Source: Vulcanimicrobiota bacterium
GTDB lineage: Bacteria; Vulcanimicrobiota; Vulcanimicrobiia; Vulcanimicrobiales; Vulcanimicrobiaceae
Length of the DNA: 64,000 bases
Direction of reading: 5' to 3'
NCBI GenBank assembly: GCA_963743605.1
Contig: CAVUQJ010000013.1
Coordinates: 38,633 to 102,632 of the forward strand
Positions 1 through 64,000 of the stretch are shown here, piece after piece; position 1 is the first letter of the stretch; the number at the start of each line of letters is the position of its first letter. Made by a program: the position numbers and the translations under genes. Under the pieces are notes generated by a model that had not been told where the DNA came from, did not search any database, and saw only the letters and a program-made list of their open reading frames with translations.

Positions 1-504
1 TGCTGAATGTCGCTGATTCCGAAGATCGACCCACAGCCATATGCCGACGCGCAGGCCGTAGGCGGAGCCGACGATGGATTGTTCACAACCGGGAAGATCG
101 TCCGCGCGATCAGCGTCATGTTCTTGCTCAGCATGATGGGGACGACGGGCTGGAAGTTCATATTGTATTGATAGCGCGCATATGGTCCGAGCCCGTAATT
201 GAAGTTGTTTTGAAACGGAAGAATCGTGATGTTGCCGACCGGGTTTTGAGACGCCTTGACGATGGCTTCCTGAAGCGCGGCTTGCTGCTGCGGCGTCAAG
301 GAGTTCAAGTCGAACCCGCCGGCGGCCAGGTGCTCCTGGGGCGCCCGGCGCGGTCGCAGCGGGCGCCGGCGAGGCGGAAATCGGCGGCGCGGGCGCTGGT
401 GACGCTCCAGGCGCTTCCTGCGCCATGGCTGGATTCCCGAGCATGAGGCTGGAGAGGGCGGCGAGTCGCACCGCGGCCGCACGCCGACCATATGACTGGG
501 TCAT
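1..504 (-). CDS. Partial secreted protein with signal peptide; runs off the window and is frame-disrupted near 340
   Basis: ATG at 504-502 gives MTQSYGRRAAAVRLAALSSLMLGNPAMAQEAP, which is signal-peptide-like with a Pro/Ala linker. Below about 335 a different frame reads ILPFQNNFNYGLGPYARYQYNMNFQPVVPIMLSKNMTLIARTIFPVVNNPSS, while the starting frame turns Arg-rich. Family not recognised with certainty. Confidence 0.4.
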   Translation of the reverse strand, partial: MTQSYGRRAAAVRLAALSSLMLGNPAMAQEAPGASPAPAPPISASPAPAATAPGAPGAPGRRRVRLELLDAAAASRASGSHRQGVSKPGRQHHDSSVSKQLQLRARTICALSIQYELPARRPHHAEQEHDADRADDLPGCEQSIVGSAYGLRVGIWLWVDLRNQRHSA

Positions 505-539
505 GCCGAATCGTCCTTGCTGAGCGGCAGAAGAGCGTA

Positions 540-1913
540 CTACTGAGCCGGCACCACCGGCGGCGGTTCCCAGGTGCCGTCGACGATGCTCGGCGGCGTT
601 TCCTTCGGCCAATACAATCGCATGATGAGGTTGAACTTGGCGGCAGGAGCCGGGAGCCAGTTTGCCTGCTTTGCAGCTCCAGGGTTCCGGTGCTGGATGG
701 AGATGTCGAGCGATCCGTCCGCATTGTAGTGAAAGTGATCCCGCGTGCTCACCGTGTACTTGTCGAGCTCGTTGGCGTAGAAGAATTGCTTCGAGTTATA
801 CAGGGTCATCGACCAAAACGCATTGACCGGCGGCAGACCACCCCGCGCGAAGTGCATCACATAGGGCTTCGTCCCGTCGAATGGGGCTGCCGAAGCCGGG
901 TACACGGCGTCCTCTGCCAGGTTGGCGCCTAAGCCGATGAGGCTTACCATGGAACGGAGCAGATAATTCGTTCCGTAACGCCCCAGGTTAGTGATGACCG
1001 ACCAGCCGTTCACGAGCTTACCGGCCTTGGGCAGGTGGGCCCTCATCTCGGCGATCGCCGGCTGCGACGCGCCATCCATCGCTTTGCGAACGAGTGGGTC
1101 CAGCTTGTCGGGGTGGAAGTCCTGCCCGGGAACGATGCCGATCTGTGCCAGTTTGCGGACGATTGCGTCGTCGCCGTGAAGCGGCGGATTTTCCTTGAGC
1201 AAACTCGCGAAGAGCGTGAAGAATGCGACGCCGGTCATCTCGTTGACTTGCTGGCCGGGGCCGGTCTTCATATCGACGGCCGGATCTACTCGGCCGGGGG
1301 ACGGCGTATACGGCTTTCCGAATGCGTGCAGCGGGACCAACTTTATGCCGTCTTCGACGGCATGCGCCGCGGCAATGTCGGCCTTGGTGCCGGTACAGTA
1401 CACGCGCCCGATCATCCAAACGATCGCGGTCGCCGATTTGTACTGGGTTATCCCGGCGGGGAGCCGGCCCTTCCAGCGAGGTCCGGTAATCGCGTAGGTC
1501 TGAGCGCCGGTCCCGGTCGTACGCTTGCCCGGCGACTGGAAGACGTTCGTCCACCCGTCGAGCAGCGGGAAGAGCGCGTAGCGCTCACCCATTGCCGGAA
1601 GACTCAGCACCATCGGTTCCTTGGTAACGTCCATCCAAGCGATGACGTAAAACGTATCGGCGTTCGGCGCGACGACGTCCTGAAACTCAGGCGTGGGATA
1701 CGCGCGCATGATGGCTAGCTGGCCCAACGGTGCGCGCGAGGCGCCGGCGGTCGCGACGTTCGTGGCGATGCGACGGGTCATCTCCATCGTCACGAGGGGA
1801 TAAGCGTAGATGTACGCTGCCGTCGCGAGCTGCTTTGCTTGGTCGGCGCTGAGCGCCGGGTTCTGCGTCTGTGCCCCGGACGAGCTCGCGCAACACAAGA
1901 ACGCCGCAAGCAA
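540..1913 (-). CDS. DUF1254/DUF1214 domain-containing secreted protein
   Basis: 457-aa ORF with AAYIYAYPLVTMEMTRR...VVAPNADTFYVIAWMDVTKEPMVLSLPAMGERYALFPLLDGWTNVF, the characteristic DUF1254 then DUF1214 architecture. TTG start; short N-terminal signal. Confidence 0.85.
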   Translation of the reverse strand: MLAAFLCCASSSGAQTQNPALSADQAKQLATAAYIYAYPLVTMEMTRRIATNVATAGASRAPLGQLAIMRAYPTPEFQDVVAPNADTFYVIAWMDVTKEPMVLSLPAMGERYALFPLLDGWTNVFQSPGKRTTGTGAQTYAITGPRWKGRLPAGITQYKSATAIVWMIGRVYCTGTKADIAAAHAVEDGIKLVPLHAFGKPYTPSPGRVDPAVDMKTGPGQQVNEMTGVAFFTLFASLLKENPPLHGDDAIVRKLAQIGIVPGQDFHPDKLDPLVRKAMDGASQPAIAEMRAHLPKAGKLVNGWSVITNLGRYGTNYLLRSMVSLIGLGANLAEDAVYPASAAPFDGTKPYVMHFARGGLPPVNAFWSMTLYNSKQFFYANELDKYTVSTRDHFHYNADGSLDISIQHRNPGAAKQANWLPAPAAKFNLIMRLYWPKETPPSIVDGTWEPPPVVPAQ

Positions 1914-2089
1914 TGCCGTTGCAGCGTACGGTCGTGGTCCGCGCTGCGACGGCGCTGCCGCTGAACCGGCCGATCTGCCCGCGTCACCGTTTCACCCTCT
2001 CAAGAATTGTTTGCGAATGTTAGCACTACGAAGAAAGGCAAAACAACCATGTGCCAGGGGGTGCCTCGGTAGTGACGGCTCGTCGCCGT

Positions 2090-2675
2090 CGGTTGGGTCT
2101 CGGCCGCTCGGCGCTCAGGCTTCCTTAATGGCCGCGCGATCGTTCGCCTATCTGCGCTTCCTTCCGGACGCGCTTGGAAACCTCGCGGAGATCGAGCGCA
2201 TGCGCGGCAGGCTCGAAGCCGCCGAGGTGCTACAGCGCGAGAACCTCGCGTTGCCGCGCGACTCCGGCGACCGCTACGGCATGGTCGTCGCGTTTGCGCA
2301 TCTCGGCGAGATCGCCGCCGCGGCGAGCGATCCGCGTCGCGCCGCCGCGCTCTCTACGGCGAGAGCGTGCGCGTCAACGTGACCGTCGGACACCGTGAGC
2401 TGAACGCCGGTTGTCTGGAACGCCTCGCGCGCCTCGCGGATTCCGACGGTGAAGACGAGCGCGCGCTACGCCTTTACACGGCGGCCGAATTGGAGCCCAA
2501 GCGGATCTCCACGCCGGGGCCCGCCGACGAAGCCGAAAGAGTTTGTCTCGCAATGGCCGCGTTGCGTAACCGCGTCTCGCCCGAGGTCGCGGCGCGCGCG
2601 TCGGCCATGGCGACTGCAAGATCGATCGAGGAACTCATCGCCGACGAGCTGGCCCTCGGTGCCGAACATGCGTAA
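2090..2675 (+). pseudogene. C-terminal TPR remnant of an AfsR/NB-ARC-type regulator; no N-terminal domains present
   Basis: Two frames read LGNLAEIERMRGRLEAAEVLQRENLAL...VVAFAHLGEIAAA, then ALRLYTAAELEPKRISTPGPADEAERVCLAMAALRNRVSPEVAARASAMATARSIEELIADELAL. This resembles the typical tail of HTH/NB-ARC/TPR regulators such as the intact one at 21194..23803. No upstream HTH or P-loop. Confidence 0.35.
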
Positions 2676-2853
2676 GATGTTGGCGGTTGTCTTCGTTACG
2701 CGCGGGGTGGTGGAGCCGGGGAGCGAAGCCGAATCCACCGCCCGCGCGAGCACCCTCCGGCGTTCGTCGAATGACGAGCGCTCGAGGGCTCCGCATCACG
2801 GTCGCCGCAAAGTCTGAAGAAGTTCTGAAGGTCCGCCTAGTCGCAGGCGGGAG

Positions 2854-3309
2854 CTATTCTGGGTCTCGGTCGCGTGCGATTGCTCGAGCTTCGCGCAGCG
2901 CTTCCAACTCGACGAGCCCGGCCTCGTCTTTGGGCCGGCCCGCAGCGCGCTTCGCGGCTATCAGGCCGTCGATGCTCAGAACCCGCAGGGTGCGGCCCTC
3001 GACCTGGATCGCGTCCGCCAGGCGTACGATCTCCGAGTAACCGCCAACGCCCTTGACCGTTGCCAACAGATCGACGTCGCCGGCCGCCGTCTCGAGCGTC
3101 AATATTTCACTCGTCATCAGCGTTTGCGCGTCGAACACGAATGGCAATCCAGCGGGGAAGCCGCGGGGTCGCGGCGCAAACGGGCTTAGAGCGTCCGCGA
3201 GCCGCGCGACGTTTTCGCGCGTGCGTTCGTAAGCGAGATCGAGATCGAAGGTCGTATACGACGAGCCGTGGAGTTGCAGTGCGAAGCCGCCTACGACGAC
3301 AAATTGCAC
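2854..3309 (-). CDS. Small nucleotidyltransferase-fold protein (DUF6036/AbiEii-like), putative toxin-antitoxin component
   Basis: 151 aa. GGFALQLHGSSYTTFDLDLAY (NTase G-G...D-x-D motif) and AAKRAAGRPKDEAGLVELEAL tail. Confidence 0.6.
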   Translation of the reverse strand: MQFVVVGGFALQLHGSSYTTFDLDLAYERTRENVARLADALSPFAPRPRGFPAGLPFVFDAQTLMTSEILTLETAAGDVDLLATVKGVGGYSEIVRLADAIQVEGRTLRVLSIDGLIAAKRAAGRPKDEAGLVELEALREARAIARDRDPE

Positions 3310-3346
3310 GTCGGCGACGACGAGAGCGGAAACAACGTCGCGGAGG

Positions 3347-3553
3347 TCAGCCGTCGCTCGTATTCCGCCCGCCGGCGCGCAGCGCGCCGGCGAGCGCCTG
3401 CGCCCGAGCGGCGCGCTCCAGTCGCTCTTCCGGCGTGCTCTCGACGGCGCGCAGGATGAGCGTCAAGTCGATCCCGTAGTCGCGAGCGCGCGCCAGCGCC
3501 GTCCCCGGTGCGGGATCGAGGATCCGACGGCGGGCCTCGGCGCTCAACTGCAT
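3347..3553 (-). CDS. Small partner protein upstream of the NTase (putative antitoxin)
   Basis: 68-aa ORF immediately upstream on the same strand (about 38-nt gap): MQLSAEARRRILDPAPGTALARARDYGIDLTLILRAVESTPEERLERAARAQ. No recognised family. Confidence 0.35.
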   Translation of the reverse strand: MQLSAEARRRILDPAPGTALARARDYGIDLTLILRAVESTPEERLERAARAQALAGALRAGGRNTSDG

Positions 3554-3616
3554 CTATGATGGTAGTGCGGGGACTCCGCCGCGACGCCCTGCAACGTTCG
3601 CCGCGTAGCGATCGTC

Positions 3617-4523
3617 TCAGTTCGGTCCCGGGCCCCCCGCGACGGCGATCGGCGCCGAGTAGCCTTGCAGCCCGCGGGTGATCACCTCGTCCACCTTCCC
3701 GGTCGCGACGTCGATCCGGCTGATGCCCTGACGGCGCAGATCGGCGACGTACAGGTGTCGCCAGCCCTGGTCGAAGCGGATGGCGCGTGCCGCGGTGCCG
3801 CGTGCGAACGCGAGCTTGCAGTCCGTCAACGCGTTGCAGCGATAGATGCCGCTGCTCTTGTCGGGCGAGAGGTCGACGTAATAGAGGTCGTCGTTGCCGT
3901 CGAAGGCGAGCCACAGCGGCGACCCGGGGATGTTCAGCGGCAACGCGCTGCCGGCGCAGCCTGTTGAACTCGTCGACGCGGACGGTGCCCTTGCCGTCGT
4001 TCAGCGTCACGCTCCAGTAGCAGTTGCCGCGCGAGTCGAACGCGAGGCCGTTGCCCTGCATCGCCTGCGGATCGGTTACGTAGTACGGCGTCGTCGAGCC
4101 GGCGGGGAAGACGGTGATCGTGTTGCCGCCGCCTACGGCGATGGTGCCCGCGTGGACGGCCATGTCGAATCCGACGTTCACGCCGGTCAGCGTGGAGATC
4201 CGCCGCTTCATGCCGGGGGAATAGACCGCGACCTCGCCCGTCGCCCCGTCGCTCACGTAGACGTTGCCCTGCGGGTCGCTGACGAGCGCGCTCGGCTGTT
4301 CGAGGCCCTGCTGCGTCGTTCGCACCGGCTTGCCGCCGGCGGTGAAGACGAAGCACCGGGGCTCGAGCGTACACGCGTAGACGAATCCCTGGGACGAGTC
4401 CCGCGCAATTGCGGCGTGCGACGCCGTCTGCGATACGGGGCCGGGCAGGGTCGAGGCGGCCGCCGAGCAGCCGGCGACCAGCGCGGCGAGGATCGTCGGC
4501 GATAAGCGCGACAGCGCGTTCAT
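3617..4523 (-). CDS. NHL/beta-propeller lipoprotein, frame break near 3945
   Basis: ATG 4523 gives MNALSRLSPTILAALVAGCSAAAS (lipobox), then VSDPQGNVYVSDGATGEVAVYSP and AFDSRGNCYWSVTLNDGKGTVRVDEFN. It continues in the frame of ORF 3617..3943 (LAFDGNDDLYYVDLSPDKSSGIYRC...HLYVADLRRQGISRIDVATGKV). Confidence 0.6.
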
Positions 4524-4886
4524 GGGAGTTCCTTCCATTGGTGGCGGGACCGTCTCGAAGCGGCGGCCGTCCGGACGAGTGTGCTTGAACGCATCGTGCC
4601 ACGACCGAGGCCGCACCGCCACCGACACTAGCCTTTACAGTCGGCTCCATACGGTGGCGTAGGGCGGGTCGCCGGGCCGGGCGCATGGACCGCCCTGCGG
4701 TTTCGTATTATCTGAAAGCGCCGCGCCGCGCGGCACGACGCACGAATTCTGGGAACGGGCGCGGATTTAGGGCGGCTGAACCGGCAGGAGCGCGCCCGCT
4801 CCGCTCCAACGTCCTAGGTCCCGCGCACGTCTTCTCGACGGGCCCCCGGCGCCGGGTGCTTCGATCTTTCAGAGAGGATCTTCCCC

Positions 4887-6590
4887 ATGAGACCTGTCGA
4901 ACGACACGCATTGGCGTCGTTCTTCGCCGTCGCGGCGTTTGCCGCGGGCACGGCGCTCGCCGGAGCGAGTACGCTCGTCGCGGCGGTCCCGCAAGCCGTC
5001 ACCATGCACGATCTCGGCCATGCGTCCGCAAACGTGAAAGTCCACCTTGCGGTCGTCATGCACTACCGCAACGAAGCGCAACTCGACCAGTTGCTCGATG
5101 AACAGGCGGACGAGTCCTCGCCGCTCTTCGAGCGCTTCCTGACCCAGGGTGAGTTTACCGGTTACTTCTCGCCGTCCGCGGCCACGTATTCGCGCACGGT
5201 CGCCGCGCTCCGGCACGCCGGCTTCACGGTGACGGCGACGTGGCCGAACCGCACCGTCGTCGACGTGACCGCGTCGGCCCCGGTCGTCAATCGCTACTTC
5301 CAGACCGACATCCATCGCGTCTCGGTCCCCGGAGACGGCATCCGCTACGCCAACGCACGGCCTGCCTTCATGCCGCTGGAGCTGCGGGGCGCGGTGTTCG
5401 CGATTCTCGGTTTCGACGACATCCAGTGGGCGCGTCCGCAGCACGTGGTCGGGCCGCGCAACACGGGCCACGGGATCGGCGACACGCAGATCGGCGCGCC
5501 GCTGCGCGGGCCGAACGGCAGCTTCGGCCCGCTCGCCTTCGCGCAAGGGTACGACTTCCCGGTGCAGCACCAGATCGCTGGAAAGCCGTCCGGTACGACC
5601 TACGACGGCACGGGACAGATCGCCGGCATCGAGATTCCCGGCGACCCCACCGATAGCGACCTCAACAAGTTCCTGAGCGAGTTCAAGGTGACGCGTACCG
5701 GCACGACCAACCGCGTCCCCGTCGACGGCGGCCCGCAGGATCCATCATTCGACACGCTCCTCGAAGCGGCACTCGACTACGAGACGATCTCGAGCCTCGC
5801 ACCCGGCGCGACCGTCGATATCTTCGAGTTCCCGGGCTTCGACAATCAGGAGGTCCTCGACGGCTATCAGGCGGCTGTCAACCAAAACCCGCAACCGCAG
5901 TCGGTCAACTCGAGCTTCGGCGCGTGCGAGACCGCGAACATCTTCAACCCGCAGTCGATCGCGCAGATCTTCAAGCAGGGCGCTGCGGAAGGCATGGTCT
6001 TCCACGCATCGTCCGGTGATTCGGGCACGTTCACGTACGGTTGTTCGAGCAGCGTCTCCGTCTTGACGCCGGCCGACACGCCGTTTACGACCGCGATCGG
6101 CGGCACCGCGCTGACCGTCGACGCGAACGGCAACTACACCTCGGAAATCTACTGGAACTCCAGCGGCGGCGCCGGGGGCGGCGGCGTCTCGAAGATCTTC
6201 AAGCTGCCAAAGTGGCAGCGGCACGTGAAGAACATCACCAAGGGCGGCCGCAACGAGCCCGACATCTCGTTCGACGCGGCGCCGAACACGGGCATCGACA
6301 TGGTCTTCGAAGGTGAGTTCCTCACCGTCGGCGGCACGTCGCTCGCGTCGCCGATCTTCGGCGCGTGCACGGTCGAGCTCGAGCAGGTCTTGGGCAAGCG
6401 CATCAAGCCGCTCGACAAGATGCTGTACAACCACTGGCGTCGGTTCGGGTACTCGTCGGGCAGCACGACCTACGCCCACGACATCACGGGCGGCGAGGCG
6501 TTCGGCATCCTGAAGCCCGGGCCCGGCTACGATCTCGCCACGGGGATCGGATCGCTCGACTGCTTCACCGGCGGCCAGAAGTACCTCTAG
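4887..6590 (+). CDS. S53 family serine peptidase (sedolisin/kumamolisin-like) with pro-domain
   Basis: 567 aa. Signal peptide, pro-kumamolisin-like activation region (SPLFERFLTQGEFTGYFSPS), catalytic-region motifs SSGDSGTF and GGTSLASPIFGA. Confidence 0.85.
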   Translation: MRPVERHALASFFAVAAFAAGTALAGASTLVAAVPQAVTMHDLGHASANVKVHLAVVMHYRNEAQLDQLLDEQADESSPLFERFLTQGEFTGYFSPSAATYSRTVAALRHAGFTVTATWPNRTVVDVTASAPVVNRYFQTDIHRVSVPGDGIRYANARPAFMPLELRGAVFAILGFDDIQWARPQHVVGPRNTGHGIGDTQIGAPLRGPNGSFGPLAFAQGYDFPVQHQIAGKPSGTTYDGTGQIAGIEIPGDPTDSDLNKFLSEFKVTRTGTTNRVPVDGGPQDPSFDTLLEAALDYETISSLAPGATVDIFEFPGFDNQEVLDGYQAAVNQNPQPQSVNSSFGACETANIFNPQSIAQIFKQGAAEGMVFHASSGDSGTFTYGCSSSVSVLTPADTPFTTAIGGTALTVDANGNYTSEIYWNSSGGAGGGGVSKIFKLPKWQRHVKNITKGGRNEPDISFDAAPNTGIDMVFEGEFLTVGGTSLASPIFGACTVELEQVLGKRIKPLDKMLYNHWRRFGYSSGSTTYAHDITGGEAFGILKPGPGYDLATGIGSLDCFTGGQKYL

Positions 6591-6656
6591 TCACACATTA
6601 AAGTTACGACCGCATAAAGGCGGCGGGACCGGAACGTCCGGTCCCGCCGCTTTCGT

Positions 6657-8679
6657 TTGCTGGGCAGGTTGGAGACGCACGCGCGCGGATGGCCAAGCGT
6701 CGCGTTCCTCGCACTTGCGGGTTGCGCGGCGGCGACGTTTGCCGCGCAACCGCGGCGCATAGCACCGCATCCATACCAGCCGTCGTTCGTCACGGCGTCG
6801 ACGTATTGCGCGCCGGTCGTCTACACGCCGCCGCCGCACGGGTTCTTGTCGTCGACGCCGGCGAACAGCCCGATTCCGTACAACGCCGTGCGGCCCACGC
6901 CGTCGCCGGGCGCGAACGTGACCTACGTCTTCGTGCCGGCGCAGCGTCCCGCATCGCCGCCGCCGGTCGTGATCTTTTTCCACGGCGGCGGCTACATCGA
7001 TTACGCCGATCAGCCGGACTTGACGCAGATACTCCCCCAAATCGCGGAAGCGGCGCGTCTCGTGATCGTGCAGCCGTCGTATTCGCTCGATCCGGCCGAG
7101 GTCGCACAGGATCCGCCCGTCGTCGTCAGGGCCGCGGACGACGCCGGCTGCGCGGTCGCGTGGGCGGAACGGAACATCGCCGCGTGGGGCGGCGACCCCA
7201 AGCGCATCGTGCTCGCCGGCGACAGCGCGGGCGCGTCGCTCGCCGCCAACGTCGCCCTGCGCAGCGCCTACATCACCGGCGCCGGTGGCTCCGCGCACGA
7301 TCCTCCGATCACCGGCGTGTTCACGTCCTCGGGACGGTATAACTTCCGCTTTCTGCAGGCGTCCTATGAGAGCACGACCATCGGCGACAGGAGCGGCTTC
7401 CCGCCGTACAAGCTCGAGTTGACGTGGCCGAAGTGGTTCGCCGTCCACGGCGACGGCAACGATCCGCTGAGCGCGGTGGGACCGTCGCCGTATCGCTGGC
7501 GCCTCTCTTACGAAGAGTGCGACGAAGACGGCGCGTATCGCGACGCGCACGCGTTCGCGCAGGCGATGCAGACCGCGGGCAACGCCGTCGGTCTGTTCGA
7601 AGACCGCGATCCGCTCTACACTCCGGGGTCGCACGTCGCACCGTATTGGCACACGCCGGCGCACGACGCCGTCGAACCGCACCTGGCGCCGTACTCGCGT
7701 CCCTCGCCGCCGGGCTACTCGGGCCCTCATCACCTGTACGCCCAGCTTGCCGCCTTCGCGTACGGCGCCACGTTCCCGAGCCCGTCGCCGTCGTGGGAGC
7801 CCATTAGCACGCGAGCGATCCTCCCTGGTTGGGTCGCGGGTTCGGCGCACAGCGCGCGCTGGCGCGTCGGCGATGCCGGCGTGCGCGACGTCGCGGTCGG
7901 CGGCGACGGGACCTTGTGGGTCGTGACGAACCATCGCGTCGGCAGGGGCGACTACGCGATCGCGCAGTTCGGGAACTTCGGCGACGGCAGCGTCGACGAC
8001 GCCTGTCTGTCGGCGCCGCAGCGGCTCGGCGCGGGCCCGCCGGCGTTCGACGGCGGAGGCGTCCGGCTCGCCGCGGACGCGAGCGGCTTCCCGTGGGTCC
8101 TCGACGCCGCGGGCGGTCTCTTCGCGCTCCCCGGCGGACTCGCCGATGCGGGGTACGGCTCGCATTGGGTCGCCGAGAGCGACGGTGTCTTGGGCGCCGA
8201 CGTTGGCGCCGGCGGCGCGGGTCCGGGGATCCCTCCGGCGCACTGGACGCTCGGCGGGCGGCACGCGCACGACTATCCGATCGGCAGCGTGTGGATCGCG
8301 GGGAGCACGCGCGGCGACGTCCTGGTACCGCGACTTCCTCCACGGCGGCTTCGCGCCGGCGCCGGTCCCCACCAGCGGCGCCGTGCGCATCACGGTCGAC
8401 GCGCGCGGCAACCCGTACGCCGTCGAACGCGCGGGAAGCGCGCTCGCGGAACTCGACCTCAAAAAGCAATCGCTCGGGTGGACCGCGTTCGCGGGCAGAA
8501 CGAGCGACGCGGGCGCCGGTTCGCTGCTCTGGCGCACGCAGCCGGACGGCACCATACAGTTGTACTCGGGCGGCGCGTGGCTCGGCGCGCCCGGGGCGAG
8601 CGGCGACGCGATCGCGTCCGGTCCGACGGGTATACCCTGGGTGGGCGAAGGCCACGCGACGCTGATCACTAAGCACTGA
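6657..8679 (+). CDS. Lipoprotein: alpha/beta-hydrolase (HSL-type esterase) fused to a tectonin-like beta-propeller region; frame break near 8320
   Basis: VAFLALAGCAA lipobox. VVIFFHGGGY and LAGDSAGASLA esterase motifs. The C-terminal half has repeats of the type DVAVGGDGTLWVVTN and ASGFPWVLDAAGGLFAL, and continues in the frame of ORF 8146..8679 (ITVDARGNPYAVERAG...GIPWVGEGHATLITKH). Confidence 0.65.
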
Positions 8680-8704
8680 GGGCGCTTCGCGAGGGAGAGA
8701 CGAC

Positions 8705-8916
8705 ATGAGCTTCATCGATCGCAGGGATACCAAGGCCGAGGAAGAGGCGGAGACGCCGCTCGACGAGCGAGAGGCAGCGGCGATGGGGTCGGCAGCGCCC
8801 GCGCCCGCTGCGCGACATCAAGGCCGAGGCGCAGACGATTTACGGCGAGGTCGACGGGCCGGAGACCGAAGACCAGTACGACGCGCACCACGCGGGATCC
8901 GGACGAGCACCTCTAG
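8705..8916 (+). CDS. Small acidic hypothetical protein, frame-disrupted
   Basis: GAGGGAGAGA SD, then ATG 8705: MSFIDRRDTKAEEEAETPLDEREAAA. A second frame reads LRDIKAEAQTIYGEVDGPETEDQYDA. End uncertain. Confidence 0.2.
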
Positions 8917-8970
8917 CGCATAGCGCTCCGGTACGCACCGCGAGCGCCGGACCTGGGCACTGACGCCCGC

Positions 8971-9246
8971 GTGGAGGCTTGGTCGATCGCGCGGGCGGTC
9001 TACGCGCTGCTCGCGGTGGCGGCGGTGCTCGCCGCGTTGCGGGTCGTGCTTGCGCGCTTCGGCGGCGCGCGGTTGCGGTTCGGCCGTGGGCGGATCGTCG
9101 AACTCGTCGACGCGATCGCGCTCCCGCACGACGCCGCGGTCGCGGTCGTGCGGGTCGGGCGCGAGCGCCACGTCGTCGCCATCGGGCGCGGTGCGGTCGC
9201 GCCGCTCGGGACCATCGCGGCGGACGACGCGGCGCGCGAAGGCTGA
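8971..9246 (+). CDS. FliO-like small membrane protein (tentative)
   Basis: 91 aa. One N-terminal TM (AVYALLAVAAVLAALRVVLA), then RIVELVDAIALPHDAAVAVVRVGRERHVVAIGRGAVAPLGTI. This resembles the FliO C-terminal pattern. No fliPQR nearby. Confidence 0.3.
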   Translation: MEAWSIARAVYALLAVAAVLAALRVVLARFGGARLRFGRGRIVELVDAIALPHDAAVAVVRVGRERHVVAIGRGAVAPLGTIAADDAAREG

Positions 9247-9250
9247 GACG

Positions 9251-9614
9251 TTGCGCTTTCGCTTCCGCCTGCAGGCGTTGCTCGAGCGCGCGTGCGCGCG
9301 CGAAACGGTCGCGCGCGCAACCCTGATCGCCGCGCGGCACAGCCACGACGAGCGCGGCGCGCGCGCCGGCACCATTGCCGCCGCGCCGCTCCCCATCGCG
9401 CGGGATCCTCGACGACGACGCGGTCGTGCGGCGGCTGCGCCTGCAGGCGAGCGCGGCGCGGGTCGCCGCCGCGCAGGCAGACTACGACGCGGCGGCGCGC
9501 GAGCGCCGGGCGTTGGAGCGGTTGCGCGAGCGCCGGCGCGCGGAGTTCGAGGCGGCCCGCGAGCGCGCCGAACAGGACGAACTCGACGAGCTCAACAACT
9601 GGCGCACGGGATGA
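9251..9614 (+). CDS. FliJ-like coiled-coil protein (tentative), frame break near 9370
   Basis: TTG 9251: LRFRFRLQALLERACARETVARATL (typical FliJ N-terminus). The +1 frame continues with RRLRLQASAARVAAAQADYDAAARERRALERLRERRRAEFEAARERAEQDELDELNN (FliJ-type C-terminus). Its stop overlaps the next start (ATGA). Confidence 0.35.
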
Positions 9615-10557
9615 GTGCGATCACCGACGTCCCCGGAATCCTCGTCGGCCAGGTCGAGGATGCGCAAGCGCTGACCGGCTGCACGGTCGTGCTCGCGCCC
9701 GAGGGCGCCGTCGCAGGCGTCGACGTGCGCGGTTCGGCGCCGGGGACGCGCGAGAGTTTTCTGCTCTCGCCGGTCGCGTTGATCGAGCGCGTCCACGCGA
9801 TCTGTCTGTGCGGCGGAAGCGCGTTCGGGCTGGACGCCGCGTGCGGCGTCGTCGACGTCCTCGAAGCGCAGGGCATCGGCTTCACCGTCGGTCACTGGTG
9901 CATCCCGATCGTGCCCGCGGCCGTCATCTTCGACCTCGGCATCGGCGACGGCCGCGTGCGGCCGGATCGCGCGATGGGAGCCGCGGCGGCGCGCGCGGCC
10001 GCGCCCGGAATGGTCGCGGAGGGGAACGCCGGCGCCGGTTGCGGGGCGACCGTCGGCAAGCTCGGCGGCATCGCGCGCGCGATGAAGGGCGGGACGGGAA
10101 CGGCGGCGATCGTCGCGGACGACGGTCTGATCGTCGGTGCGATCGCGATCGCCAACGCGCTCGGCTCGATCTACGACGCGGACGGCGTGCGCATCGCTGG
10201 GCCGCGCTCCGAAGACGGTTCGTTCCTCGACGATCGCGCGCTGCTCGCGCAGCGCGACGTCCCCGAGGTCGCCGGCGAGAACACGGTGCTCGCGGTCGTC
10301 GCGACCAACGCGCGGTTGACGAGACGCGACGCGACCAAGGTCGCGCAGATGGCGCACGACGGGCTCGCGCGCAGCGGTCTCGCCTGCGCACCTGATGGGC
10401 GACGGCGATGCGATTTTCGCGCTCGGCGCGGGCGACGTCGCTGCGAACGTCGACCGCGTCGGCGTGCTCGCGGGCGACGCGGTGGCCGCGGCGATCGTGC
10501 GCGGTGTGCGCGCCGCGCGCGGCGCGGGCGGGCTCCCCGGGCGTCGCCGACGACTAA
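9611..10557 (+). CDS. P1 family peptidase (DmpA/S58 L-aminopeptidase-like); frame breaks near 10372 and 10537
   Basis: MSAITDVPGILVGQVEDAQALTGCTVVL...VDVRGSAPGTRE...ICLCGGSAFGLDA...NTVLAVVATNARLTRRDATKVAQMAHDGLAR, then AVSPAHLMGDGDAIFAL in another frame. Removing one C from the CCCC run at 10535-10538 gives GLPGVADD and stop 10555-10557. Confidence 0.75.
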
Positions 10558-11083
10558 GTGTCGCTTGCGCGGCAGGCGCGTCGACTCGTCGATCTCGCCG
10601 CGCGCCAGGAGCACCATCTCGCGCATCCGCGGATGGTCGCCGGGGACCGTCCGTTCCCACTCCTCGAACGGCGGCACCGGCTCGCGGACGCGGAACAGGA
10701 AATAGTAGGCGCTCAGCTCTCCGAGGAACGCGAATCGCTTCTTGAGGTCGGCGCCGAGCGCGGTATACGAGTCGAACGAGCGCAGATAGCGCGCGAAGCC
10801 GCCGTACTCGCGGTCGAGCGCGAGCATCGTGCGCGCGTTCTCGACCGTCGCAGCGACCCGCTTGCGCGTGCGCACGATGCCGGGGTCGCTCGCGATGCGG
10901 TCGACGTCGAAGTCGTCGAACAGCGCGACGCGTTCCGGGTCGAAGCCCTCGAACAGCCGCTCGTAGGCAGGCCACTTCGCCTCGATGACGGCCCACTTCA
11001 GTCCGGCCTGGAAGACGGCGCGCGACATCACGGCGAGATAGTCGGCGAGCGACTGTGGATCGATCTGCCGCGGGATCGGCCAC
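10554..11083 (-). CDS. DNA-3-methyladenine glycosylase I (Tag)-like protein; both ends need a frame change
   Basis: Core reads VFQAGLKWAVIEAKWPAYERLFEGFDPERVALFDDFDVDRIASDPGIVRTRKRVAATVENARTMLAL (Adenine_glyco-like). The only upstream start (GTG 11083) is in another frame. The in-frame ORF runs antisense through the peptidase gene to 10171, and a TAG at 10556-10554 becomes in-frame if one upstream base is spurious. Confidence 0.55.
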
Positions 11084-11100
11084 GCCGCGCCCCGGTGTCG

Positions 11101-11598
11101 CTACGGTTTGGTCTGGTGGGTCAGTTCGATCGTCGTCTTGTCCTTGGCGCCGGTGAGCATCACGACTTTCTGGTCCTTGTCGGTGCCGACTTGGAACTGC
11201 GCGACGTCGCTGTCGCCGGACGAGACTTTCATCTTCTCGCTGCCGGCCGGCAGCTGACCCTTGTAGTATTCATAGACCTTGTCGAACGGATCCGTGGTCG
11301 TGAGGATGACGACCTGCGAGCCTTCGCCCTTCGAGGTGTCGCTGACGGATACCGAAGCGTTGTCCTTGGATTGGGTCGCGCCGGGATAGACCGGCAGGCC
11401 GAGCGACGCGGGATCGACGGCGCCTTTGCCGATCGATACCTCTCCGTTGTTGCTCTTGATCGTCGTGCTGCCGTTGGCGCTTTGATCGACGGAGACGCTG
11501 CCCTGCGACGTCTGCACGGTGACCTTGTGGCTGCAGCCCGCGAGCGCGAGCGCCGCAACGGCGGCGACCAGCGCCGCGGAGACCGGAAAGTTGCGCAT
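11101..11598 (-). CDS. Hypothetical lipoprotein
   Basis: 165 aa. MRNFPVSAALVAAVAALALAGCSHK lipobox; Ser/Thr/Lys-rich mature part with good codon bias. Confidence 0.7.
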   Translation of the reverse strand: MRNFPVSAALVAAVAALALAGCSHKVTVQTSQGSVSVDQSANGSTTIKSNNGEVSIGKGAVDPASLGLPVYPGATQSKDNASVSVSDTSKGEGSQVVILTTTDPFDKVYEYYKGQLPAGSEKMKVSSGDSDVAQFQVGTDKDQKVVMLTGAKDKTTIELTHQTKP

Positions 11599-11635
11599 GT
11601 CTCTCTCCTAGCGAAAGGCGTTCCGCCCGCTTCCG

Positions 11636-12589
11636 GTGCCGGTCGCTGCGTTCCCTCTGCACGCCGAGCAAGCGATCGCGCTCGCGACCCTGAACCGAAC
11701 GGACATGGCCCCCTCCGACCACGTCGATCCCTTCGAGCACGCGCGCGCGGCGGTCGCGCGGATCGCCGCGCACGAAGAGGCGGCCGGCGAGGTCGCCGCG
11801 CGCAGCATCCTGCTCGACAGCGGAAGCCGCACGCCCCGCGCCTACGTCCTGCTGCACGGGCTGACCTCGAGTCCGCCGCAGTTCGAGGAGTTCGCGCGGC
11901 TGTTACACGCACGCGGCGCGAACGTGTACGTCCCACGCCTGCCGCGCCACGGCCACCACGACCGGCTGACCGGCGCGCTCAGCGCGCTGACGCCCGAAGA
12001 ACTGGTGCGCGCCGCGGCCGAGGCCACGACGATCGGCGCCGGGCTCGGCGAACGGCTGACCGTCGTCGGCTTCTCGCTCGGCGGATTGCTCAGCGCGTGG
12101 GTCGGTCAGCACCTCTCCGTCGACCGCGTCGTCTGCATCGCGCCGTTCTTCGGCGTCGGCTGGCTGCCCGATCCGCTGGCGGCGTTCGCGGGCCGCCTCG
12201 CCCTCGCCGCACCGAACGTGCACCTCTGGTGGAATCCGATCGAACGCGAGCGACACGGGCCGCCGCACACCTATCCGCGCTTCCCGACGCACGCGGTCGT
12301 GCGCGCGCTCCGCTTCGCCCGTGGACTACTGGCGAGCGCGACCGAGACGGCGCCGGCGACGCGCTCCATCGCGTTCGTGACGAACGACTCCGAGGCGACC
12401 ATCGACAACCAGCGCGTGCTGCGGTTCGCGGCGGCATGGCGGCGGCACGCGGGCGTTCGCGTCGAGGTGCACCGCCTCTCGGGCTTGCGGCGCTCCCACG
12501 ACATCATCGAGCCCAAGCGGAAGCGGCCGCTGATCGATCGGGTCTATCCGCCGCTCCTCGCGATCGTCGCCGGCGAGCCGCCGGAATAG
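11636..12589 (+). CDS. Alpha/beta fold hydrolase
   Basis: VLLHGLTSSPPQFEEFARLLHARGANVYVPRLPRHGH and nucleophile elbow VVGFSLGG. Alternative ATG start at 11705. Confidence 0.75.
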   Translation: MPVAAFPLHAEQAIALATLNRTDMAPSDHVDPFEHARAAVARIAAHEEAAGEVAARSILLDSGSRTPRAYVLLHGLTSSPPQFEEFARLLHARGANVYVPRLPRHGHHDRLTGALSALTPEELVRAAAEATTIGAGLGERLTVVGFSLGGLLSAWVGQHLSVDRVVCIAPFFGVGWLPDPLAAFAGRLALAAPNVHLWWNPIERERHGPPHTYPRFPTHAVVRALRFARGLLASATETAPATRSIAFVTNDSEATIDNQRVLRFAAAWRRHAGVRVEVHRLSGLRRSHDIIEPKRKRPLIDRVYPPLLAIVAGEPPE

Positions 12590-12593
12590 AGAG

Positions 12594-12632
12594 AGAGGGG
12601 GCGCGGCGTCGCCGCCGTCCCCCTCTTCTTGT
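12594..12632 (+). terminator. Rho-independent-type terminator after the hydrolase gene
   Basis: AGAGGGGGCGCGGCG...CGCCGCCGTCCCCCTCT hairpin followed by TCTTGT, starting 5 nt after the TAG at 12587-12589. Confidence 0.45.
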
Positions 12633-12694
12633 CCGGGCTTCTTCGGACAGGTTGCCGGGTTTACGCACGAGGGAGAACACGATAGTATTTTTTC

Positions 12695-12723
12695 TTCTTG
12701 CTTATTTTATCTTTGCATAATTA
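12695..12723 (+). promoter_or_regulatory. Putative sigma70-type promoter in the most AT-rich patch of the window
   Basis: TTCTTG, 17 nt, TAATTA inside tattttttcttcttgcttattttatctttgcataattag. Lies about 85 nt upstream of the GAGGAGA SD and ATG 12807. Confidence 0.3.
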
Positions 12724-12806
12724 GCGGCCCATAGCTCCTGCCCCTTTCGGCCGGCCGCCTTGGGCGTGAACTCCCGGGTGAGACACTCTCGCTCGAGGAG
12801 AATCGG

Positions 12807-13956
12807 ATGCTCAACGTCGGCAACAATCTGCTGGGAAGCCCCTGGGCTCGTTTGGGGCCTGCCGCCGTCGCTGACGGCGCTCGCCAACACGGCCGCGGCC
12901 GGGGAGAGCGCAGCCGCGGGCGCGCTTGTCGGACGGCGTGTCCCCACGCCCCAGCCCGGGAAGCGCCGCGTCGTCGCAGGCCACCGGGATCTGGTCCGGC
13001 TCCGGCAACTCGGCCGGCGGCTACATTCAACAGTTCATGTCGCAGCTGTTCAGCGCGTTCACCCAGCTCGCGCAGTACGTCAGCGGCATGTTCGGCCAGC
13101 CGCCGTGGCAGGCGCCCGGGACCGCGCCCGGACCGGCCCGGGGACGCCCGCTCCAGACACGTCGGCTACGGATCCGGGACGCCGCAGCCGCCCGGCGGCC
13201 ATCAGGGCCAGACGTTCTTCACGTCGGCGACGGCGAGTTCGAGCGGCGACCCGCACGACACGTTCGAGGGCACGACCGGCGGGCGGCCAGACGATCGACG
13301 GCGGCCGCTGGAACAACATGGAGAGCCACGCGTTCTTGCTGCGCTCGCAGTCGTTCGACGGCGGTTTCCACATCTCGACCGAGGCGACGCAGCCCGGGCC
13401 AAACGGCGTCACGCGCAACGGCTCGGCGACCATCGACAGCGACTTCGGCAACACGTCGTCACGATGAACCGCGACGGCTCCTACAGCGATCACCGACGAC
13501 GGTCAGGACATCAAGCTGGCCGCCGGCCAGACCCGCAACCTCGGCGACGGCGAGAGCGTGACCTGAACGCCAACAACTCGCTGACGGTCGACTGAGAAGA
13601 ACGCGCCGGGGCGGCGAGATCACGACGACGCTGACGCGCAACCGGCGCGAACGGCAAGAACGCAGGCGGCGGCGTCAACGTCACGGTCCAGGCCGAGAAC
13701 GTCAACCTCGGCGGCTACCTCGTGCGCGCAGAGCCGGCAGACGGACCCCGGCAGCGGCGGCCCGACTCCGGTTCCGGGCGGCCCGACTCCGGGGGCGGCC
13801 GGTGGCGCAGCGACGGCTGCGGGTGAGCCCGCGATCGCGCCGCAGTTCGGCGAGTACCCGCCGTTCGAGTTCCAGGCGCAGCAGCCGTACGAGCCCGGCC
13901 AGAACCAGGCGTTCCAAGCGCCGTCCTGGAGCCCCGAGGTGCTCAGCGGGGCCTAA
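12807..13956 (+). pseudogene. GDPH-motif secreted protein, multiply frame-disrupted (pseudogene or error-dense gene)
   Basis: SD plus ATG 12807 (MLNVGNNLLGS). Protein-like segments lie in all three frames: GIWSGSGNSAGGYIQQFMSQLFSAFTQLAQYVSGMFGQPPWQAPG; QGQTFFTSATASSSGDPHDTFEGTTGG; QTIDGGRWNNMESHAFLLRSQSFDGGFHISTEATQPGPNGVTRNGSATIDSDFGN; ITDDGQDIKLAAGQTRNLGDGESV. The tail GEPAIAPQFGEYPPFEFQAQQPYEPGQNQAFQAPSWSPEVLSGA ends at TAA 13954-13956. Confidence 0.4.
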
Positions 13957-14025
13957 GAGGCCGGAGAACGCACGATGCCCGGGCACCGCTCGGCAGGCCC
14001 GGGCATCGGCCGGCAGCGACGCTCG

Positions 14026-14469
14026 TTACTGAGTTGCGAGCGCCGCCGACAGTTCGGAACTGGCGGTCTGCAGGTCGGAGATCGCGGTGACGCGGTGCCC
14101 GCCGTAGTCTGCTTTCGCGCCGTTCAAGCTATTGATGAGGGACTGGGTCTGCGACTGGACCTGGCGGAGGACGTAGTCGCTCGACCGCTGGCCGGGCGCG
14201 TTGCCCTGGGCGGCGAGGGCGTCGTTGAGCTGATTCAGCGCCCGCTTGTAGGCGTTGATCGCGTTGACGCGGTGCCCGCCGTAGTCGGTCTGCTCGGTCT
14301 GGAGTTCGGCGATCAGCCCGGCCACTTGGGCCCGGGCCTGACGGATCGTGTAGTCGCTGGAGCCCTGGTTCTCGGCGATCGCCGGGCTGGCGGCCGCGCC
14401 GGCAAGGGCGGCGGCGACGCCGCCCGCCCCGGCCATGAATGTCGTACGCTTCATAATTGCGGTGGTCAC
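14026..14469 (-). CDS. Secreted protein made of two tandem ~55-aa repeats
   Basis: MKRTTFMAGAGGVAAALAGAAASPAIA signal. Repeat 1 is SSDYTIRQARAQVAGLIAELQTEQTDYGGHRVNAINAYKRALNQLNDAL. Repeat 2 is SSDYVLRQVQSQTQSLINSLNGAKADYGGHRVTAISDLQTASSELSAAL. Confidence 0.6.
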   Translation of the reverse strand: MTTAIMKRTTFMAGAGGVAAALAGAAASPAIAENQGSSDYTIRQARAQVAGLIAELQTEQTDYGGHRVNAINAYKRALNQLNDALAAQGNAPGQRSSDYVLRQVQSQTQSLINSLNGAKADYGGHRVTAISDLQTASSELSAALATQ

Positions 14470-14568
14470 CTTTCGTGGATGGTGTGCGACGGGCTTTACC
14501 CCTCTGCTTCCCAGGAAACGAGGCGGGCCTGCCCAACGTCACGCTTGGCCGCTCTGGGCAGATTTCGT

Positions 14569-14598
14569 TTGACGCCACTCGCCCCCACCTGATATACT
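14569..14598 (+). promoter_or_regulatory. Putative str-operon promoter
   Basis: TTGACG (14569-14574), 18 nt, TATACT (14593-14598), about 83 nt upstream of the rpsL GTG. Confidence 0.45.
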
Positions 14599-14680
14599 CC
14601 GGAGGTTCCGGCCCACCGCGCGGTGGTGCCGGTTTGTCTGCGTCCCCGAAGAATTCGGTGATGCCGCCTGCGGAGAGTGC

Positions 14681-15121
14681 GTGCCGACCATCAGTCAACT
14701 GGTCCGTAAGGGCCGCGAGAAACTCGAGAAAAAGGTCAAAGCCCCGGCGTTTCGCGTCTTGAAGACGAGTCCGAAACCGGGCCATCCCGACCTGCCCACG
14801 CGCTACCGCCAGATCGGCGGCAACCCGCAAGCGCGCGGCGTCTGCACGCAAGTCAAGACGATCACGCCGAAGAAACCGAACTCGGCGTTGCGTAAGGTCG
14901 CGCGCGTGCGTTTGACCAACGACGAAGAGGTGACGGCGTACATCCCGGGGGTCGGACACAATCTCCAGGAGCACAGCGTCGTGCTGATCCGCGGGGGCCG
15001 CGTCAAGGATCTCCCGGGCATCCGCTATCACATCATTCGCGGAACGCTCGACACGTCGGGCGTCGCCAACCGCAAGCAAGGTCGCTCCAAGTACGGCGCT
15101 AAGCGCGCCGCCAAGAAGTAG
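14681..15121 (+). CDS. rpsL: 30S ribosomal protein S12, with an internal ~21-aa insertion
   Basis: [14 protein letters not shown]...[63 protein letters not shown] start preceded by GGAG. Confidence 0.95.
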
Positions 15122-15128
15122 GCCCGCG

Positions 15129-15599
15129 ATGCCACGTAAGGGAGCGGTTCCGAAGCGGCAGATCCTGCCCGATCCGCGCTACAGTTCGAAAGTGCTCGCG
15201 CGCTTCATTAATAAGGTCATGCTCGCGGGGAAGAAGTCGGTCGCCGAGCGCGTCACCTACGACGCCCTGAACATCGTTCAGGAGAAGCTGGGCCGCGACG
15301 CGATGGACATCTTCAGCCAGGCGCTCGGCAACGCGATGCCGATGGTCGAGGTCCGCCCGCGGCGCGTCGGCGGTGCGACGTATCAGGTTCCGATGGAGGT
15401 CCGTCCCGACCGCCGTCAGGCGATGGCCATGCGCTGGCTGATTCAGTTCGCGCGCAAGCGTCCGGGCCACTCGATGGAAGAGAAGCTCGCCGGCGAGCTG
15501 ATGGACGCCGCGAATAACGTCGGCGCGACGATCAAGAAGCGCGAAGACACTCACAAAATGGCCGAGGCCAACAAAGCCTTCGCACACTATCGCTGGTAA
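15129..15599 (+). CDS. rpsG: 30S ribosomal protein S7
   Basis: [40 protein letters not shown]...[13 protein letters not shown]. Confidence 0.95.
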
Positions 15600-15604
15600 T
15601 CGAC

Positions 15605-17699
15605 GTGGCACGAGAGTATCCGCTGGAGCGGACCCGAAACATCGGGATCGCGGCTCACATCGACGCGGGCAAGACGACCGCGACCGAGCGCATTCTGTTT
15701 TACACCGGGCGCACGCACAAGATGGGCGAGGTGCACGAGGGTGCTGCGACCATGGACTGGATGGTCCAGGAGCAGGAGCGCGGCATCACGATCACGTCGG
15801 CCGCCACCGCGTGCACCTGGCGCGACACGCGCATCAACATCATCGATACGCCTGGCCACGTGGACTTCACGGTCGAGGTCGAGCGCTCGCTGCGGGTCCT
15901 CGACGGCCTCGTCGCTCTGTTCGACTCGGTCGCGGCGGTCCAACCGCAGTCCGAAACCGTCTGGCGCCAGGCGAACAAATATCGCGTCCCGCGGATCATC
16001 TTCGTCAACAAGATGGACCGCATGGGGGCCGACTTCTTCAATTGCGTCGACAAGATCCGGGAGCGCCTCGGGGCTCACGCGGTTCCGATCCAGGTGCCGA
16101 TCGGCGCCGAGGATAAGTTCAAGGGCGTCGTTGACCTCTTCACGATGAAGAAGACCGTCTACACGGACGACGCCGGTTCGGTGATGGAATCGCAGAGACG
16201 TCGAGCCCGGCGAGCTGCGCGACCTCGCGATGCAGTGGCGGCAGTCGCTCATCGAGGCGATCGCGGAGCAGGACGACGCGTTGCTCGAGCTGTTTTTCGC
16301 GGGCGAAGAGATCCCGGTCGAGCGCCTCAAGACGGCGCTGCGCAAGGCGACGATCGCCGGCACGGTGCTGCCGATGTTGTGCGGTTCGGCCTTCAAGAAC
16401 AAGGGCGTCCAGCCGCTGCTCGATGCGGTCGTCGACTTTCTGCCGTCGCCGCTCGAGGCGAAGACGATCGTCGGCGTCGATCCGAAGAGCGGCGAAGACA
16501 TCACCCGCAAACCAGACGACAAGGAACCGTTCGCGGCGCTCGCATTTAAGATCGCGACCGACCCCTACGGCAACCTGACGTACTTCCGCGTCTATTCCGG
16601 CACGCTCGACAAGGGGACGTACGTCTACAACGCCCGCAGCGGGCGCAAGGAGCGGATCGGCCGGATCCTGCGGATGCACGCGAACCATCGCGAGGACATC
16701 GATCAGATCGGCGCGGGCGACATCGCCGCCGCCGTCGGCTTGACCGACACGCGCACCGGCGACACCCTCTGCGACGAAAAGAATCCGATCGTTCTCGAAA
16801 CGATCACGTTCCCGGATCCGGTCATCTCGCAGGCGATCGAACCGAAGACCAAGGCCGACCAGGACAAACTGGGCACGGCGCTCGGCCGGCTCGCGCAGGA
16901 AGACCCGACGTTCCGCATGCGCACCGACGAGGAAACGCAGCAGACGATCATCGCCGGGATGGGTGAACTCCACCTCGAGATCATCCTCGATCGTCTGAAG
17001 CGCGAGTTCAAGGTCGACGCCAACGTCGGCAAGCCGCAGGTCGCCTATAAAGAAGCCGTCACCAAGACGGTCGAGAAGGAAGTGCGGTTCGTGCGTCAGA
17101 GCGGCGGCAAGGGTCAGTTCGCCGTCGTCTCGGTACGGCTCGAGCCGGGCGAGCCCGGCACGGGCTACGTTTTCGAGTCGTCCGTCGTCGGCGGCGCCGT
17201 TCCGAAGGAGTACGTCAAACCGGTCAGCGAGGGGATCAAGGACGCGGCCCAGAGCGGGTCGCTCGCCGGTTACCCCGTGCTGGATTTCAAGGCCACGCTG
17301 TTCGACGGCAAATACCACGACGTTGACTCGTCGGAAATGGCCTTCAAGATCGCGGGCTCGATGGCGTTCAAGGAAGCGAACCGCGCCGCCGGCCCGATCG
17401 TCAAGGAACCGATCATGGCCGTCGAGGTCACGACGCCGAAGGACTACATCGGCGAGGTGATCGGCGACCTGAACAGCCGCCGCGGCATGATTCAGGGCAC
17501 CGAGGACGCCCCGGGCGGAGCACAGGTCATCAAGGCCAACGTCCCGCTCTCGGAGATGTTCGGGTACGCCACCGACATGCGCTCGAAGACGCAAGGCCGA
17601 GCGACGTACACCATGGAGTTCAGTCACTACGAGAAGGCGCCCAAGTCGATCGAGGAAGAGATCGTCGCCAAGGCGCAAGGTAAGAAGCCCGCCGCCTAG
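15605..17699 (+). CDS. fusA: Elongation factor G, single frame break near 16195
   Basis: G domain ([21 protein letters not shown]) in the frame of 15605. The protein continues in the +1 frame (ORF 16230..17699: [25 protein letters not shown]...[13 protein letters not shown]). Confidence 0.9.
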
Positions 17700-17773
17700 A
17701 CCCACGGCCCACTAGCGCTGCCCGGGCTAGGCGAAACCGGCGCGCGAACCAATGAGGAACACACGAGAAGAAA

Positions 17774-18976
<1,203 letters not shown>

Positions 18977-19007
18977 ACTTGGGGCGCTCTTGCCCGCTGT
19001 CGTCGTT

Positions 19008-19049
19008 GCGCGGGCGCTCATGTACTCTCGTACACTTCGCGCCCGCGTG
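19008..19049 (+). promoter_or_regulatory. Conserved hairpin motif in the tuf-rpsJ spacer (copy 1 of 2)
   Basis: GCGCGGGCGC-tca-TGTAC-tctc-GTACA-cttc-GCGCCCGCG. The 25-nt core (19016-19040) recurs at 45982-46006 with a compensatory stem change. Confidence 0.35.
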
Positions 19050-19095
19050 CCTCGACGGCGACCAAGATCACACCCAAGTTCGTGAGAAAGCATAA

Positions 19096-19404
19096 ATGGC
19101 TAAGCAGAAGATTCGCATCCGGCTCAAGGCGTACGACCATCAGGTCTTGGACCAGTCGGCCGAGCGCATCGTCGAGACGGCGAAGCGGACCGGCGCGTTC
19201 GTGAGCGGCCCGGTGCCGCTGCCGACCGAGATCAACCGGTTCTGCGTGAACCGGTCGCCCCACGTCGACAAGAAGAGCCGCGAGCACTTCGAGATGCGCA
19301 CCCACAAGCGGCTGATCGACATTCTCCAGGCGTCGCCCAAGACGATGGACGCGCTGATGCACCTCGACTTGCCCGCCGGCGTGGATATCGAACTCAAGGC
19401 CTAG
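19096..19404 (+). CDS. rpsJ: 30S ribosomal protein S10
   Basis: [45 protein letters not shown]...[16 protein letters not shown]. Confidence 0.95.
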
Positions 19405-19493
19405 CGCCCGCGAGCGCGACACGGAAAACCGGGTCGCGAAAGGGAAGCGCAACCGCGGGACGCGCTTGAACATCCTCTTCGGAGGCAGGACCG

Positions 19494-21167
19494 ATGTCAT
19501 CGTTCTGCTCGCCCTTTGAGCGGCTCGCGGCCCGAGTCACGGGCGCGCTCGGCGTCGCTCTTTTGGTCGCGGCTTGCACCAGAATCGAGATGCAGAACCA
19601 GACCGCGACCGTCAGGCCGCACCGGCATTCTTACACGATCCCCCACGTGCTGCGGATCGCGGACGACACGGACGCCCGGAGCCTCAACCCGCACACCGAC
19701 CCCCGGGCGTGGAGAATAGCCGACCTAACCATGGCATGGCTGCTACGCAGCGGCCCCGACGACCGCCCGCGTCCGGAACTTGCGACCGAGGTTCCAAGCC
19801 GGAGCAACGGCGGGATCAGCCCCGATGGAAAGACGGTTACGTACCATCTGCGCCGCGACGCGAGGTGGTCGGACGGGGTGCCGTTCACCGCGGCCGACGT
19901 CGTCTTCTCGACGCACGCCGTGCTCAACCCGCGCAACAATGAACCGATGCGCCTCTTTTTCGATGACATCGCGGGCGTCAGTGCGCCGGACAGATACACG
20001 GTCGCGCTGCGACTGAAGCGCCCGTTTGGCGGCATCACCTTCAACTATTTCTATTCGGTCGGCACCCCGTGTCTCTTGCCGGCACACATTCTCGGTCGAC
20101 TTCCGAACATCAATGCCGCGCCCTACAACGCGTTGCCCGTTGGGATTGGCCCTTTCAAATACGCCCGCTGGGATCGGGGCAGCGAGATCGTCCTGGTGGC
20201 CGATCCGCTCTACTTCCGCGGTCGCCCGAAGCTCGACCGGATCATCATGCGATCGCTCCCGAATGCGCTCGTCGGATATGGGGCCCTCCGAACGCACGAA
20301 GTCGACCTCGTCAGTTGGCTGCCCTATCTTACAGCCGGCACCGAAAACGAGCAACAGTTTTCTATCCTACATCGGCGGCCGTTCCAGATGGTGTTTATCA
20401 CCCTCAACGCGCATCGTTCTCCATTCGACGATCTGCGGGTGCGCAGGGCAGTCCGTCTCGCTATCGACCGAAAGCGTATCCACGAACTGTTCGTTGGACA
20501 GGTTGGAAAACGAAGCGGCGACGTTTATCCTGTTACGGATTCACCGTATCCCGTTGGGCACCCAATGAACGATCCGCAGCTTCCAATCGTCCCGTTCGAC
20601 CCTGCTGCGGCGAATCGCTTGTTCGAGAGCGCCGGCTGGCACCGCGGTCCCGATGGCATCCGAACCAAGGACGGACGCCGCCTCGAAATTCTCTTCGATG
20701 GCTCCGCCGAGGCGCCAATCGTCATGCGCTTTGAGGAGTTGCTTCGGGCGAACCTGCGCGACGTTGGCGCGGAGATGACGATTCGTAACTTCACGATCGC
20801 GTTCTTAAATGCGCCCGATGGCCCCTTGGCTCGCGGAAATTTCGACATGATGCCTTCGATCTTAGAATTCGATGCATTTGGCGACCTAACATTTGCCTTC
20901 GGTTGCGGGCGTGTCTTCCCAAACGGGTTCAACCTGGCGCGGTTCTGCGACCCTTCGGTCGACGCTCTTCTCGCGGCTTTCGACGCTACGTACGACAAGC
21001 GCGAGCGAAGGCGCATCTCCGCCCAAATTCAGCGCAAGATCTATGACGCCGTTCCATATATTAACCTCGCGTCGCTGGACGAGTTTTGGATCTCGAATAC
21101 GGACCTTCACGATTTTCGACCGAATCACTCGGCCGTTTACGACGACTTCATGAACGTCGATATCTGA
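19494..21167 (+). CDS. ABC transporter substrate-binding lipoprotein, family 5 (peptide/nickel type)
   Basis: 557 aa. LLVAAC lipobox; RDARWSDGVPFTAADVVFS...DRYTVALRLKRPF...KYARWDRGSEIVLVADPLYFRGRPKLDRII. No permease or ATPase genes adjacent. Confidence 0.8.
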   Translation: MSSFCSPFERLAARVTGALGVALLVAACTRIEMQNQTATVRPHRHSYTIPHVLRIADDTDARSLNPHTDPRAWRIADLTMAWLLRSGPDDRPRPELATEVPSRSNGGISPDGKTVTYHLRRDARWSDGVPFTAADVVFSTHAVLNPRNNEPMRLFFDDIAGVSAPDRYTVALRLKRPFGGITFNYFYSVGTPCLLPAHILGRLPNINAAPYNALPVGIGPFKYARWDRGSEIVLVADPLYFRGRPKLDRIIMRSLPNALVGYGALRTHEVDLVSWLPYLTAGTENEQQFSILHRRPFQMVFITLNAHRSPFDDLRVRRAVRLAIDRKRIHELFVGQVGKRSGDVYPVTDSPYPVGHPMNDPQLPIVPFDPAAANRLFESAGWHRGPDGIRTKDGRRLEILFDGSAEAPIVMRFEELLRANLRDVGAEMTIRNFTIAFLNAPDGPLARGNFDMMPSILEFDAFGDLTFAFGCGRVFPNGFNLARFCDPSVDALLAAFDATYDKRERRRISAQIQRKIYDAVPYINLASLDEFWISNTDLHDFRPNHSAVYDDFMNVDI

Positions 21168-21193
21168 CGCAGCGGCCGAGCGGATCCCTGCGG

Positions 21194-23803
21194 GTGCCCT
21201 CGAGGAGCCGGGCGAAATCCGTCGGCGCTTTGGAGCAGCAACGAGTCGCGTCCGGCGCAGCGGCCTTTGGGGCGCTCTTGCGACGCTATCGCCTCGCCGC
21301 CGGCCTTACCCAAGATGCGCTGGCCGAGCGCGCTCGCATGAGCGCTAATGGGATCGGCGCGCTCGAACGCGGTGATCGACGCACGCCTCAACGCGAGACG
21401 CTCGGGCTCCTTGCAAAAGCGCTGGCCCTCGATGCGGCGCAGCGGGAGGAGTTCGAGCGTGCAGCCGCCCGTCCAAGTCTGCCGCGGGAAACGGAGAGCG
21501 GCGCTTCGATCGCCCACGGACCGTGGCGGGAAACCACGTCGTCGGATTTACCATTGTCCCTGACGCGCTTTATCGGCCGAGAACGCGCGCTCACCGAAAT
21601 CGCAGCCCTAGTACGAGAGAATCGGCTCGTCACGCTGACGGGTACGGGTGGCATCGGCAAGACCCGGACCGCGTCGGAAGTTGCAGGCGCTTTGCGCAAG
21701 CACCGCGGTGCCGACATACGGCTCGTCGAGTTGGCGCCACTTTCTGATGCCTCGCAGGTTACAGCGACGATCGCTGGTGCGCTGGGTGCGCAGCCGACGC
21801 CCGGCCGAGCGCTCCTCGAAATGCTGATCGCGTACCTCCAGCGCAAGACCGTTCTGCTGTTGGTCGACAACTGCGAGCATCTCATCGGCGAGGTGGCGAG
21901 GGTTCTCGAGGCGCTCCTGCGGAGTTGCCCGGACCTACGGGTGCTGGCGACGAGCCGCGAGCGGCTGCAGATCTCCGGCGAGCATGTGTACCGCCTGCCG
22001 TCGCTCGACGTTCCTTCGCCGGAAGCGGCGTCACGGCTGCCGGCCACGAAGGTGTCGCAAACCGAGGCGATTGCGCTGTTCGTCGATCGTGCACGAACTG
22101 TTGAGCACGACTTCGTCCTGCGTGAAGATGACATTCCCGTCGTAGCAGACATCTGCCGAGGCTTGGATGGGATCCCACTGGCGATCGAGCTAGCAGCTGC
22201 ACGCGTAACGATCCTCCCGCTGAGTGCCCTCGCTAAGAAACTCGACGAACGCTTCGCGCTGTTGACCGACGGCGGCCGGAACGTGCTCCCGCGTCAGCAG
22301 ACCATGCGGGCAACCATCGATTGGAGCGTCGCACTCTTAAGTGAGGTTGAGCGCGCGCTCCTGCCGAGGCTCGCCATCTTTTCCGGTGGTTGGACGCTGG
22401 AGGCTGCCGAGGCCGTTTGTTGGGATGAGAACCTTCAGCCAATTGGTATCTTCAAATGCCTGACGTCGCTGGTCGAGAAGTCGCTGCTGACGTTACGCTT
22501 CTCGGCCGAGTTCCCAATGGTGAGGCGCGACGGTCGCGCGAGCGCTAATCGATGGCCGCGATACGGGCTCTTGGAGTCGATTCGGGCGTATGCGTTGGAA
22601 GAACTCGAGGCCAGCGGTGAACGCGAGTACTTGGCGCGCCGTCACGCGGAGTGGGCCGCAGACTACGGCGAGTGGCTGGAAGAGTTTTTCTTCTATGAAC
22701 CCACCAGGCTCCATAGCGAGGCTGCGTTCCCCGACGTTCACGAAATGGCCAATCGCCAAGAAGCGCTGCTCTGGGCACTTGCAAGCGACGACGCGTTGCT
22801 GGCGGCACGTATTGCCGGGACCTGGCCCTGGTTCGATCTAACGACGGACATCGATCGCCGCATCCAAATGGCGCTGACGAGAATCGAGGGCACGGGGCAC
22901 CGGGCCCTCGAGGCAAGACTCTGGCTTGCACTGGGAAGTGAGACTGGTGAGAAACGTCGTGCAGTGCCCGAGGGCGCGCAAAAGGCGATTTCGATTTTCG
23001 AGGAATGTGGTGAACGTAGCCATTGGCTCGCAGGGGCCTTCGGCACGGCGGCGTCACGCTCGATGGAGGCGGGTCGTTATTCGGACGCGCTGAAGGCTTG
23101 TGATGCCGAGTTGGAAGTCAGGGACGAACTAGGGGCTAACGACGCATTTTGGCGGTCCGGCTGGCTGGCGATGCGTGGACAGGCCCTGCAGGCGTTGGGA
23201 CGGCATCAAGAGGCGCATGACTGTCTGACCGAGGCGATCGCGCTGAGTGAGTTTCGGCTTCGGTGGTTGATTGGTGTCTCGATACTCGCCGGCGTGACGG
23301 CCGAAATGGGCGACTTTCATCGAGCTGCAGCGTTAGGCGACGAAGTGATGGCGGCCGTGCCGCGCCACGAATGGCCGTTGCTCGAGGGACACGAACGCTG
23401 GGCGCTCACCGAGAACCGTACGAACGCCGTCGCCTACCAGTTGACGCTCGGCAACGTCGAGGCGGCCCGATTCGCGGCGCTCGACGCTTTAGAGCTTTCG
23501 CAGCAGCGGTGGGGAGGAATCGCGCCCCTCACGCACCTCAGCCTTTCGACGCTCGGCGCTCTCGGCGGCGACGCCGAAAGATCCGCTCGCCTGAAGGGCT
23601 ACGTCGACGCAATGTATGCTATGCTTGGCGAGGTCCGTCAGCCCACTGACGAACGAACCTATCGGTTTCTCATCGCGGCTCTCAACGAGCGCTTGACCAC
23701 CCAGGAGATTGGGCGGCTCGCTGCCGAGGGCGCAGCGTTCAGCGAGACTCAAGCCGCCAACGTCGCGGCAGCGATCGCACGGCGGCTTCGACCTCTCAGT
23801 TAG
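21194..23803 (+). CDS. STAND-type regulator: XRE-like HTH + NB-ARC/AAA ATPase + TPR-like C-terminus
   Basis: LRRYRLAAGLTQDALAERARMSANGIGALERGDR (HTH), FIGRERAL, P-loop GTGGIGKTR, Walker B LLLVDNCEH, GLDGIPLAIELAAARV, LPRQQTMRATIDWS, then about 400 aa of helical repeats. GTG 21194 is the first start after the SBP stop. Confidence 0.75.
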   Translation: MPSRSRAKSVGALEQQRVASGAAAFGALLRRYRLAAGLTQDALAERARMSANGIGALERGDRRTPQRETLGLLAKALALDAAQREEFERAAARPSLPRETESGASIAHGPWRETTSSDLPLSLTRFIGRERALTEIAALVRENRLVTLTGTGGIGKTRTASEVAGALRKHRGADIRLVELAPLSDASQVTATIAGALGAQPTPGRALLEMLIAYLQRKTVLLLVDNCEHLIGEVARVLEALLRSCPDLRVLATSRERLQISGEHVYRLPSLDVPSPEAASRLPATKVSQTEAIALFVDRARTVEHDFVLREDDIPVVADICRGLDGIPLAIELAAARVTILPLSALAKKLDERFALLTDGGRNVLPRQQTMRATIDWSVALLSEVERALLPRLAIFSGGWTLEAAEAVCWDENLQPIGIFKCLTSLVEKSLLTLRFSAEFPMVRRDGRASANRWPRYGLLESIRAYALEELEASGEREYLARRHAEWAADYGEWLEEFFFYEPTRLHSEAAFPDVHEMANRQEALLWALASDDALLAARIAGTWPWFDLTTDIDRRIQMALTRIEGTGHRALEARLWLALGSETGEKRRAVPEGAQKAISIFEECGERSHWLAGAFGTAASRSMEAGRYSDALKACDAELEVRDELGANDAFWRSGWLAMRGQALQALGRHQEAHDCLTEAIALSEFRLRWLIGVSILAGVTAEMGDFHRAAALGDEVMAAVPRHEWPLLEGHERWALTENRTNAVAYQLTLGNVEAARFAALDALELSQQRWGGIAPLTHLSLSTLGALGGDAERSARLKGYVDAMYAMLGEVRQPTDERTYRFLIAALNERLTTQEIGRLAAEGAAFSETQAANVAAAIARRLRPLS

Positions 23804-23842
23804 CCCGCCTCCTTGAGTTAGGTTACGCCGCAAGATGCTGCG

Positions 23843-25516
23843 TTAGCGATGAAGCAGGTTGACGAAGTTCATGGCTTGCAGCGCGCCGATCCCGCTCATT
23901 TGGTCGTAGCCCGCGTGAGCGTAGTACGGCGGAATGCTGCCTTGCACGATGTCGCGGAAGTACACCGTCGATCCGTTCGAGTAGCCGTTTGCGAGCCACG
24001 TTTTATAAAGTGTGACGTTGAAGTAGCCGGCGCGGGCGTTCTGAACCTGATCGATCTCGCCGAGTGCCGCGCCGAAGATGGGCGATGCGAGAGACGTACC
24101 ATAGAACCAGGTCCAGGCGCCGTTGAAGTAGATTGCTTCCCCGGCTTGGCCTGAGGCATCGAAGGCGAGATCGGGGACGTTCCGTCCGCCGGCGATCGCG
24201 TTTGGCACGTTCCTCTGCCAACTGGGGAGCCGGAACACGACGGAGACCCCACCGCCGGTCGCGCCCGCCCCGGGCACGTTCCAACCGGTCTCATCGGTGA
24301 CGTGCCCGTTGGCGTCGACCGCCAAGTCCGTGCCGCCGACCGCGATGTTGTGGGGAGTCGAGCCCGGCAAGCAAACATCGATCTTCTTCGCGTAGGGGCA
24401 GACAGAGCCCCAATCGCCGGTGATCGCGTGGAACGTGATCCCTTGGGCCGCGCCCTGCTTTTCGATCGCCTCGAGCGATCTCGCCAGCTCCCCGTGGCTC
24501 TGGGTCTCCCAGCCGCCCCAACTCGAATTCAGGGTGTCGACGAAGTTGTCGCTCACGACCTGATTGAAAACGTCGACGACCGGGGTGTCACGCAGTGCGG
24601 GAATCTCGTACACGTACACCGCCGCTCCCGGGGCGAGCGAAACGATGGTCTGGAGATCGCCGGTGGTCTCGTCCGCGCCTCCGCCCGGAAAGGGCGGTGC
24701 TCCGCCGTCCACAGAAACGCGAGTAACGGGTGGGCCGGTCGCCGTCACGCCGAAATACGCGAGGTCTGTGGCGAGGTCGCTGTCGAGAAAGTCGCCAGCC
24801 ATCTCGATCCCGATCGACCGTCCGGTTCCAGTGTAACCGCTCAGCGATGGCAGGTCGTACGCTTCTGAGAGGATCTGCGGACCATATCCGCCTTCCGGGC
24901 CGTACAATGGATAGCCGTTGCGTCGCACGTCAAGGCGACTGTGTTCCGCACCCGTTGGGACCCTCATGTGATGAGGTGCGTGGAAGACCGCCGTGTCGTC
25001 GAGTCCGATCACGGTGCTGACGATACCGGCAATGTCCGCTGGAACGAGGCCGGCACGCACGTTGGCGTAGCTGAGGCCCGCTTCAGGCGACCAAACCTTA
25101 TGGATGTCGGTCGAGAAATATCGGGCCGCGACCGGCGCCGGCGCTGCGGCGTCGACGATTGTGCGATTCGGGAACACCCCGGTGATCGCAAAGCCCGCGC
25201 GGGAGAGCGCTCTCCCGACACGCGCGTACTCGGCCGCCGTCGGCGCAAAATAGGAGCGAAACTGCGAAGGTGAAAGAAATCGATGGTAGATGGGCGAGCT
25301 TGGATCGGCTTGAGCTTCGGTCAGCCGTTCGAGTTCGGCGTCATGATGGTACTTCAGCATCACAGCGACGCGCACGCGAACTGTGGCCGGGGCAGGACCG
25401 AGATCATGAAATCTCTGCAACTCGCTCGCCGGGATCGGGGTAGCGGCGATAGCAGATGAGCTGGTCGCCCCGATGAATGCGGCCAGGATCGTGCTGAACC
25501 AGAAAGGCAATGTCAT
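23843..25516 (-). CDS. S53 family serine peptidase (sedolisin), paralogue 2
   Basis: MTLPFWFSTILAAFIGATSSSAIAA signal; pro-domain (SPIYHRFLSPSQFRSYFAPT); catalytic region with ITGDWGS and YGTSLASPIFGAA. ATG 25516 lies 10 nt after the stop of the upstream GloVer gene. Confidence 0.8.
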   Translation of the reverse strand: MTLPFWFSTILAAFIGATSSSAIAATPIPASELQRFHDLGPAPATVRVRVAVMLKYHHDAELERLTEAQADPSSPIYHRFLSPSQFRSYFAPTAAEYARVGRALSRAGFAITGVFPNRTIVDAAAPAPVAARYFSTDIHKVWSPEAGLSYANVRAGLVPADIAGIVSTVIGLDDTAVFHAPHHMRVPTGAEHSRLDVRRNGYPLYGPEGGYGPQILSEAYDLPSLSGYTGTGRSIGIEMAGDFLDSDLATDLAYFGVTATGPPVTRVSVDGGAPPFPGGGADETTGDLQTIVSLAPGAAVYVYEIPALRDTPVVDVFNQVVSDNFVDTLNSSWGGWETQSHGELARSLEAIEKQGAAQGITFHAITGDWGSVCPYAKKIDVCLPGSTPHNIAVGGTDLAVDANGHVTDETGWNVPGAGATGGGVSVVFRLPSWQRNVPNAIAGGRNVPDLAFDASGQAGEAIYFNGAWTWFYGTSLASPIFGAALGEIDQVQNARAGYFNVTLYKTWLANGYSNGSTVYFRDIVQGSIPPYYAHAGYDQMSGIGALQAMNFVNLLHR

Positions 25517-25526
25517 GAACGTTCTC

Positions 25527-26834
25527 CTACAGATGCAGCGCGAAGACCGTGCCGATGCCGTAAGCGCCGCCAGTTGAGGCCGCGCCAAGCAGCACGCGCG
25601 ATGTTCCTAAGATGACCGGCGCAAGAGGATCCGCCCCATCGTTCCCACCCGTGAACGCGTACAGGACGCGCTCCGTATACCCTGAGCCCGATGGAGTGAG
25701 TTTGAAGATCGTTCCGGCGTTGCCGGCGCCGCCGGAGGACGTCGTGCCGTACAGCGCCCCCGTCTTATCGAGCACGAGACTCGAGAGCGGGAGCGCTCCG
25801 TCGGCGCCGCCTTGGAACGCATAGAGCACGGATTCGGTGTAGCCCGACGCCGTCGGCGTAAGCTTGAAAACCGTCCCGAGGCCGGGCGCGCCACCATACT
25901 CGGTCGTTCCGTACAACGCGCCACCGGCATCAGCGACGATGCCTCCTTCGGGGTAGTAGCCGTCGTTGCCGCCTTGAAAGCTGTAAAGGCGTGAATACAT
26001 GTAGCCGGAGGGCGCCGGTGTCAGCGCGTACACGACGCCGCAGAAGGTAATTCGATTCCTCGGGCACGCTCCATCGCCGCCGAACGCTGCCGTACCGTAG
26101 ATTGCGCCCTTGGCGTCGATCGCGAGTGCTCCCGACGGAAGCGCGCCGTTGGGATCTTCCGGTCCGCTTGAGTAGAGAGGAAACGAGTACACAATCTGCT
26201 CGGGCCCGCCCGAGTTCAGCGTGAAGACGGTTCCCGCGTTACCTCCGACGCCCCATAACGTCGTTCCGTGGAGTGCGCCCGATGCGTCGATGACCATCCC
26301 CCCGTATGGGAACCGGCCATCGGCCGCACCACCATCAAACCGATGGACGAGGCGCTCGGTGTAACCACCCGCCGAGGGCACGAGCGCGAAAACGGTTCCA
26401 CACGCAGTATACTGTTGGAAGACGCAGCCGTTGGAGGCGGACGAACTGCCGCCGTCGAGGGTCGTACCGAATAACGTCCCAGTCCGACCTTCGATGAGGG
26501 GCGCCACCGGAAGCGCACCATCTTTGCTGCCGCCGCGGAACGAATGGAGGACGCTCTCAGTGTAGCCCGATCCCGCCGGCACCAATCGGTACACGGTGCC
26601 GACGTTCTTCGCTCCACCGGCCTCCGTCACGCCGAAGAGAGCGCCTGACTTATCGAGGAGAAGGCCGCTCATCGGCAACGAACCGTCCGCACCGCCGGAG
26701 AAGGCGTGAAGCACTTGCAGCGTCGGTTGCCGAGCACTTCCCGGTCTGCCCGCAAGCGCTGCGTTCGAAGCTGCGAGGCAACATGCAAAGAACCCCAATC
26801 CGAGAACGAATGTCAAACGCCGCGATACCATCAA
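25527..26834 (-). CDS. Secreted tandem-repeat protein with GloVer (Gloeo_Verruco)-type repeats
   Basis: 435 aa. Signal peptide, then about 8 repeats of the form F.GG.DG..P...L..D..GALYGTT..GG....GTVFKL.P...GYTE.VLY.F. Confidence 0.75.
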   Translation of the reverse strand: MMVSRRLTFVLGLGFFACCLAASNAALAGRPGSARQPTLQVLHAFSGGADGSLPMSGLLLDKSGALFGVTEAGGAKNVGTVYRLVPAGSGYTESVLHSFRGGSKDGALPVAPLIEGRTGTLFGTTLDGGSSSASNGCVFQQYTACGTVFALVPSAGGYTERLVHRFDGGAADGRFPYGGMVIDASGALHGTTLWGVGGNAGTVFTLNSGGPEQIVYSFPLYSSGPEDPNGALPSGALAIDAKGAIYGTAAFGGDGACPRNRITFCGVVYALTPAPSGYMYSRLYSFQGGNDGYYPEGGIVADAGGALYGTTEYGGAPGLGTVFKLTPTASGYTESVLYAFQGGADGALPLSSLVLDKTGALYGTTSSGGAGNAGTIFKLTPSGSGYTERVLYAFTGGNDGADPLAPVILGTSRVLLGAASTGGAYGIGTVFALHL

Positions 26835-27066
26835 GACCTCCTAGCCGAGGGCTAATCTCTTCGGTATCGTATCCGGGCGCGGCGGTATCTCGGAACCAAC
26901 AAGTACACAGCCTAACTACACAAGTTGGACCTTAGCCTCCGGCGTGAGGGCCGTGGTCCCGAGGGTGACCGCCCCGAGTGCCCGCGCGGGCGATTCGGCG
27001 GCGCCGTGCCTCGCCGACTGGGACGCGGCGCAACGGTGTCGCGCGCGGGCGGGTTGTGCGCCGCAA

Positions 27067-28050
27067 ATGACCAGCCGTCCACTGGGTCGCAACGGCCCGC
27101 ACGTCTCAGAGCTCGGCCTCGGCTGCATGGGCATGTCCGAATTCTACGGGCCGGCCCACGAGGCCGAGTCCGTCGCGACGATCCATCGCGCGCTCGCGCT
27201 TGGGATCACGTTCCTGGACACCGCCGACATGTACGGTCGCGGCCACAACGAGGAACTGGTCGGCCGCGCGATCCACGGCCGGCGCGACCAGGTCTTCCTC
27301 GCGACCAAGTTCGGGGTCGTCCGCAGCGACGACCCGTCGCAGCGCGGGATCTCGGGCCGGCCGGAGTACGTGCACCAGGCCTGCGACGCGTCGCTAGCGC
27401 GGCTCGGCGTCGACACGATCGATCTCTACTACCAGCACCGCGTCGACACGAACGTCCCGATCGAGGAGACGGTCGGTGCGATGGCCGACTTGGTGGCCGC
27501 AGGCAAGGTGCGCCATCTCGGACTCTCCGAAGCAGCGCCCGCGACGATTCGCCGCGCCGTCGCCGTCCATCCGATCGCGGCGCTCCAGAGCGAATATTCG
27601 CTCTTCTCGCGCGACCCCGAGGACAACGGCGTGCTGGAGACCGTGCGCGAACTCGGCATCGCGTTCGTCGCCTACAGCCCGATCGGGCGCGGCCTCTTGA
27701 GCGGCGCCATTCGTAACACCGGCGACCTCGCTCAGGACGATTTCCGGCGCAGCACACCCCGCTTCGCGGGCGGGAACCTCGAGCGCAACCTGGCGCTGGT
27801 CGATGCCGTCCGCGAGATCGCGGCCGAACTCGGGATCAGCCCCGCGCAGCTGTCGCTCGCGTGGCTGCTCGGCCGGCGAGACGACATCATCCCGATTCCT
27901 GGCACGAAACGGGTCCGGTACCTCGAAGAAAACGTCGGGGCTACGGCCGTGCGGCTGCCCGCCGAAGCGGTCGAGCGGATCGAGGCGGCGGCGCCCAAGC
28001 ATGCCGTCGCCGGGGCCAGGTACGCCGATATGTCCTCCGTCCATCGTTAA
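27067..28050 (+). CDS. Aldo/keto reductase
   Basis: [29 protein letters not shown]...[22 protein letters not shown]...[10 protein letters not shown]...GLSEA...[13 protein letters not shown]. Confidence 0.85.
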
Positions 28051-28097
28051 AGGCACGTTAGAGTCGCCTGGCGAGCAACCATGAGAACCGTGGCGGG

Positions 28098-28541
28098 TTG
28101 GCTAACTACCGCCAAATGCCGATCCCGCTCGACGTTTCGCGCGACCGCGTGTTCTCCGGTACCAAGCGCCGGATCTTCCAATTGCTCACCGATATGGGAA
28201 CGTCGGCCGATAGCATCTGGCCCTTTGCCTCGCAACCGTTCATGCGGACGGCGGGGCCGCTCGTCCCCGACCGGACCGAAGAGTGGCATCTCGGCCTGCA
28301 CGCCGTGTTGAGCGAGGTCGTGCCCGAGGAGCGCATCGTCTGGCGCATCGACAACGAGGGAGTCGACGGGACGCATGGCTTCTACGTCGATACGGTCGAC
28401 AAGAAGACGCGGATCGCCCACCGCTTTCAAGCGACGCTTTCCGACACCGAGGGCCGCCTGTTGTGGCGGCGGATCGAAGACGTCCACGAGCGCACGATCG
28501 AGGCGCTCTTCGATAAGATCGCCCGGGTTCTCAAACGCTGA
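28098..28541 (+). CDS. SRPBCC-family (START/polyketide-cyclase-like) protein
   Basis: 147 aa. Length and pattern (RRIFQLLTDMGTSADSIWPF...IVWRIDNEG...THGFYVD...IAHRFQATL) fit the SRPBCC fold. Assignment from pattern only. Confidence 0.55.
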   Translation: MANYRQMPIPLDVSRDRVFSGTKRRIFQLLTDMGTSADSIWPFASQPFMRTAGPLVPDRTEEWHLGLHAVLSEVVPEERIVWRIDNEGVDGTHGFYVDTVDKKTRIAHRFQATLSDTEGRLLWRRIEDVHERTIEALFDKIARVLKR

Positions 28542-28562
28542 TCCGCTAAGACGAGGGCACGC

Positions 28563-31459
28563 ATGCACCGGTTTCTCCGCCACGCCTTGACGAGCGCGAC
28601 GCTGAGCCTCGGTTTCCTGTGCGCGGCCGGCCCGGTGCTCGCGACGGATGCCCCGGTCGGCGGCCCCGGCGGAGGACCGGCCTGGATTCCGACCGGGGTG
28701 CGCATCGACGCGTTGGCGGCGCCGGGCGCGCAGTTCTTTCGGCTCGCGACGGGCGTCCGTGAGGACGGCACGGCCGACGCCAACCAAGCGATGTCGGCCG
28801 CGTTGAGCCCGGACGGCAAAACGCTGCTCGTGATGACCAGCGGCTATAACACGAAGTTTTCTGCGCCGAACGGCGCGGCGATCACCTATCCGGTGCTCGA
28901 TCCCGCGACCGGGTTACCGAGCAGCGTCAAGACGCCGAACGCGGAGTGGGTCTTCGTCTACGACGTCACCGGCCGCACCCCGGTCAAGCGTCAGCAGCTC
29001 GCCATCCCGAATACGTATCAGGGGATCGCCTGGAAGCCCGACGGCACCGGCTTCTACGTCTCGGCCGGGATCGACGACCGCGTTTACATCTATAAGCGCG
29101 ACGCGGGGGGATCGTTTGTTCCCGACGCGCCGTTCGTGCTGCTCGGGCACAACTCCAACCAAACGGCGCCGCTTCCCAAGGACGACGGCGGGATCCTCAA
29201 GGGGACGCGCGCCGGGGAGGCCACGCTGGGTCTGCTGACGTCGGGAGCGGTCGTCGCGCACATCGCCGTCTCCGCCGACGGCGCGCTGTTGGCTGCCGCG
29301 AACTTCGAGAACGACAGCCTGTCGCTGGTCGATGCGCGTACGCGCAAGGTCACCGGTGAGGTCGCTTTCTTCAAACCGGGCGGCGCCGAGGCGGTCGGCG
29401 AGTATCCGTTCGGCGTCGCCGTATTGTCGCGGCCCGGGCTCTCGGCGAAGGTATACGTCTCGAGCCAGCGCGACGATCAGGTGATCGCGGTCGACGCGGA
29501 GACGCACGCGCAGACCGTCATTCCCGTCGGCAAGGCGCCGAACGCGCTGCTGCTCTCGCCTGATCGCAGCCGGCTTTACGTTGCGGACGGCGACGCCGAC
29601 GCGGTCAGCGTCATCGACACCGCGCGCGATGCGGTCGTCGAGACGATCTCTCTGCACCCCGGCGATCCGTTCGACGGCGCCAATCCCGATGCGCTCGCGT
29701 TGAGCCCGGACGGCCGGCGCCTCTACGTCGCGCTGGGCGGAGCGAACGCCGTCGCCGTCGTCGATCCGCAGCTTCAGGCCGTGCTCGGACGAATCCCGAC
29801 GGGCTGGTACCCGAACGCCGTCGTCGTGAGCAAGGACGGTACGCGGCTGTTCGTCGTCAACGGCAAGCAATCGCCGGGCCCGAATCCCGCCAACGGCTAT
29901 ACGACCGACGCCGGCAAGAACTCGAACACGACGCATATCAACGAGTACGGCTGGGCGCTGGAGAAGGGCGGTCTGCTCGTCGAACCGGTGCCGGCGGGCG
30001 CCGCGAGCTCGCGAAGCTGACGGCGGACGTCGACGCCTACAACGGCGTCGCCAACCGTCGCCGATCCGCGCTGATGGACGAACTCGCGCACCATATCACG
30101 CACGTCATCTACATCACCAAGGAAAACCGGACGTACGACCAGGTGCTCGGCGACCTGCCGCGCGGCAACGGAGACAAGGCGCTCGACGGAGTTTCCGCAG
30201 CCCGTCACACCCAACCACCATGAGCTGGCGCTGGACTACGTGACCTTCGACAACTACTACGATCCCGGCGAGTCGAGCGGCGTCGGCTGGAACTGGAGCG
30301 TCCAGGGTCACGACAACGAGTTCACCGAGAAGAGCCAGGACGTTTATTACGGCAACGCGGCGTTCACCGGGTTCACATACGACTACCAGGGACCGAATCG
30401 CAACGTCAATCTCGCCCTGCCGCAGACGGCCGCCTCACCCGGGCCCTTCGACGCGCGCTTCACCGGCGTCTTCGACCCGACCGGCAGTTCTGTCGATCCT
30501 GCCGGGATCCAAGGACGTTGCCGGAACGCAGGGCGACGGCGATCTGGCGCCGAGCGCCGTCGGCGGTTACCTGTGGGACGAGGCGTTGCGTCACGGCAAG
30601 ACCGTTCGCAACTACGGCGAGCACGTCGACCTGACGTATTACGAGGCGCCGCCGCCCGTCTACATTCCGATCGTGCGCCACCCGTTCGAGGCGGGCGTCC
30701 CGCAGGCACCGCCCGCGAAGCCCGATCTGGTGCCGAACACCGACATCTATTTCCGCGGCTTCGATCAAGCCGCGCCGGACGTCTACCACATGGAAGAGTG
30801 GGAGCGCGAGTTCCGGGGCTACGTGAAGAGCGGTAACCTTCCCAATCTCGAGATGATGACGATCAATCACGATCACTTCGGCTCGTTCGCGCAGGCCATC
30901 GAAGGCTTGACGAACCCGACGCTGCAGATGGCCGACGACGACTACTCGCTCGGACGCATCGTCCAGGACGTCGAGTCGTCGCCGTTCTCGGCGAGCACCG
31001 CGATCTTCGTCAACGAGGACGACTCGCAGACGGGCCCCGACCACGTGGATACGCACCGCTCGCTGCTGCTCGTGATCAGCCCATACACGCGCCGCAACGC
31101 GCTCGTGCACACGCTGTACACGACCGATAACGTCGTGCGTACCATCACCGACCTGCTCGGCCTCAACCACCTCGGCATGCAGGACGCAAACGCGGCGCCG
31201 ATGGCGGACGCGTTCGCGCGCGAGGGGACGGTGAGCGCGTATGCCGCGATCGTGCCGGGCGTGCTCTGTCAGCCGCCGGTCGCGAGCGACCTCGTGCCCG
31301 CCTGCGGGGACGCGTCGGTGCGAAGAGCGCCTACGTCCCCAGCGCCACGGCGGCGCATGGTGGGCGGCGCAGACGGCGGGCATGGACTTCAGCCGGCCGG
31401 ACGCGGTCGACCCGGTACGCTTCAATCAGGTCGTCTGGCGCGGCATCCTGGGCGGCTGA
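28563..31459 (+). CDS. Bifunctional YncE-like beta-propeller / phosphoesterase (PLC/AcpA, PF04185-type) protein; at least 4 frame breaks
   Basis: Signal peptide. YVTN-type repeats (LSPDGKTLLVMTSG, VSADGALLAAANFENDSLSLVD, LSPDRSRLYVADGDADAVSVID, LSPDGRRLYVALGGANAVAVVD, VSKDGTRLFVVNG). Then in other frames HVIYITKENRTYDQVLGDL, TPNHHELALDYVTFDNYYDPGESSGVGWNWS, MMTINHDHFG, AIFVNEDDSQTGPDHVDTHRSLLLVISPY. Ends at TGA 31457-31459. Confidence 0.7.
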
Positions 31460-31471
31460 GCGCCGGGCGCC

Positions 31472-31592
31472 CTTTTCGGGCAGAAAAGCAAACGCCGGCG
31501 GCTGCTTGGGCCACCGGGCGTCGCGAGTACAAGTGCGACTCGTCGCATCGGTTGTGCTCTTGCAAGATATAACTCGCGGTCTGCCCGAAAAG
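31472..31592 (+). repeat. Repeat copy 1: 83-nt core (31482-31564) bracketed by a perfect 12-bp inverted repeat; MITE-like or structured RNA
   Basis: CTTTTCGGGCAG (31472-31483) and CTGCCCGAAAAG (31581-31592) are exact reverse complements. The core AGAAAAGCAAACGCCGGCGGCTGCTTGGGCCACCGGGCGTCGCGAGTACAAGTGCGACTCGTCGCATCGGTTGTGCTCTTGCA recurs at 31888-31970. Confidence 0.7.
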
Positions 31593-31643
31593 TTGCAGCC
31601 GGCGGGGAGGTCGGCCGGTCACCGGCGCGGCATCCGGTTCGAT

Positions 31644-31889
31644 GTGCCCTCCCCTGCGCAGAAGCTCGCCGGTTCGCTGAACGCCGTCGCAAAGGCGCCC
31701 CAATTCTCGTATCGGCAGGCGCGAGCGACGGCCCGCCAGGATCCCAACGTCGACTGGGAGGCAACGAAACGCCTCAACGAGGACTTCAATCCGGACGTCG
31801 ACGGTTGCGAGTCGTTCGTGTTGCGCGACGGCAGCGTGTGCGAATGGAATCCGTCCCGTCGCGCGTACGCGGCGCGCGGACCGGGCTAG
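31644..31889 (+). CDS. Small hypothetical protein lying between the two repeat copies
   Basis: Frame of ORF 31506..31889. The distal part (AQKLAGSLNAVAKAPQFSYRQARATARQDPNVDWEATKRLNEDFNPDVDGCESFVLRDGSVCEWNPSRRAY) is GC3-rich. Start uncertain (GTG 31644 or TTG 31593). Its stop TAG overlaps the first bases of repeat copy 2. Confidence 0.3.
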   Translation: MPSPAQKLAGSLNAVAKAPQFSYRQARATARQDPNVDWEATKRLNEDFNPDVDGCESFVLRDGSVCEWNPSRRAYAARGPG

Positions 31890-31970
31890 AAAAGCAAACG
31901 CCCGCGGCTGCTTGAGCCATCGGGCGTCGCGAGTACAAGTGCGACGTGTCGCAGCGGTTGTGCTCTTGCA
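31888..31970 (+). repeat. Repeat copy 2 (83 nt, about 93% identical to 31482-31564), without the perfect flanking inverted repeat
   Basis: Direct alignment gives 6 substitutions in 83 nt. The internal hairpin GCGAC-nn-GTCGC is retained with a different loop (TC versus GT). Confidence 0.7.
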
Positions 31971-32008
31971 CCCAAGAACCAGGCCGTGGCCGAAAACGTT
32001 CCAGGCGA

Positions 32009-32317
32009 TTACCGGGGTGGGTTGAGCCCGAGGACGACCATGCCGAGCGCGGCGATGAACACGATCACGACCGCCATCGTCAGCACGCGGTTGGGCCGGC
32101 CGAGGCGGATCTGCCAGATGCCGTTGCCGATGCCGAGGACCCCGGCCAGGATGACCAGCGTGAACGCGAGGTAGGTTCGCCCGAAAAACGCGGTCGTCGC
32201 CTGGTCGTTCGGAGCGTTTTGGCGACTCACGATTCCGGCGACCCAGATCCAGACGCCGGCCATGAAGGCGACGAGGAAGACGCCCGCGACGAGCCCGATC
32301 CAGCCGCGCGTTTTCAC
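32009..32317 (-). CDS. Small integral membrane protein (3 predicted TM segments)
   Basis: From GTG 32317: VKTRGWIGLVAGVFLVAFMAGVWIWVAGIV...TYLAFTLVILAGVLGIGNGIW...VLTMAVVIVFIAALGMVVLGL. The longer ORF to 32524 is Arg-rich and overlaps the IS left end. Confidence 0.35.
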   Translation of the reverse strand: MKTRGWIGLVAGVFLVAFMAGVWIWVAGIVSRQNAPNDQATTAFFGRTYLAFTLVILAGVLGIGNGIWQIRLGRPNRVLTMAVVIVFIAALGMVVLGLNPPR

Positions 32318-32499
32318 GCCGCCCGGGTTCGCAGGCGAACGGCAGGCTCCTCGGAAGTGGGCACGGAGGCGAGCGACCCACGCCGGGTCCCCACGGAATA
32401 CGACGATAGCCGTGGGGCGCAGCAGTCGCGCAGCGCTAGCGAAGCGCGTCGCTGCAAAGGGCGTCGGTTCACGGTACGTGAGCGTCGTGATCCGGTGGT

Positions 32500-33801
32500 C
32501 ATCTGTGTGCCATGCTGTTGGCACATCCGCGTGCGACGATCATGGCGATGCCTCGGTCGAACCGGTTCGATGGTCAACTGCGCTGGCTGCACAAGGTGCG
32601 GCTGTACCCGACGCACGCCCAACGCTCCGCGCTCTTTGGGGCGTTGCGCCAAACCCGCGAACTCTACAATGCGATGCTCGAACAGCGCCGGGAGTACTGG
32701 CGGCGCGGACGGCGTCGCGTTACCGACCAATATCGCCAGATCACCGAACTGCGCGCCAGCGATCCCGCGTACGCTGCGGGCTACCGCGAGTGCCAAGACG
32801 CGGTGTTGCACCGGCTCGAGCTGGCCTACGCGGCGTTCTTTCGGCGCGTCAAGGCCGGTGAAACGCCGGGTGCGCCTCGGTTCAAGAGCGCACGGCGCTG
32901 GAACCAATTTGAGTTTCCACACGGGGATCGAGCCATCACGTTCGACACCGCACAGCGCAGGATGACGATTCCGGGCGTCGGCACCGTGAAGCTGCGCAAG
33001 GGCCGCGTGGTCCCAGCGACCTTCGGACGCGTCTTCATCGTCCACAAGAACGGCCGGTGGTATGCGGTGTTCGAGTGTCACCGGGAGGTTGAACCGTTGC
33101 CGGCGACCGGCCGGAGCGTTGGCATCGATCGGGGTATCCGGGCGCTGGCGGCGCTGTCGACCGGCGAACTCGTGGAGAATCTGCGGCCGGGATCGCGTCG
33201 CCGGGTGGCGACCGAGCGGTGCCAGCGTGAACTCGACGCGGTCACGGTCAAGGACGCGCGGGGCCGACCCATCAACGGCCGCGATCGCCGGCGGAAAGCT
33301 GCGGTGTGCAAGCTAGCCCGGGCCAAAGAGCGCGAGGCCAACGCACGTCGCGACTGGTTGCACAAGTGGTCGCGGACGATCGTGGACCGGTTCGACGTGA
33401 TCGCCCTGGAAGACCTCAGGCTGAAGAACATGACCCGGTCTGCGAAGGGCAACGCTGAGCGGCCGGGGAGGAACGTCAAGGCGAAGAGCGGGCTCAATCG
33501 GGCGCTGCTCGATGCCGGGTTGGGGATACTGGGGACGCTGATTCGCGAGAAGGCTGCAAGTGCTGCTCGCACGGTGATCGGCGTCGATCCCAGGCACTCG
33601 TCGCAAGAGTGCTCGCGGTGCGGGCACGGTGCGGCGAGCAATCGCGTGAGGAGTCGGTTTCGATGCGGGCGGTGTTGGTATCGGTGCGATGCCGATGTCA
33701 ATGCGGCTCGGGTCATTCTCGCACGCGGACGGGCGCAGTTGGCGCCCTCGAGGGCACCGGGTCACGCCCGGAGCAGGACGCACGATGCGGCCTGACCACG
33801 C
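32500..33801 (+). mobile_element. TnpB-only IS200/IS605-family (IS1341-like) element; ends not determined
   Basis: tnpB without tnpA. Hairpin TGTGCCA-tgctgt-TGGCACA at 32506-32525 just upstream of the start. The right end must lie at or before 33801, because a full-length conserved convergent gene ends at 33802. Confidence 0.45.
32542..33795 (+). CDS. tnpB: RNA-guided endonuclease TnpB (IS605 OrfB family)
   Basis: RWLHKVRLYPTHAQRSAL N-terminus; RuvC motifs VGIDRGI, IALEDLRLKNM, DADVNAARVIL; zinc finger CSRCGH...FRCGRCWYRCD. Confidence 0.85.
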   Translation: MAMPRSNRFDGQLRWLHKVRLYPTHAQRSALFGALRQTRELYNAMLEQRREYWRRGRRRVTDQYRQITELRASDPAYAAGYRECQDAVLHRLELAYAAFFRRVKAGETPGAPRFKSARRWNQFEFPHGDRAITFDTAQRRMTIPGVGTVKLRKGRVVPATFGRVFIVHKNGRWYAVFECHREVEPLPATGRSVGIDRGIRALAALSTGELVENLRPGSRRRVATERCQRELDAVTVKDARGRPINGRDRRRKAAVCKLARAKEREANARRDWLHKWSRTIVDRFDVIALEDLRLKNMTRSAKGNAERPGRNVKAKSGLNRALLDAGLGILGTLIREKAASAARTVIGVDPRHSSQECSRCGHGAASNRVRSRFRCGRCWYRCDADVNAARVILARGRAQLAPSRAPGHARSRTHDAA

Positions 33802-34741
33802 TCACAACGAACGCCCCACGGCGAGTCCGCCGGCCGACGGAAGATCGACCGGCCAAGACCCGACGACCGCGCCGTTGGCATAACCGAGTTCGACGACGCG
33901 AAGGCCGCCGAGGAAGTAAAGATCGTTTGCTGCTCCGAACGCGAGCGACCCGGGTGCATGTGACGTTGGAATCATGCGCGCGACGCCCCAATCCGGCGGC
34001 GAGAGTACGGCGATCTGCCCGGATCCTCGCGACGTCGTCCTCCCGACCAACAGGTTCCCAGCCGAATCGAGCGTCAGGTTTGCGGGGCGCGTGACGTTCG
34101 GGGGTTCCGTTGATGCACCGGCCCTTGGACGAGTGCGGCGCGAACTCGACGATCGTGCCGCGGTGGCGGCGGCAGCCGGAACCGTCGCCAGAACCGAGGT
34201 CGCGCACCGCGCTCGCGTCATCGGACGGCTGATACTGATAGGAGACGAACACGTCGCTGTGGGCGTCGACGGCGACGCCGGTCGCGACGTCCCCATAACG
34301 CCGGGGCTGCAGCGTCCTGACCGGCGCTCCTCCCGAAGCGTCATATTCGAGCAGGTCGCCTTGGGACGCCGCGACGTAGACGTTGCCGTCCGGCCCGACG
34401 GCGAGGGAACTGCCGTAGCCGACGCCAGTGAACTGGCGAACCAATCGAAAGCCGCGCACCGAGTGGTGGTACTCCTCCACCACGCCGGCGCCGAACGATT
34501 GTCCGTTGTTGATGACGTACAGGTCGTTGTTCGGTCCCAGTGCGGGACCGACGAGGTTTACGCCGTCCTGCACGAAGACGAATCCGGCGAGTTCGAGCGC
34601 AGGATGCCGGCGGTAGACGTAGACGCCACCGGTTGAAGCGATGTAGAGCACCTCATCGCCGCGGCGCAAGCCCGGTGACAGCCACTGAGCGGGCGGCATC
34701 GCGGCCGGGTGTATGGCGAGGGCGAGCAGCGTCGCGATCAT
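33802..34741 (-). CDS. Secreted propeller-like protein, module A gene 3 (paralogue of 40616..41587); frame break near 34130
   Basis: MIATLLALAIHPAAMPPAQWLSPGLRRGDEVLYIASTGGVYVYRRHPALELAGFVFV...LAVGPDGNVYVAASQGDLLEYDASGGAPVRTL. It continues in the frame of ORF 33802..34344 (LDSAGNLLVGR...IAVLSPPDWGVARMIP...LYFLGGLRVVELGYANGAVVGSWPVDLPSAGGLAVGRSL), collinear with the module B paralogue to the last residue. Confidence 0.6.
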
Positions 34742-34751
34742 CTCGAGTCCC

Positions 34752-35786
34752 TCATTGTTGGTGCACGGCCAGACCGATCGGATGCGCCAGCCTCGTGGCG
34801 CGGCCACGCAGCACCGCGAGCGGTGGGCCGTCGACGTTGCCCGAGGGGTTTGCCGCGTACGTCGTCACGGAGTTCTCATACTCGTTGGCGACATAGATTT
34901 GTCCGGTTCCGTCGAGCGTCACGCTGTGAGGGAGGGCGACGCCGCTGCGGATGCCCCCGATGACGGCGAGCGGCGCCCCCGTGTACGTGCCTCGTGGCGG
35001 CGGATACACGGTGATCGTCCCGATCGCGCCCTTTGACGGTGCGGCGTTCGCAACGTAGATGTCTCCGTCGCCGTCTTCGGCGATCGCGACCGGGTCGTTC
35101 AGGTCGGTGTTAGCTCCGGAGATCGTTGCCTTCGGTGCCTCGTTCAGTACGCCGCGCGGGTCGCGCGCGTAGATCGTGACGTAGCCGCCGTGCGCGCCGT
35201 TGACGACCGCGATCTCGCCGTGCGGGCCGACGGCGATCGCCTCGACCTCGAGCAGTTGCGTGGCGCTTCCGTGGATGGTCGCCAGCGGGGCGCCGGTGAC
35301 ATTCCCGCGCGGGTTTGCAGCGTAGACGGTGACGCTCGGACCGTACCCGTTGAGCACGTAGATGCGCCCGGCCGCGTCGAGCGCGACGCCCTTCGGGTCG
35401 CCGACGCCGGTTTCGCCGCCGGCGATGATGGCGATCGGAAACCGGACGCGTTTACTCGCGGGCGGCGCAAAGACCGCGATCGAGCTGTTGAAGGAACTCG
35501 CGACGTAGATTCGGCCGTCGGCGCCGACGGAGATTCCCGTTGGCCCCTGGATGTCCGACTGCGGTCCGCCGACGGTCGACAGCGGCGCCCGATCGCGACC
35601 GCCGGCCGCGGCATACATCGTCACGGCTTGATCGTGCGAGTTGAGCACATAGACGAGGCCGGTGCCCTCCGCTCCACGCGAGAGCGGCGCGCGGCTTCCG
35701 GACGGCGAGAACGCGGAACCGCCGCAGCCGGCGCAGACGGCGGACAGAAACAGCGCGACGCCGCGGCGCGGGTGATCGATCGTCAT
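34752..35786 (-). CDS. NHL-type six-bladed beta-propeller lipoprotein, module A gene 2
   Basis: MTIDHPRRGVALFLSAVCAGCGG lipobox. Repeated blades of the form G...L..P.G.A.D..GRIYV.N....SVTVYAANPRGNVTG.PLA. The ATG overlaps the upstream stop (ATGA). Confidence 0.7.
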   Translation of the reverse strand: MTIDHPRRGVALFLSAVCAGCGGSAFSPSGSRAPLSRGAEGTGLVYVLNSHDQAVTMYAAAGGRDRAPLSTVGGPQSDIQGPTGISVGADGRIYVASSFNSSIAVFAPPASKRVRFPIAIIAGGETGVGDPKGVALDAAGRIYVLNGYGPSVTVYAANPRGNVTGAPLATIHGSATQLLEVEAIAVGPHGEIAVVNGAHGGYVTIYARDPRGVLNEAPKATISGANTDLNDPVAIAEDGDGDIYVANAAPSKGAIGTITVYPPPRGTYTGAPLAVIGGIRSGVALPHSVTLDGTGQIYVANEYENSVTTYAANPSGNVDGPPLAVLRGRATRLAHPIGLAVHQQ

Positions 35787-37081
35787 GGCGCGATCCGAAA
35801 GACGGCGCCGCCGCCGAACGTTCCGCCGGCGTAGGTTGCGCCGTACAGTGCTCCGTCCGGGCCGAAGGCCAAGCTGGCGTAGGGCTTCGCGCCGTCGACA
35901 CCCGAGAACGCGTGGAGGAGCCGTTCCCGCCACAGCGAGGCGCCGCGAACCGGTGGGATCAACATGAACGCGGTGCCAAGCCCCTTTGATGAGCCGCCGA
36001 AGGTGGTCCCGTAGACCCGCCGATCGGGGCCGACGACGACGCCCCCGTACGGCGCGGCTCCATCGGATCCACCGGTGAAACTGTGCAGTACGGTCTCGCG
36101 CCAGGCGCTCGATCCTGCACGGGGAGGCGCCAGCCGGAAGACGATGCCCTCGTTTGCCGTTCCGCCGGTCAACGTCGTTCCATACAGTGCGCCGTCGCGA
36201 CCGATGGTCAGCGTTCCGTACGGCCCCGAGCCGTCGCCGGCGGACGGTCCCCCGAACTCATACAGCGTTTGGTCCGTCCATGCGCCGCTGCCGCTCGCCG
36301 GCGGCGACAGTTCGAAGACGTTGCCGCACGCGCACGCGCCTCCGCCGTCCACCGCCGTTCCGTAGTAGTTCCCCGCGCCGTCCGCGACCAGCCCGGCGAA
36401 CGGTTGGCAACCGGCATTCGGTGCAACGAATCGCGAGAGGATCGTTTCCGTCCATACGCCGTGCCGCGAGGTCGGCGGCGCCAGGCGGAATGCCAGCCCG
36501 CAAAAGCTGACCGCGCTGGTCGTCGTCGTCCCGTACAACGACCCGTCGGCGGCGAGCGCGAGACCGGCGAAGGGTGCCGCGCCGTCGTCGCGCCCCTCGA
36601 ATGCGTGAAGCACCTTCTCGTTCCAGTAATACTGACCGCTTGTCGGCGGCGTGAGCGAGAACACCGTGCCGCCCCCGTACCCGCCCTCTTGAGTCGTTCC
36701 GTATAGCTTCCCGTCGGATGCGACGGCGACGCCCGCCATCGGCATTTGGCCGTCGGCGCCCATGAAGTTCGTCAGCACGGCGCCGCGCCACGTCGAGTGT
36801 TTGCCGTGCGGTGGCGTCACGCCGTAAACGTCGCCGTCGCCGACACCGCCGTAGCTCGTCGTACCGTAGACGACGCCGGCGCCGTCGACGGCGGGCGTGC
36901 CCCACGGGTGGCTTCCCGCGGGCAGGCTGTAGATCGTTTCGAACGCGGGCTTCAGCGGCGCGCTCCGCGCCGCCGCGCGCGCGGCGATCGGGGCGATTGC
37001 GCCGCAGCACAGTGCCGCAGCGCAAACGACACAGACGGTTCCTGCAGACGGGCGCAAGAAGCGCTGGATGATCATCCTCAC
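35783..37081 (-). CDS. Secreted GloVer-repeat protein, module A gene 1
   Basis: 432 aa. Signal peptide, repeats ending GGTVFSL / GNVFEL / GIVFRL / GTAFML / GAVFRI, each preceded by LYGTT-type motifs. Confidence 0.75.
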   Translation of the reverse strand: MRMIIQRFLRPSAGTVCVVCAAALCCGAIAPIAARAAARSAPLKPAFETIYSLPAGSHPWGTPAVDGAGVVYGTTSYGGVGDGDVYGVTPPHGKHSTWRGAVLTNFMGADGQMPMAGVAVASDGKLYGTTQEGGYGGGTVFSLTPPTSGQYYWNEKVLHAFEGRDDGAAPFAGLALAADGSLYGTTTTSAVSFCGLAFRLAPPTSRHGVWTETILSRFVAPNAGCQPFAGLVADGAGNYYGTAVDGGGACACGNVFELSPPASGSGAWTDQTLYEFGGPSAGDGSGPYGTLTIGRDGALYGTTLTGGTANEGIVFRLAPPRAGSSAWRETVLHSFTGGSDGAAPYGGVVVGPDRRVYGTTFGGSSKGLGTAFMLIPPVRGASLWRERLLHAFSGVDGAKPYASLAFGPDGALYGATYAGGTFGGGAVFRIAP

Positions 37082-37328
37082 CTCGCTCGAGATAAACGCC
37101 CGCCTCAGCGCAATTCTCTGCCACCGGCGTCGTTCCCGCGGATACGTCCGGCGGGCCGCCGGATAGGCGGGCGAGCCCCCCCTCGGCCGGCGTGGTGTGG
37201 GTCACACCTTCCTTTGCCGAAGAGGTGTTCGAGCGGGGGCTCGCCGAGGTTCCCGAGCGTCGCCATGCCGCGCCGCCGCGAGGGACGGCATCGGACCGGC
37301 GTCTCTTCTCTATCGACAGAGGTGTAGC

Positions 37329-39101
37329 ATGAAACGTGCTTTTGCCGTTGGTCTCAGCACCGCGGCTTTCTTTGCGTTGCCGATGCTGCTACCGGCAATC
37401 GGAAGCGCCGGCTCGGTCTCCCCGAGCGCGGCGGCCGGCGCCCGCGGACAATGGGCAGCCATCGTGCGGAACTTCAGTCATCTGCCGCGCATCCACTATC
37501 GCGGTGAACGTCCGACGCATCGGCGGATCCATTACCGCCATCGCGACGGATTCCTTAGCTATCCGACCCAGGTTCAGCACATCGTCGTCATCTACATGGA
37601 AAACCGCTCGGTCGACAACCTGTTCTCCGGTCTTTACTACACGTCGTATCCGTATCCGGGGGGCACTTGGGGATCGCAGCTGACGCTGTGCCAATTCGAC
37701 AACCCCAGCGGTTGCGCGGGGTACGGCCCGCTCAGCAAGTACGAACTGAACGGCGGCCACACCGCCGGGATCGACCCCGGCCACGGCCATGTCAGCGCGT
37801 TCTGGAACGAAGCCAACGGCAACTGGCCGCTCCAGGTCTTCGGCTGCCCGGACATCAGCGTGGCCGGCTCCTGCGGCGGCAAGGTGTTCGCCTACATCGA
37901 TCCCACCCAGATGGCGAACTATGCGGCGCTCGTAACCGGCGTGAACAACGACGGCGTCTCGAACGGCGAGTTCGCGTCGAACATGCTGCAGTCGAACGAG
38001 GGCCCGAGTTGGGTCGCGCATCAGTATCTCATCTGGGACAGTCCGGCGGCTACGGCGCGAACGATACGGCGCCGCTCGCGCAAGCCGAGAACCCCTCGAC
38101 GGTCAAGGGAGACGACACGGATCCCGCCCCGACGAGCGACTGGAGCACCTCCGGCACCTATGCGGACGAGGAGGTCAGCGACACGCCGATCGTCGGCTGC
38201 GGTTCGGTGCCGAACATGCACCCCGAGCGCGTGCTCAACATGACCTACCCATACACGCAGGCGCGCAACCGCGAGTTCAACCACAAGGACACCTCGTTGA
38301 CGCAGGCCTGCGAAGACTACACGACCTTGCTGGACGAGGTCGCGAACAAGTTCCAGCAGACGCCGGCGGCGGCCAACTTCCAGTACATCTTTCACAATCC
38401 CGACAGCATCTGGGCCGCGCCCCTCGGCGTGCAGCACCTGTACAACAGCTGGCAAGCCGAAGGCGGGACGGCGCACGGTAACCAGGATCCGTCGGGGATC
38501 GAGATCGACCCCGACGCCGAAGGCTTCGTCAACCTGACGCTGACGGGCAAGGGCACATTGCCGTTCGCCCCGCTGACGGTCATCACGCCGTGCATGGACT
38601 CGTCGGACCATCCGAACAAGGACCAGTCCGACGACGGTCCGATGTGGCTGCCGTGGGTCGTCAACGCGATCGGCGAGAGCAAGTACTGGCCGAACACGGT
38701 GATCTTCGTCACTTGGGACGATTGGGGCGGCTGGTTCGACAGTTACAACTATCTCACGAATCTATCGCTCCCGTTCCATCCCTATCCGAATCCCGTATAA
38801 CATCCAACAGGATGCCAACGAATGGGGCTTCCGCGTGCCGTTCATCGTCATCTCGCCGTTCATCAAGCACCCGGCGTACGTCTCGAGCGCGAACAACCTC
38901 GGCTTCGTGCGCAGCCAGGGCGCGATCACGAGCGCGATCGAGAACATCTATGCGCTGCCGACGCTCGGCGGCGACGACCTAACGAATCAAAGCGACAACG
39001 GCGACGTGCTTCAAGACATGTTCAACATGAACTCGTCCGGTGCGGCGCCCCCTTATCATCCCGTTCCAACCGGAAGCTACCAGCCGAGCTGCACCGGTTA
39101 G
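37329..39101 (+). CDS. Secreted phosphoesterase family protein (PLC/acid-phosphatase type, PF04185-like); 2 frame breaks (about 38035 and 38795)
   Basis: MKRAFAVGLSTAAFFALPMLLPAIGSAGS signal; HIVVIYMENRSVDNLFSGLY motif; later TVIFVTWDDWGGWFDS and WGFRVPFIVISPFIKHPAYVSS in shifted frames. Confidence 0.7.
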
Positions 39102-39137
39102 TGCAGTAGCGGTTAGGAGGTGCGTGCGGGTTTCGTG

Positions 39138-40481
39138 TTAGGGCAGGACGCCGAACACGGTCCCGCACCCGCCCCCGCCGCAGCCGCTCGGATCGCCGCC
39201 CGCCGCGGTCGTGCCGATCAGTTCGAGCCCGGCGTGCTGCAGGCCGAGCCACAGGCCGCCGTACGGATGTTCGCCGTCCACGCCGCCGGCGAAGCGATGC
39301 AGGATCGTTTCGACGAAGGTTCCACCGGCCGGCGCGAGCGCGAAGACGGTGCCGTAGCCGGAGCCGCCGGGTCCGCCGCCCTGCAACGTCGTGCCGTAGA
39401 GCGTGCCGCTTGCGTCGGCGACGAGTTCGGCGACGGGAAAGTAACCGTCGGTCGGGTCGCGCTTCTCGGAGAAGTGGTAGATCGTCGATTCGGCGTAGCC
39501 GCTCGACCCGGGCGTCAACGCGAAGACCGTCCCGCAGCCGACGTTGAAGTTGCAGGCGGTGCCGCCCCCCTCGAAGGTCGTTCCGTACAGCGTGCCGCGC
39601 GGACCGGCAAGTACGGCGGCCTGCGGATACGCGCCGTCCGTGCCGCCGCCGAACGCATGGAGCACGTGCTCGGCGTAGCCGGCCTTGGTGCGCACGAGTT
39701 CGAACGCGGTGCCGCAGCCGCCGTTGCATTTCGCGCTGCCGCCGCCGTTGGCCGTCGTGCCGAATACGTCGCCGGCACGGTCGACGATGACGCCGGCCTC
39801 GGGCGCGCTGCCGTCGCCGGCGCCCGCGAACGCGTACAGCACGGTCTCCACGTAGCGGTTCCCGCGACGCGCGATGCGGAAGACCGTTCCGCACCCTCCG
39901 CTGCACGCCGCGGAGCCGCCGTGCTCGGTCGTTCCGTAATAGGTATCATTGGCGCCTGCGGTGAGTCCGCCGAGCGGCGTCACCCCGTCGGCGCCGCCGG
40001 CGAAGCGGTAGACGACCTTGTGTGCGAAGCCGCTCCGGGCCGGCGTCAGCGCGTAGACGGTCCCATAGCCCGCTCCCCCCTCGGACGTTACGCCCAGCAG
40101 CGCGCCCGAGCGGGCGACGGCGAGCTTCCCGTAGGGGCGCCAGCCATCGCCGCCGCCGCCGAAACTGTAGGCGACGCTCTCGGCATAGCCCGCCGGGCCC
40201 GGCGTCAGCGCGTAGATGGCCCCGCAGGTTCCCGAGCACTTCCCGCCGCCCAAGATCGTCGCGCCGAAGAGAACCTCGCGGGGACCCGCGACCAGGGTCC
40301 CTCGGGCATCGGCGGCGTCGGGCGTTCCCTGGAACCGGTAGACGGCGGTCTCACCGGGGGCGTGCGCCGGCCAGGCCGTCGCCGCGGCCACCGGTGGGCT
40401 GGCCAGCAACGGCACGAGCGAGACGAGCCAACGCGCAACGGGCGTGATGGGCCAGTCTGAATCCGGGGGCGCTTGCCGCAT
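39138..40481 (-). CDS. Secreted GloVer-repeat protein (stand-alone copy between the modules)
   Basis: 447 aa. Repeats GTCGAIYAL, GYGTVYAL, GCGTVFRI, GCGTAFEL, GCGTVFAL, GYGTVFAL, GCGTVFGV, with LYGTT/FGTT motifs. Cys-containing variant of the repeat. Confidence 0.75.
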   Translation of the reverse strand: MRQAPPDSDWPITPVARWLVSLVPLLASPPVAAATAWPAHAPGETAVYRFQGTPDAADARGTLVAGPREVLFGATILGGGKCSGTCGAIYALTPGPAGYAESVAYSFGGGGDGWRPYGKLAVARSGALLGVTSEGGAGYGTVYALTPARSGFAHKVVYRFAGGADGVTPLGGLTAGANDTYYGTTEHGGSAACSGGCGTVFRIARRGNRYVETVLYAFAGAGDGSAPEAGVIVDRAGDVFGTTANGGGSAKCNGGCGTAFELVRTKAGYAEHVLHAFGGGTDGAYPQAAVLAGPRGTLYGTTFEGGGTACNFNVGCGTVFALTPGSSGYAESTIYHFSEKRDPTDGYFPVAELVADASGTLYGTTLQGGGPGGSGYGTVFALAPAGGTFVETILHRFAGGVDGEHPYGGLWLGLQHAGLELIGTTAAGGDPSGCGGGGCGTVFGVLP

Positions 40482-40615
40482 GACGTGAGCCTCCGCGATC
40501 TCGTTTGACGCTCCGACCTTGTGGGCGATTTCTACTTGGTGCGCCTTGTCAATCCCCCAGGCTTCTCGTTATGCGCTTATTATCTATCCGACCCAAGCCG
40601 CGTCCGGGGTCACGG

Positions 40616-41587
40616 CTACCATCGTCCAACCGCGAGGCCACCGGCGTATGGCTGATGCAACCACCATACGCCGATGATCTCGCCGCCCGGGTAGTTGCGC
40701 TCGACCACCCGGCCACCGGCCAGATAGTACAAGTGGCCCGGCGCGCCGAAGGCGATATACGAAGGATTCTGTTCCAATGGGATCGTTTGCGAAACGTCCC
40801 AGTTCGGCGGCGACAGGATGGCGATATCGCCCTTTTCCCCTCTGGCGTTCGCGACGACCAGGTTGCCGGCGGCATCGAACGCGAGGCTGCCGGGAAAGCG
40901 CGTCGGCAGCGTGGAGTTGACGCAGTGCGCCCGGTGCGAGTAACGGTGGCCGTACTCGTCGACCTCTCCGCTGCGACGGTGACAACCGGAGGGCCCGCCG
41001 GGGACGTCCACGGTCCCGTTCGCCGGCTCCGGTGACGCGTACGGACGCAGCCCCGACGGCCAGAATTGAAACGATACGAAGAGATCGTTTTGCCCGTCGA
41101 CGGCGACGCCGCTCGCTTCATCGAACTCCTTACGCGACTCGATCGACCGCACCGGCGCGCCACCGGACGCCGCCCACTCGAGGACTGCCCCTTGGGCAAC
41201 GCCGTATACGCGCCCATCCGGGCCGACCGTGACGGTTGTGCTCCAGTTCGCCTGGCCGAATTGGCGGATACGCTTAAAGCCGTGAAGGACGTGACGGTAT
41301 TCGTTGATGAAGCTAGCGCCCGATCCGGTGCTGAAGTCCACGACGTAAAGGTTTTGGTGCGCATCGAGCGCTGGGCCGGCCGTCTCGACGTTTTGGTCGA
41401 CGAACAGGAAGCCCGCGAGTTCGAACGCCGGGTGGCGCCGGTAGATATAGACGCCGTCCGGCCCGGAGATGTAGATGACCTCGTCGCCGCGCCGTAGGCC
41501 CGGCGAAATCCACTGCTGCGGCGCCGCAGGGCGCGGCGCGATCAGCGCAGCCTGCGTGCCGAGGAAGGGGAAAAGCGCTGCGAGCAT
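40616..41587 (-). CDS. Secreted propeller-like protein, module B gene 3
   Basis: 323 aa. QWISPGLRRGDEVIYISGPDGVYIYRRHPAFELAGFLFV...VGPDGRVYGVAQGAVLEWAASGGAPVRSI...AFDAAGNLVVANARGEKGDIAILSPPNW...GGLAVGRW. Intact counterpart of 33802..34741. Confidence 0.65.
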   Translation of the reverse strand: MLAALFPFLGTQAALIAPRPAAPQQWISPGLRRGDEVIYISGPDGVYIYRRHPAFELAGFLFVDQNVETAGPALDAHQNLYVVDFSTGSGASFINEYRHVLHGFKRIRQFGQANWSTTVTVGPDGRVYGVAQGAVLEWAASGGAPVRSIESRKEFDEASGVAVDGQNDLFVSFQFWPSGLRPYASPEPANGTVDVPGGPSGCHRRSGEVDEYGHRYSHRAHCVNSTLPTRFPGSLAFDAAGNLVVANARGEKGDIAILSPPNWDVSQTIPLEQNPSYIAFGAPGHLYYLAGGRVVERNYPGGEIIGVWWLHQPYAGGLAVGRW

Positions 41588-41604
41588 GTGGCCCCCGTTC
41601 GAGT

Positions 41605-42663
41605 TTAGTGAAGCGTGATGCCGAGCGGTCGAGCGAGTTCGGTGGCGCGCCCGTGGATCGAGGCGATCGGCGGCCCCGTGACGTTGCCGGTTGGATTCGG
41701 CGCGTAAACGGTCACCGTGTTTGCGTATTCGTTCGTCACATAGATCGCGCCATTCTGATCGAGCGCGATGCCGTCGGGGAACTGAACCCCGCTGCGAACG
41801 CCACCGATGACCGCCGACGGCGAACCGGTGAAGTCACCTCGGTGCGGCGGGTAGACGGTAACGTACCCGAGGTATCCCTTTGACGGGTTCGCGCTTGTAA
41901 CGTAGGCCTTACCGTCGGCGTCGATTGCCCCGGCGGTTGGTCCGTTCAGTCCGGTCGAACCTCCGCCGATCGTTTCGCGCGGCTTCTCGTCTACGTTGCC
42001 GCGTGGGTTAGGCGGGTAGATCGTGACGTACCCGTGTCCGTAGTTGTTTACGACGACGATCTCCCCATGCGGACCGAGCGCCAGCGACAGCGGGTAGTGG
42101 ACGTTCGCGTTGCTGCCGCTGATCGTCGCGAGCGGGGGCCCGGTGACGTTCCCCCGCGGATTTGGAGCGTAGACGGTTACCGAGGCGAAGTATCCCGCGT
42201 TGTTCGCGACGTAGATCCGGCCGGCGCCGTCGACCGCCACCCCGACCGGGGTGTCGATCCCTGTGCTGCCACCGGCGATGATCGCAATCGGGGGCGTCCG
42301 GATGCGGCCGCGCGGATTGGCCCCGAACACGGTGATCGAGCCTGGGTAATACGCATTCGCGACGTACACTCGATCGGCTCGATCGACCGCGACGCCGTCC
42401 GGTGAGATGATATCGGTGTCCGGTCCCCCGATGGTTGCGAGGGGCGATTGGTCCGGCTTGCCGCCGGCTGCATAGACCGTGATCGCTTGCGTCCGCGGAT
42501 CGGCGACGTACACGTTCGCCCCTGCCGTTGCGGCGGCGAGGAGTCCGTCGATCGGTTGCGAGATCGCAGCCGGGTTTATCGCGGAACCGCCGCAGCCCGC
42601 GCACAACGCGCAGAGAACGAGCGCAGCGGTTCTCAAACGTTGCTGCCTATGCGTGCCGGTCAT
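41605..42663 (-). CDS. NHL-type beta-propeller lipoprotein, module B gene 2
   Basis: MTGTHRQQRLRTAALVLCALCAGCGG lipobox. Blades such as GVAVDGAGRIYVANNAGYFASVTVYAPNPRGNVTGPPLATI. Roughly 55-60% identical by eye to 34752..35786. ATGA overlap with the upstream gene. Confidence 0.7.
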   Translation of the reverse strand: MTGTHRQQRLRTAALVLCALCAGCGGSAINPAAISQPIDGLLAAATAGANVYVADPRTQAITVYAAGGKPDQSPLATIGGPDTDIISPDGVAVDRADRVYVANAYYPGSITVFGANPRGRIRTPPIAIIAGGSTGIDTPVGVAVDGAGRIYVANNAGYFASVTVYAPNPRGNVTGPPLATISGSNANVHYPLSLALGPHGEIVVVNNYGHGYVTIYPPNPRGNVDEKPRETIGGGSTGLNGPTAGAIDADGKAYVTSANPSKGYLGYVTVYPPHRGDFTGSPSAVIGGVRSGVQFPDGIALDQNGAIYVTNEYANTVTVYAPNPTGNVTGPPIASIHGRATELARPLGITLH

Positions 42664-43970
42664 GGAACGATCCGAACGAGCGCGCCGCCGCCCGACGCCC
42701 CGCCCCCGTAGGTCACGCCGTAGAGCGCGCCGTCCGGCCCAAAGGCTAAGCCGCCGTCCGGTCGTTGGCCGTCCGGATAGCCGGTGAAGACGTGGAGGAT
42801 GGCCTCGTGCCATGTCGTTCCCCGGTGTCGCGGCGGAGTCAACACGAACGCGATGCCGTAGGTCGTCGTCCCGCCCGACGCGGCGGTTCCAAATACACGG
42901 CCGCCGGAACCGAGGGTCACCGGAGAGAATGGGTTTTGGCCATCGGGCGAGCCGGTGAAGCTATGCAGGACCGTCTCGGTCCACTGCGTCGAGCTGCCGG
43001 ACGGGGGCACGAGCGCGAACACGGTGCCGAGGTTAGCGGTGCCGCCCGCCTCCGTCGTTCCGTAGAGCTCGCCGTGGCGACCGCGCACTAATGTTCCGTA
43101 CGGCCCGGAGCCGTCGCTCATCGCTTGTCCCATAAAACTGTAGATCGTCGTCTCAGTCCACGACGAGCTGCCGGGCTGCGGCGGCGAAAGTTGGTATATC
43201 GTGCCGCACTCGCAGCCCGCGCCGCCGTCGACGGCGGCTCCGAAGAATCCGCCCGAGCCGTCCGGCAGGAGTCCGGCGAACGGCTGGCAGCCGTCGGCGG
43301 CGCCGGCGAAGTCGTGCAGGATCGTCTCGCGCCAGGGTTTTGTGCTACGGTGCGGCGGCGGCGTCAACCGAAAAGCCATGCCGCAGAACCCGGTGTATGA
43401 CGTGATCGTCGTCCCATACGCCGAGCCGTCGGGACCGACGACGAGCGAGCCGCCGTACGGCTCGATCCCGTCCCCGTCGACGCCGGTGAAGTCGTGAAGG
43501 ACGCGTTCCGTCCAGTAGTACTGACCTTTCGGCGGCGGCAGCAACCGAAACACCGTCCCGTAGCCACTGATTCCTCCCGCCGAGGTCGTGCCGTACAGCG
43601 TACCGTCGGGTCCCGGCGTGAGACCGGCGAGTGGCGTCGCCCCGTCGGCGCGGCTGAAGTCGTCCAAGATGGCTTCGCTCCAGGTGGTCTGGCGGCCGCG
43701 CGGGGGTAGCAGCGCGAACGCGACGCCGTAGCCGATACCGCCCGCACTCGAGGCCCCATAAACGACGCCGTCGCCCGCCACGAACGGCGTCCCAAAGGTT
43801 GCGCTGCCCTGCGGGAGGCTCAGGAGGACCGTCTCTCGGGAGGCCCGGTCGCGCGCGCCGGCGACCCCGAACGCCGATCCGATCAGGGCGCCGGAACAAC
43901 AGATAGCCGCCGTCAGACGAGTCGTCTGAGCGACCGAAGGCTTCGGCGGACGGGAGCGCTGGATGACCAT
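42660..43970 (-). CDS. Secreted GloVer-repeat protein, module B gene 1
   Basis: MVIQRSRPPKPSVAQTTRLTAAICCSGALIGSAFG signal. Repeats GYGTVFRL, GTIYQL, GTVFAL, GIAFVL, GALVRI. ATG 43970 chosen (the ORF extends to 44012). Confidence 0.75.
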   Translation of the reverse strand: MVIQRSRPPKPSVAQTTRLTAAICCSGALIGSAFGVAGARDRASRETVLLSLPQGSATFGTPFVAGDGVVYGASSAGGIGYGVAFALLPPRGRQTTWSEAILDDFSRADGATPLAGLTPGPDGTLYGTTSAGGISGYGTVFRLLPPPKGQYYWTERVLHDFTGVDGDGIEPYGGSLVVGPDGSAYGTTITSYTGFCGMAFRLTPPPHRSTKPWRETILHDFAGAADGCQPFAGLLPDGSGGFFGAAVDGGAGCECGTIYQLSPPQPGSSSWTETTIYSFMGQAMSDGSGPYGTLVRGRHGELYGTTEAGGTANLGTVFALVPPSGSSTQWTETVLHSFTGSPDGQNPFSPVTLGSGGRVFGTAASGGTTTYGIAFVLTPPRHRGTTWHEAILHVFTGYPDGQRPDGGLAFGPDGALYGVTYGGGASGGGALVRIVP

Positions 43971-44109
43971 CTCACCTCGCTCGAACCCAGGCCCGCTTCG
44001 TCCTCTTCGCAAACGAGAGCAAGCCTCCCTTGCGCTTGGCGGACAATGGCCGTCCTCGACAGTCGACGCCGCCGTTCCTCAGCCGGCGACCGGCTTGTTG
44101 CCGCTCAGG

Positions 44110-44153
44110 GGGGACATCTCTGCTTGGCCAGGATGGGGACATCTGTGCTTGGC
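44110..44153 (+). repeat. Tandem 19-nt direct repeat upstream of the rplC promoter
   Basis: GGGGACATCTCTGCTTGGC (44110-44128) and GGGGACATCTGTGCTTGGC (44135-44153): 18 of 19 identical, 25-nt period. Confidence 0.6.
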
Positions 44154-44167
44154 GCCGATACCCGCCT

Positions 44168-44196
44168 TTGACTTTTTCGGCGCGTCCGGGTACTCT
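44168..44196 (+). promoter_or_regulatory. Putative promoter for the rplC-proximal part of the S10 cluster
   Basis: TTGACT (44168-44173), 17 nt, TACTCT (44191-44196). Followed by a ~120-nt leader containing a 9-bp hairpin GGCCGCGAC/GTCGCGGCC (44214-44245). Confidence 0.4.
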
Positions 44197-44318
44197 AGAA
44201 CGGTTGCGGTCCTGGCCGCGACTGCCTTCTTGCGCGGTCGCGGCCGGAACGGTACCACAAACGCCAGGCCCCGAGGTCATGGCGAGCCCCTCCGACGAGA
44301 CGAAAGACCTTCGAACTC

Positions 44319-44972
44319 ATGAAGAACATCATCGGCCGCAAGGTTGGGATGACAAGCGTGTTTACGCCCGACGGACGCTACGTCCCGGTGACGGTCATCG
44401 AAGCGGGTCCCTGCGTCGTCTTGCAGCGCAAGACGGTCGAGAAGGACGGCTACGAGGCGGTCGCCCTGGCGTTCGCCGACGCGAAACGCAATGCCCTGAC
44501 CAAACCACTCGCCGGTCGCTACAAGAAGGCCGGGCTCGCCCAGAAGCGCCACATCCGCGAGTTCCGCGCGGGGATCGAGGGCGTCGAAGCCGGCGCGACG
44601 ATCACCGCCGCCGACTTCGCCGAGGGCGACCGTGTCGACGTGCACGGCATCTCGAAGGGCCACGGGTTCGCCGGCGGCATCAAGCGCTGGAACTTCAGCG
44701 GCGGCGGGCAGACCCACGGGTCGATGATCCATCGCCAGCCTGCCAGCAACGGCGACACCAACGCCGGCCGCACCGTCATCGGCAGCCACCGCCCCGGACA
44801 CTACGGCGTCGATCGCACGACGACGCAGGGGCTCGAGGTCGTGCGCACGGACGCCGAGCGCAACCTGCTGCTCCTGCGCGGCGCGGTCCCCGGCGCGCGC
44901 AACGCGGTCGTGACCGTCACCTTCAGCGTGAAGCAGCCCAAGCCGCGCGCAGCGACGGGGGAGAAGAAGTAG
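44319..44972 (+). CDS. rplC: 50S ribosomal protein L3
   Basis: MKNIIGRKVGMTSVFTPDGRYVPVTVIEAGPCVVLQRKT...GSMIHRQPASNGDTNAGRTVIGSHRPGHYG. Confidence 0.95.
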   Translation: MKNIIGRKVGMTSVFTPDGRYVPVTVIEAGPCVVLQRKTVEKDGYEAVALAFADAKRNALTKPLAGRYKKAGLAQKRHIREFRAGIEGVEAGATITAADFAEGDRVDVHGISKGHGFAGGIKRWNFSGGGQTHGSMIHRQPASNGDTNAGRTVIGSHRPGHYGVDRTTTQGLEVVRTDAERNLLLLRGAVPGARNAVVTVTFSVKQPKPRAATGEKK

Positions 44973-45634
44973 TGCCGACCGTCATCGACCCCCAGGGCGC
45001 AACCCTTCGTCAGGAAGCGGTCCCGGCCGGATTCGCCGTCGTCGACGAGGGCAAACGCAACACGATGTTCCGCGCCGTCTTCCGCGAACTCGCCAATACG
45101 CGCGCCGGGACGGCGTCGACGCTGCGCCGCGACGAGGTCAGGGGCGGCGGCAAGAAGCCATGGAAGCAGAAGGGCACCGGCCGCGCTCGCCAGGGATCGA
45201 CGCGCTCGCCCCAGTGGAGGCACGGCGGCGTCGTGTTCGGGCCGAAGCCGCGCTCGTTCGCCATTTCCCTCAATAAGAAGGAACGGCACGCCGCGATGCG
45301 TGCGGCCCTGAGCGACCGCTTCGCCTGCGACCTCGTGACGATTCTCGCGACCGACGGGTTCGCGATCGACAAGACGGCCGAGTTCGCCAAGTTGCTGTTT
45401 TCGTCGGCGAAGGCGGCCAAGAGCGGTACGCGCACGCTGGTCGTCTACGGCGCCAACGAGCACGCCGCCGTCGGAGAACGGCTGGAGCGCGTCGGGCGCA
45501 ACCTGCAGCGCGTCGCCGTCACCCATACGGGCGCGCTCGACGTCAAGGACGTGCTCGGTTACGGCCGGCTCGTCTTGACCGCGGCCGCGTTCGACGAACT
45601 CGCCGCGGCCTATGCGCCGAAGGCGGCCCGCTGA
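44972..45634 (+). CDS. rplD: 50S ribosomal protein L4
   Basis: GTG 44972 overlaps the L3 stop. VPTVIDPQGATL...GGGKKPWKQKGTGRARQGSTRSPQWRHGGVVFGPKPR. The long upstream extension of ORF 44030..45634 is not coding for L4. Confidence 0.9.
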   Translation: MPTVIDPQGATLRQEAVPAGFAVVDEGKRNTMFRAVFRELANTRAGTASTLRRDEVRGGGKKPWKQKGTGRARQGSTRSPQWRHGGVVFGPKPRSFAISLNKKERHAAMRAALSDRFACDLVTILATDGFAIDKTAEFAKLLFSSAKAAKSGTRTLVVYGANEHAAVGERLERVGRNLQRVAVTHTGALDVKDVLGYGRLVLTAAAFDELAAAYAPKAAR

Positions 45635-45942
45635 TGGAAGCACGCGACGTCATCATCGCCCCGCTCATCACCGAAAAGTCCATGGCCACGACCGCACTGC
45701 ACCAGTACGCGTTCGAGGTGCACCCGCACGCGACCAAGACGCAGATCCGTCAGGCCGTCGAGTCGATCTTCAAGGTGACCGTGATAAAGGTCAACACCGT
45801 CAACGTCGGCGGCAAGGTCAAGAACTTCGCTCGCCGCGGCAAACGCACGTCCGGCAAGCAGGCCGACTGGAAGAAGGCGATCGTCAGCATCAAGGCCGGT
45901 CAGAAGATCGAACTCGGGGGAGTCAACTACTTTGAACACTAG
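45634..45942 (+). CDS. rplW: 50S ribosomal protein L23
   Basis: MEARDVIIAPLITEKSMATTALHQYAFEVHPHATKTQIRQAVESIFKVTVIKVNTVNV. Confidence 0.93.
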   Translation: MEARDVIIAPLITEKSMATTALHQYAFEVHPHATKTQIRQAVESIFKVTVIKVNTVNVGGKVKNFARRGKRTSGKQADWKKAIVSIKAGQKIELGGVNYFEH

Positions 45943-45976
45943 TTCGCTTGCGCCTCGCACGCGGCGGCTTCGTTAC

Positions 45977-46015
45977 TCGTCGCTCATGTGCTATCGCACA
46001 CTTCGCTCCGACGCG
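45977..46015 (+). promoter_or_regulatory. Conserved hairpin motif in the rplW-rplB spacer (copy 2 of 2)
   Basis: CGTCG-ctca-TGTGC-tatc-GCACA-cttcgctc-CGACG. The core 45982-46006 matches 19016-19040 at 22 of 25 positions; the stem differs by a paired A:T to G:C change. Confidence 0.35.
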
Positions 46016-46125
46016 CATGGATGCGCTAGTGTCGCGCGGCGCAGGATGCGCCGAAGCGCGACCTCGTTCCTCGCCGGCGCGCGCGATCCGCACGCGAACG
46101 CCCGACTTCGTGTAGGTATTCGCTA

Positions 46126-46953
46126 GTGCCGATCAAGCGGTTTCGTCCCACGTCGCCCGGTAAGCGCTTCGCGACGGTCATGGACTTCTCGGACCTTTCG
46201 AAAAAGCGTCCCGAGTCGTCGCTGATCGAGGTCAAGAAGAAGCACTCCGGCCGCAACAACAACGGCCACATCACCGTCCGTCACAAGGGCGGCGGCACGC
46301 GCCGGCAGTATCGGATCATCGACTTCAAACGGCGCAAGGACGATATCCCGGCGAAGGTCGCCGCGATCGAGTACGATCCGAACCGCTCCGCGCGGATCGC
46401 GCTGCTCAACTACCGCGACGGCGAGAAGCGCTACATCCTCGCGCCCGCCGGCATGAAGCCCGGCGACATGGTCGAGTCCGGCGAGAAGGCCGACATCAAG
46501 ACCGGCAACGCGTTGCCGCTATCGTCGATCCCGCTCGGCACCGTCATCCATAACATCGAACTGCGACCCGGCGAGGGCGGCAAGCTCGTGCGGTCCGCCG
46601 GCGGCTCGGCGCAATTGATGGCCAAGGAAGGGCAGTACGCGCAGGTGCGCATGCCGTCGGGCGAAGTGCGCCGCATCCTGGTCGAGTGCCGTGCGACGAT
46701 CGGTCAGCTCGGTAACGTCGACCACGAGAACGAGGTGGTCGGCAAGGCCGGCCGCCAGCGCCATCGCGGTAAGCGCCCGACCGTGCGCGGCATCGCGATG
46801 AACCCGGTCGATCATCCGCACGGCGGCGGCGAGGCGCGTTCGACGTCGGGCCGTCCGCCGACGACGCCATGGGGGCAGATGACGATGGGCAAGAAGACGC
46901 GGCGCAACAAGCGCACGACCAAGATGATCGTCCGCAAGCGGAGCGCGAAGTAG
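46126..46953 (+). CDS. rplB: 50S ribosomal protein L2
   Basis: [30 protein letters not shown]...[42 protein letters not shown]. Confidence 0.95.
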
Positions 46954-46954
46954 C

Positions 46955-47233
46955 ATGGGCCGTTCGCTAAAGAAGGGCCCGTTCGTCGCCGCGCCGCTGA
47001 TCGCCAAGGTCGAGCGGATGAACTCGACGCGCGAGAAGCGCGTCATCAAGACCTGGAGCCGGGCGTCGACGATCGTCCCGGCGATGGTCGGGCACACGAT
47101 CTCCGTCCATAACGGCAAGGCGCACATCCCCGTGTTCGTGACCGAGAACATGGTCGGTCACAAGCTGGGCGAGTTTTCGCCGACCCGCACGTTCCGCGGC
47201 CACTCCGGCAGCGACAAGAGCGCGGTGAAATAG
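46955..47233 (+). CDS. rpsS: 30S ribosomal protein S19
   Basis: [74 protein letters not shown]. Confidence 0.95.
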
Positions 47234-47234
47234 C

Positions 47235-47746
47235 ATGGCGACGACGACCGAGCGCACGCAGGCGCTGGCACACCTCAAGTTCGCGCGGATGGGGCCCCGC
47301 AAGCTGCGGCGCGTCGCCGACGCGATCCGCGGCCGCAAGGTGCAGGAGGCGCTCACGATGCTGCGCTTCAGCCCCGTCTTCGCGGCCGAGCCGATCGAGA
47401 AGCTGCTGCGCAGCGCGATCGCGAACGCCGAGAACAACCACAACATGGCCACCGACGATCTGTACGTCAGCAAGATCACGGTCGACGGCGGTCCCGGCGG
47501 CGGAATCACCAAGCGCCTCGACCCGCGCGCGCAAGGCCGCGGCGCGTTCAAGCGCAAGCGGATGTCGCACGTGACGATTGCGGTCGGCGGCGCGCCGTCG
47601 AAGCGCGTCGCGCGCAAGTCCGGTGCGTCGGTCGCCGTCGCGAAGGTCGTTTCGCGCCGAAGCCGCCGCCGGCGGACACGCCGCGCAAGCAGCGCGCACC
47701 GCGCAAGAAGAAGGAAGCCGAAGCCACGGCGGGAGCCGCTTCATAA
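47235..47746 (+). CDS. rplV: 50S ribosomal protein L22 with basic C-terminal extension; frame break(s) about 47600-47650
   Basis: [38 protein letters not shown]...[52 protein letters not shown]. In the start frame there is no stop before rpsC. A shifted frame gives [30 protein letters not shown] and TAA 47744-47746. Confidence 0.85.
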
Positions 47747-47747
47747 C

Positions 47748-48779
<1,032 letters not shown>

Positions 48780-48780
48780 C

Positions 48781-49200
48781 GTGCTGACACCCAAACGCGT
48801 CCTGCACCGCAAGGTCCATCGCGGCCGGATGACCGGTCGCGCGATGGTCGGTAACACGCTGACGTTCGGCGACTTCGGGCTGCAGGCGCTCGAGCCGTGC
48901 TGGATGACCAGCCGCCAGATCGAGGCCGCCCGTGTCGCGCTGACGCGTCACATCAAGCGCGGCGGCAAGGTCTGGATCAAGATCTTCCCCGACAAGCCGG
49001 TCACGAAGAAGCCGGCCGAGACGCGCATGGGCTCCGGCAAGGGCAATCCGGAGTTCTACGTCGCCGTCGTGCGGCCGGGCCGCGTGCTGTTCGAACTCTC
49101 GGGCGTCAGTGCTCCCGTCGCGCGCGAAGCGCTCAAGCTCGCTGCCGCGAAACTGCCGATCGGCACGAAGATCGTCGCCCGAGCGGAGGCGGACGCATGA
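48781..49200 (+). CDS. rplP: 50S ribosomal protein L16
   Basis: GTG 48781. [88 protein letters not shown]. Confidence 0.93.
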
Positions 49201-49418
49201 AGCGCCAGCAGTTAGATCTCCTGCGCGACCTGACGATTCCCGAGCTCGAAGACAAGGCGCGCGAGACCAAGGAAGAGTTGTTCAACCTGCGCTTCCAGTT
49301 GCGCACGGGTCACCTCTCGGACTTCAGCCGGGTGCGGGCGACCCGCCGGACGTACGCGCAGATCCAGACGGCGATCAGCGAGAAGCGGATCGTCGAGAAA
49401 CGCAGGGGAGCAGCATGA
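49197..49418 (+). CDS. rpmC: 50S ribosomal protein L29
   Basis: [62 protein letters not shown] overlap with rplP. Confidence 0.9.
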
Positions 49419-49681
49419 TGGCGAGCGAGACTCGCAACCGGCGCCGGACCAAACAGGGCCGCGTCGCCTCAAACAAGATGGACAAGACGATCGTCGTCGT
49501 GACCGAGACCCGCGTGCCGCATCCGGTCTACAAGAAGATCGTGCGCAAGTCGGCCCGCTTCAAGGCCCACGACGAGAACAACGAGGCCGGGATCGGCGAC
49601 GTCGTGCGGATCACGGAATGCCGTCCGATGTCGCGCGAGAAGCGCTGGCGTCTGCTCGAGATCGTGGAGAAAGCAAAGTGA
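49415..49681 (+). CDS. rpsQ: 30S ribosomal protein S17
   Basis: [78 protein letters not shown]. Confidence 0.92.
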
Positions 49682-50055
49682 TCCAACAGGAGACGCGGCT
49701 CAAGGTGGCCGACAACTCGGGCGCGCGCGAGCTCCTCTGCATCCACGTGCAGGGCGGGAGCCGTCATCCCTATGCGCACGTCGGCGACATCATCGTCGGC
49801 ACGGTCAAGAGTGCGATCCCGGGCGCCGCGGTCAAGAAGGGCCAGGTCGTCAAGGCGGTCGTGGTTCGCTGCGCGCAGCCGATGCGCCGGCCCGACGGTT
49901 CGATCATCAAGTTCGACGAGAACGCCTGCGTCATCATCAAGGGCGAGAAGGACAACCTCGACCCGCGCGGCACGCGCGTGTTCGGGCCGGTCTGCCGCGA
50001 ACTGCGCGACCGCGGGTTCTTGAAGATCGCAAGCCTCGCGCCGGAGGTGCTCTAG
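49678..50055 (+). CDS. rplN: 50S ribosomal protein L14
   Basis: GTG 49678. [64 protein letters not shown]. Confidence 0.93.
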
Positions 50056-50390
50056 TGGCGGCGACGATCATCAAGGGCGATACGGTCATGCTGCGGCGCG
50101 GCAAGGAGAAGGGCAAGCGCGGCGTCGTCAAGTCGGTCATGCCGCGCAGTCGCATGGCGTTCGTCGAGGGGCTCAACGTCGTGAAGCGTCACACGAAGCA
50201 GGGCGCGAGCGGTGCGAAGAGCGCCGGCATCTACGAAAAAGAGGCGGCGATCCCGCTGAGCGCGCTGGCGCTGGTCGACCCGAAGTCGGGCCTGCCGACC
50301 AAAGTTGCGGTGAAGATGACCGACGAGGGCCGCGTGCGCGTCTCGCGCCGGAGCGGCGAGGCGTTGCCGGCCTCCACGAAGGGACGCTGA
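50055..50390 (+). CDS. rplX: 50S ribosomal protein L24
   Basis: [42 protein letters not shown] (KOW motif). Confidence 0.9.
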
Positions 50391-50392
50391 CG

Positions 50393-50975
50393 ATGGCGAT
50401 GACGAGACTGCGCGAGCGCTACGAGGGCGAAGTTCGCCCCGCGCTGACGGAAAAGTTCAAGTACGGCAACGCGATGCAGGTGCCAAAGCTGGAGAAGGTC
50501 GTCCTCAACATGTCGGTCGGCGAGGCGATCGTGAACTCGAAGGTGCTCGACACCGCCGCTTCCGAGCTGCAGGTGATCAGCGGCCAGAAAGCGGTCATCA
50601 CCAAGGCCAAGAAGTCGATCGCGGCGTTCAAGCTCCGCGAGGGGATGAACATCGGCTGCAAGGTCACCCTGCGCGGTGAGCGGATGTACGTCTTCCTGGA
50701 CAAGCTGTTCAACATCGTGCTGCCGCGCATCCGCGACTTCCGCGGGCTGTCGCGCAAGGCGTTCGACGGACGCGGCAACTACAATCTCGGGCTACGCGAG
50801 CAGATCGTGTTTCCCGGAAATCAACTACGACAAGGTCGACAAGATGCGCGGTATGGACATCGTGATCGTCACGACCGCGAAGACGGACGAGGAGGCGACG
50901 GAGTTCTTGACTCAGATGGGGTTGCCGCTGCAGAAGGAGCAGGGCGCGTCCGGAGCGGGACGGGGGGGACGATAA
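50393..50975 (+). CDS. rplE: 50S ribosomal protein L5; 1-nt insertion near 50816
   Basis: [41 protein letters not shown]...[18 protein letters not shown], then [32 protein letters not shown] in the +1 frame. The raw sequence tttcccggaaatc would read FPEI as tttcccgaaatc. Confidence 0.9.
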
Positions 50976-51161
50976 ATGGCGAAGACCGCTCTCATCGAGC
51001 AATCGAAACGTCCGCCGAAGTTCAAGGTGCGCCAGCACAACCGCTGCAAAGCGTGTGGGCGTCCGCGCGGCTATTACCGCAAGTTCGCGATGTGCCGCAT
51101 TTGCTTCCGTGAGAATGCGCATATGGGGTTCGTGCCCGGCGTGACGAAGGCGAGCTGGTAA
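50976..51161 (+). CDS. rpsZ: 30S ribosomal protein S14, type Z (zinc form)
   Basis: 61 aa. [61 protein letters not shown]. Confidence 0.93.
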
Positions 51162-51562
51162 TGGGCGTCATCACCGATCCCATCGCCGACATGCTGACGC
51201 GCATTCGCAACGCGAACACTGCGCACCACCAGACCGTCGACATCCCTGCGTCGAGGGCGAAGACGGCCGTCGCCAAGATTCTCAAGGATGAGGGTTTCAT
51301 CCGCGACATCAACGTCGTCGCCGAGGGTCCTCAGGGGACGCTGCGCATCACGCTCAAGTACGGCCCCGAGAAGGAAAAGGTCATCACCGGCCTGCGCCGC
51401 ATCAGCCGGCCCGGTCTGCGCGTCTATGCCGGGCGCACGGAGATCCCGCGCGTGCTGGGCGGGCTCGGCCTCGTCATCATCTCGACGTCGCGCGGCATCA
51501 TGTCCGGCAAGCAGGCCAAACGCGAGGGCTTCGGCGGCGAAGTCATGGCCTACGTATGGTGA
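51161..51562 (+). CDS. rpsH: 30S ribosomal protein S8
   Basis: [47 protein letters not shown]...GGEVMAYVW. Confidence 0.95.
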
Positions 51563-51668
51563 CGGAAGATGTCTTTTGGGGCCCCACGCGCTTTGCGCGC
51601 TGGGGGGCGCGCAGTCCCGGGGCGGAGCACCTTTTCAACGCGCCTTTCAATACCGTGAGATAAAGCTA

Positions 51669-52217
51669 ATGTCTAGAATCGGAAAGCTTCCAGTTGCGGT
51701 CCCCGGCGGCGTCACGGTCGACATCGCCGAGTCGCTCGTGCGCGTCAAGGGCCCGAAGGGCGAACTCGAACAGCGCGTCCTGCCGATCGTGACCGTCACG
51801 CAGCGTGACGGCCAGGTCGTCGTCGAGCGCGACGGTGATGCCAAGCCCGCGCGCGCCGCGCACGGCCTGACGCGCACGCTCATCAACAACATGGTCACCG
51901 GCGTGACGAAGGGCTTCCGCAAGAGCCTCGAGATTCAGGGCGTCGGCTATCGCGTCTCCAAGGCCGGCGAGAACCTGAATTTCACCCTCGGCTACTCGCA
52001 TCCGATCACGTACCCCGCGCCGGCGGGGATCTCGTTCGCCGTCGAGGGCACGAACAGGATCCACGTCGAGGGCATCGACAAGCAGCGCGTCGGCCAGGTC
52101 GCCGCGGAGATCCGCGGGCTGCGGCCGCCGGAGCCGTACAAGGGCAAGGGGATCCGCTACGCGGGCGAGTTCGTTCGCAAGAAACTCGGCAAAGCCGGCA
52201 AGGCTGGGAAGAAATGA
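51669..52217 (+). CDS. rplF: 50S ribosomal protein L6
   Basis: [35 protein letters not shown]...[26 protein letters not shown]...[13 protein letters not shown]. Confidence 0.93.
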
Positions 52218-52576
52218 TCCGCACGAAGACGGAGCAGCGCACGAGGCGCCACGCGCGCGTGCGGCGCAAGCTCATTGGAACGGCCGACCGGCCGCGCCTG
52301 CAGATCCACCGGACGCTGCACCACCTCTACGCGTTCGTCGTCGACGACGCGAAGGGGCACACGCTCGCGTCGGCGTCGACGCGCGACAAGGGTCTCGCGG
52401 AGGGGCTGCAGTCGCGCACCAACCTCGACGCAGCAAAGAAGGTCGGCACGGCGATCGGCGAGCGCGCGAAGGCCGCCGGCATCGACGCGGTCGTCTTCGA
52501 CCGCTCGGGGCTGCAGTATCACGGCCGCGTCAAGGCGCTGGCCGACGCCGCGCGCGAAGCGGGTCTCCAGTTTTGA
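52214..52576 (+). CDS. rplR: 50S ribosomal protein L18
   Basis: [35 protein letters not shown]...[28 protein letters not shown]. Confidence 0.93.
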
Positions 52577-52600
52577 TGTTAGCGACAGGAGCCATCGGTT

Positions 52601-53110
52601 ATGAACTTTAGAGGAGGACGCGAGCGCGACGGCTCGGGGTTCGAAGAGACGGTCGTCCGCGTCAACCGCGTGGCGAAAGTCGTCAAGGGCGGTAAGCGGT
52701 TCAGCTTCAGCGCGCTCATCGTCGTGGGCGATCGCAAGGGACGCGTCGGATTCGCGATCGGCAAGGCCGGCGAGGTGCCCGAGGCGATCCGCAAGGGCGT
52801 CGAACAGGCCCGCAAGGCGCTGGTCACGGTGCCGATGGTCGAGAAGACGATCCCGCACGAGGTGACGATGCAGGTCGGCGCCGGCAGGGTCTTCATGAAG
52901 CCGGCCGCGCCCGGCACCGGCGTCATCGCCGGTGGCCCGATGCGCGCCGTGCTCGAACTGGCCGGGATCCACGACATCCTCACTAAGTCGCTCGGGAGTT
53001 CGAACCCGATCAACGTCGTGCTCGCGACGATCGAAGGTTTGCGTTCGCTCAAGACGGCCGAACAGGTCGCCAAGCTACGCGACAAGACCGTCGCCGAGTT
53101 GTTTGCGTAG
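52601..53110 (+). CDS. rpsE: 30S ribosomal protein S5
   Basis: [49 protein letters not shown]...[34 protein letters not shown]. Confidence 0.95.
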
Positions 53111-53145
53111 GAGCACTCCAATGGCAGAGACACACGAAAACGCCG

Positions 53146-53643
53146 GTGAGCCTCGCGACCCTACGCGAGAACGCGGGCGCACGCCCGAAGCGTCAGCGGA
53201 TCGGGCGCGGCCACGGCTCCGGCATGGTCAAGACCGGCGGCGAAGGCGGCAAGGGGCAGACCGTCCGCTCGGGCGGCGGCAAGGGACCCGCGTTCGAAGG
53301 CGGTCAGACGCCCTGGTCGCGCCGGCTGCCGCACAACCGCGGCTACTCGCAGAAGGGCCGCGACACCGGGCATTTCGGCACCGTCTACGCGGTCGTCAAC
53401 CTCAGCGCGTTGGCCGATTGGGATCCGTCGGTCGAGATCACGCCGCTGACGCTGAAGGCCGCGCGGCTCGTTGGCAACAGCCGCGACGGCATCAAGATTC
53501 TCGGCGGTGCCAAGGCAGGCAAGACGCTCCCGAACGGATTGACCCTGCGCGACGTTGTCTTCTCGGCGAGCGCCCGCGCGGCGCTGGCAGCCGCCGGCGC
53601 ACAACCTGGAGCCGGACGCCTCCGGGAGCTGACGCGGTGCTAA
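53146..53643 (+). CDS. rplO: 50S ribosomal protein L15
   Basis: LATLRENAGARPKRQRIGRGHGSGMVKTGGEGGKGQTVRSGGG...EGGQTPWSRRLP. No L30 gene fits in the 35-nt gap after rpsE. Confidence 0.88.
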   Translation: MSLATLRENAGARPKRQRIGRGHGSGMVKTGGEGGKGQTVRSGGGKGPAFEGGQTPWSRRLPHNRGYSQKGRDTGHFGTVYAVVNLSALADWDPSVEITPLTLKAARLVGNSRDGIKILGGAKAGKTLPNGLTLRDVVFSASARAALAAAGAQPGAGRLRELTRC

Positions 53644-54930
53644 ACAACCTGCGGGCCGCAATCCTCGTCCCCGACATCCGCAAGCGCATCGGGTTCGTGC
53701 TGGGCGCGTTCGCGCTGTTCGTGTTCATGATCCACGTGCAGATCCCGAACGTGAACGTGGAAGTGTGGGGCGCGCTGCTGCAGCAGGGGACGTTCTATAA
53801 CTTCCTGGGCTTCCTGTCGGGCGGCGCGCTGCAGCGGCTCTCCATCATCGCGATGGGGATCACGCCCTACATCAACGCGTCGATCATCATGCAGTTGATG
53901 ACGGTCGTCCTTCCGCAGCTCGAAGAGATGGCGAAGAAGGGCGGCGAGGAAGGCCGCAAGCGGATCAGCCAGTACACGCGCTGGCTGACGATCGTGCTCG
54001 CGTTGGTCCAGGCGACGACGATGTCGATCGCGATGCGCAACTCGGGCGTCTTCTACGATCATTCGATCTTCTTCCTGATCTACGTCATCCTGTCGATGGT
54101 CGCCGGGACGATGTTCCTCATGTGGCTGGGCGAGCAGATCACCGACAAGGGGATCGGCAACGGCGTCTCGCTGATCATCTTCATCGGGATCGTCCTGCGC
54201 TATCCGACCTACGTCTCGCAGACGGTGCAGCTCGGTCAGAAGTCGGGGCTGAACTACTTCGGGCTGATCCTGTTCATCGCGATCGCGCTCGTGACGATCG
54301 TCTCGATCATCTTCATGTATCAGGGGCAGCGCCGCGTTCCGGTCCAGCAAGCCCGCCGCGTCGTCGGCCGCAAGATGTTCGCCGGGCGCTCGTCATACAT
54401 TCCGCTGCGCCTGAACAACGCGGGCGTCATCTCGATCATCTTCGCGATCTCGATCCTGCTGCTTGCCGCAACAGGCGCTGTCGTGGTTCCGCCGTGCAGG
54501 GGCGACCGGCTGGAAGGCGACGGTGGCGCTCTTCGTCCAGACGTACTTCAGTCCGAACACGCTGCTCTACAACCTCGCATACTTCGTCCTGGTCGTCATC
54601 TTCACGTTCTTCTACAGCGCCGTCGTCGTCAACACGCGCGACATCGCCGACAACCTGAAGAAGAGCGGCTCGTTCATCCCCGGCATCCGGCCGGGCCAGC
54701 CGACGGTCGACTATCTCAACCGCATCTTGCTGCGCCTGACGACGGCCTCGGCCGTCTACCTCGGCCTGCTCGCCGTGCTGCCGTCGACGCTGCAGCGCGG
54801 GCTCGGCGTGACGACGTTCTACCTCGGCTCGACCTCGCTGCTGATCGTCGTCGGTGTCGCGCTCGACACGATGACGCAGATCGAGGCGCGCCTCGCGATG
54901 CGTGACTACAAGGGCTTCATCAAGCGGTGA
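53637..54930 (+). CDS. secY: Preprotein translocase subunit SecY; frame break near 54463
   Basis: GTG 53637. [28 protein letters not shown]...[23 protein letters not shown]...[21 protein letters not shown]..., then PQQALSWF...[36 protein letters not shown]...RDYKGFIKR in the +1 frame. Confidence 0.9.
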
Positions 54931-55593
54931 GCGCCCCCCGCGACGTCATCTTGCTGGGTCCCCCGGAGCCGGGAAGGGGACGCAGGCGCGGCTGCTCGAG
55001 CAGAGCCACGGCGTCGTGCAACTCTCGACGGGTGATCTGCTGCGGCGCAACCGCGAGGCCGGCACGCCGCTCGGCGTCGCCGCGCGATGGCTACATGGAG
55101 CCGCGGCGAACTGGTTCCCGACGCGCTGATCGTCGAGATGATGGAAGCCGAACTGGACGCCCGCCGCGGGAGCGTGCTGTTCGACGGCTTTCCAAGGACG
55201 GTCGCGCAGGCCGAGGCGCTCGACGCGATGTTCGCCCGCAAGAAGCGGCCGCCGGCCGTGCCGGTCCTGCTCGACATCGATCTCGATCTGATCGCCGACC
55301 GGCTCTCGGGCCGCTGGACCAACCTGCGGACCGGCCGGGTCTACCACGACCGTTACGCGCCGCCGCTCGTCGCCGGGATCGACGACGACGACGGCGGCCC
55401 GCTCGTGCAGCGCCTCGACGATCAACCGGAAACCGTGCGCAAGCGCCTCGCCGTCTACCGCGATCAGACCGAACCGCTGGTCGAGTACTACACGAGCCGC
55501 GGGCGGTTGCACCGCGTCGACGCGGCCGCGCCGGTGCGCGCCGTGACGCGCGCGATCGAGCAGGCGCTCTATCCGCGCGAGGACGCGGCATGA
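54927..55593 (+). CDS. adk: Adenylate kinase; at least 2 frame breaks (about 54970 and 55090)
   Basis: [13 protein letters not shown] / [29 protein letters not shown] / [17 protein letters not shown]...[16 protein letters not shown]...[27 protein letters not shown] lie in three frames. The P-loop is restored by adding one G to the GG run at 54969-54970. Confidence 0.88.
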
Positions 55594-56397
55594 TCACCAT
55601 CAAGTCGGCGCGCGAGATCGAGATCATGCGCCAGGGCGGCAAGATCACGGCCGGCGCGCTGTCGCATGCTGGTGCGGACCGCGCGAGGCCGGGATGACGA
55701 CGGCCGATCTCGACCGGCTCGCGGAGCAAGCGATCCGCGAGCGCGGCGGGACGCCGACGTTCAAGGGCTACAACGGCTTCCCGGCGTCGATCTGCACGTC
55801 GGTCAACAACGTCGTGGTGCACGGCATCCCCGGCGGCACCGTGCTGCGGGACGGCGACCTGTTGTCGATCGACATCGGCACGACGTTCGAGGGCTACGTC
55901 AGCGACTCGGCGATCACGATCCCGATCGGGACGATCAGCGAGCCGCGCCAAGCGGCTGCTGCGGCGTGACCCAGGAGTGTCTGATGCTCGGCATTGCGCG
56001 GATGCAGCGCGGCAACCGGCTTTCGGACATCGGCCACGCGGTCCAGGAGCACGCCGAGAAGAACGGCTACGGCGTCGTTCGGGCGCTCGTCGGGCACGGG
56101 ATCGGCCAGCAGATGCACGAGGACCCGCAGGTCCCCAATTACGGCAAGGCCGGACAGGGCCTGACCCTGCGGACCGGGCTGTGCCTGGCGATCGAGCCGA
56201 TGATCACCCAAGGTACCCACGAGGTTGAGATCCACAGCGACGGCTGGACAGTGGCTACGGCAGATGGTAAACTCGCAGCGCACTTCGAGCACACCGTCGC
56301 TCTGACGGAGGAGGGGCCCCGCATTCTGACGCTCCGGGACGTTCTGGAGCACGACGACGCGGTGCGCTACCGGCCCAAGGAGGAATTGGCAGCGTGA
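55590..56397 (+). CDS. map: Type I methionyl aminopeptidase; 2-3 frame breaks (about 55665-55690 and 55960)
   Basis: [24 protein letters not shown] / GMTTADLDRLAEQAIRERGGTPTFKGYNGFPASICTSVNNVVVHGIPGG...SIDIGTTFEGYVSDSA / VTQECLMLGIA...LVGHGIGQQMHEDPQVPNY...LAIEPMITQG...HFEHTVALTEEGPRILT. Confidence 0.88.
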
Positions 56398-56583
56398 CCA
56401 CGGTCCGCCTCGATGGCGAACGCGATGTTCCGCGTCGAACTCCAAAACGGCCACCGCGTGCTCGCGCACGTGAGCGGCAAGGTCAGAATGAACTTCATCC
56501 GTATACACCCCGGCGACCGCGTCCTCGTCGAACTCTCACCCTACGACCTCAGCCACGGACGCATCACGTACCGCTACAGGTAG
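56394..56583 (+). CDS. infA: Translation initiation factor IF-1; N-terminal region frame-disrupted
   Basis: AAGGAGG SD, then GTG 56394 (VTTVRLDGE). The body is in another frame: [55 protein letters not shown], with TAG at 56581-56583. Confidence 0.75.
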
Positions 56584-56599
56584 AAGAACGAGCAACAGC

Positions 56600-56716
56600 A
56601 TGAAAGTCCGACCGTCCGTCAAGCGCATCTGCGAAAAATGCATCATCATCCGTCGCGAAGGTAAGGTTCGTGTGATCTGCACGAGCAATCCGAAGCACAA
56701 GCAGGTACAGGGGTAA
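56600..56716 (+). CDS. rpmJ: 50S ribosomal protein L36
   Basis: [38 protein letters not shown] (not in the ORF track because it is under 60 aa). Confidence 0.9.
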
Positions 56717-57100
56717 TGGCACGTATCTCAGGAATCGATCTGCCGCGCGAGAAGCGCATCGAGATCGCGTTGACTTACATCTTCGGCATCGGCTTGCCGA
56801 CCGCGAAGAAGATCCTCGAGCAGACGGGCGTCGACCCGAACATGCGCGTCAAGAACCTGTCCGAGGACCGACGAGAAGCGCCTGCGCGACGCGATCGACG
56901 GACGGATCAAGGTCGAGGGCGACCTGCGCCGCGAAGTCTCGGGCAACATCAAGCGGCTGACGGACATCGGCTGCTACCGCGGCTTCCGCCACCGGCGCGG
57001 GCTGCCGGTCCGCGGCCAACGGACGAAGACGAACGCCCGGACCCGCAAGGGCCCGAAGAAGACGGTCGGCGTTCGCAAGAAGGCCGCAGCCAAGAAGTAG
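56716..57100 (+). CDS. rpsM: 30S ribosomal protein S13; 1-nt insertion near 56868
   Basis: [51 protein letters not shown], then [65 protein letters not shown] in the +1 frame, with TAG at 57098-57100. Confidence 0.9.
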
Positions 57101-57107
57101 CCCGCCG

Positions 57108-57506
57108 ATGACGTCGCGCGATCCGTTCGTCGCGATCGATCACGTGCAACTCGCCATGCCGCCCGGTCAAGAAGACCGGGCGCGTGCGTTTTACGGCGGT
57201 CAGCTCGGCATGACCGAGGTGCCGAAGCCGCCGGAGTTGGCGGCCCGCGGAGGCGCCTGGTTTCGCAGCGGTTCCGTCCAGCTGCACCTCGGCGTCGAGC
57301 CGGAGTTCCGGCCGGCCCGCAAGGCCCACGTCGCCCTGCGGTGTGCGCGCTTCGCGCAGCTGACCGAGGCGCTCGCCGCGACGACCACGGTCACCCGCGC
57401 CGGCGCGTTCGAGGACGGGCTCGAGCACGCCTACGTCGACGACCCGTTCGGCAACCGCATCGAACTCATCGCAACGGAAGGGTGCCCCACACCAGAGATG
57501 CCATGA
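57108..57506 (+). CDS. VOC (glyoxalase/bleomycin-resistance) family protein
   Basis: [68 protein letters not shown]...[11 protein letters not shown]. Confidence 0.8.
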
Positions 57507-57718
57507 CAGTCGGCTTCCGCTTTTCCGCTCCAGTTTCGTTGCTCGTCGCTCAAATAGCGGTGCTATGCCACGCTCCTCGCGCCTCGCTGGAACGAAAAAT
57601 CGCTGCGCCTTTATGTCACTCCACCTCTGGCGCGGGGCACGCCTTCAGAGTCCCTTCACAAACCGCTGGTACGGTCGGCGGGTCGTTCCCCGCTCGCGCC
57701 ACGGAGGTTTGCTTTTCG

Positions 57719-58915
57719 ATGTTCCGTCCGTCGCTTTCGTTCGCGGCCGTCGCCGCGTTGTTGCTGCTCGCGCCCGCGGCCGCGCCGGCGCGCACGGTCC
57801 TCCCCGCTCCGCACGCTGCCGAGCGTTCGCTGCAGCACGCGGGGGCGCGTGCTCATCCCGGTTCCGTCGGCCTCGGCGCCGTCCTGTCCACGCTCAACGG
57901 CGGTCAAGTGTTCGGCTTCGACATCGACCAGAACGGCAACGACGGCGTCCTCGCCGCCGGCGGCGGGGGCGACCAGATCGAGACCTTCGATCAGGACACG
58001 GGCAAGATCGGCAAGTCGACCGGCCCCGAAACGCAGACGCGCTCGTACAGCGCCGTCGGCATCTTCACCGGCAACGTCGGGCTCATCACGCGCTACGTCG
58101 TGCCGAAGGGCCAGATCTACGCGACCCGCCACTACTTCGTCATGAACCCGGTGACCAAGGGGAAGTTCACCCACGAGTGGACGCCGCCGATCAAGGACCT
58201 CAGCGTCCTCGAAACGGCCGAGAACCAGACGACCGCCACCAGCGTCCTGTACGCCATCGAGTTGAAGAATCAGGACGTGCCCGACCTGATCGTCTCCAAC
58301 GTCGCCGCGAACACGTTCGGTAAGGTGATCCACCTGGATCCGAACCTGTTCTCGCTCGGGAACTCCCCGCAGCTCGGGCAGTACACGGCGGCGGGTGAGG
58401 CCGTCGTGGCGTCGTCGCCGGACGGCGGCGCGGCCGGCGGCGAACCGCCGATCAACGAACTCGTGAACCTCTCGACCGGCAAGCTGCTCCAGTTCAACGG
58501 CTACAACAACGGCCCGTTCCACGCCGGCAACGTCAACGGGCTGGCGGTCGATCCCAACACCGGCGTCGCCGCGACCGACACGGAACTCAACGCCCAAGTC
58601 GAGTTCTACAACCTCAACACGCAGCAGGGCATCGCCGCCGTGCAGTTGCCGTGCACGGGCAGCTCGAGCCAGATCAACAGCGGGTCGGGAATCGCGGTCG
58701 ATCCGGTCAATAAGCTGTTCCTCGTCACCGAAACCTCTGCTGCCTGTGTTCAGGGGAGCATCATCGCCGTCTACGACGAGTCGGGGAACCTGATCGAGAC
58801 GATCCCCGGCTTCAAGTTCGCCATCGGCGAACCGGCGCCGGCGATCAACCCGAGCAAACGCATGGGCTGGACGTTCGGACCGAACTTCAGCCAGTTGCAG
58901 CAGTTCTTCTACTAG
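57719..58915 (+). CDS. Hypothetical secreted protein
   Basis: MFRPSLSFAAVAALLLLAPAAAPA signal; 398 aa with good codon bias and no recognised domain. The upstream part of ORF 57341..58915 is Arg-rich and unlikely to be coding. Confidence 0.6.
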   Translation: MFRPSLSFAAVAALLLLAPAAAPARTVLPAPHAAERSLQHAGARAHPGSVGLGAVLSTLNGGQVFGFDIDQNGNDGVLAAGGGGDQIETFDQDTGKIGKSTGPETQTRSYSAVGIFTGNVGLITRYVVPKGQIYATRHYFVMNPVTKGKFTHEWTPPIKDLSVLETAENQTTATSVLYAIELKNQDVPDLIVSNVAANTFGKVIHLDPNLFSLGNSPQLGQYTAAGEAVVASSPDGGAAGGEPPINELVNLSTGKLLQFNGYNNGPFHAGNVNGLAVDPNTGVAATDTELNAQVEFYNLNTQQGIAAVQLPCTGSSSQINSGSGIAVDPVNKLFLVTETSAACVQGSIIAVYDESGNLIETIPGFKFAIGEPAPAINPSKRMGWTFGPNFSQLQQFFY

Positions 58916-58923
58916 GGTCTAAG

Positions 58924-59433
58924 ATGAAGCGCATGGTTGAAGAAAACGCCGATTGGGAGAAGCGTCTAGCAGCCGTATGGGCGACGCTCGACGACCGCGA
59001 TGGAGAACAGTTCGTCGCCGCGATCGACGATCTCGTCGCGGAACTGCCGGATGGGAGCGCGATCGGCCCGTTCGAGCGCGCATGCGCCTTCGATTCTACC
59101 GGTCACTCCGATCTGGCAGTGCCGTTGTATAAATCTGCGCTGGACATCGGTTTGACCGGCACGCGTCGTCGCCGCGCGGTCATCCAAATGGCAAGTTCGA
59201 TGCGAAACATCGGAAAGGCGCAGGAAGCGGTTGCGCTACTCTCTGCCGAACTCGAGGCCGAACCGGATGAACTCACCGGAGCCGTCCGAGCTGTCCTCGC
59301 GCTCAGTCTCGTCAACGTCGGTCGCGAACGCGAGGCGGTAGCCGTCGCGCTCACGGCGCTCTCCGAATACTTACCTCGTTACAACAGATCTCTGGCCAAC
59401 TACGCCCGCGAACTCAGCGAGGAACGCGACTAG
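58924..59433 (+). CDS. Tetratricopeptide repeat protein (TPR_5-like)
   Basis: WEKRLAAVWATLDD...FERACAFDSTGHSDLAVPLYKSALDIGLTGTRRRRAVIQMASSMRNIGKAQEAVALL...LPRYNRSLANYAREL. Confidence 0.7.
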   Translation: MKRMVEENADWEKRLAAVWATLDDRDGEQFVAAIDDLVAELPDGSAIGPFERACAFDSTGHSDLAVPLYKSALDIGLTGTRRRRAVIQMASSMRNIGKAQEAVALLSAELEAEPDELTGAVRAVLALSLVNVGREREAVAVALTALSEYLPRYNRSLANYARELSEERD

Positions 59434-59587
59434 CAATCGGCGGCCCTTCCGAGTTGAGGGAGGGATGCATCGTCATCGAACCGTGTTGTGCGCGTTGTCC
59501 TTACCTGCAGCAAGTCAAGTCGCACGATCGTGCGTAAAATCAATAAATGCCATGCCATTTATGGCGGAGCTTGACTCGGACGACACG

Positions 59588-60118
59588 CTAGCGGAACGTC
59601 GGACCGGGCGGGGGCGGAATCGCATCCCGCTCGGCCTGGGTGCGCGCGCGCCGGCGGCGGAGTTCGAGCGTCATGCTCTCCTCGCCGCGCGCCATCGCCC
59701 AGCGGTGGTTGGCCGCGAAGAGGGGCCGCAGCACCGGCGTCAGGTAGCGCAGCAACGGCTTGTCGGCCTCGATGTTCCAGTCGTAGCCGGCGGCGGCGAG
59801 GCTGCCCTGCTGCACCATCGTCCAGACGCCGTTGCCGACGAAGTCGCCGCTCGCGACGAGAGCGGACCCGAAGGGATAGTTCACGGCGGTGACGCTGAAG
59901 GTCCAGCGCAGCGTGTAGGGGAGCCAGCCTTTCGTGAAGAGTGCGACCTTCGCGCCGAGCGCGTGCGCGCCCCCGGGCTCGATGACGCGCACGTCGAGAT
60001 AGACGGACGGCCACCAGCGCGGCAGCGCCGCGTAGTCTTCGAGGATGTCGGAGACCTCCTCGATCCGCGTATCCGGAAAGCGCCAGTGCGTCGTGAAGTG
60101 GTAGCGCGAAGCAAACAT
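59588..60118 (-). CDS. SRPBCC family protein
   Basis: 176 aa. ALPRWWPSVYLDVRVIEPGG...KGWLPYTLRWTFSVTAVNYPFGSALVASGDFVGNGVWT. Confidence 0.65.
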   Translation of the reverse strand: MFASRYHFTTHWRFPDTRIEEVSDILEDYAALPRWWPSVYLDVRVIEPGGAHALGAKVALFTKGWLPYTLRWTFSVTAVNYPFGSALVASGDFVGNGVWTMVQQGSLAAAGYDWNIEADKPLLRYLTPVLRPLFAANHRWAMARGEESMTLELRRRRARTQAERDAIPPPPGPTFR

Positions 60119-60125
60119 CGCCGCG

Positions 60126-61613
60126 CTATTCGACGGCGATCTCGGCGTTGACGATCGAGCTGGGCACGGCTCGTTTGGGCGGCCTCAGGAGCAGCACGGT
60201 CGGGACCGCGAGGATGAACAGCAGCGCGCTGACCTGAAAGGCGTAGGTGTAGCCGATGACCGTGGCGTTCACGAACACGCCCGCCGTCAGCAGCGCGATC
60301 GCGTGGGCACTGTTGGCGCTGGCAGCGAGCATCTGCGCGACGGCCGGGTTGCCGAGCGTGACGCCGGCCGAGAGCGCTTGAACGGCGCCGTCCTCGCGCC
60401 TGGTCTCGATCACTTGGAGCAGCGCTATCCCCAGGCTCCCGCCGAGCTGGCGGACCAGCGTAAAGATGCCGGTCGCGTTCGCCAGCTTGTGGCGGGGGAC
60501 TTCGCTGAGCGTGATGGTCGTGAGCGGCACGAAGAGAAAGCCCAGCGCGAAACCCTGCGTCACGCGTGGCCAGAAGACGTCCCAAAAGCCGGCGGTCTGG
60601 TTGAGACCGCCCATCATCCACGCCCCGACGGCAAAGACGATGAGTCCGAACGCGATCGAGATGCGGCCATCGATGTATTTTCCGAATCGCGCGGCAAGCG
60701 GCATGCTGACGGCGGTCGCGGCCGCGCCGGGCACGAGCGCGACGCCCGTCTGCCACGCGTCGAAGTGCAGCACGTTTTGAAAGAAGAGCGGCAGCATGAG
60801 GTTGAGCCCGAACAGCCCGAAGCCGCTGACGACGCCGATGATGTTGCCCGCCGTGAACGAGCGCGACTTGAACACGCGCAGGTCGACGAAGGCGTGCGGA
60901 TCGCGCACCTCGCGCCAGATGAAGTAGCCGATGCCGATGACGGACAGCACGGTCAGCAGGACGATCGTGCCCGACTGGAACCAGTCCTCGCGCTGGCCGC
61001 GTTCGAGGACGTACTGCGCCGACGCGATGCCGATCGCCATCGCAGACAGCCCGATCCAGTCCGCACCCCGTTCGGGCTTCTTGATATACGACGGATCGCG
61101 GATGTAGAGCATCGTCATCACGAAGGCAGCGATGCCGATCGGCAGGTTGATGAAGAAGATGAGCGGCCAGCTGTAGTTGTCGACGATGAACCCGCCGAGC
61201 GTCGGGCCGATCGCCGGGCCGACCATCGCACCGAGGCCGAAGATCGCCATCGCCGAGCCGCGCTTCTCCGGCGGATACGACTCGAACAGGATCGCCTGGG
61301 CGGTCGGCTGGAGCGCGCCGCCGCCGATCCCCTGGATGATCCGGTAGAGCACCAGTTGCGTGACGTTCGTCGCCGTGCCACAGAGGAACGATGCGATCGT
61401 GAACAGCGCGATGCAGCCGGCGTAGAACTTCTTGCGTCCGAACAGCGCGGTGAGCCAGCCGTTGAGCGGCATCACGACGACTTGCGCCAGGATGTAGCCG
61501 GTCGCGACCCACGAGATCTCGTCGATGGACGCGCCGAGGGTGCCGGCCATGTCGGTCAAAGCGACGTTGACGATCGACAGGTCGATGATCGCCATGATGA
61601 GGCCGAGCATCAC
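60126..61613 (-). CDS. MFS transporter, DHA2 (EmrB/QacA) family, 14-TM type; true start probably further upstream
   Basis: MAIIDLSIVNVALTDMAGTLGASIDEISWVATGYILAQVVVMPLNGWLTALFGRKKFY... The in-frame upstream sequence (EPSVHLITVTV) looks like part of TM1 but has no start codon, so another indel is likely. Confidence 0.8.
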   Translation of the reverse strand: MMLGLIMAIIDLSIVNVALTDMAGTLGASIDEISWVATGYILAQVVVMPLNGWLTALFGRKKFYAGCIALFTIASFLCGTATNVTQLVLYRIIQGIGGGALQPTAQAILFESYPPEKRGSAMAIFGLGAMVGPAIGPTLGGFIVDNYSWPLIFFINLPIGIAAFVMTMLYIRDPSYIKKPERGADWIGLSAMAIGIASAQYVLERGQREDWFQSGTIVLLTVLSVIGIGYFIWREVRDPHAFVDLRVFKSRSFTAGNIIGVVSGFGLFGLNLMLPLFFQNVLHFDAWQTGVALVPGAAATAVSMPLAARFGKYIDGRISIAFGLIVFAVGAWMMGGLNQTAGFWDVFWPRVTQGFALGFLFVPLTTITLSEVPRHKLANATGIFTLVRQLGGSLGIALLQVIETRREDGAVQALSAGVTLGNPAVAQMLAASANSAHAIALLTAGVFVNATVIGYTYAFQVSALLFILAVPTVLLLRPPKRAVPSSIVNAEIAVE

Positions 61614-61883
61614 GGTGACCGTGATGAGGTGGACCGACGGCTCGCGCCGCGGCGCGGCCGTGCGGACCGCGGCCGCGCGGGGAGGCGCTAGCGCTGCGAG
61701 GGACGCGATGACGGCACTTCCGGTCCGGTCACATGTAGAGGGTATAATTCCATGACGCCTAAGTCACTATACCACTACCGCACGAGATTGGATGCGACCT
61801 CGCGCGGTACAATCGAAGCGACGCCGCCACCCCCCAACGGCGCTTGACCGGAGGGCGGACCACGAGGCGGCCGGAGGAATCGT

Positions 61884-62888
61884 ATGTATCGCTTGTACGC
61901 ACATTCGCTCGCTCTCATCGTGGGGGCGATCGCGCTCGCCACCGGAGCGGTGGCACAAAACTCGCTCAACGTCGCCGGAACCTGGCGGGTCGCCTCCACC
62001 GGCGTCCCGTTTACGACCGGCACGGTCTCGCTGCAGCAGACGAGCGCGGGCATCACCGGCACGTACGGTCAGAGCGGCAAACTCGACGGCACGTTCAAAC
62101 CGGGGACGTTGCAGGTCGACGGCAACTGGGGCGACTCGCGCGGGAACGGTTGGCTCACGATCACGTTCGCCGCAGGCGGCAACTCGTTCAGCGGTCAGTG
62201 GGGCTACGCCGGCCACAAGCCGAGCGGCACGTTCACCGGCACGCGGATCGCTTCGGCCGCTTCTGCCGCTTCGGGCTATCCGGTCGTCACCGGCCTGTTC
62301 AACGTCACCGTCACCGGCGGTCCCGAGTTCACCGCGCGTCACCTGAAACTTCACCAGTTGGGCAACGACGTTGTCGGCAATTTCGGGTCGGGCACGCAAC
62401 TCAGCGGCACGATGGCGCCCGACACCGGCGCGATGAACGGCACCTGGAAGGGACCGAACGGCAGCGGCTGGATCCATCTGCGCTTCGCATCCGACAGCCG
62501 CAGCTTCCAGGGCGAGTGGGGTCTCGACGCCGACACGCAGCCCCGCGGACACATCAGCGGGTCCGCCGTCAACACGGCGGAGCTCTGGGTGCACGGCCTC
62601 TGGGAGACGGCCTCGAGCAGCATCGACTTCTCCGGCGGCAGCCTGCGCCTCGAGCAGAACGGCGAGAACGTCACGGGCGTGTTCAAGGACGGTCATCTCG
62701 CGGGCTCGTTGGCGCGCGGTTCCAACGTGCTGGTCGGACGCTGGCGCGGCGAACACGGGACCGGCAATGTTACCCTGACGTTCGCCCCCGACGGCAGGAG
62801 CTTTGAGGGAACCTGGACGCTGCGCGGCGGCAGCGGCGGACGAATTGTCGGCAAGCGCAACGTCGCGGCGTCGCCGGAGCTTCGCTGA
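61884..62888 (+). CDS. Secreted protein built from three ~100-aa internal repeats
   Basis: Signal MYRLYAHSLALIVGAIALATGAVAQ. Each repeat contains G.W...(L.Q.G..V.G)...G.W.....G.G....F...G.SF.G.W (SFSGQWGY / SFQGEWGL / SFEGTWTL). Confidence 0.65.
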   Translation: MYRLYAHSLALIVGAIALATGAVAQNSLNVAGTWRVASTGVPFTTGTVSLQQTSAGITGTYGQSGKLDGTFKPGTLQVDGNWGDSRGNGWLTITFAAGGNSFSGQWGYAGHKPSGTFTGTRIASAASAASGYPVVTGLFNVTVTGGPEFTARHLKLHQLGNDVVGNFGSGTQLSGTMAPDTGAMNGTWKGPNGSGWIHLRFASDSRSFQGEWGLDADTQPRGHISGSAVNTAELWVHGLWETASSSIDFSGGSLRLEQNGENVTGVFKDGHLAGSLARGSNVLVGRWRGEHGTGNVTLTFAPDGRSFEGTWTLRGGSGGRIVGKRNVAASPELR

Positions 62889-62906
62889 CGGCGAGGAGAG
62901 CGGCGC

Positions 62907-63635
62907 GTGGCCCACGAGGTCGTCAAGAAGGTCGGCAACCGGGCCTACCGGTATCGCGTCGAGAGTTACCGGGACCGGGCGACCGGCAAGGTGCGAGGGC
63001 ACTGGACGTACCTCGGCCGGGTCGCGGGCGATGGGACCATCGCGCCGCAGCGACCCGCGAAGGAACGGACGCGCGACCGGTTGCTCGCGGCGCTCGAGCG
63101 CCTGCTCGACCGTCACGACTTCGCCGTCATCAGCGCCGGCCAAGTCGCCGACGAGGCCGGTCTCGCGCACGGCACGTTCTATCGCTACTTCCCGGACAAG
63201 CGCGCGGCGCTCCACGTCGCGATCGAGCGGGTTCGGGAGACGGTCGATCGCGAGCGTGCCGCACTCGACGGTCCGATCGGCACCCTGGCCGGCGAGCGCG
63301 CGCGCGTGCGCGCCTGGGCTGAAGCGGTGCTCCACGCGCCGATCGAACGCCACGGGCTGCTTCGGGCCTGGCTCGCGGTCAGCGAGGCCGAACCAGACCT
63401 GGCAGACCGTCGCAAGCGGCGGCGCGCGGAGAACGTCGCGGCGTTCAGCGACTATCTGCGCCGCTGCGCCGCGGCAGGGATCGTCGCGGTCGACGATCCC
63501 GCCGCGCTCGCGAGCGCGTTGCTGTCGCTGTTCGACGGCGTCCTGCGGACCGCGGCGGCGAACCGCGATCCCGGCGCGCAACTGCGCGCCGGGGTCACGG
63601 CGGTCTTCGATCGCGCGATCTTCGGCGTACATTGA
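62907..63635 (+). CDS. TetR/AcrR family regulator with a ~55-aa N-terminal extension
   Basis: TetR HTH region ISAGQVADEAGLAHGTFYRYFPDKRAAL, preceded by MAHEVVKKVGNRAYRYRVESYRDRATGKVRGHWTYLGRVAGDG. Lies 18 nt after the repeat-protein gene. Confidence 0.8.
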   Translation: MAHEVVKKVGNRAYRYRVESYRDRATGKVRGHWTYLGRVAGDGTIAPQRPAKERTRDRLLAALERLLDRHDFAVISAGQVADEAGLAHGTFYRYFPDKRAALHVAIERVRETVDRERAALDGPIGTLAGERARVRAWAEAVLHAPIERHGLLRAWLAVSEAEPDLADRRKRRRAENVAAFSDYLRRCAAAGIVAVDDPAALASALLSLFDGVLRTAAANRDPGAQLRAGVTAVFDRAIFGVH

Positions 63636-63720
63636 GATTTTCTTGAGCGCTTCTTGAAGCAAAAGTTGCCGTCGCGGGGCTAGTGTCGGGACATTCACTC
63701 CCCGGCAAAGGACGGCAACC

Positions 63721-64000
63721 GTGCACCACTTCGTTAGATTCGCGGGCTCGCTCGCGTGCTCGCTGACCCTCACCGCCTGCTTCGGCGCCTCGGCCGAGGC
63801 GCGCTGTTCCTGGGCGCTCTTTCCGACGATCGATCCATATCCGACCGGTAACCAATTGACGGCGGTGGCAGGAACGGGAGCCGGCAACGTCTGGGAAACC
63901 GGCAACTCGTACGGCGCGAGCGCCTCGCAGGGCTACGCGCTGCACTGGAACGGTAGCGGCTGGACGTCGTACGCCCAGAGCGGAGCGTCGGGTTACGGCG
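63721..64000 (+). CDS. Partial lipoprotein (5' part; runs off the window)
   Basis: GTG 63721. VHHFVRFAGSLACSLTLTACFGAS...GNQLTAVAGTGAGNVWETGNSYGASASQGYALHWNGSGWTSY. No stop before the window end. Confidence 0.5.
   Translation, partial: MHHFVRFAGSLACSLTLTACFGASAEARCSWALFPTIDPYPTGNQLTAVAGTGAGNVWETGNSYGASASQGYALHWNGSGWTSYAQSGASGYG

Follow-up and report, generated by a model that had tools for sequence, protein, structure and literature searches.

Two neighboring sets of three genes, each encoding exported proteins that resemble beta-propellers, raise the question of what such a module does for the cell that carries it. They lie in a 64,000-nucleotide stretch of DNA (hereafter the window) from an uncultured soil-type bacterium of the phylum Vulcanimicrobiota (Eremiobacterota/WPS-2). 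A preliminary description, made from the letters of the window, had suggested an extracellular binding or capture system. Here, we find that the three-gene operon exists, that it recurs in a few close relatives and that common repeat families make up its proteins. Our reading of its role, to which we give a probability of roughly 40%, is that of a clade-restricted operon of three exported propellers, serving as an envelope binding or capture module beside secreted phosphoesterases.

Two collinear modules

Two minus-strand triads had been reported in the window, and both are present when the sequence is read directly. The modules are collinear and share the gene order G, N, T, in which G is a GloVer-repeat protein, N an NHL-repeat propeller and T the third protein. 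Comparisons were made with L001, an assembly 99.8% identical to the window, and with loci from other genomes (L003 to L006, L090 and others named below). The features are as follows.

43972..43982, minus strand: conserved GAGCGAGGTGA, an extended Shine-Dalgarno sequence 5' of the G2 start, from an alignment of four upstream regions
43970..42660, minus strand: G2, GloVer-repeat protein, 436 aa, first gene of module 2
42663..41605, minus strand: N2, NHL-repeat six-bladed propeller, 352 aa, module 2
41587..40616, minus strand: T2, predicted divergent NHL-type six-bladed propeller, 323 aa, module 2
40481..39138, minus strand: G3, 447 aa, second GloVer protein (gap to the upstream T2, 134 nt)
37329..39101, plus strand: PE2, PF04185 phosphoesterase, secreted, oriented divergently from G1 (590 aa in L001)
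37075..35783, minus strand: G1, GloVer-repeat protein, 430 aa, first gene of module 1 (alternative GTG at 37081)
35786..34752, minus strand: N1, NHL-repeat propeller, 344 aa, module 1
34741..33802, minus strand: T1, paralog of T2, module 1; frameshifted in the window, 312 aa when repaired
32355..33806, plus strand: IS200/IS605-type element with tnpB only (32512..33795), at the T1 stop codon

The ATG at 37075 as the start of G1 agrees with the starts of G2 and of the L005 gene, as it does with the L001 gene call of 430 aa. The stop/start overlaps said to link G to N can be read in both modules, as ATGA at 35786-35783 (N1 on G1) and at 42663-42660 (N2 on G2), and the N-to-T spacing, given earlier as 10-17 nt, is 10 nt between N1 and T1 and 17 nt between N2 and T2. 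The 11-mer upstream of G2 occurs unchanged at 37078..37088, ahead of G1, and also precedes G in L003 and L005; it is the Shine-Dalgarno block shared by four triads (two in the window, L003 and L005). Its conservation is also seen from a 31-nt block that is common to modules 1 and 2 and 93% identical between them.

The paralogs are 51.6% (G), 54.4% (N) and 46.0% (T) identical by BLASTP, and the DNA of the two modules is 64% identical over 2.4 kb. Because the copies have diverged this far, the duplication is old, in line with the preliminary description; its estimate of 55-60% for the NHL pair was right in kind (moderate similarity) and slightly high in value. Its further statement that both copies have been kept is accurate for the presence of two modules, and is qualified by T1, with its frameshift in the window and an insertion at its stop codon.

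In the window, T1 does not form a single open reading frame. A +1 frameshift at a C5 run (minus strand, 34099-34103) divides it into codons 1-213, read from 34741..34103, and codons 214-312, read from 34101..33802, and the NCBI/ENA protein P0005 is the frame-A read-through product. L001 has C4 here and an intact T1 of 312 aa, the difference being a single extra base of the window at 34099; the L006 ortholog, also C4, is intact at 311 aa and 92% identical to the repaired T1. Further frameshifts in the window affect fusA (an essential gene), PE1 (described below) and PE2, and the frameshift sites inspected are 2-4-base homopolymers. PE2 is spread over three frames, with indels at 38035 and 38794, and the intact L001 PE2, aligned by tblastn, matches in frames 3, 2 and 3 with each of its three segments 100% identical. 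Since fusA and both phosphoesterases are frameshifted and the T1 of L001 is intact, the T1 frameshift is probably an assembly error.

Insertion of the IS element, whose tnpB scores 229 bits against NF040570 (guided_TnpB, cut-off 100) and whose empty site is seen in L006, turns the C-terminus of T1 from ...VGRW into ...VGRSL. Module 1 could accordingly be read as decaying, with a genuine frameshift and the insertion amounting to pseudogenization and module 2 alone functional. Such decay would fit the frameshift in both the window and P0005, the replacement of the conserved Trp by the TnpB element and the relaxed constraint on T. We consider it quite unlikely, as L001 carries the identical element and still has a complete T1, and as the other frameshifted genes of the window point to assembly indels.

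Three kinds of propeller

GloVer proteins consist of tandem repeats of ~50 aa and were assigned with TIGR03803 (Gloeo_Verruco), for which the NCBIfam cut-off is 44 bits. G1 scores 197.4 bits over seven stretches, G2 167.9 over six and G3 129.3 over five; the GloVer identity claimed for the first gene of each module is thus well founded, with both copies far above the cut-off. An additional GloVer gene at 25527..26834 scores 220.9 bits over seven stretches, which brings the number in the window to four, all within 20 kb. G2 is made of seven ~57-aa repeats at a spacing of 57-60 aa, and its AF2 model (pLDDT 90.6, pTM 0.87) suggests a seven-bladed, lectin-like propeller. The best Foldseek matches in the PDB are to the seven-bladed Photorhabdus lectin PHL, with query-normalized TM-scores to the lectins of 0.49-0.56 and an identity between G and PHL of just 14%. 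In a comparison of the GloVer profile with the PDB, the sole sequence match was 5c2m, a tachylectin-2-type propeller (PMC8458387). The Pfam Tachylectin model (PF14517, cut-off 29.8) is matched by G1 at 39.5 bits, by G2 below the cut-off at 26.9 bits and by G3 not at all. G, as modeled, resembles tachylectin-2 and the Photorhabdus PHL-PLL lectins as an all-beta propeller of near-identical blades, and differs from tachylectin-2 in having seven blades of ~57 aa rather than five of ~47 aa. We found no evidence in the literature of carbohydrate binding by any GloVer protein.

The G proteins begin with a signal peptide, in which an n-region with R/K precedes the hydrophobic core. No C-terminal surface-sorting signal is present in G1, G2 or G3, which stop right after the last repeat (...FRIAP, ...VRIVP and ...FGVLP, respectively). 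The name 'choice-of-anchor' implies such a signal in many GloVer members, for which it is not family-defining.

The second gene had been described as an NHL-type lipoprotein. Its NHL character is clear from the Pfam NHL model (PF01436, cut-off 20 bits), which N1 matches at 51.3 and N2 at 52.4 bits. N2 has a blade periodicity of ~50 aa, six YV(A/T)N-type strands and ~40% identity between blades, and its best matches among solved structures are the Pizza proteins and the sensor domain of Mycobacterium tuberculosis PknD (E 2e-15 to 5e-11). The lipoprotein assignment calls for more care. The signal, which has both a basic n-region and a hydrophobic core, ends in ...SAVCAGC/GGS in N1 and ...LCALCAGC/GGS in N2, and the Cys followed by GG(S/D/E) is kept in 4/4 orthologs. 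Judged against the lipobox [LVI][ASTVI][GAS]C closing a signal peptide with a basic n-region, positions -3 to -1 read CAG in both window copies, which is non-canonical, IAG in L003, which is canonical, and CPA in L005. The signal features and the conserved Cys make a lipoprotein anchor on N probable, and it is the canonical lipobox that the window copies lack.

For the third gene, the reported start (...QW(L/I)SPGLRRGDEV) and end (GGLAVGR) were both read. T2 reaches 21.2 bits against the Pfam NHL cut-off of 20, with no individual stretch significant, and the repaired T1 has no Pfam NHL match; compared with characterized enzyme families, the third gene gave no match, leaving the marginal one to NHL. 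A T profile retrieves NHL/SBBP proteins and, in the PDB, Pizza/PknD (E 1e-9 to 2e-5). The AF2 model of T2 (pLDDT 77.5, pTM 0.79) has ~25 strands, consistent with six blades, and Foldseek returns generic six-bladed propellers only (TMq 0.55-0.64). On the modeling, T is a divergent six-bladed NHL propeller of marginal Pfam membership. The family is very small, with only six T-type proteins found among 5.8 billion clusters.

Secretion of T, as claimed, is predicted from a short N-terminal hydrophobic stretch; the basic n-region expected alongside it is missing from T1 and T2, whereas the distant homologs P0006 and P0007 have classical signal peptides. An RGD motif had been singled out in the third protein. 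It occurs in T1, T2, P0002-P0004 and P0009, and gives way to PSD in P0006, ANR in P0007 and EPG in P0037, so it is not a hallmark of the family; among close members only D35 and E36 are invariant. Compared with L006, T shows 25 non-synonymous vs 17 synonymous codon changes, and by this measure it evolves quickly, under loose constraint.

A gene order confined to one clade

Outside this genome, the triad recurs as G-N-T with different flanks in L003 and as G-N-T-G' at the same rplC-proximal site in L004/L005, while L006 and, at a greater distance, L090 keep the N-T order. The loci with the full triad represent two other metagenomic lineages. Between G and N, the stop and start codons still overlap in L003 and L005, as GTGA. 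Alongside the six T-type proteins, only four orthologs of N were found, and the triad is absent from the other Vulcanimicrobiota genomes and the other GloVer loci examined. As the arrangement is found nowhere beyond these loci and the window, the triad is clade-restricted, known from a handful of contigs of one Vulcanimicrobiota clade.

The preliminary description also placed a phosphoesterase and a 'fifth-wheel' GloVer gene between the modules. Both genes are there, as PE2 and G3, and it is the label that fails. G3 is 60% identical to its ortholog in L004/L005, which directly follows T after a 1-nt gap, and on this orthology it is the conserved fourth gene of a putative ancestral operon. The ancestral unit would have been G-N-T-G' beside rplC, and module 1 together with PE2 may represent an older paralogous block that is missing from L004/L005.

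A gene order can also be retained by descent alone. Under this explanation, G, N and T would be co-transcribed but independent surface or coat proteins (adhesins, structural proteins of the envelope or variable surface proteins) that arose in a lineage-specific expansion. Every triad locus comes from a close relative (L004/L005 are 93.5% identical to the window in L3 and 94.6% in EF-Tu), T is loosely constrained, and GloVer genes, of which the window has several, are very numerous and usually solitary elsewhere. Set against this, order, overlap and spacing have been kept although the proteins have diverged to as little as 46-65% identity; they hold in both paralogous modules and in the different context of L003, and N-T persists as far away as L090. 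We regard independent proteins as an unlikely explanation.

The neighborhood provides candidate partners. PE1 is a YncE-type propeller fused to a PF04185 phosphoesterase (964 aa in L004), and its propeller, of the YVTN/YncE type, has no BLAST-detectable relation to G, N or T. PE2 matches an acid phosphatase/PLC subfamily distantly and below the cut-off. In the window, L004, L087 (a Ca. Cybelea locus with three GloVer genes) and L095, no more than 3 kb separates an N-type NHL gene from a PF04185 phosphoesterase; this proximity is absent in L088, L096 and the short L003. The fourth GloVer gene of the window, a little away from the triads, is directly upstream of a sedolisin. We found no biosynthetic genes near the modules.

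Binding, capture or catalysis

The fold, the repeat symmetry and the neighboring genes together lead us to the binding or capture reading. Neither G, N nor T matches any enzyme family of Pfam or NCBIfam over its full length, and the high symmetry of the blades, with ~40-44% inter-blade identity in G2 and N2, is typical of multivalent binders; the three proteins probably bind ligands rather than catalyze. Made together and exported, they would act as non-catalytic multivalent binders, with N as the putative lipid anchor on which they may come together at the cell envelope. As a module, they could bind, capture or adhere to polymeric or phosphorylated substrates. Captured substrates might then be processed by the neighboring secreted hydrolases, namely the two PF04185 phosphoesterases and the sedolisin paired with a GloVer protein. 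The fusion in PE1, which joins a secreted propeller to the phosphoesterase family found beside the triad, suggests by analogy only that propellers can serve as binding modules for these enzymes. On the other side of the balance, propeller folds are generic, the TM-scores to lectins are moderate, the window lipobox (CAGC) is non-canonical, T1 and T2 lack a basic n-region, T evolves quickly, the phosphoesterase proximity is missing from L088, L096 and the short L003, GloVer genes are elsewhere solitary and N2 exceeds the gathering scores of two enzyme families.

These scores are the starting point for an enzymatic interpretation, in which N and/or T would be lactonase- or lyase-type NHL/SGL enzymes of an extracellular or periplasmic pathway for a small molecule, and G would play an accessory part. 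N2 scores 36.3 bits against PF08450 (SMP-30/gluconolactonase/LRE, SGL; gathering score 26.3) and 35.2 bits against PF10282 (7-bladed lactonase; 21.7), JGI labels orthologs as '6-phosphogluconolactonase (cycloisomerase 2 family)', and 6-phosphogluconolactonase and strictosidine synthase are among the structures that Foldseek matches to T2. However, the best of these N2 stretches cover just 72-92 of 246/344 profile positions, that is, one or two blades, and N1 is under both cut-offs. The strong blade symmetry speaks against a specialized active site, the nearest solved relatives (the PknD sensor, Pizza and TRIM NHL domains) are non-enzymatic, and biosynthetic genes are lacking nearby. We therefore hold an enzyme pathway to be improbable.

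A precedent for such a pathway is the set of ScyD, ScyE and ScyF in the cyanobacterial scytonemin cluster, which like the triad comprises three consecutive genes for exported NHL-type beta-propellers. N1 and N2 match ScyE/ScyF weakly (E 1e-8 to 1e-11), and all scores fall far under the cut-offs: 44.3 (N1) and 37.7 bits (N2) against ScyD/ScyE (NF033206, cut-off 80), and 36.8 (N1) and 31.5 bits (N2) against ScyF (NF035926, cut-off 350), with T2 at 18.1 bits. The triad also differs in having no scytonemin genes nearby and no PEP-CTERM signal, and its first gene, the GloVer propeller, is without a counterpart in the scy cluster. Searches with the PADLOC anti-phage models gave zero matches for G2, T2 and G3 and, for N2, only a weak repeat-level match to PD-T4-6 (E 1.2e-5, 22.6 bits).

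A more specific form of the capture reading, which we rate as doubtful, is that G, N and T form a hetero-oligomeric complex of three propellers, anchored at the surface by N, that captures a specific extracellular polymer or organophosphate and presents it to the PF04185 phosphoesterases. Candidate ligands would be, for example, phosphoglycans, phospholipids or extracellular DNA. If true, the complex would represent a kind of substrate-capture apparatus not described before, in a phylum whose biology has hardly been studied by experiment.

The closest solved relatives of N and T are the sensor domain of the Ser/Thr kinase PknD (PDB 1rwi) and its designed derivatives, the Pizza propellers, which are likewise six-bladed, highly symmetric NHL propellers; that of PknD is extracytoplasmic, as N and T are predicted to be. 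Ligand binding, not catalysis, is the presumed role of the PknD propeller. It is fused to its kinase through a transmembrane helix. N and T, by contrast, are separate proteins, N with a probable lipid anchor, and their genes share an operon with that of a GloVer propeller. The relationship invites the idea of a sensory module, in which the PknD-like propellers would detect a ligand outside the cell and pass the signal to the HTH-STAND-TPR regulator encoded at 21086..23803 within the same island. This we judge highly improbable, because G, N and T have no transmembrane or signaling domain and the regulator is 10-20 kb from the triads and absent from L003, L004 and L005.

For the capture reading itself, a functional parallel is offered by BtuG of Bacteroides (PDB 8bmx/8bmy), a lipid-anchored beta-propeller, as N is predicted to be, for which, as for N, extracellular ligand capture is proposed or shown. 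BtuG has seven blades and partners a TonB-dependent transporter, whereas the triad has no accompanying transporter gene. It is also among the Foldseek matches of T2, at an identity of 8-9%.

The propeller operon, its conservation and its ancestry

As the preliminary description reported, the window contains two collinear three-gene modules on the minus strand, and their coordinates can be read in the sequence. Each encodes a GloVer-repeat protein (G), an NHL propeller that is a probable lipoprotein (N) and a third, divergent NHL-type propeller (T). The G+C content of the region is 67-69%.

Features of the two modules
37078-37088, GAGCGAGGTGA before G1
37075 (or GTG 37081)..35783, minus, G1, module 1
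35786..34752, minus, N1, module 1
34741..33802, minus, T1, module 1
43972-43982, GAGCGAGGTGA before G2
43970..42660, minus, G2, module 2
42663..41605, minus, N2, module 2
41587..40616, minus, T2, module 2

The G stop and N start overlap in an ATGA (35786-35783 in module 1, 42663-42660 in module 2), and the gap between the N stop and the T start is 10 nt in module 1 and 17 nt in module 2; both the overlaps and the spacers, noted previously, were read directly in each copy. Three propellers, all predicted to be exported, are encoded by a single tightly packed operon, and G and N are translationally coupled. The duplication is old, as had been proposed, because the paralogues have only 46.0-54.4% protein identity (BLASTP: G 51.6%, N 54.4%, T 46.0%) and the two modules are only 64% identical over 2.4 kb of DNA.

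Immediately 5' of the G start lies an 11-nt block, GAGCGAGGTGA, which is identical in four of four triads (both modules and those of contigs L003 and L005) and invariant while the coding DNA of the triads is ~64% identical. The block probably represents an extended Shine-Dalgarno sequence. The ATG after it is mutated in L003, where G is called from a TTG further downstream. A promoter and terminator scan of positions 32000-45000 returned counts not above shuffled expectation, so the scan assigns no operon boundaries.

The neighbourhood is not confined to this genome; such confinement was the objection that the preliminary description had raised against its own reading. G-N-T lies between marC and a PEBP gene in L003, and in L004/L005 it lies where module 2 does, directly adjoining rplC, as G-N-T-G', where G' is the orthologue of G3, the GloVer gene downstream of T2. 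Orthologues of N1-T1 occur in contig L006, and in L090 an N-type C-terminus ends 12 nt upstream of P0007, a distant T homologue. The G/N overlap is GTGA in L003 and L005. The G-N-T arrangement is kept across substantial divergence. Co-transcription of surface proteins that otherwise act independently seems to us an unlikely account of the triad.

The L003 and L005 triads are 58-65% identical to module 2, compared with 46-54% between modules 1 and 2. Since they are nearer to module 2 than module 1 is, module 2 and G3 are, as judged from these identities, the ancestral G-N-T-G' unit, a four-gene arrangement that the preliminary description overlooked. Module 1 and PE2, a PF04185 phosphoesterase, form an older paralogous block that is absent from L004/L005.

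The distribution is narrow. T-type proteins number six among 5.8 billion clusters, and only four N orthologues are found before identity falls to 40% or below. Searching 185,579 species-representative genomes with the T profile gave nine matched pattern stretches and no relatives; at the sensitivity of the pattern, the T family and the window species are absent from that set. The same search of JGI metagenome contigs (438 pattern matches, no relatives) is uninformative, because T-type proteins from JGI (P0002-P0004) do exist and were missed by the collection or the patterns. The window derives from a member of the Vulcanimicrobiota (Eremiobacterota). Its ribosomal protein L3 is 69-75% identical to the best species-representative matches, and almost all of these bear a Vulcanimicrobiota label (Vulcanimicrobiaceae, Velthaea, Lustribacter); the corresponding ranges are 87-90% for EF-Tu and 95-99% for S10. 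The top L3 match (75%), L007 (CAJCIN010000310.1), carries the name 'Rhodospirillales bacterium', whereas every other close match is from Vulcanimicrobiota; this MAG has probably been misassigned taxonomically.

Near rplC, the triad is missing from other genomes of the Vulcanimicrobiota (L007-L013). The closer GloVer homologues P0283 and P0300 are solitary (two of two examined), and on that ground G-N pairing is rejected as a general GloVer trait. On these grounds, the triad is a clade-restricted invention rather than a general feature of GloVer genes. Literature searches on GloVer, TIGR03803 and Eremiobacterota with NHL repeat did not return a description of the operon arrangement, which thus appears to be undescribed.

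Folds, export and possible function

G, N and T all fall into repeat or fold families that are already known. The GloVer model TIGR03803 scores G1, G2 and G3 at 197, 168 and 129 bits against a cut-off of 44. G2 has seven repeats of ~57 aa with a mean inter-blade identity of ~44%, and its AF2 model (pLDDT 90.6, pTM 0.87) finds its best PDB fold matches in PHL, a seven-bladed lectin of Photorhabdus (14% identity; TM 0.49-0.56 normalized to the query, 0.60-0.68 to the target). The sole match of the GloVer profile among PDB sequences is 5c2m, a tachylectin-2-type propeller (PMC8458387). G1 lies above the Pfam Tachylectin cut-off and G2 below it. The GloVer family is very numerous, with more than 6,500 of 8,000 scored candidates being relatives, and literature searches on GloVer / choice-of-anchor and TIGR03803 / Gloeo_Verruco found nothing relevant.

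N1 and N2 reach 51-52 bits with Pfam NHL (cut-off 20) and have six blades of ~50 aa each. Their scores against ScyE/ScyF are far below cut-off, and their closest solved relatives are the Pizza derivatives and the sensor domain of PknD. A sensory role, to which the latter might point, is nevertheless very improbable.

No characterized enzyme family that could trivially explain the cluster, the second doubt voiced in the preliminary description, emerged for T, which has only marginal or repeat-level NHL matches. T2 scores 21.2 bits with NHL (cut-off 20), and an exhaustive T profile search yielded about six true family representatives, beyond which there are only repeat-level NHL/SBBP matches; the profile also matches Pizza and PknD. 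The T2 model (pLDDT 77.5, pTM 0.79) has ~25 strands, a predicted count consistent with a six-bladed propeller, and looks like a generic propeller of the YWTD, NHL or lactonase type (TM 0.55-0.64). That N and/or T act as enzymes, as the lactonase resemblance might suggest, is unlikely, there being no full-length match to an enzyme. The RGD motif attributed to T earlier is missing from the distant homologues P0006, P0007 and P0037; it does not define the family and is ruled out as a functional motif.

G1 and G2 carry a basic n-region and a hydrophobic core. In N, a Cys with GG(S/D/E) directly after it is conserved, and the lipobox reads CAGC in the window, CPAC in L005 and the canonical IAGC in L003. 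T1 and T2 begin with a hydrophobic stretch without a basic residue, but each of the distant homologues P0006 and P0007 carries a classical signal peptide.

The blades are highly symmetrical, the relatives are lectin- or sensor-like, and no enzyme is matched over the full length; G, N and T may therefore be non-catalytic multivalent binders. They would be assembled on lipid-anchored N at the envelope. There they would either act in adhesion or bind a substrate, polymeric or phosphorylated, for the secreted hydrolases encoded nearby. We give this reading as a whole a probability of about 0.4. The binding or capture system proposed in the preliminary description came through the neighbourhood and family searches, and it keeps the standing of a proposal. 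A PADLOC search found no defence-system membership.

Members of the Vulcanimicrobiota (Eremiobacterota/WPS-2) abound in acidic soil and peat, yet experimental work on them is scarce. A conserved operon that couples one GloVer protein to two NHL propellers in stoichiometric fashion gives a practical entry to GloVer function, by way of complex formation or of the binding of glycans or organophosphates.

The rpsJ-rplC island and neighbouring hydrolases

The modules lie within a 25-kb island between rpsJ (19096-19404) and rplC (44319-44972) that encodes mainly proteins predicted to be exported.

Further genes of the island
SBP_bac_5 solute-binding protein
21086-23803, HTH (XRE-type)-STAND NTPase-TPR regulator, 905 aa
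23843..25588, minus, sedolisin-type (pro-kumamolisin/S53) peptidase
25527..26834, minus, fourth GloVer gene (TIGR03803, 221 bits)
aldo-keto reductase
28563..31456, PE1, YncE-type propeller fused to a PF04185 phosphoesterase
37329..39101, PE2, PF04185 phosphoesterase

The regulator is absent from the L004/L005 version of the island. The fourth GloVer gene is directly upstream of the sedolisin gene and overlaps it, a second example of a GloVer gene beside one for a secreted hydrolase. The island interrupts the S10 ribosomal-protein operon. This interruption seems to be a trait of the phylum whose cargo varies, since rpsJ and rplC are also 4-9 kb apart in other Vulcanimicrobiota genomes (L004/L005; L010-L012 compared).

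An N-type NHL gene lies within 3 kb of a PF04185 gene in four loci (the window, L004, L087 and L095), whereas those of L088 and L096 have no PF04185 gene within that distance. The proximity is suggestive; a dedicated three-propeller capture complex serving the phosphoesterases is improbable in our judgement. In L087 (Ca. Cybelea sp., GCA_049695635.1; 1739-9124), three GloVer lipoprotein genes in tandem, two of them with a canonical LAAC lipobox, precede genes for an NHL lipoprotein, a secreted protein of 175 aa and a lipoprotein of the PF04185 phosphoesterase family. The GloVer-NHL-phosphoesterase theme is that of the window, but L087 lacks a T homologue; a 317-aa protein downstream of a second NHL gene there was rejected as a distant T (hhalign probability 6%). 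In L095 (7001-11240; JGI 3300031715), an N-like NHL gene is convergent with genes for a PF04185 phosphoesterase and PNGase A, so that this neighbourhood includes a glycoprotein-deglycosylating enzyme.

Frameshifts and an insertion at the end of T1

T1, taken as intact in the preliminary description, is split over two frames, with codons 1-213 in 34741..34103 and codons 214-312 in 34101..33802. The overlooked switch falls within a C5 run on the minus strand (34099-34103), and the NCBI/ENA protein P0005 results from reading on in the first frame. Another assembly, L001 (ENA ERZ25039465, a 1.27-Mb contig ~99.8% identical to the window over the modules), has C4 at this site and an intact 312-aa T1; the L006 orthologue is also intact and agrees with the repaired reading. 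Other genes of the window are shifted as well.

Further frameshifts in the window
~16188-16195, fusA (essential EF-G gene), frameshift
28563..31456, PE1, at least two frameshifts
37329..39101, PE2, frameshifts at 38035 and 38794

Every site open to comparison with L001 (in T1, in PE2 and at the 3' end of PE1) is a length difference in a homopolymer of 2-4 bases. With T1 intact in L001 and L006 and with fusA, PE1 and PE2 also shifted, the T1 frameshift is, on sequence comparison, most likely an indel error of the assembly. Programmed +1 frameshifting is ruled out: relative to a near-identical assembly, the site differs simply in the length of its C run. The shifts in other genes, one of them essential, also speak against it. 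Genuine decay, which would concern module 1 only, is doubtful. Because even fusA carries such an indel, apparent pseudogenes and fusions in this assembly should not be taken as biology. L22 and S3 read as one 514-aa ORF (47235-48779), probably a further indel artefact. L001, clean over the modules, is very noisy over the ribosomal operon (91% identity, 125 gaps).

Exactly on the T1 stop codon sits a mobile element, whose empty site is visible in L006.

32355..33806, IS200/IS605-type element, tnpB only, 1,452 bp

Its insertion changes the conserved T1 C-terminus from ...VGRW to ...VGRSL. With 229 bits, the tnpB product is assigned to the RNA-guided endonuclease family. The tnpB stop lies only 11 nt from the end of the element, so any omega-RNA guide would come from the antisense of the 3' end of T1.
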